Part shown: positions 1 through 64,000 of the stretch, one piece after another
How positions within the stretch are numbered: the stretch's first letter is position 1
Layout of the letters: every line of letters begins with the position of its first letter
Source of the DNA: an uncultured bacterium
GTDB taxonomy: Bacteria; Desulfobacterota; Deferrimicrobia; Deferrimicrobiales; Deferrimicrobiaceae
Direction: 5' to 3'
Assembly (NCBI GenBank): GCA_963741515.1
Contig: CAVUIA010000001.1
Location: 323,767-387,766, forward strand
DNA: 64,000 bases
The notes under the pieces: generated by a model
Databases searched by the model: none
What the model saw: the letters and a program-made list of their open reading frames with translations, nothing else
Told to the model about the DNA's origin: nothing
Made by a program: the position numbers and the translations under genes

Positions 1-2
1 AG

Positions 3-149
3 GCGTGCGCGGACCTCGTCATCGAGGCCGCGGGGAAGGACCCCTTCCGCGGGACGCACCCCACCGTCGACTGGACCGTCCAGCTCTCCTACGCGGAGGA
101 GGTCGGCCTGGGGACGCGCTCCTATGCCTTAAAGACGCTGGCGGTCTAG
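3..149 (+). CDS. 3' end of an upstream gene of unknown function, ending ...DLVIEAAGKDPFRGTHPTVDWTVQLSYAEEVGLGTRSYALKTLAV* (partial, runs off the window start)
   Basis: Frame 3 gives a protein-like C-terminus with a TAG stop at 147-149. The other frames are Arg/Pro-rich high-GC noise. Confidence 0.3.
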   Translation, partial: ACADLVIEAAGKDPFRGTHPTVDWTVQLSYAEEVGLGTRSYALKTLAV

Positions 150-910
150 CCGCGCTTGAAGGCGATCTCGATCCGCCGCTTCATCGGCGCCCAGGACTTC
201 GTGGTCAGGAAGCTCTCCTCCATGTCGTTGACCATGGACGTGAACTTCTGCATCGGCACTGCGAAGGTAAGCTCGTTGTTCTTCACGAAGGGCCTGGAGG
301 AGATGTCGAATCCCCCGAGCACGGCCCGCTGACGCTCCGATGTGTTCTCGAGGATCGGGTACTTGACGATGGCGCCGCAACCCGCGGAGAACGGGCAGTA
401 GACGCCGTCGAGCTCCGCCTCGGCGAAGTTGGCCAGCGTGAACAGCCCGGCGATGACGTCGGGCGGCGCGAAGAAGACGACCGCGATGGGCTGGTCGGCC
501 CACCCGAGCTGGTCGAACCGCCTGAAGACAAGGTACTGGTCAGGCGCCGAGAACGGCTGCTGCCGGCTTTCGTACTCTTTCACCAGCCCCGGGGTTTTCT
601 TGTACCGTTCGCCCTCGACCTTTCCGGGGATGCCGCAGGAGAGGAAATATTCGAAGTCCGGCATCGGAGCGTCCGAGAAACCGCAGTACTTCTTCCCGCC
701 GTGGCACCCGATCGAGTATTGGTCGAACCGCAGCGCTTGCCCCTTCCGGACCGTGTCCAGGTCCCCGATGAAGCAGCGGCGCTCCTTCGACAAGGGGAGC
801 TTCTCCGTCCCTTCCGCGCTGTCGGAATACCAGAACGCGAGGGGCACCTCGGCCTCGGGGAAATATTTCCTCCAGAGTTCGCAGAAACGGTCCTTGAACT
901 GCATGTCCAT
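146..910 (-). CDS. conserved hypothetical protein (DUF169-like, about 254 aa)
   Basis: Good-composition reading frame from ATG (MDMQFKDRF...) to the TAG at 146. It lies inside the longer track ORF 146..1999, whose upstream part is noise. Family assignment is from memory only. Confidence 0.5.
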   Translation of the reverse strand: MDMQFKDRFCELWRKYFPEAEVPLAFWYSDSAEGTEKLPLSKERRCFIGDLDTVRKGQALRFDQYSIGCHGGKKYCGFSDAPMPDFEYFLSCGIPGKVEGERYKKTPGLVKEYESRQQPFSAPDQYLVFRRFDQLGWADQPIAVVFFAPPDVIAGLFTLANFAEAELDGVYCPFSAGCGAIVKYPILENTSERQRAVLGGFDISSRPFVKNNELTFAVPMQKFTSMVNDMEESFLTTKSWAPMKRRIEIAFKRG

Positions 911-945
911 GGCTACAGGCCTCCCTTTTTTTATAGACGATCCCG

Positions 946-2094
946 TTATAGGCGGTTTCGTTCCTCGCGAAGGATGTCGAACATCCGGTCGACCTCTTCC
1001 GGCGTGTTGTAGAAGTGCGGCGAAAGGCGGATCCCGCCGCCCCGGGGGGAGCACATCGCCTTCCGGTTGAACATCGCCTTCCACAGCGCGGCGTTGTCGA
1101 CGCCGGGCACGCGGATCGTCACGATCCCCGAGCGCTCCTCGGGATGGTCGGGGGACAGGATCTCGAACCCGTTCTCCCGCGCCTTCTCGAGGATCCGTTC
1201 CGTCAACCGGCGGACCCGCTCCCAGATCCGGTCCATCCCGATGGACAGCAGCAGCTCCATGGAAGCGTTGAAGGCGGCCATTCCGACCGTGTTCATGCTT
1301 CCCGGCTCGAACCGCCGGGCGTCGGGCGACAGGCGGAAGTCGTAATTCTCGAAGTCGAAGCGGTTCTTCACGGAGTGCCAGCCCACGATGACCGGCTCCA
1401 CCATCTCCATCACGTCGCGGGAGATGTAGAACCCGCCGATCCCCTCCGGCGACAGGAGCCACTTGTGGCCGTCGGCGGACAGCGCGTCGATCCCGAACGC
1501 CTTCACGTCCATCGGCAGGACCCCGACCGACTGGATCCCGTCCACGCAGAAGAAGATCCCGTGCTTCTGGCAGTATTCCCCGATCCCCGAGAGGTCGTTC
1601 CGGTATCCGTTCACGAACTCGACGGAGGACAGGGCGATCATCCGGGTTTTCCCGTCGCACGCGGCGAACAGGTCTTCCTTGCGGACCCTCCCTTCCCTGG
1701 CGGCGACCATGCGCATCTCCACGTTGCGGGACTGGAGGCGCATCCACGGATAGATGTTGGACGGGTACTCCACGTTCGCGGTGACCAGGTTGTCGCCTTC
1801 CCTCCACGGGAAGCCGGCCGCCACGAACGAAATCCCCTCCGAGGTGTTCTTCACGAAGGCGATCTCCTCGGGGGAGGCCCCGACGATCTGCGCGAACCGC
1901 CCGCGGGTCTCGTGGGCGAGCTCTTCCCATTTCCGGATCTGCCACGCCCCTTCGTCCCGGCTGCGCTGCAGCATCCGGATGCCCGCCTCGGCGGCGCACG
2001 AAGGGATCGGGGAGACGGCGGCGTGGTTGAAGTAAAGGAATTCCGAAGCTACAGGAAATTCGGCGGAACGTATCGGACCGACATCGATCGGCAA
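946..2094 (-). CDS. cysteine desulfurase / class V aminotransferase (IscS/CsdA/SufS-like)
   Basis: Full 382-aa ORF with a PLP-lysine motif (SADGHKWLLSPEGIGGFY) and typical class-V aminotransferase architecture. TTG start preceded by an AGGAGGGG Shine-Dalgarno. Confidence 0.8.
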   Translation of the reverse strand: MPIDVGPIRSAEFPVASEFLYFNHAAVSPIPSCAAEAGIRMLQRSRDEGAWQIRKWEELAHETRGRFAQIVGASPEEIAFVKNTSEGISFVAAGFPWREGDNLVTANVEYPSNIYPWMRLQSRNVEMRMVAAREGRVRKEDLFAACDGKTRMIALSSVEFVNGYRNDLSGIGEYCQKHGIFFCVDGIQSVGVLPMDVKAFGIDALSADGHKWLLSPEGIGGFYISRDVMEMVEPVIVGWHSVKNRFDFENYDFRLSPDARRFEPGSMNTVGMAAFNASMELLLSIGMDRIWERVRRLTERILEKARENGFEILSPDHPEERSGIVTIRVPGVDNAALWKAMFNRKAMCSPRGGGIRLSPHFYNTPEEVDRMFDILREERNRL

Positions 2095-2175
2095 GGAACC
2101 CCTCCTGCGGTCGTTTCCGCGCCGGCGGGGGGGAACCCGGGGGCGCGTCCTGAATAATACGTTATAATATTCGCG

Positions 2176-2988
2176 ATGAATTGGTCAGAGGAAAACACTC
2201 TCCGGTACGATCGGAACCTCCGGCTGGCGGAACTGGGGAAACAGGGTCAGGAGCGGCTGTTCCGGTCCTCGGTCCTGGTCGTCGGCGCCGGAGGGCTCGG
2301 GTCGCCCGCCCTGCTGTACCTCGCCGCGGCCGGCGTGGGCCGGATCGGCGTGATCGACGGCGACCGCCTCGACCTTTCGAACCTGAACCGCCAGGTGATC
2401 CACAAGGCCGCCTCGGTCGGCCGCTGGAAGGCGGAATCGGCCGCGGAAACCCTTCGCGGTTTCCGGCCGGACCTGGCCGTGGACGTCTACCCCGCCATGC
2501 TCACCGCGGAAAACGCCTGCGGCCTCTTCCGCAAATACGACGCCGTGATCGACGCCTCCGACAACTTCCCGACGAAGTTCCTGTGCAACGACGCCGCCGT
2601 GGCGACCCGGCGCCCCCTGGTCCACGCGGGGGTCATGCGGTTCGGCGGCCAGATGCTCACCGTGCTGCCGGGCGAATCCCCCTGCCTGCGCTGCCTGATC
2701 GCGGAGATCCCTCCCCGCGAGGACTCCCCCGGGGCCGCCCAGGTCGGGATCCTCGGTGCAGCGGCCGGCATCGTCGGCGCCTGGCAGGCGCTGGAGGCCG
2801 TCAAGCTCCTCGCGGAGATCGCCCCACGCCCCGGCGGGAAACTGCTGACCCTCGACGCCCTCACGGGCGAGGTATCGCGGTATTCCGTGCCGAGGGACCC
2901 GGCGTGCCCCGCCTGCGGCGAGTCTCCCAGGATCGCCGACCCCCTCTCCCCGGCGGAATACGTCCAGGACCCGGCCCGCCCCGCATGA
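2176..2988 (+). CDS. ThiF/MoeB/HesA-family E1-like adenylyltransferase
   Basis: Rossmann motif VVGAGGLGSPALLYLAAAGVG and paired CxxC motifs (CLRC...CPAC). A TATAAT box sits about 8 nt upstream of the ATG. Its stop overlaps the next start (ATGA). Confidence 0.85.
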   Translation: MNWSEENTLRYDRNLRLAELGKQGQERLFRSSVLVVGAGGLGSPALLYLAAAGVGRIGVIDGDRLDLSNLNRQVIHKAASVGRWKAESAAETLRGFRPDLAVDVYPAMLTAENACGLFRKYDAVIDASDNFPTKFLCNDAAVATRRPLVHAGVMRFGGQMLTVLPGESPCLRCLIAEIPPREDSPGAAQVGILGAAAGIVGAWQALEAVKLLAEIAPRPGGKLLTLDALTGEVSRYSVPRDPACPACGESPRIADPLSPAEYVQDPARPA

Positions 2989-4022
2989 ACCCGCCGACTT
3001 CCGCCGCGCGCCGGAAAGCGGTGATCCTGTTCTCCGGCGGGCTCGACAGCATCCTCGCCGCCCGGGCGCTCCTCGACCAGGGGATCGACCTGCACGCCCT
3101 GCATTTCGACTACCCTTTCATGAACAAGGATATCGCGCTGGACGCGGCGGACGCCGGTCACTGGTCGCGGGCGCTGCTCGCCGCCGACCGGCTGGGCATC
3201 CCCCTCCGGACGGCGCATCTCGGGGAAGAGTACCTCGACATCGTCCGTCACCCGCTGCACGGCCGCGGGAAAGGGATGAACCCGTGCATCGACTGCCGGA
3301 TCTTTTCGCTGCGCGCGGCGAGGGTGTTCATGGAGGAGATCGGCGCCTCCTTCCTCGTCACGGGGGAGGTGGTCGGCCAGAGGCCGATGTCCCAGCGGGA
3401 AGACGCGATACGGGTCATCGACCGGTACAGCGGCTGCGGAGGGATCGTCCTCCGTCCGCTCTCGGCGAAGATCCTCGCCCCCACCGTCCCCGAGCTCGAG
3501 GGATGGGTCGACCGGGAGAAGCTGTTCGCCATCTACGGCCGCTCCCGCCGGGAGCAGATTCGCCTCGCGAAGGACTGGGGGATCGGCGAATACCCGGGCT
3601 CCGGGGGCGGGTGCCTGCTGACCGACCGCACCTTTTCCGTCAAGGTGCGCGACCTGGTCGACAAGCAGCCCGGTTTCGGCATGTTCGACGTCCGCCTCCT
3701 CATGTTCGGGCGCCATTTCCGGGTGGGGCCGGTCAAGGCGGTCGTCGCCAAGAGCGCGGAGGAGAACCGCCGGCTGGAGGCCTTCTGCCGCGGGAAGATC
3801 CCCGTGTACGTCTCCGAAAGCCACCCGGGACCGTCCGTCGCGATCGTCGGGGGGAACCCCGCCGAGCGGATGGACGCGCTCTCCCGCATTCTCACGCGGT
3901 ACAGCAAGGCCGACAGGTCCGGCCCTTACGAAGTGCGCGAGGTGTCCCCCGGGGGGGAACGGATGGTGACGGTGCCGGAGAACCGGGAGTTTTCGGAGGT
4001 AGGCCGTGGACTCCTCTGCTGA
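2985..4022 (+). CDS. PP-loop ATP pyrophosphatase, MnmA/TrmU-like thiouridylase-family protein
   Basis: SGGLDS PP-loop plus NPCIDCR, resembling the MnmA catalytic Cys region. Translationally coupled to the upstream E1-like gene. In-frame part of track ORF 2181..4022. Confidence 0.6.
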   Translation: MNPPTSAARRKAVILFSGGLDSILAARALLDQGIDLHALHFDYPFMNKDIALDAADAGHWSRALLAADRLGIPLRTAHLGEEYLDIVRHPLHGRGKGMNPCIDCRIFSLRAARVFMEEIGASFLVTGEVVGQRPMSQREDAIRVIDRYSGCGGIVLRPLSAKILAPTVPELEGWVDREKLFAIYGRSRREQIRLAKDWGIGEYPGSGGGCLLTDRTFSVKVRDLVDKQPGFGMFDVRLLMFGRHFRVGPVKAVVAKSAEENRRLEAFCRGKIPVYVSESHPGPSVAIVGGNPAERMDALSRILTRYSKADRSGPYEVREVSPGGERMVTVPENREFSEVGRGLLC

Positions 4023-4852
4023 CGGGTACGGAAAGCTCCTCTCCCTCCTTCGGGAAATGGGATCGGCGGTCGTCGCCTTCAGCGGGGGCGTCGACAGCTC
4101 CCTGCTGCTCCACGCCGCGAAGGAAGCGCTGGGGGACCGTGTGCTGGCCGTGACGGCCGTTTCGCCCACCTACCCCGCCGCCGAGCGGGAAGAGGCCTCG
4201 TCCCTCGCGAAGGCGTGGGGCGTCCGCCACCGCCTCGTCGAATCCGACGAGCTGAAGATCCCCGGATTCTCGGAGAACCCGCCGGACCGCTGCTACCACT
4301 GCAAGAAGGAGCTGTTCGGCATCCTCTCCGCCATCGCCCGGGAAGAAGGGTACGCCGCGGTCTGCGACGGGTCGAACGCGGACGACGCCCGCGTTTACCG
4401 TCCCGGCCGCCGCGCGGCGAAGGAGCTGGCCGTGCGGAGCCCCCTGGAGGAGGCCGGACTGACGAAGGAGGAGATCCGCGCTTTAAGCCGCCGGTTCGGG
4501 CTCCCGACGGCGGACCGCGGCTCGTTCGCCTGCCTGGCGTCCCGGTTCCCCTACGGCGCGTCGATCGACCGGGAGAAGCTGGCCCGCGTGGAAGCGTGCG
4601 AGGAGGCGCTGCGGCGTCTGGGCTTCCGGCAGTTCCGGGTCCGCGTCCACGGCGCGGTCGCCCGGATCGAGGTGGACCGCGACGAGATCCCCCGCCTCTT
4701 CGACGCCTCGACGGCCGACGCCGTCCACGACCATTTCCGGAAGAACGGCTTCCTCTACGTCTCCGTGGACCTGAAGGGATACCGCGCGGGGTCGATGGAC
4801 GAGGGGCTGCCGGAGGCCGCCCGCGGCTGGTCGACTGCCCGACGACCTGCTG
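4006..4852 (+). CDS. PP-loop ATPase of the LarE/COG1606 family (ATP-dependent sulfur transferase-like); 3' end uncertain
   Basis: GTG start with a GGAGG Shine-Dalgarno. Motifs SGGVDSS and CYHCK. Homology ends near the GSMDE motif (about 4810), but the frame stays open to 5292, so the stop was probably lost to an indel. Confidence 0.6.
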
Positions 4853-4855
4853 TAA

Positions 4856-5675
4856 GTCCGCAAGGGTCGCTGCCTTCGCACGGGATGCTCTCCGTTCGGG
4901 GACGCTCGCTCACCCTCCATGGCTCACTGCGGCTGCGGGTTTTCCTCGCTCCCGGCCTCCCTGCCTCGCTCGAGAAAACACGCCCCCTGCAGGGGAGCAT
5001 CTCGTGCTCGAGGCGACCCTTGCGGCCAACACCCCCAGCTCAGGCCACCTCCACAAGCCACCTATACAAGCCCACCGTAGACACAGGCCAACCGAGAGGG
5101 ACGTCTCTCTACGGAAAGTACGTACGGAAAAGCTTCCGATATAGGCGTAGGCGGTTTCGGGGGACAGACTTCGATTTATCGATAAAGGGTGGAGGGGAAG
5201 TCTGTCCCACGCTCAGCACGTACGGAAAACCTATCGATGTCCCCGGTGGCGAGGTCGCTCTTGCTCTGTCATCCTGTTGGTTTCCGGTTTAGTCGCACGC
5301 AAGGGTCGCTCCGAGCACGAGACCTCCCTACTTGGGGTCGGAGGCGGATCAAGGCGACAAGATCGCGGAGCGCCATGATGCCGCGTAAGCCGAAAGGGTG
5401 TCCCCTGAACGCAGGGACGAAAGTGTGGAACCGGCGGAGATCCCGCCTTCTTTATAGGCGGAAGCATTCGATGACCAATACGGGATGACGAAGGCCGGGA
5501 AAGCATTGATAAGGCAGGTTCGCTGGTCGAAGCCGGGGAACTGCGGCCCGCAGTGAACGGGGACAGCCCTTTTCGGCGTAAGCGGTATCCGTTGGCTCCG
5601 CGAACCGATCGCCTTGATCCGCCTGCAAGCCGTCCCCGAGGAGAGCATCTCGTGTGAGGGCAGCGGCCCTCGCGG
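4856..5675. other. ORF-free, highly structured region between convergent genes (candidate large ncRNA or decayed element)
   Basis: No protein-like frame on either strand. Several long-range complementary segments and a 12-bp hairpin; details are given in the findings. Confidence 0.35.
5134..5208 (+). repeat. hairpin-containing repeat element, copy A (stem GGACAGACTTC / GAAGTCTGTCC)
   Basis: The 11-12 bp stem, a loop carrying the palindrome TATCGATA, and about 25 nt of flank are homologous to the element at 58533-58603 in the opposite orientation. Confidence 0.5.
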
Positions 5676-7117
5676 TCACATCTTGAGGATGTTGGACTTG
5701 AAGATCATCTTCTCGTGGTCGTCGCCGTCCTCGGGGAACGAGGCGTGGCCGAACCGGACGTCCACGCGGGCGTCCTTCGACTTCTTCCGGATTTCGTCGA
5801 CTTCGACCGCGATGGCCTTCTTGATGCGGGGGATGGCGCTCATCTTGCCGTCCTCCGCCTCGGGCAGGATCATCCCGAACTTCGACGTCGCTGATCCGCG
5901 CCACGACGTCGTATTCCCGCAGCGTGTCCCGGAGCGTCTTCGCCACCCGCTTCATCACCCAGTCGCCGCGGCCGACGCGGGGGAGCGCCTCGTCGGGGAC
6001 CCGGGCCTGCACCTCGCAGATCATGAGCACCAGCCGGCGCTGGAACCGCTCGCGCCCGGCTGATCTCGTGCAGGAGGCGGTCCTGGAAATACTTCAGCGT
6101 GGGAAGGCTGGTCGCCTCGTCGAGGTTCCGCAGCCGGTCGTTCCGCTCGTAGGCGATGGCGTTGGCGACCGCCTTTTCGACGTACCGGACGTACTTCCCG
6201 AAGGTGGTCAGGTCCTCGGTGGTGAAGGAGGACGGGAAGAAGGTCTTGTGGGGGAACTTGTCGAAGATCGTCACGGTCCCCAGGACGCCCTCGTCCCCCC
6301 GCAGGGGGAGGCAGATCAGCGTCCGGGCGACGTCTCCGAATTCACGCCATTCGTTCTCCGAGGAGATGTCGCGCACCAGCAGCGACGGCTCGCCCTTGAG
6401 GATCCGCGTGACCGCCTTCTTGTCGAGGAGGAAGAGTTCCTTCTGCTCCCCTTCCGTCTTCATCCCGTAGGATTCCCGGATCCCGTACTTCCCCGTCTGG
6501 GGATCGAGGAGGCGGATGACGCACGTTTCCGCCTCCATGATCAGGCAGGCGGACGTCGCCACCAGCTTGAGAAGCCGCGAGAGGTCGAGCGTGGAGATGA
6601 TGTTGACCCCCGCCTCGTTGATGGCGGCGATCTTGGTCATCCGCAGGAGGGCGGATTCCTCCCGGAGCGATGCGCCCACCGTGTCGGCCAGCACCTTCGA
6701 GACTTCGGCGATGGCCGCCTGCCGGTCCTCGGGGATTCCCGCCTCGGTCACCGCATAGATGACGAGGACGCCGTGCGGCTCCCCGGAGGACACCAGGGGC
6801 ATCATCAGGACGGCCCCCTGCCTCCGGCTCCCCGCGGGGGGCACCCGCTCCTCGAGGACGACGGGGCGCCTTTCCGAGAGGGCGAGCTCTTCGAGGGTGC
6901 CCTCGGACGCGAAGTGGACCTCGGGGGCGGAGGGGTGCGTCCTGCGGGTGGAAGTCCTTACGAAGAAATCCTCGCTGTCCCGGTCGAAGAGCAGGACGGA
7001 AACGGTCCCGCCGCCGACGAACCCGGACACCTCTTCGCACACCACCTTGAGCCGTTCCTCGATCGGTTTTCCCGACCGCAGGATTTCTGCCGCGTTTTTG
7101 ACGAACGCATCGGGCAA
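5676..7117 (-). CDS. GAF-GAF-GGDEF-family protein with a degenerate GGDEF motif (SDVEF); reading frame broken twice
   Basis: Two GAF-like regions, then a GGDEF fold (...YFQDRLLHEISRARA | RERFQRRLVLMICEV...GDWVMKRVAKTL...ARISDVEF | GMILPEAE...). Single-base frame shifts lie near 6050 and near 5875, both in the same direction. Confidence 0.7.
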
Positions 7118-8160
7118 CTAGGGTCGCTCCTCGTCTATCGTCACGCGTATGCGCACGCGCACAGAGTTGCCCGCGCCGTCCAGGAACAGCGCGGGAAGGA
7201 TGGCGTGCCCCTCCGGCGAGACGAAGGGGGCCTCGAACTTGAGGAACGCGAGCTCCCCGCCGGTCGCCTTGACGGAGACCGTCGGGGCGGCGGCGCCGCG
7301 CCCCCGGGCGGCTCGTGCATCGCCTCGGGGCGCTCCACCTCGATCTCGCCCAGCTCCTCGAATTCCATCCGCGGCGCCGGCGGCGCCGCCGCGCTCCTTC
7401 AGCGACGTCGTCTCCAGCTCCAGCTCGACCTCCGGCCCCGCCGCGGGTTCCTTGATCTCCTCGACGTCGGAGATCTCCTCGAGCGGCTCCGCCTCCTGCT
7501 GCCCGAAGGTCTTCTGGATCTTGTCGTCGGCGAGCTCCATCAGCCCTTCCTGCGACGCCATCTCGCCGGGCATCAGGAGCGTCTTGCGCAGGTGGGTGAA
7601 GACGAGCCGGGAGATGGCCACGAGCGTCTCGGTGACGCCCTTGCCCGTGGGGGCCACGGCCTCGTGCGTCGGGACGTGGAGGATGTTCAGCGTCTCGTCC
7701 AGCTCCTTCGTCGTCATGACGTTCTTCAGGTCGCGCTTGTTGTACTGGATGATGAACGGCAGCTCCTCCAGCTTCTTGCCGTAGCTGGAGAGGTTGTCGA
7801 TCAGGTTCTTCAGGCTCTCCATGTTGCTGTTCGCCATCTCCCGCTGCGAATCGGCGACGAACACGACGCCGTCGACCCCCTGCAGCACCAGCCGGCGGGT
7901 CGCGTTGTAGAAGACCTGCCCCGGCACGGTGTAGAGGTGGAAGCGGACCTTGAACCCCTTGATCTGGCCCAGCTCGATCGGCAGGAAATCGAAGAACAGG
8001 GTCCGGTCGGTCTCGGTGGGAAGCGAGATCAGGCGCCCCTTCTGGTCGGGCGCAGCAGCTTGTGGACCATCTCGATGTTGGTGGTCTTGCCGGACAAGCC
8101 CGGGCCGTAGTATACGATTTTCGCGCTGAGCTCTCGGGTTGCGTAGTTGAACAGTGCCAC
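7118..8160 (-). CDS. mglA: MglA-family Ras-like small GTPase with a C-terminal extension; frameshift near 7960
   Basis: Close match to M. xanthus MglA: KIVYYGPGLSGKTTN...LISLPTETDRTLFFDFLP...TVPGQVFYNATRRLVLQGVDGVVFVADSQ...IQYNKRDL. GTG start after a GGGAGA element. A base appears to be missing in CGCCCG-ACCAG. Whether the last 150 aa are a real domain or a separate gene is unresolved. Confidence 0.65.
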
Positions 8161-8176
8161 GGCTTCTCCCGGACGG

Positions 8177-8555
8177 TTATGATCTCTTCGCCGCCAGCCG
8201 CTTCGCTTCCTGGCGGACGACGATGCTCACGCTGCGGTTGTTCATCAGGACCCTCAGCTCGTTCGCTGGCGAACCCGTTGAGGAACCGGATCGCCGCGGG
8301 CGGCGGGGTCCGCGGATTCTGCACGATCGCCGACACGACCTGCCGGTTCGAGGTCCATTGCCGGTTGTCCGCGATGGCCCTCAGGATCTCCTCGTTCGTC
8401 AGGGAGGAAGACGCGAAGGCGACGACGTCCTCCTCGGACAGCCTCGGACTGCCGATCACCGCCCGGGCGACCATGGTGCTGGCGTCCTTGGACAGGATCT
8501 TCCGGACTTCCCGGTTCCCCTTCGACGCCAGCTCGACCTTTTCCGGCACCGTCAT
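8177..8555 (-). CDS. hypothetical helical-repeat protein immediately upstream of mglA (frame broken near 8270)
   Basis: MTVPEKVELASKGNREVRKILSKD...NEEILRAIADNRQW...AIRFLNGFAS, then a shift to ...NELRVLMNNRSVSIVVRQEAKRLAAKRS*. The TAA stop lies just before the mglA ribosome-binding site. Confidence 0.4.
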
Positions 8556-8650
8556 CGCGGAGATCTTCGCCTCGAGGGAGCGGCGCTCGTCCGCCCCGAT
8601 CGGCCGATCCCCGGTCAGCTCGTCGTTCGGCTGCCGATCGCCCGGAACGG

Positions 8651-10738
8651 TCACTCCTCCTCCTCTTCTCCCATCTCCTTCTTCGCTTCCGCGATCACCT
8701 TCTCGGCGACGACGGCCGGCGCTTCCTCGTAATGGTCGATCTTCATGGTGAACTGCCCGCGCCCCGCCGTCATGGAGTTGAGGTCGGACGAGTAGCGGAG
8801 CACCTCGGCCAGCGGCACCTGGGCCCGGACGACCTGGCTCTTGCCCTATGGCGTCGACGCCCAGCACGCGGCCGCGCCGCCCGCTCATGTCGCCCATGAC
8901 GTCGCCCACGCTCTCATCGGGGACGACCACCTCCAGTTCGGCGATCGGCTCGAGCAGGATGGGCTTGGCGATGGCCGCCGCCTTCTTGAAGGCGAGGGAG
9001 CCGGCGATCTTGAACGCCATTTCGGAGGAGTCGACCGTGTGGAAGGAGCCGTCGAACACGGTCACCCGCACGTCGACCATCGGGTAGCCGGCGATGACGC
9101 CCTTGGACATCCGCTCCACGACGCCCTTCTCGACCGCGGGGATGTACTGCCGGGGGATCGACCCGCCGACGATGCCGTCGACGTATTCGAACCCTTTCCC
9201 GCGGGGCAGCGGCTCGATCCGGATCCAGCAGTCGCCGTACTGCCCGCGGCCGCCGGACTGCTTCTTGTGCTTGCCCTGCACCTCGGCCTTCCCCTTGATG
9301 GTCTCCAGGTAGGCGATCTTCGGGGTGCGCATCTCGACCTCGACGCTGTACTGCCGCTTGAGCTTCTCGACCACGACCTCGAGGTGGGTATCCCCCATCC
9401 CCGCGAGGATGAACTCGTTGGTCTGCGCATCCTTGCGGAAATGGATCGTCGGGTCCTCTTCCATCATCCGGGCGATCGACGCTCCCAGCTTGTCCTCGTC
9501 GTTCCGGGTCTTGGGGCGGACGGCGAAGGAGATGACCGGCTCCGTCTTCGCCGGGAGGGGCGAAAACGATCGGGCTCTTCGGGTCGCAAAGCGTGTCGCC
9601 CGTGGTGGTCTCCTTGAACTTGGCCACCGCGACGATCTCGCCGGCGGAAGCCGAGCCGACAGGTTTCTGCTTCTTCCCCTCCAGCCGGAGGATCTGGCCG
9701 ATCCGCTCCGACGCGTCCTTCGTGGAGTTCAGCGGGGACAGATCGGGGGTGAGGGTGCCGGAGAAGATCTTGAAGATGGAGAGCTTGCCGGCGTACGGGT
9801 CGGCGAGCGTCTTGAACACCTGCGCCGAGAACGGGCGCCTTCTCGGAGATCGCGCGCTTGTCCTCGGCCTTCGTCTTCGGGTTGGTCCCGGTCACGGAGC
9901 CCCGGTACGACGGATCGGGCAGCGCGATGTTGATCAGGTCCATCAGCGGCGCGATCCCGATGAGGCGGGCCGAGCTGCCGCAGACGACCGGCAGGAATTT
10001 CATCCCCTGGACGCCCGCCCGGAAGCCGGAGCGGATCTCGTCCTCGGAGAGCTCGCTCCCCTCGAGGAACTTCTCGATGAGGGCGTCGTCGGCCTCGGCG
10101 CACGACTCGACCAGCTTCTCCCGCGCCTTCGCCGCCGCGCCGGCCATGTCGGCGGGGATGTCCTGGACGGTGAACTCGCCGGCGTCGCCCTTGTAGACCA
10201 GCGCCTTCATCTTGAACAGGTCGATCACGCCGGAGAACGACGCCTCGCTCCCGATCGGAAGCAGCACGGGGACCACGGGGACTTTCAGTATCTCCGCCAT
10301 CTCCGCGACCGCCCGTTCGAAGTCGGCGCGCTCCTTGTCCATCTTGGAGACGTAACCGATCACCGGCACGTCGGCCGCGCGGGCGAGGCTCCACATCTTC
10401 TCCGTCTGGACCTCGACGCCCGAGACGGCGTTCACCACGAGGACCGCCCCGTCGAGGAAGCGCATGACCGCGCGCGTGTCCGCCTCGAAGTTGATGTAGC
10501 CCGGGGTGTCGCCCAGCGTCACCTCGACCTTGTTCCAGCTGTAATGGTGGAAGGACGTGCTGATCGTGATCTTCTTGCGGATTTCCTCCGGGTCGTAGTC
10601 GAAGTTCGAGCTTCCGTCGTCGACCTTCCCCATCCGGTCGACGGCTTTCGCGTTGAAGAGCAACGCCTCCGCGAGCGTCGTCTTCCCTGCGCCCCCGTGG
10701 GCGATTATCCCTACGTTCCTGATCTGCTGGATGTCCAC
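8651..10738 (-). CDS. elongation factor G-family GTPase (EF-G paralog), interrupted by two frame shifts
   Basis: G domain (GIIAHGGAGKTTL, DTPGYINF, VNAVSG), domain II (FKTLADPYAGKLSIFKIFSG), domains III-V (MGDTHLEVVVEKLKRQYSVEV...) and C-terminus (...GRGQFTMKIDHYEEAP...). These lie in three frames. An extra G was found at about 9817. Confidence 0.75.
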
Positions 10739-10774
10739 TTCGAAATGTCCTCCCTTGAGGGCTTAAAGGTTCCT

Positions 10775-10815
10775 CTCGTATATAATACGCAGTCCTTCCA
10801 GAGTCAAATTCTCAT
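10775..10815 (-). promoter_or_regulatory. putative sigma70-type promoter (TTGACT-N17-TATATA) plus AAGGGAGG Shine-Dalgarno for the EF-G-like gene
   Basis: Hexamers and spacing read directly from the minus strand upstream of the GTG start at 10738. Confidence 0.35.
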
Positions 10816-10829
10816 CGATTTCATGGATT

Positions 10830-12352
10830 TCAGACGACTCGGCGGAGATCTCCCGGGAGAGCCCGCCGGTGGCGATCACGAAGGGGTGAGATCCGCAGCT
10901 CCTTGCGGATCCGCCCGATGATCCCGTCGACCAGCGCGACGTACCCGTAGAAGAGGCCCGACTGCATCGCGGCGACCGTGTTTTTCCCGATCACGGTGGC
11001 GGGCTTGACGATCTCGATGCGGGGGAGCTTCGACGCCTGCCGGAAGAGCGCCTCCGCCGAGATGTTCACTCCCGGGGCGATCACGCCGCCCATGTAGTCC
11101 CCCTCCGCCGACACGTAGTCGAACGTCGTGGCCGTCCCGAAATCGACGACGATGGAGGCCTTCCTGTGCTTCGCGTACGCGGCGACGGCGTTGACGATCC
11201 GGTCGGCCCCGACTTCCCTGGGGTTGTCCATCTTGATGGAGATCCCCGTCTTGATCCCCGGCCCCACCACCATGGGCGTCATGCCGAAGTAGCGGTCGCA
11301 GAGATCGACGATGGTCGGGGTGAGCGGCGGGACGACGGAGGCGACGATGATCGCCTTGATGTCGCGCGACGAAAAGTGGCTCGACTCGTACAGGTTCCGG
11401 AGACAGGATCCCGTACTCGTCGCTGGTCTTCTCCCGGTCGGTCCAGACGCGCCAGTGGTGCAGGAGCTTCTCCCCTTCGTACACCCCGATGACGGTGTTC
11501 GAATTTCCCACGTCGATCACGAGAAGCATCCGGTTCCCTTTACCCCCCTGGATCGGTTCGAATTCGACGATCTCGGCGCTGTCCAGCGTTTCGACCGCGC
11601 CCGCCCCGTCCGGCCGGAACAGCAAGGCGCCGTCCGCGCCCACGCCGTTCGCGACGCCCCACGCCTCTTCCCCGGAGCGGCGGACGAGCACGCGCCGCCC
11701 CCGGAGCATGTCCCTGCGCTCCCAGTCCGGGTGGATCGCGGGGAACCCCCCGGCCAGGAATTCCCCGTACCGGCGCGCGAAGGCGTCGAGGAACCGGGCC
11801 AGGATCTCGACCCGCGAAAACGCGCGGCCCGCGCGGATCCTCAGGGACGTCGCCTTCCCGCGGAGTTCGGCGGGGATCTCGTCCTCGGCGAGGTTCACGT
11901 TGATCCCGACGCCGATCACGACGTGCCGGACGCCGTCCGCCCCGGACGCCGTCTCCACCAGGATCCCGGCCGCCTTCCGCTCCCCGAGGTACAGGTCGTT
12001 GGGCCACTTGAGGAAACGCGGGAACGCCCGCGCTTTCCGTCGCGTCCGCCAGGGCGACGCCCGCCGCCAGGGAGAGCCCCGGCGGCATCGCATTCGGTAT
12101 TTCGGGACGCACGAGCAGGGAAACGTACACGTTTCTGCCCGGCGGCGAGACCCATCGCCGGCCGTGGCGGCCGCGGCCCCCGGTTTGATCGTCCGCCACG
12201 ACGACCGTCCCGTGCGGGGCGCCCGCCGAAGCCAGCGCCATCGCCCTGCTGTTCGTGCTGTCCGTCACGCCGAGACAGACCACGTCGGCCCACGGGCCGC
12301 CGGGAGCAAGCCTTTCCCGAAGCTCCTCAGCGGTGATCCGGCCGCAAAACAT
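10830..12352 (-). CDS. biotin-protein ligase BirA fused in frame to type III pantothenate kinase CoaX (two frame shifts)
   Basis: BirA catalytic motifs ([41 protein letters not shown]) continue without a stop into CoaX ([15 protein letters not shown]...[12 protein letters not shown]). Pieces lie in three frames. Confidence 0.7.
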
Positions 12353-12384
12353 CACTACATATAAGCATTTCCATGCAACGGAAA

Positions 12385-12732
12385 TCAATCCATTTCGAAC
12401 CGGATCTCGTCTCCGACCTCGGTCCCGGTCCGCCCGATCGTGCCCTCCGGAAGTTCGAGGACCCCCAGGGCGGACCCGAAGAACCCGGACACGCGGTTCC
12501 TCCGGAATTCCCCGTACAGCCCCACCACCCGCCCGTCGTGCCCGAGAAACAGCGCGTCGAATTGGAACCGCATCCCGAACGAGTGGATGCAGGCGCACGG
12601 CGAGATCCAGAGCCCCTCCCCGCGGGGGAGCCCGTCCTTCCCGATCAGCCCTTTGAGCCGGAGACGGAAGGTGTCCGCCGCGCGGACCGACTCGCCGAGG
12701 ACCGTCCCCCGGGTGGCGTTGGCGACCTTCAC
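12385..12732 (-). CDS. DUF192 (COG1430)-family protein
   Basis: 115-aa frame (VKVANATRG...[31 protein letters not shown]...). GTG start overlaps the mutase stop. Confidence 0.55.
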
Positions 12733-14283
12733 CGGTGGACCCCGAAGACCGACCGCATCGCGCCGGAGATCTCCCCCAGCGTCGCCAGGGCGCGCACGGC
12801 GTCGAGGATCGGGCCCATGACGTTGCGCTTCCCCCGGCACGCGGAGACGAGGACGTCCAGGGAAGACCGGACCGCGGACGCGTCGCGCCGCTTCCGCAGG
12901 GACGCCAGCCGGCGGCGCTGCTCCCTCCCGATCCGCGGGTTCACCTTCAGGAGCCCCTTCGGCGGCTTTTCCTCCACGACGTGCGCGTTCACGCCGACGA
13001 CGATCCTCTCCTTCCGCTCCACTTCCATCTGGTGGCGGTAGGAGGCTTCCCGGATCTCCCCCTGTATGTATCCGGAGTCGATCGCGGCGACGGCGCCGCC
13101 CATGCGGTCGATCCGGCGGATGTACTCGGCCGCCCGCTTCTCCAGGGAGTTCGTCAGCGCCTCGACGCACCAGGAGCCCCCCAGGGGATCGATCGCGCCG
13201 GCCACCCCGCTCTCGTGGGCGAGGATCTGCTGGGTCCTCAAGGCGATCCGGACCGATTCCTCGGAGGGAAGGGACAGCGCCTCGTCCCGCGAATTGGTGT
13301 GGAGCGACTGGGCCCCGCCGAGGACGGCGGCCAGCGCCTGGATCGTCACGCGGACGATGTTGTTGTCCGGCTGCGCGGCCGTCAGCGTGGAGCCGGCGGT
13401 CTGCGCGTGGAAGCGCAGCATCCACGACCGCGGGTCCTTCGCGCGGAACCGGTCGCGCATGATCCTCGCCCAGAGCCGCCGCGCGGCGCGGAACTTCGCG
13501 ACCTCCTCCAGCAGGTCGTTGTGGGCGTTGAAGAAGAACGCGAGCCGCGGCGCGAAGGAGTCGACCGGCATCCCGGCGTCGATCGCGGCCTGGACGTAGG
13601 CGATGCCGTCGGCCAGCGTGAAGGCGATCTCCTGCGCCGCCGTGGAGCCGGCCTCGCGGATGTGGTAGCCGGACACGCTGATGGCGTTCCACCGGGGCAT
13701 GGCGTCCCGGCAGTACGCGAGGACGTCCGTGACGATCCGCATCGAGGGGGCGGGCGGGAAGATGTAGGCGCCCCGGGCGACGTACTCCTTGAGGATGTCG
13801 TTCTGCACGGTGCCGGCAAGCGCCGCCGGCGGCGTCCCCTGCTTCTCCGCGACGGCGACGTACATCGCGAGCAGGACGGCCGCGGTCGCGTTGGCCGTCA
13901 TCGAGGTGGACACCCGGCCGAGGGGGATCCCGTCGAAGAGGAGCTCCATGTCCTCGAGGGAGTCGATCGCCACGCCCGACCTTTCCGACCTCCCCGGCCG
14001 ACATGGGGTCGTCGGAGTCGTACCCCATCTGGGTGGGAAGGTCGAAGGCGACCGACAGGCCGTCCTGGCCCTGGTCGAGCAGCCAGCGGAACCGCCGGTT
14101 CGACTCGCGCGCGTCCCCGAAGCCGGCGTACTGCCGCATCGTCCAGGGGCGGCCCCGGTACATCGTCGGGTGCACGCCGCGCGTGAAGGGGAATTCGCCG
14201 GGGTGCCCGGCGTCCCTCGAGTAATCGAACCCTTCCAGGTCCCGCGGGGTGTAGAGCCCCTCCCGTCGCGTCCGCTTCCCCAA
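12729..14283 (-). CDS. methylmalonyl-CoA mutase-family catalytic (large) subunit; one frame shift near 13790
   Basis: N-terminus [21 protein letters not shown]...[24 protein letters not shown] and the catalytic TIM-barrel body are conserved through ...[26 protein letters not shown]. Confidence 0.8.
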
Positions 14284-14293
14284 CGGAGCGTCC

Positions 14294-15568
14294 CTACCCC
14301 TTCGCGCCGAAAAGGGCGTGGCGCACGAGCTCGGCGATGTGGACGATCCGGACGGATGGGTCGACGCGGGCGGTCATGTCCCGCATCTGGAGGACGCATC
14401 CCGAGCAGGCGGCGGCGATGACCTTCGTCCCCCCCTTCGCGGCGACGGACACCTTGTTCTCCCCGATCTTCGCCGAGGAGGGATAGTCCCGGATGTTGAA
14501 GGTCCCGCCGTAGCCGCAGCACAGGTCCGCCCCCTTCATCTCCTTGAAGGCGTCCCCCACCGCCTTGGCCAGCACGCGCCGCGCCTCGGGCCCCTTCCCC
14601 AGCGTCCCCGTCAGGTGGCAGGAGTCGTGGTAGCCGATCTCCCCGGGCCGTTCGGCCGGCGGGGGATCGGGCAGCCGGTCGACGACCCCCGTGTCGAGGA
14701 TGAAGCTCGCGTAATCCGTGCAGCGGTCCGCCACGAAGGCCGCGTCGTCATGGAGCGGGTGCCCTTCCTTGAACAGGGAAGGGATGTTCCGCTTGAACAT
14801 GAGGAGGCACGACCCGCAGGGGAAGACGATCGTCCCGGGCGCCGCCGCGCGCAGCCGCCGCAGGTTCGCCTCGATGTTCTCGAGGGCCGACTTCCGGTCG
14901 CCGGAAACGAGCGCGGGAAGGCCGCAGCACGCCGCCTCCCGGAACACCGAGACGGGCTTCCCGGAGGCCTTCATCGTCTCGTACGCCGCGCGCCCCACGT
15001 CGGGGTAGAAGTGGTCGAACACGCAGCCGACGAAGAGCATCACGTCGCCTTCGTTCGCCTCGTCCTTCCCGAGCGACTCGATGAACCCCTTCGCCGGGAG
15101 CTCCGGGATCGTCCTGCCGCCGGTGAGGAACTCCGCCGGGAACCGGTAGTGGAGCCCGCTCCCCGTGGGGACTTTCTTCAGGAAGAGGCGCTCCGCTACG
15201 GCGCCCGCCTTCCGCATCGCCCGCATCGTCGCGTCGGACGGCATCACCTTCCCGAACAGGATGCTCTTCCACGCCGGGACGCCGACTTCGTCCGCCAGGT
15301 CGGCCCGCCCCCGCATGACGATCTCCTCGTAGAGGACCTGGTTGGGGCACTCCCGCTCGCACCGCCCGCACAGGAGGCAGTCGGCCAGCGCCTCCTGCAC
15401 CGCCGCCGAATCCTTTGCTTCGCCGGACAGCGCGCTCTCGAGGATGCACACCTTCCCCCGGGCCGCCGCGTTCTCCGTCTTCCGGTACGGGTACAGGGTG
15501 CAGACCGTCCGGCAGGTCCCGCACTTCGCGCACAGGCCCGCCATTTCCCGCAGTTCGTCGTCCTTCAC
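14294..15568 (-). CDS. (Fe-S)-binding oxidoreductase with two 4Fe-4S Cys clusters and CCG domains (GlcF/HdrD-like)
   Basis: Motifs [15 protein letters not shown] and [12 protein letters not shown], plus CCG-type motifs (CCGLPA, CCGYGG). GTG start overlaps the glcD-like stop. An alternative ATG lies at 15544. Confidence 0.75.
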
Positions 15569-16956
15569 CGCGGCTCCGACGCCTCTTCGGGGAAGATCTT
15601 CCCGGGATTGAGGATCCCGTTCGGGTCGAAGCAGTTCTTCAGCCGCTTCATGACGGAGATGCCCATCGGCCCGATCTCCATCTCGAGGAACGGCGACTTG
15701 ATGATCCCGACGCCGTGCTCGCCGGTGATCGTCCCTCCCATTTCCACGGTGGCCCTGAAGACCTCCGCCACCGCCTCCTCCGCCCGCCGGTACTCGTCGG
15801 GATCGTTCCCCGAGAGCATGAAGTTCACGTGGACGTTCCCGTCGCCCGCGTGGCCGAAGTTGACGTTCGTCACGCGCTTGCGGGCAGCGAGGTCGGCGAG
15901 GAAATCGAACATGTCGGACAGGCGGCTGCGCGGGACGACGACGTCCTCGTTCATCTTGACCGCGCCCACCCGCCGCAGCGCCGGGGAGATCGACCGGCGC
16001 AGCGTCCAAAGCTCGTCCCGCCCCTTCGCGTCGGACGCCCGGCGCACTTCCAGGGCCCCGCAGGACCGGCACGCCTCCGCGATCCGGTCCGCCTCCCGCG
16101 CGACGGAGAGCTCCTGCCCGTCGACCTCGATCAGCAGCGCGCTGCGGGTCCCCTCGGGCAGCTCGATGGGGATCGTCGCCTGCACGCAGTCGATGGCGGT
16201 GCGGTCCATCAGCTCCATCGCGGACGGGGTGATCCGCGCCGCGACGATCGCGTTGACGGCCGCCGCGGACTGGCGGTTCCCCTCGAACAGCGCCAGGAGC
16301 GTCGTGACCGATTCCGGCAGCGGCACGAGCTTGAGCGTCGCCCGGGTGATGACCCCGAGGGTCCCCTCGGAGCCCACCAGCATCCGCGTGAGGTCGTACC
16401 CGGCCACCCCCTTCATCGTGACCACGCCCGTGCGGACGAGCTCGCCCGTCCCCAGGACGGCCTCGAGCGCCAGGACGTAGTCGCGCGTGACGCCGTATTT
16501 CACCGCGCACATCCCGCCGGCGCACTCGGCGATGTTCCCTCCGATGGTGCTGAACTTGAGCGACGCCGGGTCCGGCGGGTAGAAGAGCCCGACCTTGCGG
16601 GCCGCCTCCTTCAGGTCTCCCGTGATCACTCCCGGCTCGACGACGGCGTAGAGGTTCTCGCCGTCGATCGCCAGGATCTTGTCCATCTTCTCCATGGAAA
16701 GGACGACGCCCCCCTGGACCGGCAGGGAGCCGCCGGAGAACCCGGTCCCCGCGCCGCGGGGCACGACGGGGAAGCGGAGACGGTTCGCCAGCTGGACGAT
16801 CCGCTGCACCTCCCCCGCGTCCGCGGGAAACGCCACCGCGTCGGGGAGGAACTTCTTCCGTAATGCGTCGAAAGAGTAGCAGGTAAGCGTCTCGAAGTCG
16901 GTCCGGAGGCGGTTCCCCAGGATCTCCCCGAGAGCGGAAGAGGCGGTTTTATCCAT
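15565..16956 (-). CDS. glcD: FAD-linked oxidase (GlcD-like glycolate oxidase subunit)
   Basis: Intact 463-aa ORF with an FAD-binding PCMH domain (PRGAGTGFSGGS) and a C-terminal oxidase domain. Confidence 0.8.
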   Translation of the reverse strand: MDKTASSALGEILGNRLRTDFETLTCYSFDALRKKFLPDAVAFPADAGEVQRIVQLANRLRFPVVPRGAGTGFSGGSLPVQGGVVLSMEKMDKILAIDGENLYAVVEPGVITGDLKEAARKVGLFYPPDPASLKFSTIGGNIAECAGGMCAVKYGVTRDYVLALEAVLGTGELVRTGVVTMKGVAGYDLTRMLVGSEGTLGVITRATLKLVPLPESVTTLLALFEGNRQSAAAVNAIVAARITPSAMELMDRTAIDCVQATIPIELPEGTRSALLIEVDGQELSVAREADRIAEACRSCGALEVRRASDAKGRDELWTLRRSISPALRRVGAVKMNEDVVVPRSRLSDMFDFLADLAARKRVTNVNFGHAGDGNVHVNFMLSGNDPDEYRRAEEAVAEVFRATVEMGGTITGEHGVGIIKSPFLEMEIGPMGISVMKRLKNCFDPNGILNPGKIFPEEASEPR

Positions 16957-17007
16957 AATTTATTTATTTTATCACACTGCGTCCGGGGGCCCCGAAGCCC
17001 CCTCCCG

Positions 17008-17775
17008 TCACCCGTCGAGCGAGTGGATGAAGGCGGTGATGACGGCGACCAGCTCGTTGGGCCTCTCCAGGATCGGAAGGTGGCCCGTGCCGTGCAGGAT
17101 CTTCAGGACCGCCCCGGGGATGTTCATGGCGAGGTACTCGCCGTACTTCAACGGGGTGAGCATGTCGTCGGCCCCGTTGACCACGAGGGTCGGAAGCCGG
17201 ATCACGCCGATGCGCGACATCCTGTCGAAGCCGGTGCACGCGCGGAAGTCGGCCAGGTAGGTCTCCGGGCGCGTCGAAAGGACGTCCTGGAGGACGTCTT
17301 CCCGGAGGTCGGTCGACGTTTCGTGGGACAGCATCTTGTCCACGAGCTCCGGGGCGAACTCGCGGAACCGCTTCTCTATCGCCTCGACGATCTCGGGGGC
17401 GACCTTCATCTTCGCGCCGGAGGCGATGAGGACCAGCGCCTCGATACCGGGCATCTCGTTCAGCGCGGCCTGGATGGCGATCGCGCCGCCCATCGAGTGG
17501 CCGGCGAGGATGAATTTCTTGAGCCCCAGCTCCTTGACGAAATCCGCCACCCATTCGGCGGCGGCGGGGATCGTCTCGAAGGGGGCCCCTCCGCTCCGGG
17601 CGTGCCCGGGGAGGTCGGGGATGACGATGCGCGCCGTGCCTTTGAGCCGCGCCCACTGGTCGCGGAACGTGTGATGGGAGCCGCCGGCCCCGTGGAGGAA
17701 CAGGATGACGTGTGGGCTCGGCTTCATGCTGTCCTTGAAATAGACGACTTCGTCCCGCACGAAAATCTCCGGCAT
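17008..17775 (-). CDS. alpha/beta-fold hydrolase
   Basis: Intact 255-aa ORF with nucleophile elbow GHSMGG and HGxGG motifs. Confidence 0.8.
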   Translation of the reverse strand: MPEIFVRDEVVYFKDSMKPSPHVILFLHGAGGSHHTFRDQWARLKGTARIVIPDLPGHARSGGAPFETIPAAAEWVADFVKELGLKKFILAGHSMGGAIAIQAALNEMPGIEALVLIASGAKMKVAPEIVEAIEKRFREFAPELVDKMLSHETSTDLREDVLQDVLSTRPETYLADFRACTGFDRMSRIGVIRLPTLVVNGADDMLTPLKYGEYLAMNIPGAVLKILHGTGHLPILERPNELVAVITAFIHSLDG

Positions 17776-17919
17776 CGTCCGGACCCTCCCCCGCTGTTTT
17801 TGTACCGCACAAGTATACCCAATAATCCCGTGAATCCGGTATGCGATAAATCGGTAATCGGGAACCGTTTTGCGTTACTATTGCCTTGCACTGAATAACC
17901 GTTCAGGAGACGTGGGACG

Positions 17920-19893
17920 ATGAAAACGATCGGCAGAGAGCTCATGTGGAACCTGCAACCCGACGCGGCGGTCATCATGTGGTCGCTGTTCGCCGTGGTC
18001 CTGATCGTCATGGGGTGGGGCTTCCGGTCGCGGGTCGTGGCGTACCGGCGGGGGCGCGCGGAGCGGGAGAACCGGCTCGACAACTGGCAGGCCCGGCTCG
18101 CGGATGTCTTCCGGCTCGCCATCTTCCAGCAGCGGGTCCTCCATGAAAAGCTCGGCGGGCTGATCCACCTCGCCATCTACGCCTCGTTCCTCGTCCTGAT
18201 CGTCGTCACCACGCTGGTGGCCGTCGAGTTCGACCTCGGCATCGTGTTCCTCGACGGGAACTTCTACATCGTCTTCAAGCTGTTCGCCGAGACGTTCGGG
18301 GCGCTCCTGGTCGCCGGGGCGGCGGCGGCCCTGTTCCGCCGGTTTGTCCTCCGGCCGGAAGGGCTCACGAAGGACAACGACGACACGCTGCAGCTCCTCC
18401 TCATCCTGTTCATCGCCGTGACGGGCTTCCTGATCGAGACGGCGCGCATCGCGGCGACGGCTCCGAAGATCGCGCCCGTGTCCTACATCAGCGACTTCCT
18501 GGCCCCGCTCCTCTTCGGCGGGATGGAGCTCCCCCGGCTCCTCGCGATCCACAATGCGTTGTGGTGGGTCCACCTGGCGGCCGCGTTCGGCTTCCTCGCC
18601 GCCATCCCCTTCACGAAGATGATCCACATGGGCACGGGGACGGCGAGCGTCTACCTGCGCTCGTCCCGGCCGAAGGGCGCGCTGCAGCCGGTCCCCAACA
18701 TCGAAGAGGAGGAAAAGCCCGGCGTGGCCGCGCTGGAGGATTTCTCCTGGAAGCAGCTGCTGTCGGCGGACGGCTGCACCAAGTGCGGCCGGTGCCAGGA
18801 CGAATGCCCCGCGCACGCCGCATCGATGCCGCTCTCCCCGAGGGAGGTGGTCCTCAAGACGAAGGGCCAGATGGAGGCCGGCGCCGCGGCCGCCCCCGAT
18901 TTCGTCCACGGGGTCCTCACGCCGGAGGAGATCTGGGCCTGCACCACCTGCCGCGCCTGCATGCAGGCGTGCCCCGTCCTCATCGAGCACATCGACATGA
19001 TCGTCGACGTCCGGCGCGGCTACGTCGCCGCCTCCAAGGTGCCCGACACCGTGAAGCAGGCGCTGCGGAAGATGGGCGACACGGGGAACCCGTGGGGGCT
19101 GCCGCAGGACGACCGGATCGCGTGGACCGCGGGGCTCGACGTCCCCTTCGCGGCGGACAAGCCCGATTTCGAGTACCTGCTGTGGGTGGGCTGCGCCGGG
19201 GCGTACGACCCGCGGAACCAGAAGGTGACCCGGGCGCTGGTGTCGCTCCTCGACCGCGCCGGCGTCAATTACGCCACCCTCGGGCTCGAGGAGATGTGCT
19301 GCGGGGAATCCGCGCGGCGCATGGGCGAGGAAGGGTTGTTCCAGCTGGGAATGGTGGAGATGGCGAAGGAGACGTTCAAGAGCTACAACGTGAAGAAGGT
19401 GATCACGCCGTGCCCCCACTGCTTCAACACCTTCCGGAACGAATACCCCCAGTTCGGCGTGAACGTCGAGGTGGTGCACCACTCCGTCTTCCTCCGCGAC
19501 CTGATCGCCCAGGGGAAGCTCGTTCCGCGGAAAAACGCCGACCTCACCCTCGCGTTCCACGATTCGTGCTACCTCGGGCGGCACAACGACATCTACGACG
19601 CGCCGCGCGAGGCGATCCGGGCCGTCCCCGGCGTCAAGATCCTCGAAATCGAAAAGAGCCGCGAGGAGGCTTTTTGCTGCGGCGCCGGCGGCGGCGGGAT
19701 GTGGATGGACGCCGCGGGGGGGAAACGGATCAACTACCTGCGGTTCGACCAGGCGAGGAAGACCGGGGCGAACGTCTTCGGGATGGCGTGCCCGTACTGC
19801 ATGACCATGTTCGACGACGCGATCAAGTTCAACAATCTCGAGGACGAGATGAAGGTCAAGGACGTGGCGGAGCTGCTGGCGGATTCCATGTAA
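17920..19893 (+). CDS. membrane-bound HdrD/DsrK-like Fe-S oxidoreductase fused to an N-terminal NarI/DsrM-like membrane domain
   Basis: Intact 657-aa ORF. About five N-terminal TM helices with His ligands, then CTKCGRCQDECP and CTTCRACMQACP clusters and CCG motifs (CCGES, CCGAGGGG). Confidence 0.75.
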   Translation: MKTIGRELMWNLQPDAAVIMWSLFAVVLIVMGWGFRSRVVAYRRGRAERENRLDNWQARLADVFRLAIFQQRVLHEKLGGLIHLAIYASFLVLIVVTTLVAVEFDLGIVFLDGNFYIVFKLFAETFGALLVAGAAAALFRRFVLRPEGLTKDNDDTLQLLLILFIAVTGFLIETARIAATAPKIAPVSYISDFLAPLLFGGMELPRLLAIHNALWWVHLAAAFGFLAAIPFTKMIHMGTGTASVYLRSSRPKGALQPVPNIEEEEKPGVAALEDFSWKQLLSADGCTKCGRCQDECPAHAASMPLSPREVVLKTKGQMEAGAAAAPDFVHGVLTPEEIWACTTCRACMQACPVLIEHIDMIVDVRRGYVAASKVPDTVKQALRKMGDTGNPWGLPQDDRIAWTAGLDVPFAADKPDFEYLLWVGCAGAYDPRNQKVTRALVSLLDRAGVNYATLGLEEMCCGESARRMGEEGLFQLGMVEMAKETFKSYNVKKVITPCPHCFNTFRNEYPQFGVNVEVVHHSVFLRDLIAQGKLVPRKNADLTLAFHDSCYLGRHNDIYDAPREAIRAVPGVKILEIEKSREEAFCCGAGGGGMWMDAAGGKRINYLRFDQARKTGANVFGMACPYCMTMFDDAIKFNNLEDEMKVKDVAELLADSM

Positions 19894-19927
19894 ACTTTGC
19901 CGGGACCTGCGGAAGGGCAAATTACAA

Positions 19928-19965
19928 GGGAAGTTGTCGGTCGGCAACTTCCCTTTTATGTTTAT
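19928..19965 (+). terminator. rho-independent terminator (GGGAAGTTG-tcggtcgg-CAACTTCCC, then TTTTATGTTT)
   Basis: 9-bp GC-rich stem and T-tract about 35 nt after the stop of the upstream gene. Confidence 0.6.
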
Positions 19966-19999
19966 CAACTGTCCTTGTTTTTATACAATCGGATTGGCC

Positions 20000-21631
20000 A
20001 TGGGAGAACAACCCGAAAACGTCCTTTCGAACTTGCTTAAAAAACGGCTGAAAACGCTGGGGTATCCTTCCCTGCGGCGGTTCCACGCCGACCGGCCCGG
20101 CATGGGCCTCAGTTACGAGATCCTCCGGCAGGTGGTCTATACCGGGCACGTCCCCCGGCCTGAAACGCTGTTCAGGATCCTCGGTTCCATGCAGTTTTCC
20201 TCCAGCCAGATCCAGAAGATTTGCGGGATGCACTACGGGGACTACCTCCCCATCCCGAATGGCGGGGCGGGCTCGTCCCCCCACTCCGCTTCCGCGTCCA
20301 AGGAAGCTCCGGCGGCCGGGGCGGCCGTCGAGGAAAGCCAGGGCGGCCGGGGCGACCGGCAGCGGCAGGACGCGGACGGGCAGGGGTCCCCGCTCCTCGA
20401 GGACCCGGGGGAAATCCTTTCCCGCCTCCGGTCCGCCCTCCCGCAGATCCCGCTGCCCGGAAACGAGGACTTCTGGGAGCTGCTGCAGTCGATGGCGCGG
20501 ATCGCCGAGCAGAAAGTGCGGCGCGGCGCCTCCCGGCAGGCGGAGCAGCCTCTCCTCTTCGCCGGCGAGCCCGAGGCGATCTACCAGTTCCTGGTGAGGA
20601 AGAGCCGGATCCCCGCGTTCATGTCGCGCGGGGAGGACATCCCCTTGAGCTTCGGCGAGGGGATCGACTACAGGGACCGGTTCCTGGGCTCGATGCTGGG
20701 CGCGGCGGTGGGAGACTCCCTGGGCACCATCACGCAAGGGCTGACGTCGAGGGACATCCAGGAGCTGTACGGGGATGTCAACGACATCCCGGAGATCCAT
20801 TCCCCCCGGGGCGTTCCCGCGACGCCGGAATCCTCCCCCCTGCTCTCGGTCGCCCGCGCCTTCCTCCCCGACGGCGTCCTGGACCCCGCGAAGATCGCGG
20901 TGGCGATGGCGCGGTCGGTCCGCCGCGAGGACCCGGCGGGGCTGCAGGGATTCGCCCGGAACCTGCTGGAGCGCGCCCTCCCCTGGCACGAGGCGGGGGA
21001 GAACCTTCCCGAAAGCGCCCCGGCGGTGCTCGTCCTTCCGCTGGCGCTGCTGCGCGCGGGGAATTTCCGGCGGCTCAAGCTCGAAGCGGGGATCCTCGCG
21101 TCGCTTTCCCACCCCAACCCGGGAGCGATCGCGGGCGCGATCGCCCAGGCCTTCGCCGTGGCGAAGGCGCTGCACTGCCCGCCGGGGTTCCTCGACGTGC
21201 TCTCGTTCCCCAGGACGCTCTCCCCGGTGGTTTCCGGGATCGAGCCGGAGCGCGGGTCCAAGCCGCGCGTCGGCCGGGCCCCCTCCACCGTCGGAAGGAA
21301 GCTCGGGGCCGAACTGCCCGCCCTGCTCCTGCGCAGGGCGCCGGTCGGCGAGATGCAGGAGTCGCTCGGGAACGGCGAGTCGGCCCACGAGGGGATCCCG
21401 TTCGCCCTGGGCTGCTTCCTGCGGTCCCCGGGCGATTTCGCGGAAACCGTCCTGCAGGCGGTGCGTCAGGGCGGCGACGCGAGGGTGATCGGCGCCCTCG
21501 CCGGGGCGTTGTGCGGCGCGTACGTCGGGAGGGAAGGCATCCCCGAACGGTTCCTGTCGCGGCTGGTCTTGAGGGATGAGATCGCCCGGACCGCGGAGGC
21601 GCTTCACGCCCTCGCGGCCCGGGAAGGATAA
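20000..21631 (+). CDS. HTH (XRE-like) domain fused to an ADP-ribosylglycohydrolase-family domain
   Basis: N-terminus LSNLLKKRLKTLGYPSLRRFHADRPGMGLSYEILRQVVYTGHVP (helix-turn-helix). C-terminal part has GAAVGDSLG and other ARH/DraG-like motifs. An AT-rich promoter-like stretch (TTATCA-N16-TACAAT) lies upstream. Confidence 0.65.
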   Translation: MGEQPENVLSNLLKKRLKTLGYPSLRRFHADRPGMGLSYEILRQVVYTGHVPRPETLFRILGSMQFSSSQIQKICGMHYGDYLPIPNGGAGSSPHSASASKEAPAAGAAVEESQGGRGDRQRQDADGQGSPLLEDPGEILSRLRSALPQIPLPGNEDFWELLQSMARIAEQKVRRGASRQAEQPLLFAGEPEAIYQFLVRKSRIPAFMSRGEDIPLSFGEGIDYRDRFLGSMLGAAVGDSLGTITQGLTSRDIQELYGDVNDIPEIHSPRGVPATPESSPLLSVARAFLPDGVLDPAKIAVAMARSVRREDPAGLQGFARNLLERALPWHEAGENLPESAPAVLVLPLALLRAGNFRRLKLEAGILASLSHPNPGAIAGAIAQAFAVAKALHCPPGFLDVLSFPRTLSPVVSGIEPERGSKPRVGRAPSTVGRKLGAELPALLLRRAPVGEMQESLGNGESAHEGIPFALGCFLRSPGDFAETVLQAVRQGGDARVIGALAGALCGAYVGREGIPERFLSRLVLRDEIARTAEALHALAAREG

Positions 21632-21652
21632 GCCGGCTTCGCCTTTACTCCG

Positions 21653-22261
21653 TCAAACCCGCTTGATGCAGAACCCCTCGGACAACATCTGGAAGACCTC
21701 GGCCGAGGTGACGGAGGGGTGGAACTTCTGCCTCTTCGAAAGGATGTAGGTCCGGGAAAGCTCGTCCATCGCCCCGAAAACGACGCGGCGCGCCACGCCC
21801 ACGTTCAGGTCCGGGCGGAAGGTGCCGTCCCGCTTCCCTTCCTCGAGGACGCCGCTCAGGACGTCGAGGTACTCGAAGAACTTCACGGGCGTGTAGTCCT
21901 TCAGGAACTTGCTGCTCTGCCGGAGCTCCACCTGCAGGACCTCGATGAGCCCCGCCTCGCACTCGAGAAGGCCCATGTGGTTCTCGATGAAGATCCTCAT
22001 TTTATCGAGGGCGGTTCCGCCCGCCTCGATCTTCTTCCGCACGTCGACGACGATCTCGACCATCTTCTCCTCGAAGAGGGAGATCAGCAGGTCGTCCTTG
22101 TTCTTGAAATAGAGGTAGATGGTGCCGTCCGCCACGCCGGAGGCCCGGGCGATCTCGGACACCTTCGAGTTGAAGAACCCTTTGCGGGAAAAAACCTCTA
22201 TCGCCGCCTGGAGAATCCGGTTCCTTTTGTCTCCCGCATGGCTCGGATCCCTTTTCGGCAT
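21653..22261 (-). CDS. TetR/AcrR-family transcriptional regulator
   Basis: Intact 202-aa ORF with an N-terminal TetR HTH (RILQAAIEVFSRKGFFNSKVSEIARASGVADGTIYLYFKNKDDLL). Confidence 0.85.
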   Translation of the reverse strand: MPKRDPSHAGDKRNRILQAAIEVFSRKGFFNSKVSEIARASGVADGTIYLYFKNKDDLLISLFEEKMVEIVVDVRKKIEAGGTALDKMRIFIENHMGLLECEAGLIEVLQVELRQSSKFLKDYTPVKFFEYLDVLSGVLEEGKRDGTFRPDLNVGVARRVVFGAMDELSRTYILSKRQKFHPSVTSAEVFQMLSEGFCIKRV

Positions 22262-22276
22262 GGTGCCTCCGCATTA

Positions 22277-22290
22277 TGAATGATGATTCA
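22277..22290. promoter_or_regulatory. palindrome TGAAT-GATG-ATTCA, candidate TetR autoregulatory operator
   Basis: Inverted repeat 16-30 nt upstream of the tetR-like start codon. Confidence 0.3.
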
Positions 22291-22352
22291 CGAAAAGGTA
22301 CGCCAAAGAGAACCGGCTGTCAATAAGTACGGATGGGGAAAAACTTTGTCTC

Positions 22353-23129
22353 TTATTCCCGATACCCGAGCCGGGCGGACAAGGAGGTGGCGGCGCGCAC
22401 GACTTCGCTCGCGATCACGCCGTTGATCCGCTCTTCGGAGATCCGGTGGGCCGGGCCGGACACGCTGATCGCGCCGATCACCTTGCGGGTATAGTCGCGG
22501 ATGGGCGAGGCCAGGCAGCGGAGCCCTTCCTCGAACTCCTCGAAATCGGTGGCGTATCCCTGCTCCCGGGCTTTTGCCATGTCTTCGATGAGCTCGGGAA
22601 GCGTGGTCTTGGTGTGTTTCGTGAACCTGCGGATCTCTCCGGAAAAACGCTTCGCCAGCTCCTCGTCGGATTCGCTGGCCACGAGCGCCTTGCCGGCGGC
22701 GGTGGCGTGGAGCGGCATGTGCAGGCCCACGCGGGAGACGACCCGCACGGTGGAGGTCCCTTCGACCGCGTCGAGGTAGACGACCTCGTTGCCGCGCAGG
22801 AAGGAAAGGTAGCTCGTTTCGCCCGTCGTTTCCGCCAGTTCCCTCAGGATGGCCTTGGCCTGCTTCAGCAGGCCCCTCTGGTGGATGAAGGTCTGCCCCA
22901 GTTCGAGGCACTTGATCCCGAGCTTGTAGTTGTCGTTGGACTTGTTCTGCTCGATATAATTGCGCGACTGAAGCGTCGCCAGGATCCTGAAGACGTTGTT
23001 CTTGTGGAGTTTCAGCTTCTTGCTGAGTTCCGTCACTCCCAGCTCGTCCGTCTCTCCCCGGTACTCTTCGAGCACGTCGAGGGCGTGGGCTACAGACTGG
23101 ATGATGTAGTTCGATTTGTCGCGTCGCAC
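22353..23129 (-). CDS. IclR-family transcriptional regulator
   Basis: Intact 258-aa ORF with an N-terminal winged HTH and a C-terminal IclR effector domain. Confidence 0.85.
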   Translation of the reverse strand: MRRDKSNYIIQSVAHALDVLEEYRGETDELGVTELSKKLKLHKNNVFRILATLQSRNYIEQNKSNDNYKLGIKCLELGQTFIHQRGLLKQAKAILRELAETTGETSYLSFLRGNEVVYLDAVEGTSTVRVVSRVGLHMPLHATAAGKALVASESDEELAKRFSGEIRRFTKHTKTTLPELIEDMAKAREQGYATDFEEFEEGLRCLASPIRDYTRKVIGAISVSGPAHRISEERINGVIASEVVRAATSLSARLGYRE

Positions 23130-23308
23130 CGTATTTTCCTCCGGCCGGGAAACCGCTTGGTTTTACAAAACAAAACAACGTTATCTATAATTTACGCCGT
23201 AACCCCTGTCAACAGAAAACGAATCCGCCTGTTTTACTCATCGAGACAATTTTAACCGATTTTCCGGTCCCCGTGCTTTAAAAAATTCCGCATTCGGAAA
23301 CAAATTTT

Positions 23309-23896
23309 TCACGGGCGGGCCCTCGACCCCCCGTCGCCGCGGGAAGCCGCATCGCCCTTCTCGCGAGGGAGGGCGCGCAGCCGCGCGATTTCCGACTTCA
23401 GGTGGTCCCGGTAGGGATAATCCGGAACGTTTTCCAGCAGTCCCTCCCATGCCCTGATCCCGCCTTCCAGGTCCTTCTTGTCCTGGACGAGGATGACGCC
23501 CAGGTTGTACCGCGCCTGGTGGTGGCGGGGGTTCGCGGAGATGGCCTTCGTCAGCTCCTCCACCGCCCGGTCGAACTCCCCGGTCCGCCGCAGGCAGACC
23601 GCCATGTCGGTCCGGACGTTCGAGTTGGACGGGTCGATCGCCAGCGCCTTCCCGAAGCTCTCGATGGCCAGGCGGTCCTGGTTCGTCTGGAAATACAGGT
23701 TCCCGATGCCGATCAGCGCCTGCAGGTTGTTCGGGTCCTTCCGCAGGATCGCCTTGTAGTTCCCGATCTCCGAGTCCGTGCCGATGCGCACCGGCTCCGT
23801 GTCCTGGGCCGGGGGGCTTTTGCCGCATCCCGCGAGCGGAAGGAGCGCTGCCAGGGCGAGGACGGCGGCCCACCGCGCAGGCCCGGTCCGTCTCAT
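23309..23896 (-). CDS. TPR-repeat lipoprotein
   Basis: Signal peptide with lipobox (LLPLAGC), then TPR repeats. Part of track ORF 23309..24403. Confidence 0.7.
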   Translation of the reverse strand: MRRTGPARWAAVLALAALLPLAGCGKSPPAQDTEPVRIGTDSEIGNYKAILRKDPNNLQALIGIGNLYFQTNQDRLAIESFGKALAIDPSNSNVRTDMAVCLRRTGEFDRAVEELTKAISANPRHHQARYNLGVILVQDKKDLEGGIRAWEGLLENVPDYPYRDHLKSEIARLRALPREKGDAASRGDGGSRARP

Positions 23897-24370
23897 AGGG
23901 CGATCACCTCGAGCGTGTCTTCGCAGGACGCGAGCAGCTGCGCCACGGTCTTCCCCGTCGGGGGAACGACCGCTTCCGCCGCCACCTCCGCCACGGGCAC
24001 GAGACAGAAACGGCGGCGCGCCATCGATTCGTGCGGTATGACCAGCCCGGGCTCCGATACCACCGTGGTCCCCATGAGGATGATGTCGACGTCGAGGCGG
24101 CGTGGGCCCCATCGGCCTCCCGCGAGGCGCCCCGCGCCGGTTTCCAGCCGTTTCGCCAGGAGGAGGAGGTCCCGGGGGGGCAGCTCCGTTTCGACGCGGA
24201 CCGCGAGGTTGAGGAACCACGGCTGGCGGGCGCGGCCGAACGGCTCGCTGGCGTACAGCCGGGAAACCGACACGATCCGGGTTTCCCGGGACAGCGCGGA
24301 CACCGCGTCGCGGATCTGCCGGACGCGCCGCCCGAGGTTGCTTCCCAGGAGGAGGACCGCGTCCTCCGCG
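23893..24370 (-). CDS. folK: 2-amino-4-hydroxy-6-hydroxymethyldihydropteridine pyrophosphokinase (HPPK); start codon not resolved
   Basis: AVLLLGSNLG...RIVSVSRLYASEPFG...RWGPRRLDVDIILMG...PHESMARRRFCLVP matches HPPK. No ATG, GTG or TTG lies in frame between the upstream stop and the conserved N-terminus. Confidence 0.7.
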
Positions 24371-24380
24371 CCGCGCGAAC

Positions 24381-25157
24381 TCAGCGTGCGGGCTCCCGGG
24401 CAACGACCCGGTTCGTGAGGGAGCCGATCCCCTCGATCTCGACGGTGACCGTGTCCCCGGGCGTCAGGGAACCGATGCCGGCGGGCGTCCCGGTGGCGAT
24501 CACGTCCCCCGGGAAAAGGGTCATGTTCGAGGAGATGTACTCCACCAGGCGGCTGACGGAGGACCCCATGTCGCTCGTGTTGCCGGCCTGCTTCAACTGC
24601 CCGTTCACGAGGCAGCGCACGTCGAGGGCGTCGGGGTCGAGGTCGGTCTCGATCCACGGCCCGATGGGCGCGAACGTGTCGAATCCCTTGGAGCGGGCGA
24701 ACTGCACGTCCCGGATCTGCAGGTCGCGGGCCGTCACGTCGTTGATGCAGGTGTACCCGAAGACGTACGAGGACGCATCGGCGGCGGGCACGTCCTTCGC
24801 CCTGCGCCCGATCACCACCGCGAGCTCGGCCTCGAAATCGACATGCTCCGACTGCCGGGGATAGACGATGTCCCCTCCCGGCGGAAGGACCGCGGAGGTC
24901 GCCTTGAGGAACAGGAGCGGCTCCTCCGGGATCCGCATCCCCACTTCCTTCGCGTGGTCCTTGTAGTTCAGCCCCACCGCGACGATCTTCCCCGGCGCGA
25001 CCGGGGAGAGGAGGGAGACCTCCTCGAGGCGGCGGGTCGACCCGGTTTCCCGGATGTTCTCGAAGGGGTCCCCCACGATCTCGCGCAGGGTGCCGCTCGA
25101 CGCGTCGATGATGGCGTACCAGACCCTGCTCTTGAATTCGTAGCGGACGATCTTCAT
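24381..25157 (-). CDS. fumarylacetoacetate hydrolase (FAH)-family protein
   Basis: 258-aa frame from MKIVRYEF... with a FAH-fold metal-binding region. ATG overlaps the dapB stop. Confidence 0.8.
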   Translation of the reverse strand: MKIVRYEFKSRVWYAIIDASSGTLREIVGDPFENIRETGSTRRLEEVSLLSPVAPGKIVAVGLNYKDHAKEVGMRIPEEPLLFLKATSAVLPPGGDIVYPRQSEHVDFEAELAVVIGRRAKDVPAADASSYVFGYTCINDVTARDLQIRDVQFARSKGFDTFAPIGPWIETDLDPDALDVRCLVNGQLKQAGNTSDMGSSVSRLVEYISSNMTLFPGDVIATGTPAGIGSLTPGDTVTVEIEGIGSLTNRVVAREPAR

Positions 25158-25963
25158 CGGCGGAACCCCAGGACGTCGGCCATGTCGTAGAGGCCGGGCG
25201 GCTTCCCGAGCACCCAGGAGGCGGCGCGCACCGCGCCCCGCGCGAACGTGTCCCTGCTGTGCGCCCGGTGGGTGATCTCGAGCCGCTCCCCGATCCCGCC
25301 GAACACCAGGGTGTGCTCCCCCACCACGTCCCCGGAGCGCATGGCGAACACGCCGATCTCCCTCCGGGACCGCTCTCCCGTCATCCCCCGCCTTCCGTAG
25401 ACGCCGACTTCCTCCATTTTCCTTTCCAGGGCGGAGGCCACGACGTCGGCCAGCTTGACCGCCGTCCCCGACGGGGCGTCCTTCTTGAACCGGTGGTGCG
25501 TCTCGACGATCTCGACGTCGTAATCGTCGCCCAAAACGCGCGCCATGTCGGCCGCCACCCGGAACATCAGGTTGACCCCGATGCTCATGTTGGGCGACTG
25601 CACGATCGCCGTCTTCCCCGCGGCTTCCCGGATCCTTTCCAGCTGGTCCGCCCCGATCCCGGTGGAGCCGATGACGATCGGCTTCCCCGCCTCGGCCGCC
25701 AGGAAGGCGTTGCGCACGGAGGCATCGGCGGTGCTGAAGTCGATGGCGACGTCGGCCGCGGCGATCGCGCTCCCGGGGTCTTCGGTGACCTTCACGCCCG
25801 TGCGCCCGCCGCCCGCTACCGAGGCGACGTCCCGGCCGATGAGCGGGTGCCCCGCCGCCTCGACCGCGCCGGACAGCGTCAGGCCGTACGGGTTCTCCCC
25901 GAGTATGGAGAGGATCGCCTTGCCCATCCGCCCCATCGCCCCGCACACCGCCACACCGGCCAC
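25154..25963 (-). CDS. dapB: 4-hydroxy-tetrahydrodipicolinate reductase
   Basis: Intact ORF with an N-terminal GAMGRMG Rossmann motif and a DapB C-terminal domain. GTG start. Confidence 0.9.
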   Translation of the reverse strand: MAGVAVCGAMGRMGKAILSILGENPYGLTLSGAVEAAGHPLIGRDVASVAGGGRTGVKVTEDPGSAIAAADVAIDFSTADASVRNAFLAAEAGKPIVIGSTGIGADQLERIREAAGKTAIVQSPNMSIGVNLMFRVAADMARVLGDDYDVEIVETHHRFKKDAPSGTAVKLADVVASALERKMEEVGVYGRRGMTGERSRREIGVFAMRSGDVVGEHTLVFGGIGERLEITHRAHSRDTFARGAVRAASWVLGKPPGLYDMADVLGFRR

Positions 25964-25973
25964 GGCCGCCTCC

Positions 25974-26846
25974 TTACGCGATCTTCAGCCCGGAGAGGAC
26001 CTTCGCGAGGGCCTTCCGGTTGACGTCGGACATCGGGCACAGCGGCAGGCGGAACTCTTCCTTGATCATCCCCATCATGGCGACCGCGGTCTTCACGGGG
26101 ATCGGGTTCGTTTCGATGAAAAGGGTCTGCATCAGCGGCCACAGGCGGAAATGGATCTCCCGCGCGGTGGCCGTCCGGCCGGAGACGAAGGCGTCGTAGA
26201 GGTCGGCCATCGGCCTCGGGGCCACGTTGGACACCACGGAGATGACGCCCTTCGCGCCCAGGGCGAGCATGGGGAAGTACAGCGCGTCGTCGCCCGAAAG
26301 GACGCAGAAGGTGCGGGGGGTCGCCCGCAGGATGTCGCAGATCTGCGCGAGGTTCCCGGACGCCTCCTTCACCCCGACGATGTTCCCGACCTCGGCGAGG
26401 AGCGCCACCGTGTCGGCCGTCATGTTCACGCCCGTCCGGCCGGGAACGTTGTAAAGGATGATGGGGATGTCCACTTCCCCGGCGATCGCCTTGAAGTGGG
26501 CGACGAGCCCTTTCTGGGTGGGCTTGTTGTAGTACGGCGTGATGACGAGCGCCGCGTCGGCCCCCGCCTTCTTCGCGTAGCGCGTGAGGACGACGGCCTC
26601 CTTCGTGTTGTTCGAGCCGGTCCCGGCGATTACGGGGACCCGCCCGGCGGCCGCCCGGATCACGACCTCGATGACCTTCTCGTGCTCCTCGAAGGAAAGC
26701 GTCGCGGACTCCCCCGTCGTTCCGCACGGCACGATTCCCGAGATGCCGTTCCGGATCTGGAACTCGACGAGCTTCTTCAGGCCCGGCGCGTCGAGCCGGC
26801 CGTTCCGGAACGGCGTGACGATTGCTGTGATCGCCCCGTGGAACAT
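25974..26846 (-). CDS. dapA: 4-hydroxy-tetrahydrodipicolinate synthase
   Basis: Intact 290-aa ORF with TPF and GTTGE motifs and a Schiff-base Lys region (GVKEASG). Confidence 0.9.
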   Translation of the reverse strand: MFHGAITAIVTPFRNGRLDAPGLKKLVEFQIRNGISGIVPCGTTGESATLSFEEHEKVIEVVIRAAAGRVPVIAGTGSNNTKEAVVLTRYAKKAGADAALVITPYYNKPTQKGLVAHFKAIAGEVDIPIILYNVPGRTGVNMTADTVALLAEVGNIVGVKEASGNLAQICDILRATPRTFCVLSGDDALYFPMLALGAKGVISVVSNVAPRPMADLYDAFVSGRTATAREIHFRLWPLMQTLFIETNPIPVKTAVAMMGMIKEEFRLPLCPMSDVNRKALAKVLSGLKIA

Positions 26847-26868
26847 CAGTACCCTCCCCTGTCCGGTG

Positions 26869-27699
26869 TCAGTATCGGTATGCTTCCTCGAACAGACTTC
26901 CGTCGAACGTCCAGGAGGTGTCCCCTTCGAGGTACACCTCGCCGAAATCTTCCTTCCCCGCGTCGAAGTGGACCTTGAGGATCTCTCCCCCGCTCGTCCG
27001 CACGGTCACCGGCGGCGACGCGGCCCCCCGCAGGGAGGCGAGGATGGCGGAAGCCACCGCGCCCGTGCCGCACGCCAGCGTTTCCCCCTCGACGCCCCGC
27101 TCGTAGGTGCGCACCAGCAGCTCGCCGTCCCGCGCCTCGGCGAAGTTGACGTTCGTGCCCCGGGGCGCGAACGCCTCGTGCCTGCGGATCCCGCGGCCGA
27201 GCCCCGCCACGTCGACCCGGCCGGCGTCGGGGACGAAGAGCACGGCGTGGGGGACCCCCGTGTCGAGGAAGGAATAGACGAGCTTTTCCCCATCGAGCGT
27301 CAGCTCCCGGTCGACGGCGAGCCCGGTGGGCCGCGTCATCTGCAGCTTCACGCGCCGGCCGGCGACGGTGGCGCGGATGGTCCCCGCCAGCGTCTCGAAG
27401 GACATCTCCGGCCCGGCGATCTTCCGGGCGGCGGCGAAGCGGGCGGCGCAGCGGCCCCCGTTGCCGCACATCTCGGCGCGGGAGCCGTCGGCGTTGTAGA
27501 AATCCCACCGGAAGTCGGCGCTCCGCGACGGCTCGACGACGATGACGCCGTCGGCGCCGACGGAGCGGGCGCGGTCGCACACCCTGGACGCGAAGACGGG
27601 ACGGTCGATCCCTTCCAGGACGCCGTCCCGGTTGTCGATCAATAAAAAGTCGTTCCCGCTCCCGTTGAGCTTCGAGAAGGGGATCCCTCCCCTTGTCAT
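26869..27699 (-). CDS. dapF: diaminopimelate epimerase
   Basis: Intact 276-aa ORF with both catalytic-Cys motifs (MCGNGGRC, ACGTGAVA). Confidence 0.9.
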   Translation of the reverse strand: MTRGGIPFSKLNGSGNDFLLIDNRDGVLEGIDRPVFASRVCDRARSVGADGVIVVEPSRSADFRWDFYNADGSRAEMCGNGGRCAARFAAARKIAGPEMSFETLAGTIRATVAGRRVKLQMTRPTGLAVDRELTLDGEKLVYSFLDTGVPHAVLFVPDAGRVDVAGLGRGIRRHEAFAPRGTNVNFAEARDGELLVRTYERGVEGETLACGTGAVASAILASLRGAASPPVTVRTSGGEILKVHFDAGKEDFGEVYLEGDTSWTFDGSLFEEAYRY

Positions 27700-27765
27700 G
27701 GTTCGATCCTTTCGGTCATCTGAACTATCGTATCAGAACGGCCGCGCCGAAGAACCTGTAAAGGA

Positions 27766-29061
27766 TCACTTCCCTTTCGCGCGCTCCTTCAGGAAAGAGG
27801 CGGTGCGCTCGCCGCCGACGACGTCGCGGATCGTTTCCCGCTCGCGGACGACCTCGGCGCGGTCGCCCGACACCATCACCTCGGCGGCCCTCGGGCGGCT
27901 GTTGTAGTTCGACGACATGGAGAAGCCGTACGCCCCCGCGCTCATCACCGCCAGGAGGTCCCCCGACTTGTACGGCGGCAGCGTCCGGTCCCTCGCGAGG
28001 AAGTCCCCCGACTCGCAGATGGGGCCGACCACGTCGGCCGTGACCCGCCCGGCCGGCGCCTTCCCCACGGGGAGGATCGCGTGGTAGGAGCCGTAGAGGG
28101 AGGGGCGCGCCAGGTCGTTCATGGCCGCGTCGACGATGAAGAAGTGGTGCTTCCCCCGCCCGCTCGGGGACGGGATCTTCTTGGTGTAGAGGACCTCCGT
28201 CACCAGGACCCCCGCGTTCCCCACCAGGACGCGCCCGGGCTCGAGCACCAGCGTGACGTCGAGGCCCCGGAAGGCGTTCACGATCGCGTTCGCGTACTCC
28301 TTCGGCTGGGGGGGAAGCTCGTCGTTGTACCGGATCCCCAGCCCCCCGCCGATGTCGACGTACCGGATGGGCATCCCCTTGGCCAGGAGCTGGTCGACGA
28401 GCCGGCGGACCCGGCCCGCCGCGTCGAGGAAGGGCGCGAGGTCGGTCAGCTGGGAGCCGATGTGGCAGTCGACGCCCACCACCTCGATGTTGCGGCGCCG
28501 CGCGGCCCATTCGTAGTCCTTCACCGCGTCCAGGATGCGGATGCCGAACTTGTTCCTCTTCAGCCCCGTGGAGATGTAGGGGTGCGTCTTGGGGTCGACG
28601 TCGGGGTTCACGCGGATCGATATGGGCGCACGCTTGCGCATCCGGCCGGCGATGGCGTCGATCCGTTCCAGCTCTTCCCGGGACTCCACGTTGAACATGA
28701 GGATGCCCCGGCGCAGCGCCTCCTCGATCTCCCCGACCTTCTTCCCCACGCCCGAGTAGACGATCTTCTTCGGGTGCGCGCCGGCCGCCAGCGCGCGGGC
28801 GAGCTCCCCTCCGGACACGATGTCGACGCCGCCGCCGAGCCGCGTGAAGGTCCGTATGACGGAGCCGTTCGAGTTGGCCTTCATCGAGAAGCAGACGACG
28901 TGGGGGATGGCCGAGAAGGCCTCGTCGAACACGCGGAAATGGTGCTCCAGGGTGGCGCGGCTGTACACGTATACCGGCGTCCCCATCCGCCGGGCGATCT
29001 CCCGAAGGGGGTACTCCTCGCAGCAGAGCTGGCCGTGCCGGTTCACCGCGAAATGGTGCAT
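27766..29061 (-). CDS. lysA: diaminopimelate decarboxylase
   Basis: Fold-III PLP decarboxylase motifs (FSMKANSN, GGGLGI, CESGD). ATG MHHFAV follows a GAGGAGAGG Shine-Dalgarno. Confidence 0.9.
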   Translation of the reverse strand: MHHFAVNRHGQLCCEEYPLREIARRMGTPVYVYSRATLEHHFRVFDEAFSAIPHVVCFSMKANSNGSVIRTFTRLGGGVDIVSGGELARALAAGAHPKKIVYSGVGKKVGEIEEALRRGILMFNVESREELERIDAIAGRMRKRAPISIRVNPDVDPKTHPYISTGLKRNKFGIRILDAVKDYEWAARRRNIEVVGVDCHIGSQLTDLAPFLDAAGRVRRLVDQLLAKGMPIRYVDIGGGLGIRYNDELPPQPKEYANAIVNAFRGLDVTLVLEPGRVLVGNAGVLVTEVLYTKKIPSPSGRGKHHFFIVDAAMNDLARPSLYGSYHAILPVGKAPAGRVTADVVGPICESGDFLARDRTLPPYKSGDLLAVMSAGAYGFSMSSNYNSRPRAAEVMVSGDRAEVVRERETIRDVVGGERTASFLKERAKGK

Positions 29062-29218
29062 GTCCTCTCCTCGACAGGTTGTATTGGCGGCGTCCCCTCT
29101 ACGGACCGCGACGCCGTGCGCGGCTCGGGCTTCGCCTTCCTGCCGCACCCGGCCGCCGGGAACAGGAGGACGGCCGCCGCCAGGCCCGCCAGGACCGCCG
29201 CCCGCAGGCGCCGGCCCG

Positions 29219-29222
<4 letters not shown>
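29043..29222 (-). CDS. small lipoprotein (59 aa) between argH and lysA
   Basis: MTGRRLRAAVLAGLAAAVLLFPAAGC... lipobox. ATG overlaps the argH stop (ATGA). A small lipoprotein before lysA is a known arrangement. Confidence 0.55.
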
Positions 29223-30592
<1,370 letters not shown>

Positions 30593-30593
30593 G

Positions 30594-31808
30594 TCAGCCC
30601 TTTCCGGCCCTCTCTTTGAGCAGCGCCCGGATCCGCAGGCGCAGGGAGTTGATCTTGATGAACCCGGTCGCGTCGGCCTGGTTGTAGACCGCCTCCTTCT
30701 CGAAGGTGGCGAAGTCGGTCCGGTAGAGCGAAACGGGGCTCTTCCGGCCGGCCATGATGACGTTGCCCTTGTACAATTTGAGCCGCGCCGTGCCCGTGAC
30801 GTTCTCCTGGGTCGACACGATCGTTCCCTTCAGCAGGTCCATCTCGGGAGAGTACCAGTAGCCATTGTAGATCAGCTCGGCGAAGCGCGGCATCAGGGAG
30901 TCGCGCAGGTGCATGACCTCCCGGTCGAGCGTGATCGACTCGACGGCGCGGTGGGCGGCGTACAGGATGGTGCCCCCCGGCGTCTCGTACACCCCGCGCG
31001 ACTTCATGCCGACGTACCGGTTCTCGACGAGGTCGACGCGGCCGACGCCGTGCTTCCCGCCGAGGGCGTTGAGCCGGGCGAGGAGCTTCGCCGGCCCCAT
31101 CCTCTTCCCGTCGACCGCCACGGGGACCCCCTTCTCGAAGGAGACCTCCACGTATTCGGGCCGCGAGGGCGCGGCCTCCGGCGACCGGCTGAGGACGAAC
31201 ATGTTCTCCGGCGGCTCGGACCACGGGTCCTCGAGGATCCCCCCCTCGAAGCTGATGTGCAGCAGGTTCCGGTCGCTGGAGTACGGCTTCGCCGCCGTGA
31301 CGGGCGTGGGGATGCCGTGCTTCTTCGCGTAGGCGATGAGGTCGGTCCGGGACTTGAAGTCCCATTCCCTCCACGGGGCGATGACGCGGACGCCCGGCAT
31401 GAGCGCGTAATAGGTCAGCTCGAACCGGACCTGGTCGTTCCCCTTCCCCGTCGCGCCGTGGGAGACGGCGTCGGCCTTCTCTTTCCTCGCGATCTCGATC
31501 TGCTTCTTCGCGATGAGCGGCCGGGCGATCGAGGTGCCGAGGAAATACGCCCCCTCGTACACCGCGTTGGCCATCAGGGCCGGGAAGACGAAGTCGCGGA
31601 CGAACTCGTCCTTGAGGTCCTCCACGTAGACCTTCGACGCCCCGGTCTTCTTCGCCTTCACGCGCACGGGGGCCAGCTCCTCCCCCTGGCCGACGTCGGC
31701 GCAGAAGGCGATCACCTCGCAGCCGTACGTCTCCACGAGCCAGGTCAGGATCACCGAGGTGTCGAGGCCTCCGGAATAGGCCAGAACGACTTTCTTTATT
31801 TTTTCCAA
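30594..31808 (-). CDS. argG: argininosuccinate synthase
   Basis: [11 protein letters not shown]-loop motif. TTG start follows a GGAGGA Shine-Dalgarno. Part of track ORF 30594..32156. Confidence 0.9.
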
Positions 31809-31828
31809 GGTCTTGTTCCTCCGATTCT

Positions 31829-32743
31829 CTAGTGTTTGACGAGCTTGTCGAGAATGGCCATCTGGATGTGCATCCGGTTCTCCGCCTCGTCGAAGACGGC
31901 GGACGCCGGCCCCTCGATCACCTCGTCGGTGATCTCCTCGCCCCGGTGGGCGGGGAGGCAGTGCATCACGATCGCGCCGCGGGCGGCGTACCTCATCAGT
32001 TCGGCGTCGACCCGGTATCCCTTGAACGCGGCGAGCCGCTTCTTCACCTCGGCTTCCTGCCCCATGCTCGTCCAGACGTCCGTGTAGAGGACGTCCGCGT
32101 TCCGCGCGGCCTCGGACGGGTCGCGCACGATCTTGACGTTGCCCCGCCCCGCGCATTCCGCCTCATCGAGGATGTACCGCGCCGGCTCGTACCCGTTCGG
32201 GCACGCGACCCGCAGCGTGAAGCCGAGGACGTGGGCCGCCTCCACCCAGGAGTTGGCCACGTTGTTGCCGTCGCCGATGAACGCCACGCGCATCTTCCGG
32301 AGGTCCTTCCCGCGCTCCTTCGCCGTCATCAGGTCGGCCAGGATCTGGCAGGGGTGGTGGTCGTCGGTCAGCCCGTTCACGACCGGGACCGTCGAGAGCT
32401 CGGCGAGCTCCACGGCGGTGGCGTGGGCGAAGGTCCGGATGACGATCGCGTCGACGTACCGCGACAGGACCCGGGCGGTGTCCCGGATCGGCTCCCCGCG
32501 CCCGATCTGGGTGTCCTCGGGCGACATGAAGAGGGCGTGCCCCCCCAGGCGGTGCATCCCCACCTCGAACGAGACGCGCGTGCGGGTGGACGCCTTCTGG
32601 AAGATCATCCCGAGCGACTTGCCCGCGAGCGGCCGGGGCGCGCCCTTCTTTCCCCCGCGCCGCTTCCACGCGCACCCGGACGCGATCAGCGACAGGATCT
32701 CCCGGTCGGTCAGGTCCAGTATCCTCAGCAGGTCCTTCTTCAT
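31829..32743 (-). CDS. argF: ornithine carbamoyltransferase
   Basis: STRTR and HCLP motifs. ATG MKKDLL follows a GAGGGGAGG Shine-Dalgarno. Confidence 0.9.
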
Positions 32744-32757
32744 CCCGAAGCCTCCCC

Positions 32758-33941
32758 TCACGCCATCACGCCCGAAAGGATGGACAGGGCGCGGCCGATC
32801 TCGTCCTCCGTCACGTTGAGGGGCGGGAGGAAGCGCAGGACGCTGCTCCCCGCCGCGTTGATGACGAGCCCCTCCTCGAGGCATTTCGCGACGATCGGCT
32901 TCGCCGTCTCGCCCGCGAGCTCCATCCCGACCATGAGCCCCGCGCCGCGGATCTCGACGACGTCGCCGCGCCGGGCCGCGATCTCCCGCAATCCCTCCGT
33001 GAGCCGCTCCCCCTTCCGGGCGACGGCCGCGAGGAACCCGGGGGAGAGGATCTCCTCGAGCACCGCCAGCGACGCGGCGCATGCGACGGGGTTCCCGCCG
33101 AACGTGCTCCCGTGGCTGCCGGGCCCGAAGGCCTCGGCGACGTCTTCCCGCGCGATGAGGGCGCCCAGCGGCAGCCCGTTGGCCAGCCCCTTCGCCAGGG
33201 TGACGACGTCGGGCGCGATCCCGTACCGCTCGCACGCCAGGAACGTCCCGGTGCGACCCATCCCGGTCTGGATCTCGTCGGCGACGAGGAGCGCCCCCGT
33301 CTTCCGGCAGAGCGCCTCCGCTTCCTTCAGGTACCCCTCCGGGTGCAGCCGGACGCCGCTTTCCCCCTGGATCGGCTCGACCAGGAAGGCGCAGGCGCCC
33401 GCTTCGAGCGCGGCCCCGAGCGCATTGATGTCCCCGAAGGGGACCGTCACGAACCCCGGGAGCATCGGCTCGAACCCCTCGTGGAACTTCGGCTGGCCGG
33501 TCGCGGAAAGGCCGCCGTAGGTCCGGCCGTGGAACGACCCCGAGAGGACGACGATCGCGTGCGGCCCTTCCGGTTTCCGCCCGCGGGACCATTTCCTCAC
33601 CAGCTTGATCGCCGCCTCGTTGGCCTCCGTCCCGCTGTTGCAGAAGAACACCCTGCCGCCCGTCGTGGCCTTCGAGAGCCGCTCGCCGAGGAGCGCCTGG
33701 GACGGCACGTGGAACAGGTTCGACACGTGCACCAGCTTCCCCGCCTGCTCGGCGATGGCGCGCGTGACGGCGGGGTGGGCGTGGCCGAGGACGGCGACGG
33801 CGATCCCCCCGAGGAAGTCGAGGTACCGCTTGCCGGCGTCGTCGTACAGCCAGCTCCCCTCCCCCCGGACGAAGGTCACCTGGGCCCGGGTGTAGTTCTT
33901 CATCTGGTACCGGTCCGTGAGGGCGATGCCCTCCCCCGCCT

Positions 33942-33945
<4 letters not shown>
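32758..33945 (-). CDS. argD: acetylornithine aminotransferase
   Basis: Class-III aminotransferase ([21 protein letters not shown]). ATG MKAGEG follows a GGAGG Shine-Dalgarno. Confidence 0.85.
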
Positions 33946-34855
<910 letters not shown>

Positions 34856-36261
34856 CTAAAGGATATACCGGCTCAGGTCCACGTTCTTGACCACTCCCGC
34901 GAGGCGCTCGTCCACGTAGGCGCGGGTGACGGTGAAGGTCTGTCCCGCCATCTCGGGCGCGGCGAACAGGACCTCGTCGAGCAGCCGCTCCATCACCGTG
35001 TGCAGGCGCCTCGCCCCGATGTTCTCCGTCCGGTCGTTCACCTCGCACCGCCATCTCGGCGATCCGCTCGACGGCCTCCGGCTCGAAGGCGAGCCGCACC
35101 CCCTCGGTCGCCAGCAGCGCCTCGTACTGCCGCGTCAGCGCGCCGTGCGGCTCGGTGAGGATCCGCACGAAGTCGTCCTTCGTCGAGGGAGCGCGAGCTC
35201 GACGCGGATGGGGAAGCGCCCCTGCAGCTCGGGGATGAGGTCGGACGGCTTGGTCACGTGGAACGCGCCCGCGGCGATGAACAGGATGTGGTCCGTCCGG
35301 ACGACCCCGTACTTCGTGTTCACGTTGGACCCCTCGACGATCGGCAGCAGGTCGCGCTGCACCCCCTGCGCGCGAGACGTCGGGCCCCGTGCCGGACTCC
35401 CTGCCCGGCGATCTTGTCGATCTCGTCGAGGAAGACGATGCCGGACTGCTCGGTCCGCTCCACCGCCGAGCTGCTTCACCCGGTCCATGTCGATCCGGCG
35501 CGCGGCCTCCTCCTGCCTCGAGAGTGCCGCAGGGCGTCGGGGACCCGCATCTTCTTCCTGCGCGTGCGCTTCGGCAGGAGGCTCGACAGCATCTCCTGGA
35601 GGTTGCCGTCCATCCCCTCGGGCATCCCGCCGCCATGGGCCCCAGGTCGATGATCGGCAGCGGCCGCCTCCCGCACCTCGACGTCGACCGTGCGGTCCGA
35701 AAGCTTCCCCTCGCGCAGCATGCGCGCGGAACCGCTCCCGCGTCTCCCCCGACGCCGTCGCTCGGCGCTCGCCTCGCCTCGGGGCCCCGGCCTGCGGTCG
35801 CCCCCCGCGCCGGCGCGCGGGGGCAGCAGGAGATCGAGGACGCGCTCCTCGGCGTCGGCCTTCGCCCGGTCCGCGACCTCTTCCATCTCCTCGGCCCGCA
35901 CCATGTGGACGGCGATCTCGATCGAGGTCGCGGATGATCGACTCGACGTCGCGCCCGACGTACCCCACCTCGGTGAACTTGGACGCCTCCACCTTGATGA
36001 AGGGGGCCTGGGCGAGCTTCGCCAGCCGCCGCGCGATCTCGGTCTTGCCGACGCCGGTCGGGCCGATCATGATGATGTTCTTCGGGACGATCTCGTCCCG
36101 CAGGTCCGGCGGCACCTGCCGGCGCCGCCACCGGTTCCGCAGCGCGATCGCCACCGCGCGCTTGGCGTCGTCCTGCCCGACGATGTACCGGTCGAGCTCG
36201 GCGACGATCTCCCGGGGGACCAGGGGGCGTTGGCCGCCCCGACGGCATTTCCCGGCGTCAT
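34856..36261 (-). CDS. hslU: ATP-dependent protease ATPase subunit HslU (multiple frame shifts)
   Basis: [50 protein letters not shown], intermediate-domain and C-terminal fragments (...[17 protein letters not shown]...) lie in at least four frames. ATG overlaps the hslV stop. Confidence 0.8.
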
Positions 36262-36800
36262 GGCGATGCGATCTCCTCGGACACGATGTTGTCGTTCGTG
36301 TACATGCAGATCTCGGAGGCGACGCGCACGGCCTCCCGCGCGATCTCCCCCGCCGGGAGGTCGGTGTGGAGGAGCAGGGCGCGCGCCGCCGCCAGCGCGA
36401 AGGGGCCGCCCGACCCGATGCCGATCACGCCGTCGTCGGGCTCGACCACGTCCCCGTTCCCGGAAAGGAGGATGAGGTCCTTGCCGTCGGTGACCACCAT
36501 CAGCGCCTCCAGGCGCCGCAGCACGCGGTCGGTGCGCCAGTCCTTCGCCAGCTCGACCGCGGCCCTCCGCAGGTTCCCGCGGAATTCGGACAGCTTGGCC
36601 TCGAACTTCTCGAACAGGGTGAAGGCGTCCGCCGTGCTCCCGGCGAACCCCGCCAGCACCTGCCCCTCGTGGAGGCGCCGGATCTTCCGCGCCGTCCTCT
36701 TCAGCACCGCGTTCCCCATCGTCACCTGGCCGTCCCCCGCGACGGCCACGCACCCGCCCCGCGAGACGGCGACCACGGTCGTTCCCTGGAACTGCGTCAT
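36258..36800 (-). CDS. hslV: ATP-dependent protease subunit HslV
   Basis: [16 protein letters not shown]... with N-terminal Thr nucleophile and [17 protein letters not shown] overlaps the xerC stop. Confidence 0.85.
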
Positions 36801-37774
36801 TTTCCCTTCGCCCCCTTCCCGCCGCGCGCCTTTCCGGCGGCCAGCGGGTGCGCCTTCTCGTACATGCCCACCAGGTGAGACACGTCGACCCGGGCGTACC
36901 TCTGCGTCGTCGAGAGGGAGGCGTGCCCGAGCATCTCCTGGATCGCGCGCAGGTCGGCGCCCGACTCGAGGAGGTGCGTCGCGAAGGAGTGCCGGATCCC
37001 GTGGGGCGAAAGGTGGCGCCGCGCCCCCGGGCCGTTCCCGACCGCCTCCGACAGCATCCTCGCCACGCTGCGCGCCGAGATCCCCGCGCCGGATTTCCGC
37101 CCCACCTTCCCCCGCTGGTTCAAAAAGAGCGGCTCGTCGATGGCGCTGCGGAAATCGCCCCCCTGCGCCGCCGGGCGGACGGCCAGGTAGCCGCGCAGCG
37201 CGCGGACGGCCTTTTCCCCGACGGGGACCACCCGGACCTTCCTCCCCTTGCCCGTGACGCGGACCGTCCCGCCGTCGAGGGAAACGTCGCGCATCCTCAA
37301 GGACACGAGCTCCCCGACCCGCAGCCCCGAGGAGTAGAGCAGCTCGAGGATCGCGAGGTTCCGCTTCGACACCGGGTCGTCCGCCGGGAGGGAGGAGAGG
37401 AAGCCCGCCATCTCGTCCACCGGGAGGAACTCCGGGAGCCGCATCGACCTGCGGGGGGCGGACAGCCCGGACGCGGGGTTGGTCCGCACCTCCCCCACCT
37501 CGACGAGGAACGAAAAGAACGTGCGCACCGCGGAGAGCCGCCTGCAGACCGTCGAGGATTCGCGCCCGGGAAGCGACGAGGACAGGAACCGCCTCAGGTC
37601 GGCGGTGGAGACGAACCGCCAGCCGTCGCCGCCGTCGGGGTCTTTCCCCGCGGTCTCCACGAGGTGGTCCCGCAGCGCCCGGACCTCCCGGAGGTAGGCG
37701 CGGACGGTCTCCTTCGACGCGTTCCGTTCCGCCTCGAGAGACTTCCCGAACCGGCTGACAGCCCCACCGTCCAC
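36797..37774 (-). CDS. xerC: tyrosine site-specific recombinase XerC/XerD
   Basis: Intact 325-aa ORF with the R...HxxR...Y catalytic set ([24 protein letters not shown]). xerC-hslV-hslU synteny. Confidence 0.85.
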
Positions 37775-37868
37775 CGTGGCGTTTCCCCCGAAATGTAAAA
37801 GAGTTTTGTAACACTCAACGGGCCAGAATTCAAGCCGGAGGGCCGCGGTCCCCGGGCGGGAAGCGGTG

Positions 37869-39181
37869 TCAGATCAGCGCGGACGCGAATTTCCGGGCCG
37901 CGTCGAGGGCGACCTCCGCCTTCCGTTCCTTCCGTTCCTTCTTCCGGCGCACGGCCATCTCGGGGAGCAGGCCGAAGTTGGCGTTCATCGGCTGGGACGG
38001 CCCGGACCCGGGGGCGGTGATGTGGGCCATCAGCGCGCCGATCATGGACTCCGGCGGGAAGGGGGCCGGCTCCTTTCCGAAGGCGCGCGCCGCGGCGGAC
38101 ACCCCCGCGACCAGCCCCGAGGCGATCGATTCCACGTACCCTTCCACCCCGGTGATCTGCCCCGCGAAGAACAGCCCCGGCCGGCCGCGGAACTCCATGC
38201 AGGGCGTCAGGCAGCGCCGGGCGTCGATGAAGCTGTTGCGGTGGACCGAGCCGTACCGCAGGAACTCGGCGTTTTCCAGCCCCGGGACGAGGGAGAAGAC
38301 CCTCTTCTGCTCCGGGTACGTCATCCGCGTCTGGAAGCCCACGAGGTTGAACATCGTGCCTTCCGCGTTCTCCTTCCGCAGCTGCAGGACCGCGTGGGGG
38401 ATCCTCCCCGTTCGCGGGTCGGGGAGCCCCACGGGCCGCAGCGGCCCGAAGAGCAGCGTCTCGGGGCCGCGCCGGACGATCTCCTCCACCGGCATGCATC
38501 CCTCGAAGTACCTGGGCTCCTCGAATTCCCGCAGCGGCACGGTCTTCGCCGACAGGAGCGCGGCGAAGAACGCCTCGTACCGCTCCCGGTCCATGGGAAG
38601 GTTGAGATAGTCTCCCGTCCCCACGCCGTACCGGTCCGCGACGTACCCCGCGCCCGGGCCGATCGTCGCGGCGTCCACGATGGGGGAAATGGCGTCGTAG
38701 AAGTAGAAGCCGTCCTCGCCGATCAGCGCCGCGGATCGCCGAGGCGATGGCCTCGCTGGCGAGCGGGCCGCACGCCAGCACGACGAGCGGCGCGTCCGGG
38801 ATCCCGGTCGCCTCCTCCTCGAAGACCCGGATGCCGGGGGCGGACCGCACGGCCTCCGTCACCCGCGCGCGCGAACCGCTCCCGGTCCACCGCCAGCGCC
38901 TTGCCCGCGGGCACCCTCGCCGCGTCGGCGATCGGGAGCAGCGCCGACCCCAGGATCCGCAGCTCCTCCTTCAGCAGCCCCTTCCCGGAGACGACCTCCT
39001 CCGAGCCCAGGGAGTTGCTGCACACGAGCTCCGCGAACCAGCCCGTGCGGTGCGCCTCCGTCCGTCCGCCGGGGCGCATCTCGAACAGGTCCACGCCCAG
39101 CCCCGCGCCCGCGAGCTTCAGGGAAGCCTCGGACCCGGCGAGCCCGGCGCCCACGACCGTCACCCGGGCCCGCTCAGGCAT
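37869..39181 (-). CDS. trmFO: methylenetetrahydrofolate-tRNA-(uracil-5-)-methyltransferase TrmFO (one frame shift near 38700)
   Basis: N-terminal FAD Rossmann motif ([12 protein letters not shown]) and the conserved C-terminal body lie in two frames. Confidence 0.85.
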
Positions 39182-40859
39182 CTTCGGCCGCTTCCGGCTC
39201 CCTCCTTCTCCGCGATCGGGAAGAAAACGGAGAAGGTGCTCCCCTGCCCGGGGTGGGAGCGGGCCTCGATGAATCCCTTGTGGTGGTGCACGATCCGCTG
39301 GGAGATCGAGAGGCCGAGCCCCGTGCCCCCCTCCTTCGTCGTGAAGAAGGGGTTGAAGATCTTCTCCAGGTTCTGCGGGTCGATCCCGACGCCCGAGTCG
39401 GAGACCGTCAGCACGGCGTACCGGGTGCCGTGCCGGATCTGCTCGAAGGCGTCCACGATGATGCGGCCCCCCGGCGGCGTCGACTGCACCGCGTTGCGGA
39501 CCAGGTTCCAGACCACCTGCTTGAGCTGCGCGGCGTCTCCCTCGACCTCCAGCTCCTTCGTCGCCGCGTCCTCGATCAGGAGGTTTTTCTCCCTCCCCTC
39601 CCCGGTCCGTATGGCCCCCGCGACCTCGCGGAGGAGCGACGTCACCCGGACCCGGTCGACGCTCCGGATGGAGGTCCCCGTGTAGGAGAGGAAATCGGAG
39701 ATGAGGACGTTCAGCCGCTTGCTCTCCCGGTCGATGATCTCCAGGAGCGTGGCGGCGTCCTCCGGGACGTCGGGAGACTCGCGGAGGAGCTGGGAGGAGC
39801 CGGAGATGGAGGCGAGGGGGTTCCGGATCTCGTGCGCGAGCCCGGCGGCCATCTCCCCCACGCCGGCCAGGCGGTCGGCGATCCGCACGCGCTCCTCCAT
39901 CTGCTTGATGGGCGTCAGGTCCTGGAAGATGACCACGCGCCCGATGACGCCGCCGTCCGCGTCCCTCATCTGGGAGGCGGAGAACCCGAGGAAGATCTCC
40001 GTGCCGTCCGGCCGGACGAACCGGATCTCCGGGCGCGGCGCGGGCGGCTCGCCCCTCCGGGAGCGGTCCCCGTCGCCGTCGATCCCGCCGAGGATCTCCT
40101 GGAGCGGCCTGCCGGTCAGCTCGTCCGGCCCCACCCCGAGGATCGCGCACGCCGTGTCGTTATTGAGGGTGATCCTGCCTTCCAGGTCGGTCGTCAGGAT
40201 GCCGGAAGGGATGTTGTCGATCACGTTCTTGTGGAACGTCTCCAGCTTGCGGATCACCTCGTCCCGGTCCTGCACCCGCTCCATCCCCTTGCGGATGTCC
40301 TCCCCCAGCAGCCCCGAGAGGGCGCCGGTCAGGAAAAAGCCCGAGCAGTGGATGCCCGACGTGCGGAGGAACTGCGCCAGCGTGATCGTCGTTTCCTCGA
40401 AACCGGGCGGGGTGATGATCCTCTTCATCTGCAGGTAGATGAGGGTCGCGTAGGACACGGAGGAAAGCAGGGCCCACACGAGCGCCCCCTCCGGTAGCGC
40501 TCGAGGCTCCCGAGCAGGATCATCAGGACGTACATGAAGGAGAACACGCTCTCGATGCCGCCGGTGGCGAACACCAGGATCGAGATGAACCCCATGTCGA
40601 TCAGCGCCTGCACGTACGCGCCGACGTTCGGGAACTCCGTGCGCCCCCAGGCGGCGTACCGGAGCAGCAGCCACCCGTAGGACAGGAGGACCGCGAAATA
40701 GAGGTATTTGAACCCCGCGGACAGCAGCAGCTCCGGCTCGCGGAACTGCAGCGTCGCCACGGACGCCAGGAGCGCGAAGCTGATCCCCGACCGGACCAGG
40801 AGGAAATTGCGGCCCGCCTGTTCCTGCGCCCCGCGCCCCTCCGCGGGGACGGGAGGCAA
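39160..40859 (-). CDS. membrane sensor histidine kinase with a PAS domain (PilS-like), one frame shift near 40490
   Basis: N-terminal multi-TM region, PAS, HisKA (LAHEIRNPL) and HATPase_c (GTGLGLS). Lies directly downstream of pilC. Confidence 0.7.
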
Positions 40860-40862
40860 CGG

Positions 40863-42080
40863 TTATCCTCCGACGGCGCCCGCCAGCTTGAACACCGGCA
40901 GGTACATCGCGATGACCAGTCCGCCGATGACCACGCCGAGGAAGATCATCAGCATCGGCTCGAGGAGCGACGTCAGCGCCTCGACGGCCGAATCGACCTC
41001 CTCGTCGTAGAAATCGGCGATCTTGTTGAGCATCACGTCGAGCGCGCCGGTGGCCTCGCCGACCGCCACCATCTGGGTCACCATCGTGGGGAAGACGTTG
41101 CTCTCGGCCAGCGGCTCGGCGATCGTCTTGCCCTCGCTGATGCTGCCGCGCGCCTTCACGATCGCCTCCTCGATGATCTTGTTCCCCGCGGTCTTCGACA
41201 CGATGTCCATGCTCTCGAGGATGGGGACGCCGCTGCTCACCATCGTGCCGAGGGTCCGCGAGAAGCGGGCGACCGCGATGCGCTGCAGGAGGGAGCCGAC
41301 CACCGGGAGCCGCAGCAGGAGCCGGTCCCAGTTCCGCCGGCCGGTTTCCTGCGCGATGTACCACTTGAAGGCCGCCGCGCCCGCGAAGGACAGGACGATG
41401 AAGACCAGGAAGTATTTCCGGGTGATCTCGCTGATCTTCATCACGATGGCGGTGGGCGCGGGAAGCGTCCCGCCGAAGTCCGTGAACATCTTCGCGAAGA
41501 TCGGGATGACGTACACGAGGAGGACGACCGTGACGATGACGGCCACGGCCAGGATCGTGGCCGGGTAGACCATCGCCCCCTTGATCTTCTTTGCCAGCTT
41601 CATCGCCTTCTCGATGTGATCGGCCAGGCGGGAGAGGATCGTGTCGAGGATGCCGCCCACCTCGCCGGCGGCGACCAGGTTGACGAACAGGGGATCGAAC
41701 ACCTTCGGGTGCTTGCCGAGCGCGTCGGCGAAGGTGGAGCCGCTCTCCACGTCTTCCTTGACCTGGACGAGCACCTTCTTGAACGAAAGGTTCTCCTGCT
41801 GGGTCCCGAGGATGTCGAGGCACTGGACGAGCGGGAGCCCCGCGTCGATCATGGTGGCGAACTGGCGGGTGAAGACGGCCAGCTCCTTCTGGGAGACCTT
41901 CTTCTCCCCCATCCCCGGCAACCGGAGGGCGAGGTTGAAGCCGCCCGCCTTCTTTATGCTGACGGGGGCGATCTGCTCCCGGCGCAACTGCGCGAGCACG
42001 AACGCCTCGTTCGGGGCCTCGATCTCGCCGGTCACCTTCGCGCCGCCCCGGTTCTTCCCTTCCCAAGCGAATTTCGCCAT
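40863..42080 (-). CDS. pilC: type IV pilus assembly platform protein PilC
   Basis: Intact 405-aa ORF with two GspF-like repeats. Confidence 0.9.
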   Translation of the reverse strand: MAKFAWEGKNRGGAKVTGEIEAPNEAFVLAQLRREQIAPVSIKKAGGFNLALRLPGMGEKKVSQKELAVFTRQFATMIDAGLPLVQCLDILGTQQENLSFKKVLVQVKEDVESGSTFADALGKHPKVFDPLFVNLVAAGEVGGILDTILSRLADHIEKAMKLAKKIKGAMVYPATILAVAVIVTVVLLVYVIPIFAKMFTDFGGTLPAPTAIVMKISEITRKYFLVFIVLSFAGAAAFKWYIAQETGRRNWDRLLLRLPVVGSLLQRIAVARFSRTLGTMVSSGVPILESMDIVSKTAGNKIIEEAIVKARGSISEGKTIAEPLAESNVFPTMVTQMVAVGEATGALDVMLNKIADFYDEEVDSAVEALTSLLEPMLMIFLGVVIGGLVIAMYLPVFKLAGAVGG

Positions 42081-42111
42081 CGTCAGCCTCCGTCACCTGG
42101 AGAGAAAGATA

Positions 42112-43212
42112 TCACGCCCTGCGAACCGGCCCCGTCTGCCCGCCCTGCTGCATCGTCGTGAGCAGGTTCCGGAACTCGTCCGGGTCGTTGCTGCGGCCCA
42201 CCGCGTCGTCGAGGGAGATCTCGCGCCGCTGGAGGCACTGTATGAGCGACTGGTTCATCGTCTGCATGCCGAACTTGTTCTGCCCCACCTGCATCTGCGA
42301 GTAGATCTGGTGGACCTTCTCCTCGCGGATCAGGTTCCGGATCGCGGGGTTCGGGATCATCACCTCGAGCGCCAGCACCCGCCCGGGGCCGTTGGCCCGG
42401 GGGATGAGGATCTGCGAGATGACCCCCTCGAGGACGAGGGAGAGCTGCGCCCGCACCTGGGGCTGCTGGTACGGCGGGAACACGTCGAGGATCCGGTTGA
42501 TCGTCTGGACGCACGAGTTGGTGTGGAGGGTCGCGAAAACGAGGTGGCCGGTCTCCGCGACCGTGAGGGCCGCCTCGATCGTCTCGAGGTCGCGCATCTC
42601 GCCGATGAGGACGACGTCGGGGTCCTGGCGGAGGATGTACTTCAGCGCCTTCTTGAAGGACTGCGTGTCGGAGGTGACCTCCCGCTGGTTCACCAGGCAC
42701 TTCTTGTGCGGGTGGAGGTACTCGATCGGGTCCTCGATGGTGATGATGTGCTCCTGCCGCTCGTTGTTGATCTTGTCGATCATCGACGCGAGGGTCGTCG
42801 ATTTCCCGGAGCCCGTCGGGCCGGTGACCAGCACCAGCCCGCGCGGCTTCTTGCAGAGGTCCTTCAGCACCGGCGGGAGCCCCAGCTCCTCGAAGGGCCG
42901 CACGCGGAAGGGGATGGTCCGGAACGCCCCCGCGCACGCCCCGCGCTGCATGTAGATGTTGGCGCGGAACCGGCTCAGGCCCTTGACGCCGAACGACAGG
43001 TCGAGCTCCCATTCCTCCTCGAACCGCTGCTTCTGCGCCTCGGTCAGGATGCTGTAGCACAGCCGCTTGGTGTCCTGCGGCATCAGCGGCTCGTAGGAGA
43101 GCGGGACCAGGCTGCCGTCCACCCGGATCGTCGGGGCGATCCCCGTCGTCAGGTGGAGGTCGGACGCCCCCTTCTCGTACATCTGGCTGAGCAGTTCCTG
43201 CATCGTCACCAT
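42112..43212 (-). CDS. pilT: twitching-motility ATPase PilT
   Basis: Intact 366-aa ORF with Walker A GPTGSGKST and PilT-specific motifs. Confidence 0.9.
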   Translation of the reverse strand: MVTMQELLSQMYEKGASDLHLTTGIAPTIRVDGSLVPLSYEPLMPQDTKRLCYSILTEAQKQRFEEEWELDLSFGVKGLSRFRANIYMQRGACAGAFRTIPFRVRPFEELGLPPVLKDLCKKPRGLVLVTGPTGSGKSTTLASMIDKINNERQEHIITIEDPIEYLHPHKKCLVNQREVTSDTQSFKKALKYILRQDPDVVLIGEMRDLETIEAALTVAETGHLVFATLHTNSCVQTINRILDVFPPYQQPQVRAQLSLVLEGVISQILIPRANGPGRVLALEVMIPNPAIRNLIREEKVHQIYSQMQVGQNKFGMQTMNQSLIQCLQRREISLDDAVGRSNDPDEFRNLLTTMQQGGQTGPVRRA

Positions 43213-43240
43213 GTTGCGGCTCTCCTCCTTTTATCCTCTA

Positions 43241-44938
43241 TCAGTCCGGAGCGGTCACGCGCAGCACTTCCTCGAGCGTCGTGACGCCCTCTTCCAGCTT
43301 CGAAAGCCCGGCCTGCCGGAGCGTCTTCATGCCCAGGCGGATCGCTTCCCGCTTGATGTCGATCGCCGACCCGCCGCGCAGCACCATGTCCTTGATCTCT
43401 TCCTTGATCGGCATCACCTCGTACAGCGCCACCCGGCCGCGGAAACCGGTGCCGTTGCAGTCGTCGCACCCCTTCCCCTTCGCGGGCTTCGCGGACTTGA
43501 TCCGTTCCGGCTTCATCCCCGCGTCCATCAGCGCCTTGGGCAGGACCTTGACCTCCTGCTTGCACTTCTCGCAGACCCGGCGGGCGAGCCGCTGCGCGAC
43601 GATGAGGTTCAGGGAAGAGGACACCAGGAACGGCTCGATCCCCATGTTGAGCAGCCGGGTGACGGTGCTCGGGGCGTCGTTGGTGTGCAGCGTGGACAGG
43701 ACGAGGTGGCCGGTGAGGGACGCCTTGACCGCGATCTCGGCGGTCTCGTAGTCGCGGATCTCGCCCACCATGATGATGTCGGGGTCCTGCCGCAGGAAGG
43801 ACCGGAGGGCCGAGGAGAAGGTCAGCCCGATGTCCTCCTTCATCTGCACCTGGTTGATCCCCGCGAAGTTGTACTCCACCGGGTCCTCGGCCGTGGAGAT
43901 GTTGTCCGACGTCTTGTTCAGGTCGGACAGCGCCGAGTACAGCGTGGTGGTCTTCCCGGACCCCGTGGGGCCGGTGACCAGGATCATCCCGAACGGGCGG
44001 TGGATCGCGTCCATGAAATCGGCCAGCGCCGGCGCCTCGAACCCGAGCTTCGTCATGTCGAGCTGCAGGTTCGCCTTGTCGAGCAGGCGGAGGACGATCT
44101 TCTCGCCGAAGATGGTGGGGAGGACGGAGACGCGGAAGTCCATCTCCCGCCCCTTCCCGATCTTCATCTTGATGCGGCCGTCCTGCGGGAGGCGCCGCTC
44201 GGCGATGTCGAGGGAGGACATGATCTTGAGGCGCGACGAGAGCGCGTTGCGCAGCCGCATGGGCGGGCGCATCACTTCGTAGAGGACGCCGTCGATGCGG
44301 TACCGGACCCGGAACTCCTTCTCGTACGGCTCGATGTGGATGTCGGACGCGCGCCGCTTGATGGCCTCGGTGAGGAGGTAGTTCGCCAGCTTCACGACCG
44401 GCGCGTCGTCGACGGCGCGATCGAGGTCGGCGATCTCGTCCTGCTCCTCGCGGACGACCTCGAGGTCATCGTCGAGGTCGGCGATGATGTCCTTGAACTC
44501 CATCGAGCGGTCGAAGAACTTGTTGATCGCCGTGGTGATGTCCCGCTCGGAGGCGAGGACGAGCTCGACGGAGTAGCCGGTCTTGAACCCGATCCCGTCG
44601 ACGATCGCCATGCTGGAGGGGTCGGACACGGCGACGATCATCTTCGCGCCCACGCGGTTGATGGGGAGGGCGAGGTATTTCTGCACCATTTCTTCGGGGA
44701 GGAGCCGCACGACCTCGGGGTTGATCTCGTACTTGGACAGGTCGACGACCGGCAGGCTGAACTGGCGGCCGAGGAAGGCGAGGAGCTCCTCCTCCTTGAT
44801 GTATCCGGCCTTCACGAGGATCGTGCCGATCCGCTCGTGGGTCCTTTCCTGTGTCTCGAGGGCGCTGCGCAGCTGGTCGGCGGAAAGCAGGTTCCCCTTG
44901 AGCAGCATTTCCCCGATCTTTGTGGCCACTGTAGACAT
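43241..44938 (-). CDS. pilB: type IV pilus assembly ATPase PilB
   Basis: Intact 565-aa ORF with N-terminal GSPII domain, Walker A GPTGSGKTTT and a tetracysteine motif. Confidence 0.9.
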   Translation of the reverse strand: MSTVATKIGEMLLKGNLLSADQLRSALETQERTHERIGTILVKAGYIKEEELLAFLGRQFSLPVVDLSKYEINPEVVRLLPEEMVQKYLALPINRVGAKMIVAVSDPSSMAIVDGIGFKTGYSVELVLASERDITTAINKFFDRSMEFKDIIADLDDDLEVVREEQDEIADLDRAVDDAPVVKLANYLLTEAIKRRASDIHIEPYEKEFRVRYRIDGVLYEVMRPPMRLRNALSSRLKIMSSLDIAERRLPQDGRIKMKIGKGREMDFRVSVLPTIFGEKIVLRLLDKANLQLDMTKLGFEAPALADFMDAIHRPFGMILVTGPTGSGKTTTLYSALSDLNKTSDNISTAEDPVEYNFAGINQVQMKEDIGLTFSSALRSFLRQDPDIIMVGEIRDYETAEIAVKASLTGHLVLSTLHTNDAPSTVTRLLNMGIEPFLVSSSLNLIVAQRLARRVCEKCKQEVKVLPKALMDAGMKPERIKSAKPAKGKGCDDCNGTGFRGRVALYEVMPIKEEIKDMVLRGGSAIDIKREAIRLGMKTLRQAGLSKLEEGVTTLEEVLRVTAPD

Positions 44939-44982
44939 GCTTTCCCGTCACCTCCGGCCGAACGATGATGCGATGAAATCTA

Positions 44983-45822
44983 TCATAATTTCAACCCTTT
45001 TTTCGCCAAAGAGAGAAACGTTCCTGGAGGGACGTTTTTCCCCGTCCAGAGCGCGAAGCTTCGTGCGGCCTGGCAGGCCAGCATGGGCAGCCCGTCGATC
45101 GACGGCACCCCCCGTGCGCGGAGACTCCTTACCAGCGAGGTCCCACCGGCCCGATAAACCAGATCGGCAAAACGGGTGGTTTTCTTTACTGCTTTGTGGG
45201 GAAAATCTTCCCATTCCCCGATCAGCCCCAGGGGGGTGCACTGGACGATGAGGTCGGCCCCCCGGAACGCCTCTTCGAGCGTCCCCGGGTCGACGCCCCC
45301 TGTGGAGAACCCGACGCGCGGGAGCCGGGCGGCAAGGGCCCGCGCGACCTCTTCCGCGCGCCGGGGGTTCCGGTTCAGGACGGCGATCCGCCGGGCCCCG
45401 GCTTTTCCCAGGGCGAAGGCGACCCCCCGCGCGGCGCCCCCCGCGCCCAGCAGGACGACATTTCCGTGCCGCCGCCCCCACCCGCGCCCCTCGAGCGCGT
45501 CGAGGAACCCTTCCCCGTCGGTGTTGTCGGCGTGGAGCTTACCGTCCCGGGCCACGAGGGTGTTCGCCGCCCCGCACGCCTCGACCGCTTCCGAACGGGT
45601 GTCGGAAAGCGCCGCCGCCTCCTCCTTGAACGGGATGGTGACGTTCCCCCCGAGGAAATTCGCCTCCCGGACGATCCGCAGGAATCCCTCGAGGCGGCCG
45701 TCCGGCAGCTCTACGGGAACGTAGCACAAGGGAAGCCGCAGGCGGGCGATGACCCCGTTGTGCATCGCCGGGCTCAAGGAGTGCCCCACAGGGCGGCCGA
45801 CGACGAAAAGCAGGGAGATCAT
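44983..45822 (-). CDS. aroE: shikimate dehydrogenase
   Basis: SLSPAMHN motif and NADP Rossmann motif (GAGGAARG). In-frame part of track ORF 44983..45882. Confidence 0.8.
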   Translation of the reverse strand: MISLLFVVGRPVGHSLSPAMHNGVIARLRLPLCYVPVELPDGRLEGFLRIVREANFLGGNVTIPFKEEAAALSDTRSEAVEACGAANTLVARDGKLHADNTDGEGFLDALEGRGWGRRHGNVVLLGAGGAARGVAFALGKAGARRIAVLNRNPRRAEEVARALAARLPRVGFSTGGVDPGTLEEAFRGADLIVQCTPLGLIGEWEDFPHKAVKKTTRFADLVYRAGGTSLVRSLRARGVPSIDGLPMLACQAARSFALWTGKNVPPGTFLSLAKKGLKL

Positions 45823-46433
45823 CAATCCCGCAGCTCGAGGTTCCAATAGGTGAAGTCGACGACGTTGAGGAAAGGCACCCATTCCCTGTGGATCGGCCGG
45901 CGGAGGGAAAAGGCGTACTCGGGGGACCAGCGGGGAAGGCCGGGGACCGAGATCAGCCGCATCCCCGCCCGGTCGGGGGGATTCCCCCCCTTCCGCTTGT
46001 TGCAGGGGACGCAGCTGCAGACGATGTTCTCCCAGGTGGTCTTCCCTCCCTGGGAGCGGGGAACCACGTGGTCGAGATTGAGGTCGCTGGTGGGGAAGGA
46101 GCGGCCGCAGTACTGGCAGGTGCTGCCGTCCCGGATGAAGACGTTGCGGCGGCTGAACCGGATGTTGCGCCGCGGGATGCGGTCGTACGCGACGAGGACC
46201 ACCACGCGGGGCACCCGCATCACCCGCCCCACGAGCCCGACGCAGTCCTCCCCCCCGGCGACCGACAAGGCGCTCCAGGAGGGGTAATCGAACATCTCGT
46301 ACTGCTCGTTGATCGCTTTGGCGAGACCCGCGTAGAGGAGGCAGAAAGCCCGGCGCGCGGTGGTGACGTGGACCGGGAAAAAGGCCCGGTTGAGAACGAG
46401 AACGCTCGAGGTCAGCATCGTAGAAACCGGCAT
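45822..46433 (-). CDS. HNH endonuclease-family protein
   Basis: Intact 203-aa ORF with an HNH motif (CQYCG...DLNLDHVVPRSQGGKTTWENIVCSCVPCN). Confidence 0.75.
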   Translation of the reverse strand: MPVSTMLTSSVLVLNRAFFPVHVTTARRAFCLLYAGLAKAINEQYEMFDYPSWSALSVAGGEDCVGLVGRVMRVPRVVVLVAYDRIPRRNIRFSRRNVFIRDGSTCQYCGRSFPTSDLNLDHVVPRSQGGKTTWENIVCSCVPCNKRKGGNPPDRAGMRLISVPGLPRWSPEYAFSLRRPIHREWVPFLNVVDFTYWNLELRD

Positions 46434-46473
46434 CGCATGGTTCCTACTACTCTACCCATCGCGCGAAGGCCGG

Positions 46474-47142
46474 TCAATCCTTCTTCGCCAGCTCCTTGAG
46501 GAGGATCCTCTTCCCGTAGAGCGCGTTCTTCTGGACCAGCTTCTCCGCGAGGGCGGGGTCGCGCCTGCGGAACGCGTCGATGATCTCGACGTGCTGGTCG
46601 ATCGCCCCCTCGACCTTCCCCGGCATGGCGAGGATCAGCCGGTACCGCTGGAACTGCGCCACCATGGACTGCACGATCTGGTGGAGCCGCTCGTTCCCGG
46701 CGGCCCGGAGGAACGTGTCGTGGAACTCGTTGTGCAGTTCGAGGACCCTGCGCAGGTCCTTCTTCCCGGAGGCCGTCGTCATCTGCCGGTTGACCGTCTC
46801 CATCCGGTCGATCTCGCTCTCGGTGAGGGTCATCGTCGCCAGCCGCGCGGCGTACCCCTCGAGGATCATCTTCAGGTCGTAGAAGTTCGAGACGTCCTGC
46901 GCGGAGAAGGAGGCGACGATCGCCCCCTTCCGGGGGATGACGGAGATGAAGCCCTCGGTCTCCAGCTGGCGGAACGCCTCCCGGATGGGGGTGCGGCTGA
47001 TGCCGAACTTTTCGGCGAGCTCCGGCTCGGCGATGCGCGTCCCCGGCTTGAGCTGGCCGTTGATGATGGCGTTGCGGATCGAGGAGACGATCCGCTCGCG
47101 CAGGGTCAGGTGGCTGTCGATCCGGATTCTCAGCTTCTGCAA
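46474..47142 (-). CDS. GntR/FadR-family transcriptional regulator
   Basis: TTG start after a GGGAG element. N-terminal winged HTH (PELAEKFGISRTPIREAFRQLETEG) and an FCD domain. Confidence 0.8.
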   Translation of the reverse strand: MQKLRIRIDSHLTLRERIVSSIRNAIINGQLKPGTRIAEPELAEKFGISRTPIREAFRQLETEGFISVIPRKGAIVASFSAQDVSNFYDLKMILEGYAARLATMTLTESEIDRMETVNRQMTTASGKKDLRRVLELHNEFHDTFLRAAGNERLHQIVQSMVAQFQRYRLILAMPGKVEGAIDQHVEIIDAFRRRDPALAEKLVQKNALYGKRILLKELAKKD

Positions 47143-47176
47143 CGTCGCGCTCCCGGTTCCCGTCGGATCCTTTACG

Positions 47177-47188
47177 CATACAGTATAC
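47177..47188. promoter_or_regulatory. ATAC-a-GTAT palindrome in the divergent gntR / isomerase intergenic region (candidate operator)
   Basis: AT-rich intergenic stretch (47143-47242) with a GT-N-AC type inverted repeat between the gntR start and the next gene. Confidence 0.25.
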
Positions 47189-47242
47189 AAAAAACGGATG
47201 TCAAGGCGATTTTCCGCGGGCGGCCTTGCCCGAACCGCCCGG

Positions 47243-48049
47243 ATGAGGTATTTTTCTCCGATGGCCTGGGTCGTCCATTCCACCGTCCCCTTCCCCATGC
47301 TCCGCGACGCGGAGACGGTGCGGGCCCTGCGCGACGCCGGCGTGGGGCCGGAGATCTACTTCTCCGGCGCCGACCTCGACGCGCTCGCCCCGGCGGAGGC
47401 GGAACGCACGGCCGCGGCCCTCCGGGAGGCGGGGATCTCCTCCCTCACCTTCCACGCCCCGTTCCACGACGTCTGGCCCGGCGCCCACGACGAGGAAGCC
47501 CGGCGGTTCGCCGTCCGCCGCGTCTCGCAGGCGATCGCCCTCGCCCCGGTCTTCCGCCCCGGGGGCGTGGTGGTCCACGGCGGGTATTTCCCCTGGCTCT
47601 TCGACTTCCGCCCGGGCGATTGGCTCGCGTCCGCGAGGCGCTCCTTCGGGGAGCTCGCCGAAGCCGCGGAGAAGGCCGGCACGCGGCTGTTCGTCGAGAA
47701 CGTCTTCGACGACGACCCCGCGCACCTGCTCCGCCTGCGGGAGGCGGTCGGGTCGCCGCGCCTCGTTTTCTGCCTCGACCCCGGGCACGCGGCCCTCTTC
47801 TCCCTGGTGCCGGTCCACCTTTGGGCGGAGGCCTTCGGCGAAGGCACCGGCCTGATGCACGTCCACGACAACCGCGGAACGCGGGACGACCACCTGCCTG
47901 TAGGGGAAGGGACCATCAACTACCGTGGGGTGCTCCTGGCGGCGATCGACGCCGGCGCCCGCCCCATCCTCACGGTGGAACCGCACCGGAGGGAGCACTT
48001 CACGCGGAGCGTTTCGGCCCTGCGCGGAATCCTGTCTACGCTTCCCTGA
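47243..48049 (+). CDS. sugar phosphate isomerase/epimerase (xylose isomerase-like TIM barrel)
   Basis: The conserved part of track ORF 46937..48049 begins at MRYFSPMAW. An alternative ATG lies at 47261. Confidence 0.7.
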   Translation: MRYFSPMAWVVHSTVPFPMLRDAETVRALRDAGVGPEIYFSGADLDALAPAEAERTAAALREAGISSLTFHAPFHDVWPGAHDEEARRFAVRRVSQAIALAPVFRPGGVVVHGGYFPWLFDFRPGDWLASARRSFGELAEAAEKAGTRLFVENVFDDDPAHLLRLREAVGSPRLVFCLDPGHAALFSLVPVHLWAEAFGEGTGLMHVHDNRGTRDDHLPVGEGTINYRGVLLAAIDAGARPILTVEPHRREHFTRSVSALRGILSTLP

Positions 48050-48416
48050 ACCTGTCCTCCGCCGCCCCCGAGAGGAATTCCAGCGCCTCCGTTTCCGTTT
48101 CGAACGACTGCACGTATTTCGTGAGGCCGGTCACCTGGAACAGGTCCTTGTTGAGGCGGTTGACCTCGCAGAACGCCAGCCGTCCCTGCTCCTCCATCAC
48201 CTTTTCCACGACCCCGATGATGAACGATATGCCGATGCTGTTGACCATGCGCGTCTGCCCGAAGTTCAGGAGGAGGTGACGGGCGCCGCCGCCGATCTTC
48301 GCGCCGACGATCTTCTCGACCTCTTCTCCGAGCGAGCTGTTGAGGTATCCTCCGATGTGAACCACGAGCGTCCTGCCGTCGTCCCTGACGTCCACTTTCA
48401 TCTCTGAGAGGCTCAT
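48036..48416 (-). CDS. STAS-domain anti-sigma-factor antagonist
   Basis: Intact 126-aa ORF of SpoIIAA/RsbV type with a conserved Ser/Thr region (NSIGISFIIG). Confidence 0.8.
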   Translation of the reverse strand: MSLSEMKVDVRDDGRTLVVHIGGYLNSSLGEEVEKIVGAKIGGGARHLLLNFGQTRMVNSIGISFIIGVVEKVMEEQGRLAFCEVNRLNKDLFQVTGLTKYVQSFETETEALEFLSGAAEDRFREA

Positions 48417-50749
48417 TCCTTTTCAGGGGGTGCGGCCCCCTCCTCCTTTCCGTGCGCGGTCTCGTTCCCTGCCTGTCCGCTTTCGAGGAACTTGACCATG
48501 TGCACCACCGTACCGTCCAGACCCGTGTCGATCTCCACCTCGTCCACCAGCTCCCGGATCAGCTTCAGCCCCCACCCGCGGTTCTTCTTCGACTCGCCCC
48601 GCGTCGACGACTGGAACCCCTTCCCGTCGTCCTGGACGAACAGCTCGAGCTTCCCCGGGGACAAAAGGTAGCGCAGGCGGACCTTCCCCGAGGAGGCGGA
48701 GCTGTGCTCGAACGCGTTGATGCACGCCTCGATGATCGCCATCTTGATGCGGTCCACCGTGTCGGCGTCGACCGCGGCGAAGGCCGCCACCGTCTCGGCC
48801 ACGCGGGCGGCGACCATCTCGGAGTCGGCCTTCATGGGAAGGACCAGCTCGTACTCCACCGTCTTGTCCGAAGGCGCCGGCTGGGCGGAGGCCTGCCGCT
48901 CGGGTTCCGGGGCCTCCCCCAGCTCCTCGAGGCCGAAGAGGTTCAGGAACAGCCGCAGCTGCGACGGGTGGGACAGGTGGACGCCGTATTGCGCCGCAAG
49001 GTCGACCGCGGCCGGGTCGGCCGACTCGCTCAGGAGCATCCACTTCCGGAAGCGGTCCGCCGGGAGCCCCTTCTCGATGGCCAGGAGCCGGCACCGGTTC
49101 TCGAAATGCTCCACGGCCCGCGCCGCCAGGTTCTTTTCCGGGACCACGTCGACCGCCCAGACGACCAGGTTCTCCTCGGAGAACTCCCCTTCGGCGAAGC
49201 CGTACGCCACCAGGTCGAAGTCGAAGCGGGGTCCCCCCCTCTGGTTCCGGTACCCCGTGGACACGGAGGAGATCTTCGGGAGGCGGGTCCGCAGCGGCTC
49301 GCTTTCCATGCCGATGACGACCTCGAGCACCCCCTTCCGGTCGAACTTCTCCCGGAACGGGCCGTACTCGAACAGGAGCGTCGGCACTTCCCGGAGGTCC
49401 CACCGCCGCATCAGCTCCTTCACCACGGAAATGCGCCGCGCGTGGCCCTCCCCCTGCCCGGCTTCCGCGGCCGTGCGCGAGATCCGGGACTGCACGATGG
49501 CCGACGCCACCTGCGACACGCCCTTCCCGAGGAGGCCGCGCTCGTACGCCCAGTACAGGAAGTCGGTCAGCACGGGGTCGTCGACGAAGGTGAGCTGCTC
49601 CAGGTCGGACTTCAGCAGCCCCTTGAACTCCAGCTGCGTGAGGATCGCCTCGCCCTCTTCCTGCGAGGTCCCCATCAGCGACAGCGCCCCCTCGACCGTG
49701 TCGAGGGGGAACCGGTCGTACATGACGCGCTTCAGGAACCGGATCGCCCTGCCGCGGCGGGTCCGGGTGGGGAAGGCGTTCTCGAAGAACTCCCTCCAGT
49801 AGCGGTTCAGCTTCCCCTGCGTCACCGAGGCGGCGTACAGGTTCTCCAGGGTGATCGAGTCCGCCACCCGGGTGTTGCGGAAGAAGATGTCCTCGGCCAG
49901 CAGCCGCTGGTAGAACGGGATCCCGCCGACCCGCTCCGTGGCGCGCGGGAGCAGGGAGGGCGCGACCTCGACCTTCCGCCGCCCGCACAGCTTCTCCCAC
50001 AGGAGCCGCGACGCGTCGGCCTTCAGGCCGCGGATCTCGAGCATCTGGAAGGCGCCGTACAGCCCTTCCCTCTTCAGGGCGGCGGTCACCCGCCCCGGGG
50101 AGGAACCGGAAAGGAACATCGCGAACCGGCCGCTCTTGATGTAGGGGCGCAGGATGGAAAGCATGGTCCCTTCGGGCACGCCCTGCAGCTTCCCCGTGTA
50201 CTGGAAGTCGTCGAGCAGGAAAACGGGATAGAAGGAGCCGCCGCAGGACGCGAACGGGAGGGAAACCGCGTTGACGAGGGCGGAGAGGCCGTCCCCCGCG
50301 GCGGTGTATTTTGCGTGGGCCGCCATGGGGGCCCGGCATCCGGAGAACCCGTAAGCGGCGAGCCGCTCGCACATCTCGTCCGGGTCGAACACCGGCGGGT
50401 GCTCGTCGCCGAAGAACCGGAGCAGCTGCCCCAGGTACTCCTGCAGGAAATGCTGGGAGAGCGCCAGCGGGTGCGAGAGGATCTGGCTGAAGGAGAAATA
50501 GAAGGGGAACGGCCGCGGGGACGCGGGCGCCGCGGGGTCCGCAGCGGCCGAGGCCAGGATCTCCTCCCGCACCTTGAGGAGGAGCATGGTCTTCCCGATG
50601 TTCGGCGGGCCGTAGATCATGAAGGAGGAGCCGACGCCGCGCCCTCCCTCGATCGCCGCCCTCGTAAGGGCCGAAAGCTCCTCTTCCCGGCCGAAGAAAT
50701 CCTCGTCCCGGAAGGTGGCCTCCGCCCCCATGGTGCCGAAAAGACGCAC
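48413..50749 (-). CDS. AAA/Arch_ATPase-type P-loop NTPase fused to an RsbW/SpoIIAB-like GHKL kinase domain
   Basis: Intact 778-aa ORF. N-terminus FFGREEELSALTRAAIEGG...MIYGPPNIGKTMLL. C-terminus AIIEACINAFEHS...VRLRYLLSPGKLELFVQDDGKGF...GWGLKLIRELVDEV. Its stop overlaps the STAS gene start. Confidence 0.7.
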   Translation of the reverse strand: MRLFGTMGAEATFRDEDFFGREEELSALTRAAIEGGRGVGSSFMIYGPPNIGKTMLLLKVREEILASAAADPAAPASPRPFPFYFSFSQILSHPLALSQHFLQEYLGQLLRFFGDEHPPVFDPDEMCERLAAYGFSGCRAPMAAHAKYTAAGDGLSALVNAVSLPFASCGGSFYPVFLLDDFQYTGKLQGVPEGTMLSILRPYIKSGRFAMFLSGSSPGRVTAALKREGLYGAFQMLEIRGLKADASRLLWEKLCGRRKVEVAPSLLPRATERVGGIPFYQRLLAEDIFFRNTRVADSITLENLYAASVTQGKLNRYWREFFENAFPTRTRRGRAIRFLKRVMYDRFPLDTVEGALSLMGTSQEEGEAILTQLEFKGLLKSDLEQLTFVDDPVLTDFLYWAYERGLLGKGVSQVASAIVQSRISRTAAEAGQGEGHARRISVVKELMRRWDLREVPTLLFEYGPFREKFDRKGVLEVVIGMESEPLRTRLPKISSVSTGYRNQRGGPRFDFDLVAYGFAEGEFSEENLVVWAVDVVPEKNLAARAVEHFENRCRLLAIEKGLPADRFRKWMLLSESADPAAVDLAAQYGVHLSHPSQLRLFLNLFGLEELGEAPEPERQASAQPAPSDKTVEYELVLPMKADSEMVAARVAETVAAFAAVDADTVDRIKMAIIEACINAFEHSSASSGKVRLRYLLSPGKLELFVQDDGKGFQSSTRGESKKNRGWGLKLIRELVDEVEIDTGLDGTVVHMVKFLESGQAGNETAHGKEEGAAPPEKE

Positions 50750-50836
50750 GTCTACCGTTGCCTCCCGACAGGGATCTTCCCGGTAATCTACCCCGAAACC
50801 GTTGCGTTTTCATCAATATAATGGGATTTATCTATA

Positions 50837-53800
50837 GTGATGACGCGGATCCCCCCATCCATACGGAAGCCGTCCCGGTACAGCGGGAGCGAAATCCGCC
50901 CCGCGCTGATTCCCTGGGAAGACGCCAAAACGCGCGTCCTGCTTGCGTTTCCCGACGCGTACGAGATCGGGATGTCCCACCTGGGGATCCTCCTGCTCCA
51001 CGAGATCCTCAACGCGCGGCCCGGGACGCTCTGCGAGCGCGTCTTCGCCCCGTGGACCGACTACGCGGAGCATCTGCGCGCCTCGGGGGAGCCGCTCCCG
51101 TCGCTCGAGTCGGGGCGCCCGGCCGGCTCCTTCGACATGGTCGGGTTCTCCCTCTGCTACGAGCTCACCTACACCAACGTCCTCATGATGCTGGAATTGG
51201 CGGGGATCCCGCTCCTGTCGAAGGACCGGGGCGAGGGGCATCCCCTGGTCGTCGGGGGGGGCGTCTGCACGCTGAACCCCGCCCCCGTCGCCCCCTTCTT
51301 CGACGCCCTCCTCGTGGGGGACGGCGAAGAGGCGGCGCTGGAGATCGTCTCCGCCGTCGAGGAGCGCAAGGCGAAGGGAGGGTCCCGCGCCGACCTGCTG
51401 GCGACGCTCGCCGGGATCGCCGGCGTGTACGTGCCGGGGGTCTCCATGGGCGTCTCCCGCCGGGTGCTGCCCGACCTCGCCCTCTCGCCGCTGCTGCCCG
51501 CGCCCATCCTCCCGTCGATGCGCGTGGTGCACGACCGGCTGAGCATCGAGATCTCCCGCGGCTGCACCCGGGGCTGCCGGTTCTGCCAGGCCGGCTACGC
51601 GTACCGGCCGGTGCGGGAGCGCGACCCGCTCGCGGTGCTGGCCTACCTGCAGGAAAGCGCCCCCAAGACGGGGTACGACGAGGTGGGGCTCCTGTCGCTC
51701 TCGGCCGCCGACTACAGCTGCATCGACCGGCTCGTCACCGAGGCGATGGACGCGCTGGCCCCGGACCACGTCTCCCTTTCGCTCCCGGCGCTGCGGCTGG
51801 ACGCCCTGACGGAGAACACGGTCGAGCAGCTCCGCAAGGTGCGCAAGTCGGGGTTCACGCTGGCGCCCGAGGCGGGGACGGAACGGCTGCGCCGCTCCGT
51901 GAACAAGGACATCCTCGACGACGACGTCCTCAAGACGGCGGAGTGGATCTTCGGGAACGGCTGGCAGACCCTCAAGCTCTATTTCATGGTGGGGCTCCCC
52001 GGCGAGACGAGCGAGGACGTGCGCGCCATCGGCCTGCTGGCGAAGCGGGTCGCCGCGGTCGCCCGGCGCAAGGGGAAGCGCTGCTCCGTCACGGTGAGCG
52101 TCTCCCCGTTCGTCCCGAAGCCGCACACGCCGTTCCAGTGGGAGCGCCAGGCCGGGCGGGACGAGATGCACGAGCGGATCCGGATCGTGCGGGACGCCCT
52201 CGGGCGGGAGCGGAACGCGGAGCTGAAGCACGCCTCGCCGGAGGTTTCCGAGCTGGAGGGCGTCTTCTCGCGCGGCGACGGCCGCCTCCCTTCGGTCATC
52301 CTTTCGGCGTACCGCAACGGGGCGCGGTTCGACGCGTGGACGGAGGAATTCCGCCCCGAGGCGTGGAGCCGGGCCTTCGCGGAGGCCGGCATCGACCCGC
52401 TCGAATACCTGAAGGAACGCGACCCGGCCGCCCCGCTCCCCTGGGACGTCGTCGACGCGGGCATCGACCGCGGCTTCCTGCTCGCCGAGCGGGAGAAGGC
52501 GCGGACCGGCGAGATCACCCCCGACTGCCGCTCCGCGGGATGCACCTCCTGCGGGGCGTGCCCGCCGGGGCTTTCGAACATAACGTACGCGGGCCGGCTG
52601 GCGGCGCCCTCCCCCGCCCCGGAGCCGGCGGCCCCCGCGCCGCCCGCGCCCTCCCCCCAGGCGCCGCCGCGGCGCCACGTCGTGCGGATCGCCTACGCCA
52701 AGGAGGGGCCGGCGAAATACCTGAGCGGCCTGGAGATCCAGTCGCTGTGGGGGCGCACTTTACGGCGCGCCGGGCTGCCGATCGCGTACAGCCAGGGGTT
52801 CAACCCCGCGCCGAAGCTTTCCCTCGGGCCGGCGCTGGCGGTCGGAACCGACAGCGGCTGCGAGTTCCTCGAGGCGGAGTTCACCCTTCCGGTCGTCGCC
52901 TCGGAGCTCCCGTCGATCCTGCCTCCGCACCTCCCCGCGGGCGTCCGCGTGATCGAGGCGAAGACGGTCCCGCCGGGCTCCCCGCGCATGTCCGACTACG
53001 ACCTGGCGTCCGACTACTCCCTGCGCCCGCTCCCCGGCTTCGCGCTCCCGGAAGGGATCACGCCTTCCCTGGCCGCGGAGCGGTTCGCCGCGTTCCGCGC
53101 CGCGCAAGCCTTTCCGCTGGCGCTCGTCCGCGAAGCGCAGGTGACCGAGGTGGACCTCCGCCCGCTGGTCGACGATTTCAAGGTGAATGCGGAGGGCATC
53201 TTCATTAAAATCATACAGGGCACGGGAAAAGGGGTGCGGCCGGCCGAGGCCGCCGCGGCGATCCTCGGCGTTCCGCTTTCGCCCGACCGGCTCGTCGTCA
53301 GGAAGGAATCGGCGGAGCCTGATCCCCCGCCCGGGAAAGACATGATGCAGAGACCCAGCAGGCACATCGTGGTGAACGCCGCGCCGTACGAGACGCGCGT
53401 GGCCACCCTCGAGTCCGGCGCCCTCGCGGAGCTGCTCATCGAACGGGGCGAGGACAAGAACTCCGTCGGCAACATCTACAACGGGAAGGTCATCCGGGTC
53501 CTGCCCGGCATGCAGGCCGCCTTCGTCGACATCGGCATGGACAAGGCGGGGTTCCTCTTCGCGGGCGACTTCGTCACCCCGCAGCTCGAGTTCGACACCG
53601 ACCCGGTCGAGGACCCCGGCCTCCCCGACGACATCGGCATCCGCCCGGCCCGCTACCCGCAGGACCATTTCCTCCCGCCGATCGAGGGGCTGATCCGCGA
53701 AGGGCAGCACCTCCTGGTCCAGGTCGCCAAGGAGCCGCTGGGGACGAAGGGCGCGCGGATCACCAGCCACATCACCCTGCCCGGCCGCCACCTGGTGCTC

Positions 53801-54874
53801 CTCACCTGGTCGAACCACATCGGGATCTCCCGGCGCATCGAGGACCCCGAGGAGCGGGACCGGCTGACGAAGATCGTCGAGTCGATCCGGCCCGAGGGGA
53901 TGGGCGCCATCGTCCGCACCGCCGCGGAGGGCGGCACCGAGGATTCGCTCCGGACCGACATGGACTACCTCGTCCGCCTGTGGGAGACGATCCGCAAGAA
54001 GAGCGAGAACGCCGCGGCCCCCGCCCTGATCCACCGCGAGCTCTCCCTTTCCATGCGCGCGGTGCGCGACCTGTTCTCCAGCGACTCGGACCGGATCGTG
54101 GTCGACTCCCCCGAGGAGCACACCCGGATCCGCGCGTTCGCCCAGCAGTTCTTCCCGCGCATCCTGGACAGGATCGAGCTGTACAACGGCCCCGAGCCCA
54201 TCTTCGACAACTACGGCATCGAGATCGAGGTGAACCGGGCGCTCGACAAGAAGGTGTGGCTCAAGAGCGGCGGGTACATCGTGATCGAGCAGACGGAGGC
54301 GCTCACCGTCGTCGACGTGAACACGGGGAAGTACGTCGGCCGCTCCTCGCTCGAGGACACGACGGTCAAGATCAACCTCGAGGCGGTCAAGGAGATCGTC
54401 TACCAGCTGCGGCTGCGCAACATCGGCGGGATCATCATCATCGACTTCATCGACATGAAGAGCGAGGAGAACCGCGAGAAGGTGTACAACGCCCTCGTCG
54501 ACGCGCTGGTGGCGGACCGCAGCAAGACGACGATCTGCAAGATCTCGGAGCTCGGGCTGGTCGAAATGACCCGGAAGCGCGTCCGGGAGAGCCTGGGGCG
54601 CTCCCTCTCCGAGGGCTGCCCCTACTGCTCGGGCGAAGGCGTCATCAAGTCGAAGAAGACGATCTGCTACGACATCTTCCGCGCCCTCGAGCGCCAGAGC
54701 CTGCTCCTGTCGGGCCGGCAGGTGTCGCTGTACGTCCACCCCGCCCTCGCCGAGGAGCTGTTCGGGGAGGAGCGCCGGTTCCTCGAGATCCTCGAGCAGA
54801 AGTTCGGCATGAAGGTGAACATCTCGGCGTCCGAGAAGTTCCACATCGAGCAGTACCGGATCGAGCCGAGCTGA
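50837..54874 (+). CDS. single 1345-aa ORF fusing a radical SAM domain, a DUF2344-like domain and an RNase E/G-family ribonuclease
   Basis: CTRGCRFCQAGY radical-SAM cluster (residues about 1-600), then HVVRIAYAKEGPAKYLSGLEIQSLWGRTLRRAGLP (DUF2344-like), then an S1 domain and RNase E/G catalytic core from MMQRPSRHIVVNAAPYETRVA. No stop in between. The first ATG is at 50840. Confidence 0.75.
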   Translation: MMTRIPPSIRKPSRYSGSEIRPALIPWEDAKTRVLLAFPDAYEIGMSHLGILLLHEILNARPGTLCERVFAPWTDYAEHLRASGEPLPSLESGRPAGSFDMVGFSLCYELTYTNVLMMLELAGIPLLSKDRGEGHPLVVGGGVCTLNPAPVAPFFDALLVGDGEEAALEIVSAVEERKAKGGSRADLLATLAGIAGVYVPGVSMGVSRRVLPDLALSPLLPAPILPSMRVVHDRLSIEISRGCTRGCRFCQAGYAYRPVRERDPLAVLAYLQESAPKTGYDEVGLLSLSAADYSCIDRLVTEAMDALAPDHVSLSLPALRLDALTENTVEQLRKVRKSGFTLAPEAGTERLRRSVNKDILDDDVLKTAEWIFGNGWQTLKLYFMVGLPGETSEDVRAIGLLAKRVAAVARRKGKRCSVTVSVSPFVPKPHTPFQWERQAGRDEMHERIRIVRDALGRERNAELKHASPEVSELEGVFSRGDGRLPSVILSAYRNGARFDAWTEEFRPEAWSRAFAEAGIDPLEYLKERDPAAPLPWDVVDAGIDRGFLLAEREKARTGEITPDCRSAGCTSCGACPPGLSNITYAGRLAAPSPAPEPAAPAPPAPSPQAPPRRHVVRIAYAKEGPAKYLSGLEIQSLWGRTLRRAGLPIAYSQGFNPAPKLSLGPALAVGTDSGCEFLEAEFTLPVVASELPSILPPHLPAGVRVIEAKTVPPGSPRMSDYDLASDYSLRPLPGFALPEGITPSLAAERFAAFRAAQAFPLALVREAQVTEVDLRPLVDDFKVNAEGIFIKIIQGTGKGVRPAEAAAAILGVPLSPDRLVVRKESAEPDPPPGKDMMQRPSRHIVVNAAPYETRVATLESGALAELLIERGEDKNSVGNIYNGKVIRVLPGMQAAFVDIGMDKAGFLFAGDFVTPQLEFDTDPVEDPGLPDDIGIRPARYPQDHFLPPIEGLIREGQHLLVQVAKEPLGTKGARITSHITLPGRHLVLLTWSNHIGISRRIEDPEERDRLTKIVESIRPEGMGAIVRTAAEGGTEDSLRTDMDYLVRLWETIRKKSENAAAPALIHRELSLSMRAVRDLFSSDSDRIVVDSPEEHTRIRAFAQQFFPRILDRIELYNGPEPIFDNYGIEIEVNRALDKKVWLKSGGYIVIEQTEALTVVDVNTGKYVGRSSLEDTTVKINLEAVKEIVYQLRLRNIGGIIIIDFIDMKSEENREKVYNALVDALVADRSKTTICKISELGLVEMTRKRVRESLGRSLSEGCPYCSGEGVIKSKKTICYDIFRALERQSLLLSGRQVSLYVHPALAEELFGEERRFLEILEQKFGMKVNISASEKFHIEQYRIEPS

Positions 54875-54884
54875 ACCACAGATC

Positions 54885-55055
54885 GGGGACGTTGATGAGT
54901 TCTCCCGCAGAACGGGGACACTCATGGGGACCACAAAACGGGGACGGACATGAGAAGGCCAACCTTCGTGCCTTCACGACTTCTCATGTACGTCCCCGTT
55001 ATTTTGGTCCGCTCTTCTCTGTCCCTAAACTGCGGGAGAACTCATCAACGTCCCG
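54885..55055. repeat. 171-bp nested palindrome (outer 26-bp perfect inverted repeat, inner 21-bp inverted repeat), MITE-like or large hairpin
   Basis: GGGGACGTTGATGAGTTCTCCCGCAG at 54885-54910 is exactly complementary to 55030-55055. Inner arms AACGGGGACgGACATGAGAAG and CTTCTCATGTACGTCCCCGTT pair too. Confidence 0.7.
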
Positions 55056-55061
55056 GTTCTG

Positions 55062-56303
55062 CTATTCGACCACGCTAATCCAGAACGCCTCGATGCCCCC
55101 CGCCACGGCGTAACCGCGCGCCTTGACCTGGATATTGTTGTCGATGGCCGCATCGGTCAGTCGCGCGTGGGGGAAAGCCGCGTTGTCGTAGTACGCAAGG
55201 GACCGGTCCGGTATCGGGAAGACCGCGTTGTCCGACGCCAGCCGGAGATCGAACGTGTTGTCGGCCTTCCACCCGCCATCGACAACACCCGTTAATTCGG
55301 CCGGGAAGGTGATGCCCACCTTCTCCGCCACGAGAACGCCGCCCAGGAACGTCCCGATCACGTGCACAAGGGCGGTGTCCCGCAGGGCATCGGGGCCCGA
55401 AATTCCCAACGAAGCCAACGAACCCACGTAACGCCCATCATAGTAGTACCAGAGGGTCCCCGATCCGTAATCGACGCCGACGTTGTCGCTGGCCGTCTTC
55501 ACGACGAATGTCCCGTTCGCACGGTCCACCTGGTCCGCGACGCCGGTGACGATGTAATTCGGGGCGCCGACCACCTCCGCGAAGACCTGCGGCCGCAGCA
55601 GGACGTTGCCGCTGCCGCCGGCCTGGTGGTACTTCAGGCCGACCACATTGATGACCACCGAGTAGAACCGGATCCCTCCCTGCGGGTCCGAAGACGCCGG
55701 GATCACGAGTTTCCCGCCGACGAAGTGAACGTCGAAGTGGTAATGCGCCGTGGGGTGGAACAGCACATCGGGCGCGCCCGCGGCGCGGCCGACCACGTTG
55801 TCGTAATACATCCGGATCTTGGAATACTCGCCCGCCGGCACCGAGGAAAACCTGTTCAGCACATTTCCCGCCATCTCCCCCCCCGTCGGGGGATGAAGCA
55901 GGTCGATCACGACGGGTTCGGCCAGCTCCACCGTGACGAACTCCGACGACCTGCCCTCCTCGGCGTGGGAGTTCATCGTTTCCAGCTCCCCGTTATGGTC
56001 CGGGAATTGGGTATGGTCGGCGGGGATCAGCGCCAGTCTCGTCACCGTCACGAAGACGTTGTCGAAGGCCGGGGAATTCCCGGGCGCCGCTGCGATATCC
56101 GATGACACGCTCGAGGATGCCAACGTCGCCCCCGCGGGGAAAGCCGTGGCGGACGCGATGGAGACGTTGACCGAGGCCGCTCCGGACGTGCCGGAGGAGG
56201 AGGACGTCCCCCCCCCTCCCCCGCAGGCCGCAAGGCCGGCGGTGATCATAAGGACAAGCAGCAGGCGGATCGCGGTGCGCGATGTTTCAGACAGAGACTT
56301 CAT
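55062..56303 (-). CDS. hypothetical lipoprotein (413 aa)
   Basis: MKSLSETSRTAIRLLLVLMITAGLAAC lipobox, then a Gly/Ser-rich linker. ATG follows a GAGGAGGGG Shine-Dalgarno. Confidence 0.65.
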   Translation of the reverse strand: MKSLSETSRTAIRLLLVLMITAGLAACGGGGGTSSSSGTSGAASVNVSIASATAFPAGATLASSSVSSDIAAAPGNSPAFDNVFVTVTRLALIPADHTQFPDHNGELETMNSHAEEGRSSEFVTVELAEPVVIDLLHPPTGGEMAGNVLNRFSSVPAGEYSKIRMYYDNVVGRAAGAPDVLFHPTAHYHFDVHFVGGKLVIPASSDPQGGIRFYSVVINVVGLKYHQAGGSGNVLLRPQVFAEVVGAPNYIVTGVADQVDRANGTFVVKTASDNVGVDYGSGTLWYYYDGRYVGSLASLGISGPDALRDTALVHVIGTFLGGVLVAEKVGITFPAELTGVVDGGWKADNTFDLRLASDNAVFPIPDRSLAYYDNAAFPHARLTDAAIDNNIQVKARGYAVAGGIEAFWISVVE

Positions 56304-56349
56304 GTTCCCCTCCTCTATGGTTCCATTTAATGTCGGTTCGCCGATTTTC

Positions 56350-57345
56350 CTACCTGAAAACAATCCTCGATGCGGAAAGAACGCCGCCGTTTTCCCTCCC
56401 CTGAACCTGGACTTTCCTGTCGGGCTCCCCGGCATCGGCCGAACCGCCGCCGATGAACGCCGTATCGGCGCTCCATACCACCCTCTTCCCCTCCACTTTG
56501 AAGGAGAGATCGTTTCCGGAACCGCCCCATGGCGTCGTGACCAGGCCGGTGAGGGCGGCCTCGGCCCCCTCCGGAAAATCGGTCCGCGCGGCATGCGTCT
56601 CCACACGGGTGGCGGTGATGATGTTGGCGACAGGCGCCCGGTCGGTCGTTACGACCTGAACGTATGAGCCGTTCGCGGGCCCGCCCGCGGGGAAGGAAAC
56701 CGTCACGGTTGTCCCGGAGCCGTCCGGCAGCGGCCCGACGCGAAAACCGGCCGCGGACGATGCGGAGACGAACCCATGGACTTCGAACTCCTGGAAAGGC
56801 GGCGGCATCGGGGGACCCGCGACGGAAACGTACGCCGCACGGATCCGCCCGGCGTTATCCGCATACCCGCTGACCTCCACGACGTCGTCCAGGCCGAGGG
56901 AGAGAAAGAGCGCGGCATTATCCACGACGACGGCCTGTCCCAGGATTCCGATGACGTTGTCGGCGCCGGGGACGATCGCGCTAATGGGCCCCCGCAGGCT
57001 GTTCCGGTATTCGATCGCCCGGGCGTTGTTGTCGCCTGTCCCGTATCGAACCGTCACGACCATCCCCTCGGAGAAAACATCCCTGTCCTTCTGGTGAGAC
57101 TTGTCCGCCCCGTTGACCCACTTTCTCGTCATGTATCCGGGAGCCACGTTGTTGTCCGTGCGGAAATGCACATCGTTGACAACGACGCTGCCGAAGCCGG
57201 AGATCTCGCCCGTGCTGATCCCCGTGCCGCCCGTTCCGCCGCCGGCGAAATCGGTGCCGCTCGTCCCGCAAGAGAGGGAGAGAAGAACCAGCAAGAGCAT
57301 CGGTGCCCCGATACGGAATACGGGCGTTCGATTCGCCGGTTTCAT
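56350..57345 (-). CDS. hypothetical lipoprotein (331 aa)
   Basis: MKPANRTPVFRIGAPMLLLVLLSLSCG lipobox. Its start overlaps the stop of the upstream gene. Confidence 0.65.
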   Translation of the reverse strand: MKPANRTPVFRIGAPMLLLVLLSLSCGTSGTDFAGGGTGGTGISTGEISGFGSVVVNDVHFRTDNNVAPGYMTRKWVNGADKSHQKDRDVFSEGMVVTVRYGTGDNNARAIEYRNSLRGPISAIVPGADNVIGILGQAVVVDNAALFLSLGLDDVVEVSGYADNAGRIRAAYVSVAGPPMPPPFQEFEVHGFVSASSAAGFRVGPLPDGSGTTVTVSFPAGGPANGSYVQVVTTDRAPVANIITATRVETHAARTDFPEGAEAALTGLVTTPWGGSGNDLSFKVEGKRVVWSADTAFIGGGSADAGEPDRKVQVQGRENGGVLSASRIVFR

Positions 57346-58172
57346 CTCTCCCCTCCCCCGCCGCCATCCCCCTGGAAATAATAGATGCCGACCCCCGCCC
57401 GCATTTTGCCCGTCCCGGCGACCCCGGGATGGAAGTCCCGGTCCTGCCGGCTCAACTCGCCGTCCAGATTTTCCAGGAGCTCCTGCGCCCGGGCCGCTGC
57501 GAGCGCCCTGAACCCGGGAAGCGCCTCGGAAGGAAGGTTGTCGTAGCAGACCTTCCTCTGGTAGAACAGGTCGCCCATTCGCTGGATGTTGTGGTCGATC
57601 GTCGATATCAGGTCCGCCGTGTCGACGCCCAGGATGCCGATCTTGTCGATCTCGCCGGTTTTCGGGATGTAGGACCGCTCGAGCAACCGCATGTTTCCTT
57701 CCTGCGTCCGCTCGACCGCCCCGAGTCTCAGAAGTTCATCGAGCACCGCCCGGGCGGGGGCGTCGCCGCTGTAGATCTTGACCAGTTCCCCGAAGCAGGC
57801 GGCATCCCCTTCGAACGGCAGCTCCATCGGCCGCCCCGATTCCCGATGGAACCGCGGGTCCCGCACCCAGCCGCCGATCACGCGCGCCGCCCGGTTGTAC
57901 CGTTCCGCAGCGCCCATATCGTCCGTGGGCGGCAGGCGCCTCACGCGCAGGACTTCCTTGCGCGACAGGCCGGTGATGATGGACACCCGCGATTTGGACT
58001 GCTTCCTTCCGGCGATTCCGAATTCCTCCTCCATGGCGACGTCCACGTATACCCGCTTCGCGAGATCGGAAAACGTCCGGTAAGGGATGCCGTTTCTCAG
58101 GAGGAGCCTTACCAGCGGGCGGAGCATGGTCGCGACGGCCGCCGATAAGGCCTGGGTGATTTTCGATTCCAT
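57342..58172 (-). CDS. hypothetical protein (276 aa), first gene of a three-gene operon with the two lipoproteins
   Basis: Intact ORF with normal composition and a possible N-terminal HTH-like stretch (RTFSDLAKRVYVDVAMEEEFGIAGRKQSKSRVSIITGLSRKEVLR). No confident family. Confidence 0.5.
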   Translation of the reverse strand: MESKITQALSAAVATMLRPLVRLLLRNGIPYRTFSDLAKRVYVDVAMEEEFGIAGRKQSKSRVSIITGLSRKEVLRVRRLPPTDDMGAAERYNRAARVIGGWVRDPRFHRESGRPMELPFEGDAACFGELVKIYSGDAPARAVLDELLRLGAVERTQEGNMRLLERSYIPKTGEIDKIGILGVDTADLISTIDHNIQRMGDLFYQRKVCYDNLPSEALPGFRALAAARAQELLENLDGELSRQDRDFHPGVAGTGKMRAGVGIYYFQGDGGGGGER

Positions 58173-58174
58173 AT

Positions 58175-58191
58175 TTGGGAATTTATTCCCA
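58175..58191. promoter_or_regulatory. 16-bp perfect palindrome TGGGAATTTATTCCCA immediately upstream of the start codon of the 57342-58172 gene
   Basis: Exact inverted repeat in the AT-rich divergent region shared with the tRNA-Thr promoter. Confidence 0.3.
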
Positions 58192-58320
58192 TTTTAAATC
58201 AGTGTCAACTATTAATAAACGGGCGATCGATCGCCTGCCCTTTCATTGCGGGGCGATTCCGGCTTGACTTTGTCCGACCGCCCTATCTATATTTATAAAT
58301 TCGCGAGTTACCGTTCGTGC

Positions 58321-58395
58321 GCCGGCGTAGCTCAGTGGTAGAGCAGCTGATTCGTAATCAGCAGGTCGTCGGTTCAATCCCGACCGCCGGCTCCA
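58321..58395 (+). tRNA. tRNA-Thr (anticodon CGU) with encoded CCA
   Basis: Cloverleaf read directly: acceptor GCCGGCG/CGCCGGC, D-arm GCTC-AGTGGTA-GAGC, anticodon stem GCTGA/TCAGC with loop TTCGTAA, T-arm GTCGG-TTCAATC-CCGAC, discriminator T, CCA. A TTGACT-N18-TATATT promoter-like motif lies upstream. Confidence 0.9.
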
Positions 58396-58505
58396 CGTTT
58401 TTCCCATGCCGATACGTGAGGGATTGAACCTACGCACAATCCCGATGGCCATGGATGGCCAAGTGCCGGCGCGGCCAGGGATGGCCACGGATCTTGTTGC
58501 GCCGG

Positions 58506-58521
58506 CCGACCGCCGGCTCCA
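58506..58521 (+). repeat. 16-nt direct repeat of the tRNA-Thr 3' end (CCGACCGCCGGCTCCA), 111 bp downstream of the tRNA
   Basis: Exact match to tRNA positions about 58380-58395. Signature of a former site-specific integration at the tRNA. Confidence 0.6.
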
Positions 58522-58532
58522 CTCCTGGTGGA

Positions 58533-58603
58533 GGACAGACTTCCCCTCCGCCCGTTATCGGTAAATCGAAGTCTGTCCCCTGCCGCCTCCCCTTCCCCTA
58601 TCG
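58533..58603 (-). repeat. hairpin-containing repeat element, copy B (inverted relative to copy A at 5134-5208)
   Basis: Same stem GGACAGACTTC/GAAGTCTGTCC. The loop is the reverse complement of copy A's loop with three substitutions. The flank CGATAGGGGAAGGGGAGGCGGCAGGGGAC resembles CGATATAGGCGTAGGCGGTTTCGGGGGAC. Confidence 0.5.
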
Positions 58604-58702
58604 TAATGCGATCCTGCGCCATCCTCGTGCGCGGGAAAATTGATATAATTTAAACATGGGGGAACGGAGGAGATCGGCCGCTTCGGGACGGAAGGAGGAC
58701 CA

Positions 58703-58912
58703 ATGCAAACATACGATGTTTACCGCGTGGACTATGCAAAGCATCAAAAGGTGCCGATGGGCAAGGTCGTCGAGCGAAGGAACAGGAAACGGCCGGACAA
58801 CGTCCTGGGACTGTTGAGAGTGGCGCGAAAGACTTTCGGCTGGAACCCGGACTATGACATGCATATCGTGCTCGATAAAAACGCCTTGAAGGATAACGAA
58901 AGGGCGGGGTGA
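58703..58912 (+). CDS. small hypothetical protein (69 aa)
   Basis: Strong AAGGAGG Shine-Dalgarno 7 nt before the ATG, normal composition (MQTYDVYRVDYAKHQKVPMGKVVERRNRKRPDNVLGLLRVARKTFGW...), terminator at the stop. Confidence 0.5.
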   Translation: MQTYDVYRVDYAKHQKVPMGKVVERRNRKRPDNVLGLLRVARKTFGWNPDYDMHIVLDKNALKDNERAG

Positions 58913-58928
58913 CCCGCCCTTTTTCTTT
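58902..58928. terminator. bidirectional rho-independent terminator (GGGCGGG-gtga-CCCGCCC, TTTTTCTTT on the plus strand, TTTCGTT on the minus strand)
   Basis: Perfect 7-bp GC stem with U-tracts on both strands between the convergent small genes 58703-58912 and 58932-59201. Confidence 0.6.
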
Positions 58929-58931
58929 GGA

Positions 58932-59201
58932 CTAGTAAGCCTCGGAATCCGCCCCCGGAACCGCCCCCGCACCTATCGCACCGCTTGCCTGCCAGCCCGC
59001 GCCGAACATGCTTCCCTCCGACCCGCTCTTTCCCATGGGGCCGACAGCGTAGTCCTTATACTGTTCGACCGCCTCCTGGTCCTGAAGGGTCCACGCCGGG
59101 TTTTCCGATGGATATCCTTCCGCCAGCGCGACACCGAAACCGACCGCCGCCCCCGCGATCAGAATTCCTGCGATAAACATCCCGACAATCGCCTTTTTCA
59201 T
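58932..59201 (-). CDS. small secreted or membrane-anchored protein (89 aa) with an N-terminal signal peptide
   Basis: MKKAIVGMFIAGILIAGAAVGFGVALAEG..., GGGGAGGGG Shine-Dalgarno, Gly/Ala-rich C-terminus. Confidence 0.5.
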   Translation of the reverse strand: MKKAIVGMFIAGILIAGAAVGFGVALAEGYPSENPAWTLQDQEAVEQYKDYAVGPMGKSGSEGSMFGAGWQASGAIGAGAVPGADSEAY

Positions 59202-59584
59202 GTTCGTCCCCTCCCCTGAAAGGGGTTCGATCCGGATTCCCTCCCTGTTCCTGAAAATTTAGGTTCGGGCCATCAGGGTGAAGTTTCCCGGCGGGAAAAA
59301 ATAGATGACTCGGCCAGCCGATTTCTGGAAATATTTTTCCCATTGTAGCGCGTTTCCATTTAACGCCATTGCATACTGACAACAATATCCCTTTTAAAAT
59401 GAATACTTACCTGGGACGGGATATTGGTGTAAATATTGCTTCGGTTGGAAAGACTGTTTATTTTTCTTCCGATCGGATGGTCTTTGATATTGATATCCAT
59501 TCCCGCAAGAGGGATAATTTGTTTGCGGCGATGCCTCGGTGACCAGGGTTGGTTCTCCACCTGGCTCGCTAACGAGATCGCCCA

Positions 59585-59642
59585 GGCGCTGAGTCAGTCC
59601 GATTCCCGCTTCACCTGACTGACCCGGCGCCACTTTTTCCCC
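59585..59642 (+). terminator. terminator-like hairpin plus T-tract about 80 nt upstream of the PEP-CTERM gene (possible attenuator or sRNA 3' end)
   Basis: GGCGC-tga-GTCAGTC...GACTGAC-ccg-GCGCC followed by ACTTTTTCCCC. It sits inside a roughly 500-bp AT-rich leader with no convincing ORF. Confidence 0.35.
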
Positions 59643-59720
59643 CTATTGGCGTGGATTGCTACAGGGCGTCGCGGCCACGGTCGCGGGAAATTAAACACAT
59701 TGCACGGTAAGGGGCAATAG

Positions 59721-59927
59721 ATGAAGAAAGCAGTTATCCTCTCGATATTTTACTTTGTGGTCTTGCTGCTGTCCTCGGTGCCGGCAATATCCGCGTTAAT
59801 AGCGGAAAACGACATATTGCGTGCGGGTTATTCCTTCCTCGTCCCGGAACCCTCCACGACGCTCATGCTGCTGGGGGGAGGACTGGTTGGATTGCTTGGA
59901 TATCGTCGCTGGAAGAGAATGACGTAA
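59721..59927 (+). CDS. very small PEP-CTERM-anchored protein (68 aa)
   Basis: Signal peptide MKKAVILSIFYFVVLLLSSVPAISA, a 16-aa core, then VPEP + TM helix + basic tail (LGYRRWKRMT*), the canonical exosortase sorting signal. Confidence 0.7.
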   Translation: MKKAVILSIFYFVVLLLSSVPAISALIAENDILRAGYSFLVPEPSTTLMLLGGGLVGLLGYRRWKRMT

Positions 59928-60070
59928 GCCACCCTTCCGCGCCATAGGACGAACACCGGTCTCACAAACAGACAAACAACGGTTCTCATTCAGGACAGGG
60001 GCCGATACCGGGAGGCGCCGGACAGCATTACTGTGATTCAAACGACTCGCCAGCCAGAAAGGCCGTGGTC

Positions 60071-60244
60071 ATGAGAAGATTTTTAGCGATCTGCATTCTG
60101 GCATCGGCATTCCTGTCCATACCTATGGCCGAGGCAGCTTTCACCACCTCCAACACGGCAGCGCCCGGACTCTCCACGCTGCTGCTCCTTGGGAGTGTAT
60201 TGGCGGGACTGTTTTGGAATCGTCGCAGGAGGAGAATGACGTAA
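60071..60244 (+). CDS. second tiny paralog (57 aa) with a degenerate PEP-CTERM-like tail
   Basis: Not in the ORF track (below 60 aa). MRRFLAICILASAFLSIPMAEA + AFTTSNTA + APG-LSTLLLLGSVLAGLF-WNRRRRRMT*. The 3' codons and downstream 12 nt (GAATGACGTAAGCCA) are nearly identical to the first gene. Confidence 0.5.
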   Translation: MRRFLAICILASAFLSIPMAEAAFTTSNTAAPGLSTLLLLGSVLAGLFWNRRRRRMT

Positions 60245-60333
60245 GCCATGGCTCTTCGGTAAAGGTGGGTTGCGATATTGCCGATAAGATGAGCGTGGGG
60301 TGGCTGACAAAATCGATGGCTACGGAGTAAGTC

Positions 60334-60507
60334 GTGAATATCTCATCTTCCCTGCTCGTTATATTCGTAATAATTGCACTTATAATCGCGGCTATACGGT
60401 TTTTAGTAAATAAACATCAAGCGACCGACAAACATATCCATGAGGAAAATAAGCGGATAATCATGAAAAACATGAAGCTGAAGAGGACCTGGATATCTAA
60501 ATATTAG
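60334..60507 (+). CDS. candidate small single-TM membrane protein (57 aa) in an AT-rich stretch
   Basis: GTG start after GGAG. SLLVIFVIIALIIAAIRFLV TM helix, then a Lys-rich tail. Start and frame were read by eye. Confidence 0.3.
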   Translation: MNISSSLLVIFVIIALIIAAIRFLVNKHQATDKHIHEENKRIIMKNMKLKRTWISKY

Positions 60508-60527
60508 AGATCACTGCAGGCCAACCC

Positions 60528-60833
60528 TCACGCCTTCTTGCTCCGGGTCCGGCCCTTCTTTCCCATCTCCTCCATTTTGCACTTGTTCACGCACTGCCAC
60601 GATACCCGGTAGTAGCCCCCTTCCGGCATTTGCTTTATGGCCATGAGGTGTTCGGCGCCGCATACCTTGCACCGCAACTTTCCCGTGTGCCCGTCGACCA
60701 ATTCCATGACCCTCGGCGGCGCTTTCCCTTTCCTTGGAACGTCCCACAGTCTCGACTTGCACTCCGGGCATGACTTGGGCCTGCCCTCGATCCTCGGCTG
60801 CCAGTTGTATCCGCACCGTTTACATAGAACCAT
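60528..60833 (-). CDS. double zinc-ribbon protein (about 101 aa)
   Basis: CKRCGYNW...CPECKS and CKVCGAEH...CVNKC Cys pairs. Lys/Arg-rich C-terminus. ATG MVLCKRCG. Confidence 0.5.
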   Translation of the reverse strand: MVLCKRCGYNWQPRIEGRPKSCPECKSRLWDVPRKGKAPPRVMELVDGHTGKLRCKVCGAEHLMAIKQMPEGGYYRVSWQCVNKCKMEEMGKKGRTRSKKA

Positions 60834-61467
60834 CCGGCCTCCCCGCGCTTGAACGTTCCTTCTTCGGCTTCCACTCACGCACTTGCTTTTGCGCCTGGGC
60901 GACCTGTTCCAGGGTCATGTTGTACGCGGCGCTGTCCCTGTTGCCGACGGCCTGCTCGCGAACCTCCCGATCGGAGTCGGCAAACCGGGAGGCCGCAATC
61001 GCAAACCAGACATAGGCGGAATAAAAATCCTGCGGCACGCCTTTGCCCACGGCGTACATGATGCCGAGGTTGTTCTGGGCGCGGGGTACCCCCTGCTCCG
61101 CCGCTCTCGCGTACCACTTCGCGGCCTCGGAGTAGTCCTGCCACACGCCCTGGCCGTTTTCGTACATGACGCCCAGGTTGTTCTGCCCCTCCCCATCCCC
61201 CTGGTCCGCCGCTTTCGAGTACCACTTCACCGCCTCGCCGTAGTCCTTCCCCACGCCTTGACCCGATTGGTACATGTAGCCGAGGATGTTCTGGGCCTTG
61301 GGCAATCCCTTTTCGGCCAGCGGTTTGGTGAGACGGTAGGCGGCGGCGTAGTCGCCGCGGTCGAAGGCCCTCACGATATCCTCGATCGGTCCCGCGGGAG
61401 CCGCGACGGCAAGGGAACTCGTCAGTATGGATGCCATCAACATCAAAGCGATCGTGATTTTTCGCAT
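60820..61467 (-). CDS. Sel1-repeat (TPR-like) secreted protein
   Basis: Signal peptide MRKITIALMLMASILTSSLAVAAP, then three or more Sel1 repeats (GQGVxxDYxEAxKWYxKAAxQG). Confidence 0.75.
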   Translation of the reverse strand: MRKITIALMLMASILTSSLAVAAPAGPIEDIVRAFDRGDYAAAYRLTKPLAEKGLPKAQNILGYMYQSGQGVGKDYGEAVKWYSKAADQGDGEGQNNLGVMYENGQGVWQDYSEAAKWYARAAEQGVPRAQNNLGIMYAVGKGVPQDFYSAYVWFAIAASRFADSDREVREQAVGNRDSAAYNMTLEQVAQAQKQVREWKPKKERSSAGRPDGSM

Positions 61468-62133
61468 GCGATGCCTCCGTCTCCGACCTTCCGTTTCGAC
61501 GTGCGCCATCCACTTCATTATTCCATCATTCGGCGGCAGCAATTACCTATTGATAACTATTTCCCGAATGGCGATAATTACCTCATGGGCGGATCAGCCG
61601 CCCCACATGCGCTGTGGCGACCAGGAATTCGGTCCTGACCACCGCCAAGGCGCTGGCCCAGGCGCTGCGTCGTGCCGAATCCGCTTTCACGGCTACCGAC
61701 TCGGCGCCTCTTTTTTTCCCCCAAAACAAGAAAATTTCCGATAATCTTGGCATATTCGATGCTGGTATATGGTCATCGAACACCGGAAGGCTGTGCTCCC
61801 AATACGCCTCGGAGGGGGGAAACATGAAACTATCCGACAGGTTATCCCTTCCGCCCACATCCGGCGTCCTGGTTCTGCCGGTTACATTTCCGAATTCCAT
61901 GAATGCGAATTACAAAGGGAAGCACAATGCCTTCCCGTATTAATCCTGTCCGCATCACCCTGTTCAAGACCGAGGATGGCACGGCGGGAAAGGATCTTCA
62001 CCAAAACCGCCTTGGCCGAACCCCCGTCCCTCGCGGCCTCAACCGCTCCCAGCCCGGAAGCGACGGCCGGGACGCCCCGCCGGACCCGGGACGGGAGACC
62101 GGAAGCGAACCCGATGAACCGGAATGATCTGCA

Positions 62134-62322
62134 TCAAGCCGGTTCGGCCCCGGGAGCGTTCTCGCTCTTTTTCGGCGCCCACTCCCCGCACCAATGGTTG
62201 TAGACCACGGTGACGACAGTGGGGAACCGGTGGCATTTGTCCATTTCGCCCTGGACCATTCCCGAGCGGCCCGCCGCGCAGAAATAACAGCTCGAGCACC
62301 TCTCTCCTGACGGTCCCGACAT
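62134..62322 (-). CDS. small Cys-rich protein (62 aa) downstream of kup
   Basis: Strong GAGGAGG Shine-Dalgarno. CSSCYFC...CHRF...WCGEW. Family unknown. Confidence 0.4.
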   Translation of the reverse strand: MSGPSGERCSSCYFCAAGRSGMVQGEMDKCHRFPTVVTVVYNHWCGEWAPKKSENAPGAEPA

Positions 62323-62340
62323 CGCCTGTTCCTCCTCTCG

Positions 62341-64000
62341 TCAATCCATCATGCGGACGGGCAGCACGATCATCGGGTGACCGGAGAAGACCAGCCGCTT
62401 CTGCGCCAGGAACGCCGTCTGGTTGTGCAGCAGCCGCGTGACGAAGTTGTCCTCCTCGAACACCAGCTTTCCCGCGAAGAACGCGCAGTTCGGGAAGTCG
62501 GCCGCCACCTGCCCCGCGAGATGGTTGATGATCTCGAGGACGTCCGTCCCCACCTGGTGACGGGCCTCCGCGTAGTAGCCGTGGCCCTTCGCGAACTCCA
62601 CGTAGTTCTCCAGCTGCTTCCCCAGGTCTTCCTTGAGGTTCTCGATCTCCGCCACCCCCTTGAACCGGCTGGTGTCCACGACCCCCGCGGAGATGAAGAC
62701 GAAGTTCCGGAACGTCCCGGGGAAGGAGCGGACGATCGTGAAGAACACGTGCATCCCCAGGCCGTTGTACCCCGACACCATGATGACCGCCGTCGGCGCC
62801 TGGCGCCGCACCAGCGGCTCCTGCGCGGTGGCCGTCGTCGGCGGAGGGAGGTGCAGCAGGAGCTCGTCGAGGCGCCGCAGCTGCTGGGCCGCGTACCGGT
62901 AGTGGCGGCGGATGTAGAAGCTCGCCGCCACGAAGGAGCCCGTGATCAGAAGCGTGATCCAGCCGCCCTCCGGGAACTTCATGATCACCGTCACGCACAG
63001 GATCGACGCGGTGAGGAAGAACCCGATGCCGTTGACCGCCAGGCCGTGCTTCCACTTCGTCTCGGTCCCGCGGTCCTTCCACCAGTGGACCACCATGCCG
63101 AACTGCGACAGGCTGAAGGTCAGAAACACGTTGATCGAGTACATGATCACGAGGTACCGGACCGAGCCCCCCGTGATGAACAGCATCAGGAACGCCATCC
63201 CCCCCATGAAGTAGACGCCGTACTTGGTCACCAGGCGCTCGGACAGGTGGGCGAACCGGTGCGGCATGTACGAGTCGTTCGCCATGTTCGACAGGACCTG
63301 CGGCCCTCCCAGGAAACCCGTCTGCGCCGCCACGAACAGCAGGACCGCCTCGGTGAAGAGAACGAAGGCGGTCATGTATCGCGCGCCTTCCCCGTGCCAT
63401 AAATCGCCCACCAGCCCGCCGAACAGGACCGCGTTCAGCGTCTTCCCCGGGACGGGAACGACGCCGTTCAGGACGTACCCCACGATGATCCCGCCCGCCA
63501 TGAAGGCCAGGGAGAAGGACAGGTACAGCATCGCCCGCTTGCCCGTCTGCACGCGCGGCTCCCGAAGCGTCTGCATCGAGTTCGAGACCGCCTCGATCCC
63601 CGTGTACGTCCCCGCGCCCATCGAATAGGCCCGCAGAAGCAGCGCCCCCACCCCCAGCCACCCGATCTCCGCCGACGCGGCGTTCAGGTCCGTGGAAACG
63701 CGCGCGCCGACCTCCGGAAGTTCCGGCAGGTGGCGGAAGATCGCGTACAGGATCAGCGGAATGTGGGTCAGCAGGAAGGCGACGAAGATCGGCGTCAGCG
63801 TCACCACCGATTCCTTGACCCCCCGCAGGTTGAGCCAGATGAGGATCGCCAGGATGACGCCGATGAACTGGAACTTGTGCGCCATCCAGTCGGCGGGAAG
63901 GAAGCTGAAGATGGCGTCCGCCCCGGCGGCGATCGACACCGTGATCGTCAGGACGTAGTCGATGACCAGCGCCGACCCCGACACCACGCCCGCCTTCTCG
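62341..64000 (-). CDS. kup: KUP/HAK/KT potassium uptake transporter (partial, N-terminus beyond the window end)
   Basis: Multi-TM transporter body and a cytoplasmic C-terminal domain typical of Kup. The ORF runs off the window. Confidence 0.85.
   Translation of the reverse strand, partial: EKAGVVSGSALVIDYVLTITVSIAAGADAIFSFLPADWMAHKFQFIGVILAILIWLNLRGVKESVVTLTPIFVAFLLTHIPLILYAIFRHLPELPEVGARVSTDLNAASAEIGWLGVGALLLRAYSMGAGTYTGIEAVSNSMQTLREPRVQTGKRAMLYLSFSLAFMAGGIIVGYVLNGVVPVPGKTLNAVLFGGLVGDLWHGEGARYMTAFVLFTEAVLLFVAAQTGFLGGPQVLSNMANDSYMPHRFAHLSERLVTKYGVYFMGGMAFLMLFITGGSVRYLVIMYSINVFLTFSLSQFGMVVHWWKDRGTETKWKHGLAVNGIGFFLTASILCVTVIMKFPEGGWITLLITGSFVAASFYIRRHYRYAAQQLRRLDELLLHLPPPTTATAQEPLVRRQAPTAVIMVSGYNGLGMHVFFTIVRSFPGTFRNFVFISAGVVDTSRFKGVAEIENLKEDLGKQLENYVEFAKGHGYYAEARHQVGTDVLEIINHLAGQVAADFPNCAFFAGKLVFEEDNFVTRLLHNQTAFLAQKRLVFSGHPMIVLPVRMMD

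Follow-up and report, generated by a model that had tools for sequence, protein, structure and literature searches.

Why does a single bacterial locus bring a desulfurase and an E1-like enzyme together with two different PP-loop enzymes, and do these proteins serve one thiolation pathway or several? We addressed this question in a 64,000-nucleotide stretch of Deferrimicrobiaceae DNA (the window), where open reading frames and profile searches recovered all five genes of the initial annotation at its positions, and its ATGA and 17-nt overlaps were confirmed in the sequence. The features are as follows.

146-910, minus strand: DUF169 protein, 254 aa (PF02596, E=1.6e-23)
946-2094, minus strand: class-V aminotransferase/cysteine-desulfurase-like protein, 382 aa (PF00266, 186.7 bits)
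2095-2175, no strand: divergent intergenic region, with TATAAT at 2163-2168
2176-2988, plus strand: ThiF/MoeB E1-like adenylyltransferase, 270 aa (PF00899, 241.8 bits)
2985-4022, plus strand: ThiI-like PP-loop protein with C-terminal NFACT-R_2 (DUF814) domain, 345 aa (Pfam)
4006-4853 to the conserved stop (literal ORF to 5292), plus strand: LarE (TIGR00268, 321.9 bits; cutoff 150)
4869-5673, no strand: inserted repeat element of ~805 nt with nested inverted repeats, MITE/REP-like

The desulfurase and thiF genes diverge across 81 nt. At 2985-2988, ATGA places the ThiI-like start over the thiF stop, and at 4006-4022 the larE GTG start lies inside the ThiI-like 3′ end. All 7 of the Deferrimicrobiaceae intergenic regions that were aligned keep a TATAAT hexamer, which lies 7 nt 5′ of the thiF ATG here, while the rest of their sequence varies; its position suggests a leaderless thiF-thiI-like-larE transcript. 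Because a consensus two-hexamer scan gave no complete sigma-70 site in 2095-2175, we infer rather than assign promoter function for this hexamer.

The desulfurase gene starts at a TTG codon with AGGAGG upstream. The top NCBIfam matches of its product, the SufS subfamily and the EF2568-type desulfurase, score ~152 bits and fall under the curated cutoffs; the best PDB match is the cysteine desulfurase 5b7s (E=1.1e-37), and both the PLP-binding lysine (GHKW) and the active-site cysteine (AMCSP vs HHCALP) are aligned. The protein is a group-II (SufS/CsdA-like) cysteine-desulfurase-type enzyme, which we propose to be the sulfur mobilizer. The DUF169 gene, 35 nt 3′ of it, is present as described but does not belong to the core: it adjoins the desulfurase gene only in the closest relatives (L001-L003), its homolog and the sulfur cluster lie on separate contigs in the relative GCA_021815305.1, and homologs in other phyla, at 55–60% identity, have unrelated neighbors. 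Its product has no PDB match by sequence. DUF169 is thus a recent, lineage-specific passenger outside the conserved core.

ThiF is an ordinary E1-like adenylyltransferase. It matches the MoeB, UbaA, and ThiF NCBIfam models, each under its cutoff, as well as the E. coli structures of ThiF (1zfn, E=1.6e-45) and MoeB (1jw9, E=2.2e-44). The GxGxxG motif, NLNRQ, and both CxxC pairs (CLRC and CPAC) are conserved, and the protein has no rhodanese domain. The residue equivalent to Cys184 is Ala in this locus and L001; the five remaining ThiFs of the Deferrimicrobiaceae alignment (L004, L008, L013, L016, and L122) have Cys.

One of the two PP-loop labels had to be replaced. The 2985-4022 product, previously called MnmA/TrmU-like, reaches only 31.7 bits against an MnmA equivalog cutoff of 284 and is instead a ThiI-like protein with an NFACT-R_2 domain (Pfam scores: NFACT-R_2 47.7 bits, ThiI 40.3, tRNA_Me_trans 30.5). 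At related loci, true MnmA is encoded in the same operons as the ThiI-like gene, so the ThiI-like protein is no MnmA substitute. Its motifs are SGGLDS and NPCIDCR, and its tri-Cys site comprises C101, C104, and C210; all 156 family members sampled share SGGLDS, these three cysteines, R243, and R246. This sublineage has lost an accessory CxC...C motif that 87% of the family carries. The AF2 model has a pLDDT of 81.8. Solved structures (MnmA, ThiI, MmLarE, and QueC) match only the PP-loop half, and none is a full-length homolog. The ThiI+DUF814 family was predicted to be a tRNA s4U8 synthase linked to TusA and IscS (PMC4075521), a role for which we found no experimental test in the searchable literature. 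The predicted function of the protein is accordingly tRNA 4-thiouridine synthesis.

The second label, LarE, is upheld. The protein carries SGGVDS and CYHCK and aligns over its full length with L. plantarum LarE (5udq, E=2e-46). In 54 LarEs that neighbor ThiI-like genes, SGGxDS, CxxC, a third Cys, SRFPYG, and RVR are invariant, the last two being the equivalents of Ser180, Arg212, and Arg214, which bind the P2CMN phosphate. The product is a canonical tri-Cys ([4Fe-4S]-type) LarE. [quoted passage not shown] No LarA, LarB, or LarC was found among ~25 profile-scanned ORFs of the window or among the frequent neighbors of the LarE/ThiI-like pair, so the NPN role of this LarE is read from its sequence.

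The end given for larE, 4852, does not hold. An 11-nt gap relative to its relatives moves the conserved end, ...PPDDLL followed by a stop (taa, 4851-4853), into another reading frame, and the literal ORF therefore continues to 5292, into the repeat element; as adjacent housekeeping genes contain about nine frameshifts, this one may be an assembly error. The insertion sits between larE and a GGDEF gene and is missing in L001-L003, where the larE-GGDEF gap is 10 nt; fragments of it also occur in L001, in L004, and at 58533-58580 of the window, and it has no Rfam match. It lies outside the sulfur cluster.

Does this arrangement reflect more than chance? All Deferrimicrobiaceae loci of adequate length contain the four-gene core, at 54–81% protein identity, as do metagenomic loci L122 and L125, and the desulfurase gene diverges from thiF in all family loci of sufficient extent. 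Conservation within the family is by itself weak evidence of coupling, because unrelated flanking genes (GGDEF, MglA-like, EF-G, CoaX, and BirA) are likewise syntenic there. Of 111 evaluable loci, 40 (25/68 from genomes and 15/43 from metagenomes) have LarE as the immediate neighbor of the ThiI-like gene. The two genes then share a strand without exception, with LarE downstream in some clades and upstream, at a gap of 0–12 nt, in others, and these loci are scattered over separate branches of the ThiI-like tree. Where LarE is upstream, the islands that hold the pair also contain MnmA, HcyBio (PF01837), NIL/ferredoxin, CysK, Rrf2, Thi4, and TilS. In the clade L039-L067 the neighbors of the pair are unrelated genes, which points to a specific partnership more than to a general sulfur island. 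The recurring LarE/ThiI-like pairing appears to be previously undescribed. A ThiF of either subtype occurs within ~10 kb of the ThiI-like gene at ~15 loci outside Deferrimicrobiaceae, directly upstream in L044, L046, and L102, and NifS-MnmA pairs share clusters with ThiI-like genes in L044, L046, and L048. ThiF and desulfurase genes lie near ThiI-like genes at ~11–12% of non-family loci, against a rough chance expectation of 1–2%. Because the core is kept across Deferrimicrobiaceae and its parts recur in unrelated lineages, the gene arrangement is not by chance. The initial proposal of a sulfur-relay cluster is borne out, and the cluster is operonic and co-conserved. Its two PP-loop proteins, although strongly co-conserved, are assigned to different pathways.

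A further question is how sulfur reaches these enzymes. Every frame of the whole 64 kb window was searched for a small ORF ending in GG without yielding a plausible one, and no such carrier was found within ±10 kb at 22 related loci, in agreement with the earlier remark that a ThiS/MoaD-like carrier is not visible alongside. The carrier-independent route suggested on that ground is plausible for LarE, because [4Fe-4S] LarE receives sulfane sulfur directly from a cysteine desulfurase (IscS) in vitro (PMC9283937) and class-V aminotransferases (Aminotran_5) neighbor ~25% of LarE genes, in the same operon in 21% (PMC13329287 Suppl. Table 2). It leaves the translational coupling of the E1-like ThiF to the ThiI-like protein unexplained, for which an unlinked ThiS/MoaD-type carrier is the simplest assumption.

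We favor, with a probability of roughly 0.55, the reading that the locus is a unit of sulfur supply plus consumers, in which a desulfurase gene diverges from a probably leaderless thiF-thiI-like/NFACT-R-larE operon. This reading is supported by islands elsewhere that combine enzymes for clearly different products drawing on a common sulfur source; together with the assignment of the PP-loop enzymes to two separate families, these islands speak against the single dual-substrate pathway first suggested. From one shared source of sulfur, the two enzymes would probably make two products, the nickel cofactor and a thiolated base in tRNA. The desulfurase, given its conserved PLP lysine and catalytic cysteine, would convert cysteine to alanine and hold the sulfur as an enzyme persulfide. 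As a member of a family whose chemistry is established for homologs, LarE would bind a [4Fe-4S] cluster via its CxxC...C cysteines, adenylate both carboxylates of pyridinium-3,5-biscarboxylate mononucleotide, and replace oxygen with a non-core sulfide from the desulfurase, yielding the nickel-pincer cofactor precursor. In the ThiI-like/NFACT-R protein, the MnmA ‘C-type’ tri-Cys site is predicted in the literature to hold a cluster likewise, and a uridine (predicted U8) would be adenylated in a tRNA gripped by the NFACT-R domain to form s4U. ThiF might act on a ThiS/MoaD/TtuB-type carrier from another locus, adenylating its C-terminal glycine; the carrier thiocarboxylate could then pass sulfur to the ThiI-like enzyme, in the way that TtuB-COSH supplies TtuA, or could alternatively enter thiamine or molybdopterin synthesis. 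The genes would then cluster through common mobilized sulfur, Fe-S dependence, and co-regulation rather than through one joint product.

Alternatively, a TtuA/TtuB-like, carrier-dependent route could be the core logic of the cluster: ThiF would activate an unlinked ThiS/TtuB-like protein, the desulfurase would thiocarboxylate it, and the thiocarboxylate would be the obligatory sulfur donor, docking on the ThiI-like enzyme at its [4Fe-4S] cluster and perhaps likewise on LarE. The ATGA coupling of thiF to the ThiI-like gene, retained across Deferrimicrobiaceae, fits this route, as do the two ThiF subtypes (270 aa and ~340 aa) found directly 5′ of ThiI-like genes in different lineages, the ThiS-like, JAMM, and TusA genes near ThiI-like genes in L025, L046, L074, L086, and L088, and the archaeal SAMP-activating E1 UbaA among the top-scoring ThiF models. 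We nonetheless regard it as unlikely, since the carrier is absent from the loci searched, most ThiI-like neighborhoods have no ThiF, [4Fe-4S] LarE accepts desulfurase sulfur directly, and the ThiF of this locus lacks the Cys184 equivalent.

A little less probable still is one integrated pathway, in which LarE and the ThiI-like/NFACT-R protein act on a single substrate, as a heteromer or in sequence, for example on a thiolated nucleotide cofactor or an RNA base carrying two modifications, with ThiF adding adenylation or carrier-borne sulfur. No other association that we observed was as persistent as the LarE/ThiI-like pair, which occurs in both orders, on several tree branches, and often with overlaps or gaps of 0–12 nt, and which in L039-L067 stands apart from any further sulfur gene. 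LarB or LarC was seen near none of the ~54 LarEs so paired, whereas LarC or LarB lies beside about half (~50%) of LarE genes in general (PMC13329287), and RNA binding by the NFACT-R domain is a prediction. However, the PP-loop and tri-Cys sites are complete and independent in both proteins, and LarE retains the P2CMN phosphate-binding residues and far exceeds its equivalog cutoff. In addition, about 60–65% of ThiI-like genes have no adjacent LarE, the L. plantarum and T. maritima LarEs function without such a partner, and elsewhere the pair occurs among enzymes of obviously different pathways.

Mere synteny, that is, four functionally uncoupled housekeeping genes adjacent in one bacterial family, would match the equally syntenic flanks but is very improbable, given the start/stop overlaps that join three genes, the LarE/ThiI-like adjacency in both orders in lineages without common flanking genes, and a ThiF/desulfurase proximity above the rough chance expectation.

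How does the supply-plus-consumers reading compare with known systems? The locus resembles nickel-pincer LarE systems in the full-length LarE fold, PP-loop, CxxC...C ligands, and Ser/Arg/Arg phosphate-binding residues, and the neighboring desulfurase fits both IscS-to-LarE transfer and the 25% of LarE genes with Aminotran_5 neighbors. Unlike those systems, it has no larB, larC, or larA nearby, and its larE overlaps a ThiI-like gene and comes after ThiF; the published table of LarE neighbors lists only families that reach a frequency of 20% or more, and neither ThiI-like nor ThiF is among them (PMC13329287). With the ThiI+DUF814 system (Burroughs & Aravind 2014, PMC4075521) it shares a ThiI-like PP-loop and C-terminal NFACT-R_2 domain free of THUMP and rhodanese domains, the CxxC and further Cys, two conserved arginines, and a desulfurase in the neighborhood. 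It differs in having no TusA, a SufS/CsdA-like rather than IscS-like desulfurase, no accessory CxC...C motif in this sublineage, and a coupled E1-like ThiF and LarE as neighbors, neither of which PMC4075521 mentions.

The combination of a desulfurase, an E1-like enzyme, and a [4Fe-4S]-type PP-loop thiolation enzyme recalls Thermus TtuA/TtuB/TtuC(/TtuD) with IscS/SufS in s2T54 synthesis and archaeal NcsA/SAMP2/UbaA. Here, however, the ubiquitin-like carrier gene is missing from the cluster, and the PP-loop enzyme belongs to a type other than TtuA/Ncs6, lacking the N- and C-terminal zinc-finger motifs. L046 separately holds a genuine TtuA-TtuB pair. The E. coli ThiF-ThiS-ThiI-IscS relay likewise brings together ThiF, to which the ThiF here is closely matched, a ThiI-related protein, and a cysteine desulfurase. 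In E. coli ThiI, the rhodanese domain is the part that serves ThiS; the ThiI-like protein of this locus has no such domain, thiS, thiG, and thiH are not nearby, and the Cys184 equivalent of ThiF is Ala. Finally, as in the Bacillus subtilis YrvO-MnmA and NifZ-ThiI operons, a dedicated desulfurase gene adjoins a PP-loop thiolation enzyme that it presumably serves, but here one desulfurase stands beside an E1-like enzyme and two PP-loop consumers, both of the Fe-S (tri-Cys) type.

The genes at the left end of the window, and the insertion that follows them, are arranged as follows:

146–910, minus strand, DUF169 gene
946–2094, minus strand, class-V aminotransferase gene (putative cysteine desulfurase), TTG start with AGGAGG ahead of it
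2176–2988, plus strand, thiF
2985–4022, plus strand, PP-loop (ThiI-like) gene
from GTG 4006, plus strand, larE, with GGAGG 7–11 nt upstream of the start
4869–5673, insertion of ~805 nt between larE and a GGDEF gene, with nested inverted repeats, absent from the closest relatives

The gene set and overlaps proposed in the initial annotation are present in the sequence, as are the motifs that it named (SGGLDS, NPCIDCR, SGGVDS, CYHCK, CLRC, and CPAC), with the protein labels corrected as described below. The thiF stop and the start of the ThiI-like gene have an ATGA in common (2985–2988), and larE overlaps the preceding ThiI-like gene by 17 nt (4006–4022). Within the 81-nt spacer between the divergent desulfurase and thiF genes, a perfect TATAAT (2163–2168) lies 7 nt ahead of the thiF ATG. 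Because this hexamer sits so close to the start codon and stays unchanged across all 7 Deferrimicrobiaceae loci compared, in a spacer whose remaining sequence is variable, it suggests that the thiF-ThiI-like-larE mRNA is leaderless. In the spacer, a generic scan for sigma-70 consensus sites gave no promoter with both hexamers.

The cluster genes are intact between 146 and 4830. At the 3′ end of larE (4815–4856), an 11-nt gap relative to L001, one of the three relative loci closest to the window, shifts the last ~14 codons, so that the reading frame bypasses the conserved "...PPDDLL" stop and continues to 5292, into the insertion, while the conserved LarE core, ending ...GSMDEGL, is intact. This shift may be an assembly error, since neighboring housekeeping genes are frameshifted too: relative to L001 proteins, about nine frameshifts fall in the next 9 kb (5679–14163), in EF-G (3), a GGDEF protein (2), CoaX (2), an MglA-like GTPase (1), and methylmalonyl-CoA mutase (1), a pattern that points to an indel-rich assembly or to pseudogenization. 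The insertion looks like a MITE/REP-like mobile repeat, judging from its arms (36 nt, 86% complementary; 25 nt, 92%; 64 nt, 75%) and from fragments that recur at 58533–58580 of the window, in L001 (2687–2795), and in L004 (3813–3927); it has no Rfam match. The fragment at 58533–58580 lies within a stretch (58000–62000) where GC drops from ~0.66 to 0.55–0.56 just downstream of the window's only tRNA gene, tRNA-Thr CGT (58321–58395), and which may be an integrated element. Elsewhere, an uninterrupted stop-to-stop frame of 1350 codons (50822–54871, plus strand) joins Radical_SAM_N2, Radical_SAM, and DUF2344 to a complete RNase E/G domain, and represents a gene fusion or else a pair of genes run together by loss of a stop codon.

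We assembled relative loci holding a ThiI-like gene from two sources. Scanning one genome for each GTDB species with degenerate patterns gave 80 loci; metagenome contigs, scanned in a second round with distant members of the family as seeds, gave another 80. Genes in these loci were detected by tblastn with defined queries, which replaced greedy ORF calling because the high-GC loci gave many shadow ORFs; the window itself has a GC content of about 65–70%, and its closest relatives are MAGs labelled Candidatus Deferrimicrobiaceae or "Deltaproteobacteria bacterium". Among the Deferrimicrobiaceae loci (ThiI-like proteins 54–81% identical; two loci metagenomic), the arrangement of a minus-strand desulfurase divergent from thiF-ThiI-like-larE is kept wherever the contig is long enough. 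The co-conservation check that the initial annotation had proposed identifies a genuine, operonic sulfur-transfer group that is kept in related genomes. Conservation within this family carries little weight by itself, because unrelated flanking genes are syntenic there too.

The strongest signal outside the Deferrimicrobiaceae is the pairing of LarE with the ThiI-like gene. Among evaluable loci, the two genes directly adjoin, in the same orientation, in 25 of 68 from genomes (10 of 52 when Deferrimicrobiaceae are left out) and in 15 of 43 from metagenomes. The arrangements, including that of L048 described below, occupy separate branches of a neighbor-joining tree of ThiI-like proteins. In the clade L039–L067, LarE lies downstream of the ThiI-like gene among unrelated neighbors (an AI-2E transporter, an M50 peptidase, and TPR proteins); in another set, ordered MnmA-LarE-ThiI-like, LarE lies upstream and, with few exceptions (206 nt in L101), is either ~0–12 nt away or slightly overlapping. 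In roughly 15 loci outside the family, a ThiF-family gene lies no more than ~10 kb from the ThiI-like gene, two subtypes (270 aa and ~340 aa) being represented; in L044, L046, and L102 it is directly upstream. Cysteine desulfurases, mostly of the NifS/IscS type, lie near the ThiI-like gene in about 16 loci outside the family. About 25 Geobacteraceae loci showed no LarE, ThiF, or desulfurase link to the ThiI-like gene. One further locus, L048, has the order LarE-NifS-MnmA-ThiF-HydE-ThiI-like, its ThiI-like gene being flanked by HydE and HydG within a maturation cluster for [FeFe]-hydrogenase (L048 4330–17265, accession OY970341.1; HydE, HydG, an aspartase-like gene, HydF, then a hydrogenase-like gene). 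As the single such case in 160 loci, a link to hydrogenase maturation was dropped.

The ThiI-like protein had been labelled MnmA/TrmU-like, an assignment that does not hold. It scores 31.7 bits against an MnmA equivalog cutoff of 284 and matches MnmA through the HUP domain only (PF03054, residues 11–128), the barrel domains PF20259 and PF20258 being absent. In L048, L092, and L137, operons that carry a ThiI-like gene also encode a genuine three-domain MnmA, and the ThiI-like protein is therefore not a divergent MnmA. In Pfam it matches PF02568 at residues 10–159 (40.3 bits, cutoff 20.5) and NFACT-R_2, PF18297, at residues 242–326 (47.7 bits, cutoff 26.9; E = 1.8e-12), with no further domains and neither THUMP nor rhodanese. 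This is the ThiI+DUF814 architecture for which Burroughs and Aravind predicted a role as alternative tRNA 4-thiouridine synthase, arguing from its near-exclusive distribution relative to THUMP-ThiI (PMC4075521). Cys101, Cys104, and Cys210, together with the NFACT-R arginines Arg243 and Arg246, are present in 156 of 156 family members, and in alignments NPCIDC falls opposite NPDILC in E. coli MnmA and NPCVMC in another MnmA (PDB 9hln). The family has at least 7,905 matches and is widespread in anaerobes.

An AlphaFold model of the protein (pLDDT 81.8) matches solved structures in Foldseek via its PP-loop half only, to MnmA, ThiI (24% identity, rmsd 3.2 Å), the M. maripaludis [4Fe-4S] LarE, and QueC; Foldseek returned no full-length structural relative, and we found neither a solved full-length structure nor, in the searchable literature, later experimental work on the ThiI+DUF814 family. 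The C-terminal "...LLC" was considered as a swinging arm or E1 substrate and rejected because it is unconserved outside the family-level clade. The conserved neighbor reported for the architecture was TusA only, with IscS in a subset (PMC4075521). TusA is absent from the window cluster, so the reported association is not matched here, and TusA-like genes lie near ThiI-like genes only in L025, L052, L080, L088, L106, L147, and L157. A TusA neighbor is a feature of context, not of architecture.

The protein encoded by the last gene of the operon is a LarE, scoring 321.9 bits on the NCBIfam equivalog TIGR00268 (curated cutoff 150) and aligning end to end with the characterized L. plantarum LarE 5udq (E = 2e-46, residues 9–271). 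The hallmarks PP-loop SGGVDS, CYHC, ACLASRFPYG, and RVR are present, and they are invariant in 54 LarEs neighboring ThiI-like genes; those ThiI-linked LarEs that we tested score 310–334 bits on TIGR00268. Equivalents of Ser180, Arg212, and Arg214, the proposed substrate-phosphate binders (residue roles, including cluster ligands, from PMC9283937), are kept. The window LarE has a CxxC at a site that is free of cysteines in the sacrificial L. plantarum enzyme, and its third cysteine adjoins the sacrificial-cysteine position. The same tri-Cys pattern binds a [4Fe-4S] cluster in T. maritima LarE, which obtains sulfane sulfur straight from a cysteine desulfurase (PMC9283937).

We looked for larB and larC by Pfam scans of window ORFs and by neighbor censuses. 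None of ~25 profile-scanned window ORFs is larB, larC, or larA, the scan being incomplete at 11.5–15.5, 32–36.8, 38.9–40.4, and 56.6–64 kb because frameshifts blur the reading frames there. Nor is any of the three among the frequent neighbors of the pair (~54 ThiI-linked LarEs). For larB and larC this contrasts with LarEs at large, about half of which have them alongside: a survey of the QueC/LarE superfamily from 2026 found LarC beside 54%, LarB beside 47%, and class-V aminotransferases beside 25% (PMC13329287). That survey's list of neighbor families found in at least 20% of cases includes neither ThiF nor ThiI/NFACT-R.

ThiF is a 270-aa protein (PF00899, 241.8 bits) without a rhodanese domain that matches E. 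coli ThiF (E = 1.6e-45) and MoeB (E = 2.2e-44). GAGGLGS and both zinc CxxC pairs, CLRC and CPAC, are kept in 28–29 of 29 sequences, which places it in the ThiF/MoeB family. The Cys184 position is Ala in the window and its nearest relatives and Cys in the other aligned family members. The class-V aminotransferase is closest to group-II cysteine desulfurases (5b7s, E = 1.1e-37), and the group-II residues align, GHKW with GHKG (PLP lysine) and AMCSP with HHCALP (catalytic cysteine). It reaches no named NCBIfam equivalog (SufS, CsdA, IscS, NifS), the best score being ~152 bits against cutoffs of 377–475; it belongs to an unnamed subfamily of class-V enzymes for which desulfurase activity is predicted from sequence. 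One homologue, in L018 (7926–8279), ends ...KTGG, a Gly-Gly C-terminus that is not conserved, the window protein ending ...EERNRL and the other relatives likewise being without it.

DUF169 was rejected as a cluster member. Its gene adjoins the desulfurase in L001–L003 only, lies on a different contig from the cluster in another Deferrimicrobiaceae member, and elsewhere has homologues with unrelated neighbors; we found no structural or functional annotation for it, and a literature search was uninformative. Only in the sublineage formed by the window and L001–L003 does DUF169 adjoin the desulfurase, and the same sublineage shows two losses: ThiF has Ala at the Cys184 equivalent (window 2725–2745), and the ThiI-like protein is without the CxC...C motif near its N-terminus (window 3115–3170) that 142 of 163 ThiI-like proteins carry.

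The initial annotation had noted that no carrier ending in Gly-Gly was visible, and this was borne out by a six-frame search of the 64-kb window, which found no ThiS/MoaD-like GG-terminated carrier. In 22 related loci, the 10 kb on either side of the cluster contained none either, and the GG-terminated ORFs recovered are pieces of larger genes or look non-coding. By tblastn, with genes from other loci and E. coli ThiS and TusA as queries, ThiS, TusA, and JAMM were not detected in Deferrimicrobiaceae loci, and profile scans of 20 further window ORFs returned housekeeping functions only, without ThiS, TusA, LarA, LarB, or LarC. The cognate carrier of ThiF could be encoded elsewhere in the genome.

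A broader view of the pair comes from a Pfam census that covered 121 ORFs around the MnmA-LarE-ThiI-like arrangement. MnmA (11), HcyBio/PF01837 (9), NIL-ferredoxin (9), CysK-type PALP enzymes (7), Rrf2 regulators (6), and Thi4 (5) recur there. By NCBIfam, L137 and L113 encode TilS, an Rrf2/CymR-like regulator, MnmA, LarE, and a sulfide-dependent thiazole synthase. These two loci (2644–9249 and 3676–11297, respectively) and similar metagenome loci form same-strand "sulfur-incorporation islands", with TilS, the Rrf2/CymR-like regulator, CysK, HcyBio (PF01837) with NIL-ferredoxin, MnmA, LarE, the ThiI-like gene, and then sulfide-dependent Thi4. The enzymes of the islands make homocysteine, cysteine, thiamine thiazole, and tRNA s2U, and their common step is the insertion of sulfur into a product only. 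Because the island enzymes yield different products and share nothing but this step, we read the window cluster by the same logic of supply and consumers: it would gather consumers of mobilized sulfur, several of them Fe-S dependent, with their supplier, probably under shared regulation.

The earlier interpretation is thus upheld in part. The sulfur-transfer cluster is genuine and is without a carrier gene, whereas the single dual-substrate pathway proposed for it is not supported; the cluster most likely serves two pathways. From the family memberships, conserved catalytic residues, and gene linkage, we infer activities, cluster binding, sulfur routes, and a tRNA target as follows. The desulfurase would make a persulfide. 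LarE and the ThiI-like enzyme would each carry a [4Fe-4S] cluster held by three cysteines, whose free iron would take up the persulfide sulfur. Through their PP-loops, LarE would adenylate P2CMN and the ThiI-like enzyme its predicted substrate, tRNA U8, with sulfur then swapped for oxygen in each case. ThiF, on the simplest assumption, would activate a ThiS/MoaD/TtuB-type carrier encoded elsewhere. A TtuB/TtuA-like thiocarboxylate donor for the ThiI-like enzyme is a serious possibility, because thiF is translationally coupled to the ThiI-like gene and ThiF recurs upstream of it in other lineages.

[quoted passage not shown] In its favor, larB and larC are missing from the frequent neighbors of ThiI-linked LarEs, and the pair stands alone in one clade. 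Such a module would optionally be fed by the E1-like ThiF and a private desulfurase, and its product could be a new thiolated nucleotide cofactor or an RNA modification; alternatively, one enzyme would hand sulfur in activated form to its partner. For anaerobes without larB and larC, many "LarE" annotations would then be wrong, and a large share would need revision if larB and larC prove absent from genomes with the pair.

The locus provides a compact operon, with a likely sulfur donor, in which to reconstitute the ThiI+NFACT-R enzyme predicted in 2014 as a ThiI replacement. The evidence so far on the physiological sulfur donor of the [4Fe-4S]-type LarE is a heterologous in vitro experiment only, and the divergently encoded, dedicated desulfurase is a natural candidate partner. 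The tight adjacency of larE, and of ThiF, to the ThiI-like gene, arrived at repeatedly, suggests either that anaerobes group all non-redox sulfur insertions in co-regulated islands or that these enzymes cooperate more closely than has been assumed.

The adjacency of LarE and ThiI-like genes, like that of ThiF and ThiI-like genes, appears to be missing from papers analyzing either family. Of a TtuA/TtuB/TtuC-type tRNA thiolation system, the cluster has the E1 and the desulfurase only; a TtuA-type protein and a carrier were not found. Every component of the cluster comes from a described family; the novelty lies in the combination, namely the coupling of an E1-like ThiF to a ThiI+NFACT-R gene, together with a pairing of LarE and ThiI-like genes that is widespread.

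What the first reader, a model, noticed from the sequence alone, without database searches (positions are those of the whole stretch)
48036..50749. Partner-switching pair in which the RsbW-like kinase is the C-terminus of a large AAA/Arch_ATPase NTPase
A STAS antagonist gene overlaps by 4 nt with an intact 778-aa protein. Its last 150 aa resemble an RsbW/SpoIIAB GHKL kinase. Its first 550 aa are a P-loop NTPase of the Orc1/Cdc6-like Arch_ATPase type (GPPNIGKTMLL). Canonical partner switches are small anti-sigma kinases, and no sigma factor is adjacent. The large NTPase module suggests that STAS phosphorylation controls an ATPase-driven output instead.
Basis: partly seen in the sequence, partly recalled or inferred. 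Interest (0 to 1): 0.65.

Follow-up and report, generated by a model that had tools for sequence, protein, structure and literature searches.

The report
AAA+ ATPase-fused RsbW kinase with STAS partner
This is a real, conserved but unstudied two-gene signalling switch: a serine kinase of the anti-sigma-factor type is fused to a large ATPase and paired with its small phospho-acceptor protein, and in relatives the pair usually sits between enzymes that make and break the second messenger c-di-GMP, not next to a sigma factor.

Summary

The fusion is old and rare, with 180 of 1.84 billion representative proteins matching the non-kinase part. It occurs in MBNT15/Deferrimicrobia, Thermodesulfobacteriota, Brocadiaceae and Acidobacteriota. 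STAS follows it in 73 of 85 loci that could be judged. In distant clades a GAF-HD-GYP gene follows STAS (29/42) and a PocR-GAF-GGDEF cyclase precedes the fusion (27/40). No sigma factor or PP2C phosphatase was found in the locus ORFs scanned.

The window's sub-clade keeps only the kinase-STAS pair (HD-GYP 0/13), under purifying selection.

Best reading: a non-sigma partner switch, ancestrally wired to c-di-GMP turnover, present here in reduced form with an unknown target in trans. It is a new variant of a known kind, and all functional claims are inferred.

The parts
48413..50749 (-). Gene for the 778-aa fusion protein: AAA+ NTPase, winged helix, dead nuclease fold, RsbW-type kinase
   Evidence: ORF. 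GC3 0.94. Pfam AAA_16 and HATPase_c_2. 128 full-length homologues. AF2 model with pLDDT 78.7.
49880..50710 (-). AAA+ P-loop core and lid (residues ~14-290), Arch_ATPase/ATPase_2 type
50588..50611 (-). Walker A, GPPNIGKT (residues 47-54)
   Evidence: G47, P49, G52 and K53 are invariant in the 27-sequence clade alignment. The lysine is lost in the Acidobacteriota clade only.
50207..50224 (-). Walker B, VFLLDD (residues 176-181)
   Evidence: D180 and D181 are invariant.
49532..49858 (-). Helical region and winged-helix-like unit (residues ~298-406)
   Evidence: Secondary structure of the AF2 model: H352-359, H363-375, E379-382, E385-388. 2qen and 2fna align over 309-327 residues. No Pfam match.
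48917..49291 (-). PD-(D/E)xK restriction-endonuclease-fold domain (residues ~487-611), catalytic motif not conserved
48488..48859 (-). RsbW/SpoIIAB-type GHKL serine kinase domain (residues ~631-754) with N, G1 and G2 boxes
48036..48416 (-). Gene for the 126-aa single-domain STAS protein (anti-sigma-antagonist type)
   Evidence: PF01740 E 4.6e-9. SpoIIAA 1th8_B E 5.8e-10. Found directly downstream of the fusion in 73/85 loci.
48237..48239 (-). Codon of STAS Ser60 (motif N-S-I-G), predicted phospho-acceptor
   Evidence: Aligns with the first Ser of the SpoIIAA DSSG motif. The engineered chain 1tid_B differs from 1th8_B at that residue. N-S/T-[IV]-G in 76 of 77 STAS ORFs.
48413..48416 (-). ATGA stop/start overlap of the two genes (translational coupling)
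   Evidence: Sequence. The two genes overlap or abut in most loci.
50750..50836 (.). 87-nt divergent intergenic region with Shine-Dalgarno GGGAGG at 50761..50766. The promoter was not identified.
   Evidence: Sequence. No sigma-70 consensus match.

Best explanation
The two genes form a partner-switching pair that does not serve a sigma factor.

Shown by sequence and predicted structure:
- The 778-aa protein carries two separate ATP sites: an Arch_ATPase-type AAA+ module and an RsbW-type GHKL kinase. A winged-helix region and a catalytically dead nuclease-fold domain lie between them.
- The co-translated STAS protein keeps the serine (Ser60) that SpoIIAB and RsbW phosphorylate in their own partners.

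Inferred mechanism:
- The kinase domain binds unphosphorylated STAS and phosphorylates Ser60.
- The phosphorylation state of STAS decides whether it is free to bind a third protein.
- The AAA+ module acts as a built-in nucleotide-dependent switch or oligomerisation scaffold that sets kinase activity. I read it as an input, not the output.

Inferred wiring, from comparative genomics: the family's ancestral context is a c-di-GMP turnover operon of PocR-GAF-GGDEF cyclase, fusion kinase, STAS and GAF-HD-GYP phosphodiesterase. The third protein is therefore most likely a c-di-GMP enzyme, as in the Pseudomonas SiaABCD and HsbA-HsbD systems.

The window's sub-clade (Ca. Deferrimicrobiaceae, MBNT15) is a reduced version. 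It has lost the adjacent HD-GYP and never shows the cyclase. Its target and its phosphatase must be encoded elsewhere and remain unknown.
For: Domains, motifs and folds.

STAS phospho-site: aligned with SpoIIAA, and conserved in 76 of 77 STAS ORFs.

Translational coupling.

Age and rarity of the fusion: relatives at 20-27% identity all carry HATPase_c_2. Only 180 of 1.84e9 representatives match the non-kinase part.

Co-occurrence:
- STAS: 15/15 (class A), 17/18 (class B), 41/52 (class C).
- HD-GYP: 0/13, 8/17, 29/42.
- Upstream GGDEF: 0/10, 0/14, 27/40.

Neighbour identities:
- The HD-GYP proteins carry full HDxGK and HHExxxGxGYP motifs.
- The upstream protein is PocR-GAF-GGDEF with a GGEEF motif.
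- The nearest stand-alone kinases (41-44% identical) lie in kinase-STAS-GAF-PP2C operons. The kinase domain therefore descends from genuine partner switches.

Loss patterns: L066 has degenerate G1/G2 boxes and no STAS.

Selection: purifying selection on both genes in the window's sub-clade.

Precedents for partner switches that control c-di-GMP enzymes: PMC7647112 and PMC5085249.
Against: - No biochemical or genetic data exist for any member, and every host is an uncultured MAG.
- In the window itself there is no GGDEF or HD-GYP in 64 kb. About half of the Deferrimicrobia loci also lack HD-GYP, yet the pair persists, so the adjacent HD-GYP cannot be its only function.
- Close orthologues of the operon-type HD-GYP were found only beside the fusion, never relocated. 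This suggests loss in the window's sub-clade.
- Gene adjacency does not give direction. The c-di-GMP enzymes could equally be inputs.
- No PP2C phosphatase was found in the locus ORFs I scanned, so reversibility of the switch is unexplained.
- Much of the synteny lies within single lineages and may be inherited rather than selected.
- The 80 genome loci were retrieved through kinase peptide patterns. Kinase-box integrity in that sample is therefore biased by how it was collected.
Confidence: 0.5

Rival explanations
1. First reader's model, with the AAA+ module as the regulated output. The kinase domain and STAS form a switch in cis that gates an ATP-driven machine. That machine would act on DNA or on a protein through the winged helix and the nuclease-fold domain.
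For: The fusion itself is the main argument. In the window's sub-clade both c-di-GMP neighbours are absent, yet Walker A/B and all kinase boxes are canonical and under purifying selection. The ATPase fold is that of switch or initiator ATPases: Arch_ATPase, STAND and Orc1/Cdc6. No free-standing close relatives of the N-terminal module were detected. Hits were fusions or fragments.
Against: The Acidobacteriota clade has lost the Walker A lysine but keeps the kinase boxes. The nuclease-fold domain lacks a conserved active site, and a whole class of family members lacks the domain entirely. The most conserved neighbours are enzymes with their own output chemistry. No substrate can be proposed.
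Confidence: 0.2
2. Classical anti-sigma factor. The kinase domain sequesters an alternative sigma factor encoded elsewhere, and STAS releases it as RsbV or SpoIIAA do.
For: The closest solved structures and sequence families of the C-terminal domain are RsbW, SpoIIAB and UsfX. In some systems the sigma factor is not adjacent to its switch.
Against: No sigma factor gene was seen next to the fusion in the loci whose neighbours were annotated or scanned. RsbW and SpoIIAB equivalog models score far below their cutoffs (49.8 against 145, and 34.2 against 135). The conserved neighbours are c-di-GMP enzymes.
Confidence: 0.1
3. HD-GYP replaces the PP2C phosphatase. In this family the GAF-HD-GYP protein would be the phospho-STAS phosphatase, or at least the functional substitute for the missing PP2C, and not the output. 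The window's clade would then use a phosphatase encoded in trans.
For: In the nearest stand-alone systems the third gene is GAF-PP2C. In the fused family the same position holds GAF-HD-GYP, and no PP2C was found in the neighbourhoods scanned. The N-terminal half of the L088 GAF-PP2C hits the HD-GYP-protein HMM at 6e-25, against 3e-10 to 3e-6 for the GAF domains of the upstream cyclases. From general knowledge, HD domains are metal-dependent phosphohydrolases.
Against: I know of no HD-GYP protein with protein-phosphatase activity. The proteins keep the complete HD-GYP signature typical of c-di-GMP phosphodiesterases. The GAF similarity rests on one locus, and L087 did not show it. The upstream GGDEF cyclase fits a c-di-GMP role better.
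Confidence: 0.08
4. Anti-phage defence module: a STAND-like NTPase with a nuclease-fold effector and a kinase, analogous to Avs or other NTPase-effector systems.
For: STAND and Avs proteins and CRISPR-ancillary nucleases (Can2, Card1) appear among the fold matches.
Against: No PADLOC family matches either protein. The nuclease active site is not conserved. The gene sits in conserved housekeeping synteny (radical SAM/RNase G, GntR, SelA, AroE, PilB) across dozens of species-level genomes rather than in variable islands. It is tightly coupled to STAS and to c-di-GMP enzymes.
Confidence: 0.03

Closest known systems
RsbW-RsbV and SpoIIAB-SpoIIAA partner switches of Bacillus (PDB 6m36, 1th8, 1l0o)
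   Different: The kinase is the C-terminal ~150 aa of a 778-aa protein that has a second, AAA+ ATP site. No sigma factor or PP2C gene is adjacent. The gene order is kinase then STAS. RsbW and SpoIIAB equivalog models are far below their cutoffs.
SiaABCD of Pseudomonas aeruginosa (PMC7647112, PMC8457831)
   Same: A kinase and a phospho-acceptor protein control a c-di-GMP enzyme instead of a sigma factor. This is the best functional analogy for the family-wide operon context.
   Different: SiaB is a small stand-alone kinase. The PP2C SiaA is encoded in the operon. The target is a diguanylate cyclase (SiaD), with no HD-GYP and no AAA+ module. In the window no c-di-GMP enzyme is adjacent.
HsbR-HsbA-HsbD of Pseudomonas aeruginosa (PMC5085249)
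   Same: A STAS anti-anti-sigma protein (HsbA) binds a diguanylate cyclase (HsbD). According to the literature, the kinase sits inside a multidomain protein.
   Different: To my knowledge HsbR combines a receiver and a PP2C with the kinase, and has no AAA+ NTPase. Its input is a phosphorelay. HsbA also acts on anti-sigma factors.
Archaeal Arch_ATPase (PF01637) proteins PABY2304 (2qen) and SSO1545 (2fna)
   Different: They are ~350-aa stand-alone proteins of unknown function with no kinase. The window protein scores below the Pfam cutoff for PF01637.
Multidomain RsbW-like kinases such as Rv1364c of M. tuberculosis (3ke6) and SypE of Vibrio fischeri (PMC10120452)
   Same: An RsbW-type kinase domain is embedded in a larger signalling protein that acts on a STAS protein or domain.
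   Different: In those proteins the fused partners are PP2C, PAS, receiver or STAS domains. None carries an AAA+/STAND-type NTPase or a nuclease-fold domain.
STAND NTPases (NB-ARC, CED-4/Apaf-1, MalT, Avs)
   Different: The NACHT model is below cutoff in the window protein, and NB-ARC did not appear in its scan. There are no C-terminal repeat sensors. The effector is a protein kinase with a dedicated STAS substrate.

Membership tests
RsbW/SpoIIAB-type GHKL serine kinase domain (Pfam HATPase_c_2, PF13581) | Profile match above the curated cutoff | tested here: met
   75.3 bits against a cutoff of 27.4, residues 647-753
RsbW/SpoIIAB-type GHKL serine kinase domain (Pfam HATPase_c_2, PF13581) | N box (ExxxNAxxH), G1 (DxGxG) and G2 (GxGL) ATP-binding motifs | tested here: met
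   E674/N678/H682, D707/G709/G711 and G725-W-G-L728, invariant or nearly so in the clade
RsbW/SpoIIAB-type GHKL serine kinase domain (Pfam HATPase_c_2, PF13581) | Bergerat fold superposable on RsbW and SpoIIAB | tested here: met
RsbW/SpoIIAB-type GHKL serine kinase domain (Pfam HATPase_c_2, PF13581) | Phosphorylates its STAS partner on serine | not testable with these tools
   Needs an in-vitro phosphotransfer assay
Orthologue of anti-sigma factor RsbW or SpoIIAB (NCBIfam equivalogs) | Score above the equivalog cutoff | tested here: not met
   RsbW 49.8 against 145 and 43.2 against 155. SpoIIAB 34.2 against 135.
Orthologue of anti-sigma factor RsbW or SpoIIAB (NCBIfam equivalogs) | Cognate sigma factor gene in the operon | tested here: not met
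   No sigma factor among the window ORFs scanned, or next to the fusion in the loci whose neighbours were annotated or scanned
STAS anti-sigma-factor antagonist (PF01740 / TIGR00377) | Profile match above cutoff | tested here: inconclusive
   Pfam STAS 36.5 against 22.6 is met. NCBIfam ant_ant_sig 46.7 against 53.45 is not met.
STAS anti-sigma-factor antagonist (PF01740 / TIGR00377) | Phosphorylatable Ser at the SpoIIAA/RsbV position | tested here: met
   Ser60 aligns with the first Ser of DSSG. Ser or Thr in 76 of 77 family STAS ORFs.
Arch_ATPase / ATPase_2 (PF01637) AAA+ NTPases | Profile match above cutoff | tested here: not met
   20.6 against 33.2 in the window protein. Met in distant family members P0134 (43.4) and P0163 (48.9). 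AAA_16 is met in the window protein (35.6 against 32.6).
Arch_ATPase / ATPase_2 (PF01637) AAA+ NTPases | AAA+ core, lid and winged helix fold closest to solved family members, with Walker A/B | tested here: met
Orc1/Cdc6 initiators | Closest fold and profile match | tested here: not met
STAND NTPases (NACHT, NB-ARC) | Profile match, and NTPase-helical-WH core with a sensor repeat region | tested here: inconclusive
PD-(D/E)xK nucleases | Restriction-endonuclease-like fold | tested here: met
PD-(D/E)xK nucleases | Conserved catalytic D...(D/E)xK residues | tested here: not met
   The window clade has D512 and D534 but no Lys at +2. Other clades lack the acidic residues.
Complete partner-switching system (kinase, STAS, PP2C phosphatase, target) | Kinase and STAS genes adjacent and co-conserved | tested here: met
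   73/85 loci. ATGA overlap.
Complete partner-switching system (kinase, STAS, PP2C phosphatase, target) | PP2C (SpoIIE/PPM) phosphatase in the locus | tested here: not met
   None found in the window ORFs or fused-family neighbours scanned. Present only next to stand-alone kinase relatives L087 and L088. The rest of the genome could not be searched.
c-di-GMP-linked partner switch (SiaABCD / HsbA-HsbD type) | c-di-GMP enzyme encoded with the switch | tested here: not met
   Window: none in 64 kb. Relatives: HD-GYP 37/72 overall and GGDEF 27/40 in distant clades.
c-di-GMP-linked partner switch (SiaABCD / HsbA-HsbD type) | STAS protein binds and regulates the c-di-GMP enzyme | not testable with these tools
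   Needs interaction and enzyme assays or multimer modelling
Known anti-phage defence systems (PADLOC) | Match to any defence protein model | tested here: not met
   0 families for either protein at E <= 0.1

The most novel reading that the evidence does not exclude
The window's sub-clade has lost both flanking c-di-GMP enzymes, yet it keeps every catalytic motif of both ATP sites under purifying selection. On this reading the AAA+, winged-helix and nuclease-fold module is itself the regulated effector. The built-in RsbW-type kinase and its STAS partner would form a partner switch in cis that turns an ATP-driven machine on and off. That would be a new class of STAS-controlled ATPase, not a kinase with a sensor attached. 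A second, more speculative reading at the family level (about 0.08) is that HD-GYP has displaced PP2C as the enzyme that resets phospho-STAS.
Probability: 0.2. Interest if true: 0.8.

Novelty: new variant of a known kind. Interest (0 to 1): 0.58.

Why it matters
Partner switching is a textbook mechanism for controlling sigma factors. Only a handful of non-sigma outputs are known, among them SiaABCD, HsbA-HsbD, SypA/E and BtrVW.

This family adds two things. First, it is an architecture with two ATP-consuming modules in one polypeptide: an AAA+ switch and a GHKL kinase. Second, it shows a recurrent operon link to both a diguanylate cyclase and an HD-GYP phosphodiesterase, conserved across at least four phyla of mostly uncultured anaerobes.

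If the inferred wiring is right, the family offers a tractable system for two questions. One is how HD-GYP enzymes are regulated by protein partners, which to my knowledge remains little understood. The other is how an AAA+/STAND-like switch can gate a protein kinase.

It also corrects current annotation. Databases call the protein 'RsbW' or 'ATP-binding protein', which implies sigma-factor control that the genomic context does not support.

Tried and rejected
- The 58-sequence superfamily alignment was too divergent for the genome scan. I replaced it with a 20-sequence alignment that shares EACINAFEH. This biases the retrieved loci towards intact N boxes.
- My greedy gene caller missed short STAS ORFs in high-GC loci and under-counted them. 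I redid the counts with HMMs on six-frame ORFs.
- Pfam found nothing in residues 290-480 or 440-615. Only structure prediction identified the nuclease fold.
- PADLOC found nothing.
- No sigma-70 promoter match, and terminator-like hits were at chance level.
- The window ORF hit by the cyclase HMM (5870..7117) is a double-GAF protein without GGDEF.
- The ~200-aa ORF upstream of the fusion in L004, L005 and L042 is not related to the PocR part of the cyclases.
- Four literature searches for the fusion or for a STAS/HD-GYP link found no description of this architecture.
- Gene-fusion artefact or misassembly is rejected. More than 100 independent contigs encode the same ~765-aa architecture.
- Relocation of HD-GYP in the window's sub-clade: no orthologue was found outside the fusion context. 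The scan relies on exact peptides, so this is only weak evidence.

Full report
**1. The observation**

The DNA at the junction reads ...GAA AAG GAA TGA with ATG AGC CTC... in the other frame. The stop and start codons therefore share ATGA, the usual arrangement for translational coupling.

In this 65-70% GC window, several equally long ORFs exist in other frames over the same DNA (797 aa and 789 aa). The 778-aa frame is the genuine one. Its GC3 is 0.94, against 0.44 at codon position 2. It has Pfam domains and more than 100 full-length homologues.

The GTG start has a GGGAGG Shine-Dalgarno sequence 11 nt upstream. The six residues it adds relative to a database gene call of 772 aa are conserved in homologues.

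**2. Anatomy of the large protein**

Pfam finds HATPase_c_2 at residues 647-753 (E 5.6e-21) and AAA_16 at 18-183, just above its cutoff. ATPase_2 (Arch_ATPase) and NACHT are below their cutoffs.

An AlphaFold2 model built on 27 homologues (mean pLDDT 78.7) resolves these regions:
- A P-loop core and lid, residues ~14-290.
- A helical region and winged-helix-like unit, ~298-406.
- Linker helices, 411-482.
- A separate alpha/beta domain, 487-611.
- A GHKL domain, 631-754.

Walker A (GPPNIGKT), Walker B (LLDD), the N box (ExxxNAxxH), G1 (DDGKGF) and G2 (RGWGL) are all canonical, and invariant or nearly so in the clade.

One correction is needed. The 'first 550 aa' are not one NTPase. They comprise an NTPase with a winged helix (to about residue 410) followed by a dead nuclease-fold domain.

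**3. The small protein**

It is a single-domain STAS protein (PF01740, E 4.6e-9). Its best solved relatives are SpoIIAA proteins (E 5.8e-10).

In that alignment, Ser60 in the motif N-S-I-G lies opposite the first serine of the SpoIIAA D-S-S-G motif, the established phospho-acceptor. The engineered PDB chain 1tid_B differs from the wild-type chain 1th8_B at exactly that residue.

Across 77 STAS ORFs found next to family members, 75 have N-S-[IV]-G, one has N-T-V-G, and one does not align.

**4. How widespread the fusion is**

A word-indexed search found 128 proteins at 46% identity or more, nearly all ~765 aa with the same domains. They come from Deltaproteobacteria, Thermodesulfobacteriota and Candidatus Deferrimicrobiaceae MAGs.

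An exhaustive HMMER search used only the non-kinase part (residues 1-625) against 1.84 billion representatives. It returned just 180 hits at E <= 0.001. The distant hits, at 20-27% identity, fall into a ~740-aa class and a ~550-aa class. All eight complete ones that I scanned end in HATPase_c_2, and ATPase_2 passes its curated cutoff in two of them. The fusion is therefore ancient, and its N-terminal module was not detected as a free-standing close relative.

A scan of GTDB species-representative genomes gave 472 tblastn-confirmed matches, of which the best 80 were kept. Three of those match the kinase domain only. The window's clade is Candidatus Deferrimicrobium/Deferrimicrobiaceae, in candidate phylum MBNT15 (PMC9386147). 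Distant clades lie in Thermodesulfobacteriota, Brocadiaceae, Rokubacteriota and Acidobacteriota.

**5. Gene neighbourhood**

I ran HMMs for STAS, for the downstream protein and for the upstream protein on six-frame ORFs of all loci. I counted only loci with enough flanking DNA to judge.

| Class (identity to window protein) | STAS directly downstream | GAF-HD-GYP after STAS | PocR-GAF-GGDEF directly upstream |
|---|---|---|---|
| A (>=70%) | 15/15 | 0/13 | 0/10 |
| B (44-66%) | 17/18 | 8/17 | 0/14 |
| C (<35%) | 41/52 | 29/42 | 27/40 |

The downstream proteins carry complete HDxGK and HHExxxGxGYP signatures. The upstream proteins are PocR-GAF-GGDEF, and the representative I read has a GGEEF motif.

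Unbiased clustering of all neighbours confirmed these as the top recurrent partners. It found no PP2C phosphatase and no sigma factor.

**6. Informative exceptions**

- The Acidobacteriota loci without an adjacent STAS all lack the Walker A lysine (GxS or GxT) but keep the kinase boxes and the upstream cyclase.
- L066 has degenerate G1/G2 boxes and has lost STAS.
- Some short-class members have lost all kinase boxes.
- L087-L089 encode stand-alone 145-aa kinases, 41-44% identical to the window's kinase domain, each followed by a STAS gene. In L087 and L088 the third gene is GAF-PP2C, giving a canonical kinase-STAS-GAF-PP2C operon. The partial third ORF of L089 gave no Pfam hit.
- The N-terminal half of the L088 GAF-PP2C hits the HD-GYP-protein HMM at 6e-25. 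The GAF domains of the upstream cyclases hit it at only 3e-10 to 3e-6. HD-GYP therefore occupies the operon position that PP2C holds in the nearest classical systems.

**7. The window's own situation**

No GGDEF or HD-GYP domain occurs anywhere in the 64-kb window. The 44 window ORFs I scanned include no sigma factor or PP2C. The surroundings are a divergent radical-SAM/RNase G gene on one side, and on the other a convergent AP_endonuc_2 gene, GntR, HNH, AroE and pilB/T/C/S. Further out lie arginine and lysine biosynthesis genes.

This synteny is shared through the clade. In sister lineages the HD-GYP gene sits between STAS and AP_endonuc_2.

A metagenome scan with a class B HD-GYP found close orthologues only beside the fusion and STAS pair, never in another context. 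This weakly favours loss over relocation. The method depends on exact peptide patterns, so divergent copies could be missed.

Both genes remain under purifying selection within class A. Omega is about 0.24-0.31 for the fusion and 0.14-0.46 for STAS. This is a rough Nei-Gojobori estimate on stop-to-stop ORFs in a genome with strong codon bias.

**8. Mechanism**

Shown:
- Two intact ATP sites in one polypeptide.
- A partner protein with the phospho-acceptor serine.
- Translational coupling of the two genes.
- Family-wide co-conservation with STAS.
- Frequent embedding between a diguanylate cyclase and an HD-GYP phosphodiesterase.

Inferred:
- The kinase domain phosphorylates STAS Ser60.
- Unphosphorylated STAS switches between the kinase and a third protein.
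- The third protein is ancestrally a c-di-GMP enzyme, by analogy with two Pseudomonas systems. In SiaABCD a PP2C, a kinase and a phospho-acceptor protein control the cyclase SiaD (PMC7647112). In the Hsb system the STAS protein HsbA binds the cyclase HsbD (PMC5085249).
- The AAA+ module works as a nucleotide-dependent switch or scaffold on the kinase.

For this window the target and the phosphatase are unknown and must act in trans.

The loss of Walker A in a whole clade and the conserved enzyme neighbours weaken it. It remains viable for the window's reduced sub-clade.

The classical anti-sigma reading, the HD-GYP-as-phosphatase reading and the defence-system reading are less likely, for the reasons given under rival explanations.

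**9. Comparison with what is known, and novelty**

The parts are all known kinds: an RsbW-type kinase, a STAS protein, an Arch_ATPase AAA+ module and a PD-(D/E)xK fold. Partner switches with non-sigma outputs, including c-di-GMP enzymes, are established. Multidomain RsbW-like kinases are also known (Rv1364c, SypE, HsbR).

Two things appear to be undescribed:
- The fusion of the kinase to an AAA+/STAND-like NTPase with a dead nuclease fold.
- The recurrent cyclase, kinase fusion, STAS and HD-GYP operon, with HD-GYP at the position of PP2C.

Four literature searches found no such description. Databases label the protein only 'ATP-binding protein' or 'RsbW'. I rate it a new variant of a known kind.

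**10. Limits**

- All hosts are uncultured MAGs.
- All functional statements are inferred from sequence, predicted structure and gene context.
- The inter-domain arrangement in the full-length model is uncertain (pTM 0.57).
- The rest of the source genome could not be searched.
- The sample of genome loci was selected through kinase peptide patterns.

Noticed in passing
window 50837..54874 (+): A radical-SAM (Radical_SAM_N2, Radical_SAM, DUF2344) protein and RNase G form one continuous 1345-aa ORF here. In relatives L001 and L003 they are two adjacent or overlapping genes of about 820-840 aa and 510 aa. This could be a real fusion in this lineage or a read-through or assembly effect.
   Followed up: no
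window 38700..40859 (-): Only the N-terminal 6TM_PilS part of PilS is an intact ORF (40425..40859). Continuing in that frame gives 13 stop codons. ORFs I tried in the 38.7-40.4 kb gap gave no Pfam hit. The sensor kinase part may be frameshifted, or my frame choice may be wrong.
   Followed up: partly
L004 7412-8005, L005 4655-5260, L042 2052-2771: In one distant clade a ~200-aa ORF overlaps the start of the fusion gene, at the place where other clades have the cyclase. It has no Pfam hit. The sequence ('LTLDFSGVGIIDFSCADE...GEYGEKYL') looks by eye like a STAS-like fold without the phospho-serine, plus a winged-helix tail.
   Followed up: partly
window 46937..48049 (+), and L001, L007, L009 among others: An AP_endonuc_2 (xylose-isomerase-like TIM barrel) gene recurs near the module in 31 loci, including two distant clades. 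In the window its 3' end overlaps the STAS 3' end by 14 nt, convergently.
   Followed up: no
L004, L007, L038, L042: The heat-shock operon hrcA-grpE-dnaK/J directly flanks the kinase-STAS-HD-GYP module in several distant lineages.
   Followed up: no
window 58000..62000: GC content drops to 0.55-0.56 here, against 0.65-0.71 elsewhere. The region contains a Sel1-repeat protein at 60820..61542 (-) and few convincing ORFs. It may be acquired DNA.
   Followed up: no
window 5870..10738 (-): A double-GAF protein (5870..7117), a small Arf/Ras-like GTPase hit (7118..7927; 26.7 bits against a cutoff of 22.3) and an EF-Tu-type GTPase (9464..10738) lie together.
   Followed up: no
window 36797..38678 (-): A XerC/D-type tyrosine recombinase (36797..37774) lies next to a 269-aa ORF that matches only the C-terminal half (profile positions 213-390) of the GIDA/TrmFO family. 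That ORF may be truncated or mis-started.
   Followed up: no
L088 2347-5920: A Thermoanaerobaculia/Acidobacteriota contig carries two tandem stand-alone kinase-STAS pairs flanking one GAF-GAF-PP2C gene. The neighbouring contigs L087 and L089 have a sigma-54 activator upstream.
   Followed up: partly
window 19934..21631 (+): A 565-aa protein has an ADP-ribosylglycohydrolase domain only in its C-terminal half (residues 252-539). The N-terminal 250 aa are unassigned.
   Followed up: no

Follow-up and report, generated by a model that had tools for sequence, protein, structure and literature searches.

Does this bacterium make a single polypeptide that joins a radical SAM enzyme to an RNase G-like ribonuclease, or have two neighboring genes been run together in the deposited sequence? 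The question is raised by one forward-strand open reading frame (ORF) at positions 50837–54874 of the window, the 64,000-nucleotide stretch of DNA analyzed here. The ORF begins with a GTG, is free of stop codons throughout, and encodes 1,345 amino acids (~147.5 kDa), although the real start is likely the ATG at 50840 (MTRIPPS..., matching relatives). Both the ORF listing and its translation agree with the initial annotation that this is a single frame, and Pfam and NCBIfam profiles bear out its three kinds of domain, in the order TIGR03960 radical SAM, TIGR03936/DUF2344, and a complete Rne/Rng ribonuclease. GC3 is 0.95 over the entire ORF, so the whole frame is coding sequence and did not arise by chance from high GC content. 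Because the fusion hinges on a single extra C, in an assembly that has many errors of this type, the sequence evidence makes it most likely that the three-way fusion is an assembly artefact.

The first module (50840–52561, forward strand) is a B12-binding-type radical SAM module, recognized from profile matches and motif positions. It comprises a Radical_SAM_N2 domain (residues 50–200; PF19864, 186.5 bits) and the radical SAM core (residues 237–398; PF04055, 69 bits), and its TIGR03960 score of 620.4 bits passes the curated NCBIfam cutoff of 462.3. The CX3CX2C cluster motif is present as CTRGCRFC at residue 243, and a C-terminal cysteine cluster, CRSAGCTSCGAC, lies at residue 564. A Pro/Ala-rich linker (52562–52681, forward strand), delimited from the translation, homologues and DNA alignments, leads into the DUF2344 domain (52682–53317, forward strand; residues 616–811), which passes the cutoffs of both TIGR03936 (132.4 bits vs 71.9) and PF10105 (115.6 vs 23.8).

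The join between these two modules is found in 120 of the 120 closest homologues and at 32 of 32 orthologous loci, and its linker differs in length from that of relatives only by multiples of three nucleotides (3, 6, 12 and 147). Sequence comparison thus identifies the radical SAM–DUF2344 junction at ~52.6 kb as a genuine, conserved fusion. The initial annotation had listed a GTG near 52681 as a candidate restart; the codon exists in frame (52682–52684, codon 616 of the 1345-aa ORF), but since the join is conserved in all homologues and loci, it is not a restart. The accompanying suspicion that the domain junctions are abnormal likewise falls away here and holds only for the DUF2344–RNase G junction at 53.3 kb. 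When its reading frame is repaired, the first gene (834 aa) shares domain order, linker and length with more than 100 homologues named ‘radical SAM-linked protein’; as sequenced it differs from them in that its last eight codons are frameshifted and it reads on into rng.

Fold comparison and profile matches indicate that the DUF2344 domain adopts a pseudouridine-synthase (TruA-like) fold. The domain has no sequence relative in the PDB, and it shares only ~12% sequence identity with TruA-type pseudouridine synthases. The catalytic-Asp loop of TruA is GRTDxGVHA. Its counterpart in the DUF2344 domain appears to read AYSQGFNPAP, which makes catalytic competence as a pseudouridine synthase doubtful. 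The literature that we searched contained no study of the function of DUF2344, TIGR03960 or TIGR03936.

The downstream gene, rng, occupies 53345–54874 on the forward strand and would encode a ribonuclease of 509 amino acids (MQRPSRH...), as judged from profiles, relatives and motifs. In the numbering of the 1345-aa ORF, the match to the RNase G model starts at residue 843, the RNase_E_G and Thio domains cover residues 980–1343, and the catalytic-Asp motifs VDVN (1159) and DFIDM (1203) and the Zn-link CPYCSGEG (1261) are present; VDVN and DFIDM presumably correspond to E. coli D303 and D346. The protein passes the cutoff of the TIGR00757 subfamily (505.4 bits vs 325.95) and falls short of that of the RNase G equivalog NF008689 (519.6 vs 594), so it is best named a Rne/Rng-family, RNase G-like ribonuclease. 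It has the S1, catalytic, Zn-link and small domains of the family, lacks the scaffold tail of RNase E, and is 75–95% identical to the rng products of relatives over its N-terminal part. Nearly all complete orthologous loci encode an rng product of exactly 509 aa, whereas in the window, as sequenced, rng has no separate ORF. The in-frame ATG-ATG placed at about 53340 by the initial annotation is located at 53342–53347 (codons 836–837 of the 1345-aa ORF). A weak Shine-Dalgarno-like GGGAAAG (53333–53339, forward strand) precedes the rng start, with a pairing energy to the anti-SD of −4.3 kcal/mol; values in ten relatives tested range from −2.9 to −7.4 kcal/mol.

The uninterrupted frame across the DUF2344–RNase G junction depends on one nucleotide. 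At 53318–53319 (forward strand) the window reads CC against a lone C in every relative (GAGCTGAT -> GAGCCTGAT), as established from alignments, orthologous loci and repair of the frame. Pairwise DNA alignments with five relatives (84–90% identity, extending over as much as 13.9 kb and 11 genes) contain this +1 at ~53318 as the only net indel in coding sequence that is not a multiple of three. The inserted base (C -> CC) does not lie within a long homopolymer, a point against an artefact. The extra C sits 24 nt before the ancestral stop and moves the last eight codons of the first gene into the rng frame, swapping the conserved C-terminus ELIPR(R/P)GK for EPDPPPGKD and producing the bridging peptide ...SAEPDPPPGKDMMQRPSR... 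of the 1345-aa ORF. Removing one C yields an 834-aa protein ending in ...VVRKESAELIPRPGKT (...SAELIPRPGKT), and brings back both the overlap of TGA 53343–53345 with ATG 53345 (TGATG) and the 509-aa rng. Of the two options offered by the initial annotation, a genuine fusion or the loss of stop codons, the second therefore comes closer, but the ancestral TGA (53343–53345, forward strand) has not mutated; it is intact and merely out of frame.

Comparison of orthologous loci, a check proposed with the initial annotation, revealed no three-way fusion in 32 loci. All 32 carry two genes, one for an 829–858-aa radical SAM–DUF2344 protein and the other rng, so the ancestral state of this lineage is two genes and not the three adjacent genes said to occur in many genomes. 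The C-terminus of the first gene, SAELIPRRG(KA)*, is kept in these loci down to ~50% identity. Stop and start of the two genes overlap or lie no more than 7 nt apart, with junctions that include the TGATG overlap, a 31-nt overlap (L004, L005 and L011), an in-frame TAG-ATG (L008), and gaps of 1, 4 or 7 nt. The 120 best homologues (67–87% identity), retrieved from 5.8 billion clusters with the full-length protein as query, are radical SAM–DUF2344 proteins of 742–853 aa, and none has an RNase domain. A second search, in which a 405-aa query balanced around the junction was run against 1.84 billion representatives, returned no radical SAM–DUF2344–RNase G fusion among its best 150 matches, a scope in which clustering at 50% could hide distant fusions. 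Neither the junction string of the window nor the insertion allele was found in JGI metagenome contigs. The only junction-spanning or N-terminally extended candidates were discarded on inspection: P0123 is a tandem RNase G, P0156 is a 155-aa fragment in which the frame changes several times, and P0155, P0180 and P0225 have N-terminal extensions of low complexity.

These comparisons bear directly on the possibility that the three-way fusion is a genuine and selected feature of this lineage, with RNase G physically tethered to an RNA-directed radical SAM enzyme. The tight, lineage-wide adjacency of the two genes and the RNA-enzyme fold of DUF2344 make a functional partnership with rng plausible, but no fusion appears in the relatives or in either search, and the one-base change has touched neither the ancestral TGA nor its TGATG overlap with the rng start, so nothing marks the fusion as old or adapted. 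With two separate genes at every one of the 32 loci and a single extra C in the window, we consider a selected fusion very improbable. Joining of the two ORFs by programmed ribosomal frameshifting or recoding, for which a G_GGA_AAG-like string close to the junction, shared by the window and L008, might argue, is hardly credible: the window as sequenced requires no frameshift, the heptamer is missing from L001, L006 and L014, and the frame of rng relative to the first gene varies among relatives (−1, 0, +1). Given no conserved slippery site and a varying frame relation, we reject this explanation.

Further evidence on the origin of the extra C comes from the remainder of the window, where ~20 additional one-base indels interrupt otherwise intact housekeeping genes, including argB, a pilS-like gene, trmFO, hslU, an EF-G-like gene and the gene for methylmalonyl-CoA mutase. 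Reverse-strand examples are the argB frameshift (34600–34680), a G5 -> G4 deletion at ~34634 in the HGGGPQI motif that was confirmed against PDB 2buf; two +1 indels in trmFO (38700–38900; ~38731 and ~38867), detected by frame tracking and supported after repair by a GIDA profile match over 2-390/391; a G6 -> G5 deletion that splits a pilS-like sensor kinase (40470–40500; position 40491); and two +1 indels in the EF-G-like gene (9540–9850; CC -> CCC at ~9833, and another at 9556), the latter two from frame and profile analysis. A codon-model tracker, which replaced a GC3-only map that had caught antisense shadow frames, called 22 same-strand frame switches without a nearby stop in the window, ~15 of them insertion-type. 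Joining the frames recovered full-length Pfam matches, which indicates an error-prone assembly, and the validated insertions resemble the one at the junction, each being an extra C or G beside the same base (CC -> CCC, GG -> GGG). With so many indels in housekeeping genes, sequencing or assembly error is likelier than biological loss of a stop, and we infer that the extra C is an error rather than a mutation. For context, one genome of the lineage was assembled from Nanopore data, with Illumina reads used for polishing (PMC9386147).

The locus resembles the spurious fusions and splits that indel errors create in long-read or hybrid assemblies in that a one-base indel sets it apart from all relatives, that repair restores a conserved protein end, and that many other frame breaks fall in intact housekeeping genes of the same contig; it differs in that the junction falls outside two dense error clusters. 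The other indels are concentrated at 5.8–14 kb and 34.6–40.5 kb, whereas the 41–55 kb block around the junction, aligned with a relative, shows no others; errors here may thus be far rarer than the window average. As to sequence context, enrichment of GATC near frame breaks is not significant (P ~0.08); CTGATC/GATCAG occurs near three of 22 breaks and the junction (post hoc P ~0.01), but 46 of the 50 sites with this motif have no break, and we do not take motif-linked, methylation-type errors as evidence.

The apparently good local quality, with no other coding frameshift in a 13.9-kb block around the junction, lends some weight to a different reading, that the extra C is a real and recent strain-specific frameshift and that the cell makes a ~147-kDa radical SAM–DUF2344–RNase G polypeptide, possibly alongside some free RNase G initiated internally at ATG 53345. 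The junction is labile in evolution, the stop position shifting among relatives (L004, L005, L011 and L008); the Pro-rich bridging peptide would serve as a flexible linker; and other RNase E/G proteins among the representatives searched tolerate N-terminal extensions. Such tolerance, together with intact motifs in all three modules and the GC3 of 0.95, means that a real fused protein is possible. Against this reading, the allele is unique with respect to the 32 loci, 120 homologues and metagenome contigs, it breaks a C-terminal motif conserved to ~50% identity, it would abolish termination-reinitiation coupling at a start whose Shine-Dalgarno sequence is weak, and it occurs in an assembly where ~20 indel errors of this class can be demonstrated. 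A real frameshift is thus unlikely, and if there were one it would represent an accident, neutral or mildly deleterious, not a selected architecture.

The interpretation that we favor is that the locus consists of two translationally coupled genes: one for a ~834-aa TIGR03960 radical SAM enzyme fused to a TIGR03936/DUF2344 domain, and one for a 509-aa Rne/Rng ribonuclease whose ATG would overlap the stop of the first (TGATG). The extra C at 53318/53319, probably a consensus indel error of assembly or basecalling akin to the ~20 others in the window, would then create the 1345-aa ORF in the deposited sequence. We infer that translation of rng is normally coupled to termination of the first gene.

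Annotated unchanged, the ORF would enter databases as a new radical SAM–DUF2344–RNase G architecture and prompt functional speculation. Until reads confirm the site, the locus is best handled as two genes, and polishing is needed for the whole contig. There is a slim chance that the CC allele is real and that this strain makes a ~147-kDa polypeptide in which an RNA-directed radical SAM enzyme, equipped with a recognition domain of pseudouridine-synthase fold, is covalently linked to RNase G; it would then be a natural experiment showing that two conserved neighbors form one complex and share their RNA substrates. No radical SAM or DUF2344 gene lies within 4 kb of rng at 20 distant loci, which confines the association, in this sample, to the lineage. 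Within the Deferrimicrobium-like lineage, the radical SAM–DUF2344 gene is always directly upstream of rng (32 loci), and the coupling of a radical SAM enzyme bearing a pseudouridine-synthase-fold domain to rng is conserved, real and of modest interest. This constant adjacency provides a reasonable lead, by guilt-by-association, that the TIGR03960/TIGR03936 family may act on RNA together with RNase G.

An uninterrupted frame of 1345 codons runs from 50837 to 54874 on the plus strand, as the initial annotation had described, and opens with a GTG directly followed by an ATG at 50840. GC3 is 0.95 along its full length, so the frame is coding throughout and is not a chance ORF of a genome with 68% GC. 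It comprises Radical_SAM_N2 (residues 50–200) and Radical_SAM (237–398) domains, which match TIGR03960 (620 bits; cutoff 462), a Pro/Ala-rich linker (residues ~576–615), a DUF2344/TIGR03936 domain (616–811; 132 bits, cutoff 72), and a complete Rne/Rng ribonuclease, covered by the RNase G model from residue 843 onward. The ribonuclease part scores 505 bits against TIGR00757 (cutoff 326) and 519.6 against the RNase G equivalog model, under its cutoff of 594. The candidate internal restarts suggested earlier are also present, an in-frame GTG at 52682 (codon 616) and ATG-ATG at 53342–53347.

The two junctions are not alike. The best 120 matches in a collection of 5.8 billion clusters (67–87% identity, 742–853 aa), which come from Deferrimicrobium or 'Deltaproteobacteria' metagenome-assembled genomes, contain only PF19864, PF04055, and PF10105. 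Because all 120 carry both parts in one protein, the first junction, between the radical SAM (rSAM) and DUF2344 parts, is a true fusion, conserved throughout the lineage; in pairwise alignments, the length of its linker changes only in steps of whole codons (multiples of 3 nt). None of the 120 carries an RNase E/G domain, although a fused close relative would rank first in such a list.

The second junction, at 53.3 kb, joins this protein to rng. We examined 32 orthologous loci, of which exact-protein look-ups gave seven and the GTDB species representatives among the matches listed gave 25, and all 32 have two genes, with no rSAM-DUF2344-rng fusion; two genes is thus the state of the lineage. 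Complete rSAM-DUF2344 proteins of relatives have 829–858 aa and a conserved C-terminus, (K/V)SAELIPRRG(KA) before the stop, and directly 3' lies an rng of 509 aa starting with MQ(K/R). The genes overlap as TGATG at two loci (L001, L006) and by 31 nt at three (L004, L005, L011), and are separated by gaps of 1, 4, or 7 nt at others. At one further locus (L008; CAZTFC010000006.1, 4337–4350) the genes share a frame with TAG-ATG alone between them; there, one substitution or stop-codon readthrough would yield the same three-way fusion. The synteny is lineage-restricted in this sample: around 20 distant rng loci, no rSAM or DUF2344 gene lies within 4 kb.

Pairwise MAFFT alignments of 6–14 kb with five relatives (84–90% nucleotide identity, 11 genes) locate the difference. 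Coding-sequence indels are multiples of 3 (3, 6, 9, 12, and 13 + 134 = 147), with the sole exception of one base inserted in the window (+1, at ~53318), seen against every comparator: the junction reads GGCGGAGCTGAT... in every relative versus GGCGGAGCCTGAT... in the window. With one C deleted, the rSAM-DUF2344 gene encodes 834 aa ending in ...VVRKESAELIPRPGKT (compare ...VVRKESAELIPRREKA in the protein P0001), each followed by a stop, and its TGA (53343–53345) shares a base with the start codon, ATG at 53345, of an rng of 509 aa. The stop codon is therefore still present, put out of frame by a single base 24 nt upstream. Of the alternatives first offered, stop codons lost at the domain junctions or a genuine three-way fusion, the former is partly supported, at one junction only and by way of a 1-nt insertion, and the latter most likely does not reflect a real feature. 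We saw no further differences from relatives at the junction that would point to an old or adapted fusion.

To look for a natural precedent, we also searched 1.84 billion representatives exhaustively with phmmer; the query was balanced across the junction, with DUF2344 on one side and residues 1–175 of RNase G on the other. Among the top 150 matches listed, no protein matched both halves in frame. Candidates ruled out were P0155, P0180, and P0225, with low-complexity N-terminal extensions; P0156, a 155-aa fragment that needs several changes of frame to span the junction; and P0123, a tandem RNase G. P0123 (1034 aa) contains two complete RNase G copies, which may stem from a true duplication and fusion or from one more assembly artefact. 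Both the junction string of the window and the insertion allele are absent from the metagenome contig collection.

Similar single-base indels occur elsewhere in the window, where Pfam scans find several housekeeping genes split between frames. In argB, AA_kinase profile positions 1–45 and 42–234 fall in separate ORFs; in trmFO, so do GIDA positions 2–99 and 173–390; the 6TM domain of a pilS-like kinase is out of frame with its PAS-HisKA-HATPase part; and hslU is split by ~6 switches. The argB break lies in the HGGGPQI motif, where PDB alignments match one frame to 2buf residues 9–69 and the other to 67–297, and the G-run is one base short (CACGGGG-CGGGCCG), as it likewise is at the pilS-like break. 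A codon-usage Viterbi frame tracker, which places known breaks to within a few nucleotides, finds 22 same-strand switches without a nearby stop codon, ~15 of them insertion-type, although a few of the 22 may be ordinary gene boundaries. They cluster at 5.8–14 kb and 34.6–40.5 kb; on the minus strand at 5800–14300 and 34600–40500, these frameshift-like single-base indels (~22) interrupt otherwise intact housekeeping genes: EF-G-like, methylmalonyl-CoA mutase, hslU, argB, trmFO (2), and the pilS-like kinase. Concatenating the frame segments restores a full-length GIDA match (2–390/391, 268 bits), MM_CoA_mutase (10–512/512), 6TM_PilS across the joint (15–183/189), and all five domains of the EF-G-like protein in order. 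Several such breaks inside single essential genes that are otherwise fully conserved mark consensus indel errors, not biology. The insertions that were validated resemble the one at the junction in type: a C or G is added beside an identical base, as in CC to CCC (~9833) and GG to GGG (~38867).

Nanopore assembly with Illumina polishing typically leaves clustered residual indels. For one genome of the lineage, a wtdbg2 assembly of Nanopore data with Illumina polishing is documented (PMC9386147), and the window may come from such data. We regard the extra C as most probably an assembly artefact, and go no further because the block at 41–55 kb, which holds the junction, is clean apart from it, with a local error rate under the window average. 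The contig needs polishing, and unusual ORFs on it deserve distrust. At ~12036 (minus strand), a BirA-like frame joins that of a type III pantothenate kinase (CoaX-like), the upstream frame being stop-free for ~500 nt; the cause is either one more indel or a fusion of BirA with CoaX.

Other features of the window concern gene content. A tyrosine recombinase between hslV and trmFO (36797–37873, minus strand; XerC/D-like, Phage_integrase plus SAM-like N-terminal domain) is an ordinary xerC-hslVU arrangement, not a mobile element. Between rng and tRNA-Thr(CGT) (58321–58395) lie ~3.4 kb (54920–58287) of slightly lower GC that are absent from relative L053, in which the tRNA region directly follows rng; minus-strand ORFs here match DUF4382 (weakly), DUF5666, and DUF6502, and no integrase was seen in the segment. 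The stretch at 58400–62300 has lower GC (0.50–0.59), almost no codon-model coding signal, and only a Sel1-repeat protein (60820–61542) and a small Cys-rich, Zn-ribbon-like ORF (60528–60878), both on the minus strand.

The CX3CX2C motif of the rSAM-DUF2344 protein is intact and its C-terminal Cys cluster present, as are the catalytic and Zn-link motifs of RNase G. The window has only a weak Shine-Dalgarno match 5' of rng, as do all 10 relatives tested (−2.9 to −7.4 kcal/mol), and the upstream stop and the rng start overlap or nearly abut. Translation of rng would then proceed mainly by termination-reinitiation coupling, giving co-expression of the two proteins. Were the CC allele (53318–53319) real, this coupling would be lost, the conserved C-terminal motif of the rSAM-DUF2344 protein destroyed, and most RNase G made as a 147-kDa fusion, which is structurally conceivable because the RNase E/G family tolerates N-terminal extensions. 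As two genes, the preferred reading, the locus would encode, beside RNase G, a putative RNA-directed radical SAM enzyme. Its PUS-fold domain may serve RNA recognition, although the loop bearing the catalytic Asp of TruA appears not to be conserved in it, and the enzyme may act in the RNA-maturation pathway of RNase G.

Follow-up and report, generated by a model that had tools for sequence, protein, structure and literature searches.

The 64-kb stretch of DNA analysed here (the window) contains a 187-bp non-coding repeat element located between two convergent genes, the setting given for its palindrome in the original prediction. The element starts right after the TGA of the upstream frame and ends right before the CTA of the downstream gene, and it therefore makes up the entire intergenic spacer (Table 1). 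The upstream open reading frame (ORF; 50837-54874) encodes radical-SAM, DUF2344 and RNase E/G domains, and the downstream convergent ORF has a weak match to DUF4382; the C-terminal residues of its product resemble those of the convergent gene of two relatives' loci, L007 and L038. The upstream protein has its nearest homologues, radical-SAM/DUF2344 proteins of 830 aa that cover only 61% of the query, in metagenome-assembled genomes (MAGs) labelled Deltaproteobacteria, Desulfobacteria, Thermodesulfobacteriota or Candidatus Deferrimicrobium. The relatives have two genes here, one for the radical-SAM/DUF2344 protein and one for a 509-aa RNase G (rng), which are separate or slightly overlapping. 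The window has one extra C near position 53318 (region 53300-53350), reading GAGCCTGATCC where four relatives have GAG-CTGATCC. This C sits 26 nt upstream of the stop of the first gene and shifts reading into the RNase G frame, whose own start codon (MQRPS...) is intact. The "RNase E/G fusion" described earlier therefore exists nominally, as one ORF, but the 1345-aa radical SAM/DUF2344-RNase E/G product is the result of a single-base frameshift relative to the relatives. Judged from the sequence, the extra C could be either a genuine frameshift or an assembly error.

Table 1. Coordinates of the repeat element, its parts and the flanking stop codons in the window.
Feature	Position	Strand	Remarks
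Stop codon TGA of the RNase G frame	54872..54874	+	same codon as in all relatives
Whole repeat element	54875..55061	.	187 bp; spans the full gap between the two convergent stop codons
Left outer arm, perfect 25-bp portion GGGACGTTGATGAGTTCTCCCGCAG	54886..54910	.	includes the invariant core of the family, GGGACGTWGATGAGTTCT (invariant columns, 21-copy alignment)
Second sub-unit, left side CAGAACGGGGACACTCATGGG	54908..54928	.	
Inner nested hairpin (B-type unit)	54930..55008	.	arms 54930-54957 and 54980-55008; loop of 22 nt, 54958-54979
Right-side partner of the second sub-unit CGCTCTTCTCTGTCCCTAAACTG	55010..55032	.	
Right outer arm	55030..55054	.	exact reverse complement of 54886-54910
Stop codon TAG (CTA on the + strand) of the convergent DUF4382-like gene 55062-56606	55062..55064	-	

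The element is palindromic far beyond chance, and perfect outer arms of 25 bp, as found here, have an expectation of zero in shuffled sequences. It had been described as a 171-bp nested palindrome (54885-55055) with exact outer arms of 26 bp; the palindrome stands, but its terminal pair, 54885/55055, is G opposite G and the perfect arms are accordingly one base pair shorter. When mismatches are allowed, the outer pairing reaches 54879-54920 and 55020-55061 (42 nt, 86%). The trinucleotide AAC at 54911-54913 lies opposite AAA at 55027-55029 in a conserved asymmetric internal loop, and the inner core pair of 21 nt with one mismatch was found as predicted, at 54937-54957 and 54980-55000. A B-type unit with GGGGACGTACATGAG arms identical to those of this inner hairpin is present at another locus, L035. 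Folding also agreed with the predicted hairpin of approximately 170 nt: the RNA of positions 54870-55070 forms a single nested hairpin on either strand, with -122.9 kcal/mol on the + strand (z = -13.7) and -124.4 kcal/mol on the - strand (z = -14.9), and none of 200 shuffles folded as well. Regarding the internal repeats, a motif was thought to occur four times. The exact ACGGGGAC occurs only three times in the element (54912+, 54938+ and 54992-), the count of four applying to the 7-mer CGGGGAC, and the real repeated unit is about 18 nt long (AACGGGGACGNNCATGAG), with three forward and two reverse copies. The few matches with two mismatches to the 16-nt unit elsewhere in the window, located in coding sequence or at a start codon, were attributed to chance.

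The rng-adjacent copy is the only copy of the element in the 64-kb window. The sole Rfam match in the window at the gathering threshold is a tRNA, and a search of the element by E-value threshold gave only miRNA-hairpin look-alikes far below threshold (24 bits versus a gathering score of 96). The UGAUGAG sequence and a 5-bp stem were also considered as a hammerhead-like structure, a reading that was discarded because the CUGAUGA/GAAA core is absent and no Rfam ribozyme was found.

Repeats of other kinds are also present. A second small hairpin repeat, GGGGACAGACTTCGATTTAYCGATAAMGGGYGGAGGGGAAGTCTGTCC, occurs twice in the window in opposite orientations (5160-5209, +; 58524-58580, -) and was not found in the relatives' loci examined; the GGGGACAGAC stem of this repeat is similar to the inner stem in the A-type unit described below. 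A non-coding stretch of around 700 nt (4950-5680), with no Rfam match, contains long inverted repeats at 5000-5024 / 5298-5322 (25 nt, 92%) and 5335-5398 / 5568-5631 (64 nt, 75%). The region 58321-58522 holds a tRNA-Thr(CGT) and, behind it, a 126-nt unit whose last 17 nt exactly duplicate the 3' end of the tRNA (58380-58396 and 58506-58522). A 119-nt unit of the same tRNA-Thr-linked kind is found in L037 (8186-8458), in 2.3 tandem copies up to the contig end; L004 has repeats of the unit as well (14270-14560), and in L024 there is a gene nearby that resembles a tyrosine recombinase, as identified by eye from the sequence. These tRNA-Thr-linked repeats may represent att-site debris of integrative elements, or another tRNA-linked repeat.

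Comparison of the rng 3' site among relatives shows that it is occupied by the element in the window and in L001/L002, L004 and L024. The version found immediately 3' of the rng stop is longer in L001/L002 (approximately 240 nt), shorter in L004 (approximately 115 nt) and of the long type in L024, and L004 has its interior in the opposite orientation to that of the window copy. Four other loci (L007, L037, L038 and L039) have an empty site. L007 and L038 share the gene order of the window, with rng and the convergent gene, and have a hairpin of 9-13 bp rich in GC instead of the element, while in L037 and L039 rng is directly followed by the tRNA-Thr promoter. At the four element-free loci, the RNase G protein is 92-94% identical. 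A neighbour-joining tree built from rng groups the four occupied genomes as a clade and places the four empty ones outside it; identity at four-fold sites, counted from the window, is 0.78-0.81 within this clade versus 0.61-0.69 to the outgroups. The simplest account of the distribution on the tree is a single ancestral insertion followed by vertical inheritance, and we infer that the element entered the 3' end of rng once, in the ancestor of the clade, and has been inherited vertically since then.

The downstream DNA at this site also varies. A block of approximately 3.2 kb between rng and tRNA-Thr, which comprises the DUF4382-like gene and other genes on the - strand, is present in the window (55062-58320), L007 and L038 and absent from L001, L004, L024, L037 and L039. 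Arrangements with and without the block are found both inside and outside the element-bearing clade, and in the occupied genomes its breakpoint falls at the right-hand boundary of the element.

No terminator-like site, that is, no stem followed by a U-tract, was detected on either strand between 54500 and 55500, where the tails beside the stem of the element are GGUUCUGCUAUUCG and GAUCUGUGGUUCAG, and a canonical promoter scan of the element found no promoter-like site. As the canonical U-tract is absent, efficient intrinsic termination is not predicted. The window also lacks the short GC hairpin of the empty convergent-type sites, its spacer consisting of nothing but the element. Being the only structure between the convergent stops, the element must either contain the ends of both transcripts or be read through by them. 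At present it may provide both convergent transcripts with their 3' stem-loop, having presumably taken over the place of the short hairpin. Such a role would be a passive one: the stem could block 3' exonucleases, terminate transcription weakly and/or be cut by RNase III, for which a perfect duplex of 25-32 bp is a plausible substrate. Processing by RNase III has been shown for Correia elements in transcripts (PMC10969869, PMC2649163), and hairpin repeats at 3' ends can alter mRNA decay via RNase E, as reported for ERIC in Yersinia (PMC10969869).

In order to identify other copies, the species-representative genomes were searched with a two-arm pattern, GGGACGNNNATGAG followed by a gap of 11-71 nt and CTCATNNNCGTCCC, which tolerates variable interiors and was checked first on the window and the known loci. 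The pattern found 23 stretches. By this strict criterion, MAG UBA2219 has 10 copies on 8 contigs and MAG binchicken_co43_350 has 10 copies on 9 contigs, and one copy is present in Deltaproteobacteria bacterium SKS1.bin8. Six pattern matches in Amycolatopsis, Streptomyces, Cohnella, Chloroflexota, Pirellulales and Rickettsiales were rejected as chance palindromes, for which nhmmer finds no link to the element. Used as nhmmer query, the window element retrieved family copies with E-values of 1e-13 to 1e-27 and no other matches, and positions 54875-55061 were aligned with copies of other loci across positions 1-187. A metagenome scan with the window-type arm (GTTGATGAG variant) added four more contigs, at other loci. 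The same architecture recurs between genes at approximately 15 different positions of related genomes; multi-copy status is thus established in the relatives, the source DNA examined being the 64-kb window with its one copy. The palindrome is consequently neither unique nor absent from the orthologous region of all relatives, and the additional copies that the original prediction proposed to search for exist in UBA2219, binchicken_co43_350, SKS1.bin8 and the metagenome contigs. The element had no BLASTN match in plasmids, the arm sequence matched no viral contig, and a literature search for the arm sequence returned no paper containing it.

The copies adjoin at least 14 unrelated genes of housekeeping type, among them those for an alpha/beta hydrolase, glutaredoxin, a LOG-family protein, MutS2, an M20 peptidase, MurJ, pyruvate kinase, TatC, ribulose-phosphate 3-epimerase (rpe) and aspartate decarboxylase (panD). 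All copies lie between genes or overlap just the last few codons; many begin directly after a stop codon and several occupy the gaps of convergent genes. Of the copies that UBA2219 and binchicken_co43_350 share, most are located at orthologous positions. The window contains no orthologues of the genes that flank the other family sites, so it provides no empty-site comparison for them. No transposase or RAYT gene was found beside the copies at the approximately 15 sites, and neither the window nor roughly 300 kb of the relatives' loci contained an insertion sequence (IS) with matching ends. The conserved CGTAGATGAG gives TAG and TGA in two reading frames, so that insertions at gene 3' ends are quickly terminated.

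In several places the reading frame of a neighbouring gene extends by a few codons into the repeat, stops at the TAG or TGA of CGTAGATGAG and gives a product ending in ...EPGRR* or ...RTGT* (L020 around 4600-4626, L025 around 4272-4295, L027 around 6522-6554, L033 around 743 and L035 around 1461-1483). At L034 (578-850), A-type arms (590-613 and 799-822) surround approximately 185 nt resembling the 3'-terminal part of an ORF on the - strand, and this ORF continues across the right arm; coding sequence may have been captured or split by this copy.

All copies share ends of about 26 nt, CCGCAGAACCGGGACGT[A/T]GATGAG, in inverted orientation, and between them the interior is variable yet self-complementary. 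Two types of unit can be distinguished. In the A-type unit, the shared end is followed by TTCT, seven variable bases, CA[G/A], an asymmetric internal loop of 3-4 nt and a GGGGACAGAG stem. In the B-type unit the shared end leads into AAGTCC, and next comes an asymmetric core of roughly 32 nt, which is seen in both orientations. The short form of the element consists of A alone and folds into a hairpin of about 110 nt (-84 to -87 kcal/mol), and in the long form, to which the window element belongs, a B unit with the same termini is nested in the loop of A. Copies range from 106 to 277 bp across the family, and at one orthologous site the short form is present in L010 and the long form in L020. 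The ends of the copies are ragged, with 2-15 nt of extra palindrome, and the target-site duplications that the original prediction proposed to look for were not found, as no consistent direct repeat exists at the boundaries of 21 copies.

Alignment of the 21 copies revealed 22 invariant arm positions, an invariance that is partly imposed by the search pattern. In the 21 aligned arm pairs, 85.6% of cells are paired, nine pairs (31 cells) have changed on both sides, and pairs 36-38, which correspond to the conserved internal loop, are unpaired in 13-17 of the copies. Covariation in the arms was no greater than in the shuffle control (63/500) and half of the pairs are invariant; the alignment thus lends no independent support to selection at the RNA level. 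Pair 18/83 switches between A-U and U-A in both arms jointly (15 versus 5 copies, with one broken pair). At the orthologous rng, glutaredoxin and rsmB-rpe sites, both arms carry the same lineage-specific A/T base, which requires either gene conversion or co-evolution with a trans-acting factor. Orthologous copies of the two MAGs are 84-93% identical, compared with 78-97% at the four-fold sites of the flanking genes, suggesting that the whole element drifts near the neutral rate and shows no sign of selection as a whole.

The position of the hairpin next to a ribonuclease gene had raised the possibility of a 3'-UTR structure recognised by RNase G, which could for example autoregulate its own mRNA. 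The element does abut the rng stop, four related genomes have retained it even with different downstream DNA, and the ERIC precedent indicates that hairpin repeats can expose RNase E sites (PMC10969869). However, it stands equally beside the unrelated genes listed above and is missing from the four more distant rng loci despite an RNase G protein that is 92-94% identical; moreover, among the orthologous copies at this very site the inner unit can be present, absent or different, or the interior inverted. This distribution largely refutes a specific role for RNase G, which we regard as scarcely credible. Very improbable, too, is a long bidirectional terminator or stabiliser that evolved locally and has no mobile history. 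Such an origin would fit the exact position between the convergent stops, the very stable stem on both strands and the replacement of the small GC hairpin of the relatives, but no stem with a U-tract was detected, and local evolution cannot produce the near-identical ends of 22-26 nt that occur at many unrelated loci in several genomes, so that a purely local origin is refuted.

Two further explanations concern the dispersed copies themselves. The arm sequence is invariant in itself and not merely in its pairing, which, together with the conserved internal loop and the shared lineage-specific base in both arms at three orthologous sites, would be expected of a domesticated array of binding sites for a putative host DNA-binding protein (a nucleoid or topology factor), immobile and kept by selection. 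The divergence of the whole element close to the synonymous-site rate and the low copy number speak against this, and we consider it improbable. The classification as a MITE, suggested in the original prediction, holds in substance: the element is small (less than about 500 bp) and non-coding, has terminal inverted repeats and multiple dispersed copies in the relatives, with around 15 unrelated intergenic sites and an rng site that is occupied or empty among relatives. Even several direct sub-repeats per end, comparable to multiple transposase-binding sites, are present. A classical MITE, in the sense of a deletion derivative of a DDE-transposase IS moved by cut-and-paste with target-site duplication, is nevertheless unlikely. 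Membership in that class fails for lack of the duplication, the ends being ragged with no consistent flanking repeats; in addition, the roughly 300 kb of loci contain no IS with these ends, and copies persist at orthologous positions across species.

Comparison with known repeat systems places the element closest in behaviour to REPINs and secondarily to the MITEs of the Correia and ERIC type, which is the best reading of its traits. Like REPINs (PMC3337134), it has two short conserved sequences, inverted around a hairpin-forming spacer whose length and sequence differ among copies; it is mainly extragenic, lacks target-site duplications, has a small built-in asymmetry that gives two orientations, and its copies are vertically inherited at orthologous positions across species. 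Apparent differences from REPINs are a count of at least 10 copies per MAG by the strict two-arm pattern, not hundreds, and a unit with no clear GC-rich palindromic core but just a 5-bp GTTCT-N5-AGAAC stem in one arm only; the family is also a nested composite, with A enclosing B. The Correia elements (CREE) of Neisseria are similar as intergenic sequences of 100-250 bp with terminal inverted repeats of about 26 bp and a long hairpin in the transcript (PMC2649163, PMC10969869), but they belong to another lineage, have no sequence similarity to the present family, and differ in the TA duplication and the promoter-like site, neither of which is found here. ERIC/IRU of enterobacteria are also imperfect palindromes at gene 3' ends, and ERIC alters mRNA decay through an RNase E site (PMC10969869); they too are dissimilar in sequence, and the present family has no preferential link to any one gene. 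The pneumococcal BOX, RUP and SPRITE repeats have modular sub-units and are inserted into one another (PMC10969869), which is paralleled here by the nesting of B in A and the varying number of sub-units, although the sequences are unrelated and the modules of the present family have identical termini.

The family is multi-copy, intergenic, non-coding, persistent at orthologous sites and not tied to RNase G. With good confidence, the palindrome of the window can be assigned to a lineage-specific family whose copies are dispersed, small, without coding capacity and able to fold into hairpins, and which has no special relation to RNase G. On this reading the family occurs in Deferrimicrobium-like bacteria of candidate phylum MBNT15, of which Candidatus Deferrimicrobium is a member (PMC9386147). 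It appears to be a new repeat family within a known class, undescribed so far. Mobility is deduced solely from the distribution of the copies, given that no transposase or RAYT gene accompanies them; as the copies shared by the two MAGs are mostly orthologous, they support persistence and not recent transposition. The family would be non-autonomous and would spread, or have spread, by way of recognition of its conserved ends. Four REPIN traits (PMC3337134), namely missing duplications, an inherent asymmetry, hairpin spacers that vary and persistence by vertical descent, suggest that mobilisation most probably followed a hairpin or single-strand route, of the REPIN/RAYT or IS200/IS605 type, and not DDE cut-and-paste.

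A more specific proposal, which we put forward tentatively and hold to be possible without expecting it, is that the family constitutes the non-autonomous half of a REPIN/RAYT-like system of MBNT15 (Deferrimicrobia). Its ends would co-evolve with a trans-acting protein, which would explain the shared lineage-specific A/T base at the three orthologous sites; copies would insert into each other's loops, and some, as in the window, would have been co-opted as the sole 3'-end structure of convergent genes in place of an ancestral terminator hairpin. To our knowledge, no REPIN/RAYT-like system has been described so far in this uncultured phylum.

A striking hairpin of 170 nt beside the gene of a ribonuclease readily suggests a regulatory function, a suggestion that the evidence contradicts; the value of the finding lies in annotation. 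It contributes a hairpin repeat from an uncultured phylum about which little is known, with modules nested in one another, without target duplications and long maintained at its orthologous sites. A cognate transposase, if found, would extend REPIN-like systems to this lineage. In addition, the occurrence of the empty site, the short form and the long form provides a natural series for asking whether such hairpins replace terminators.
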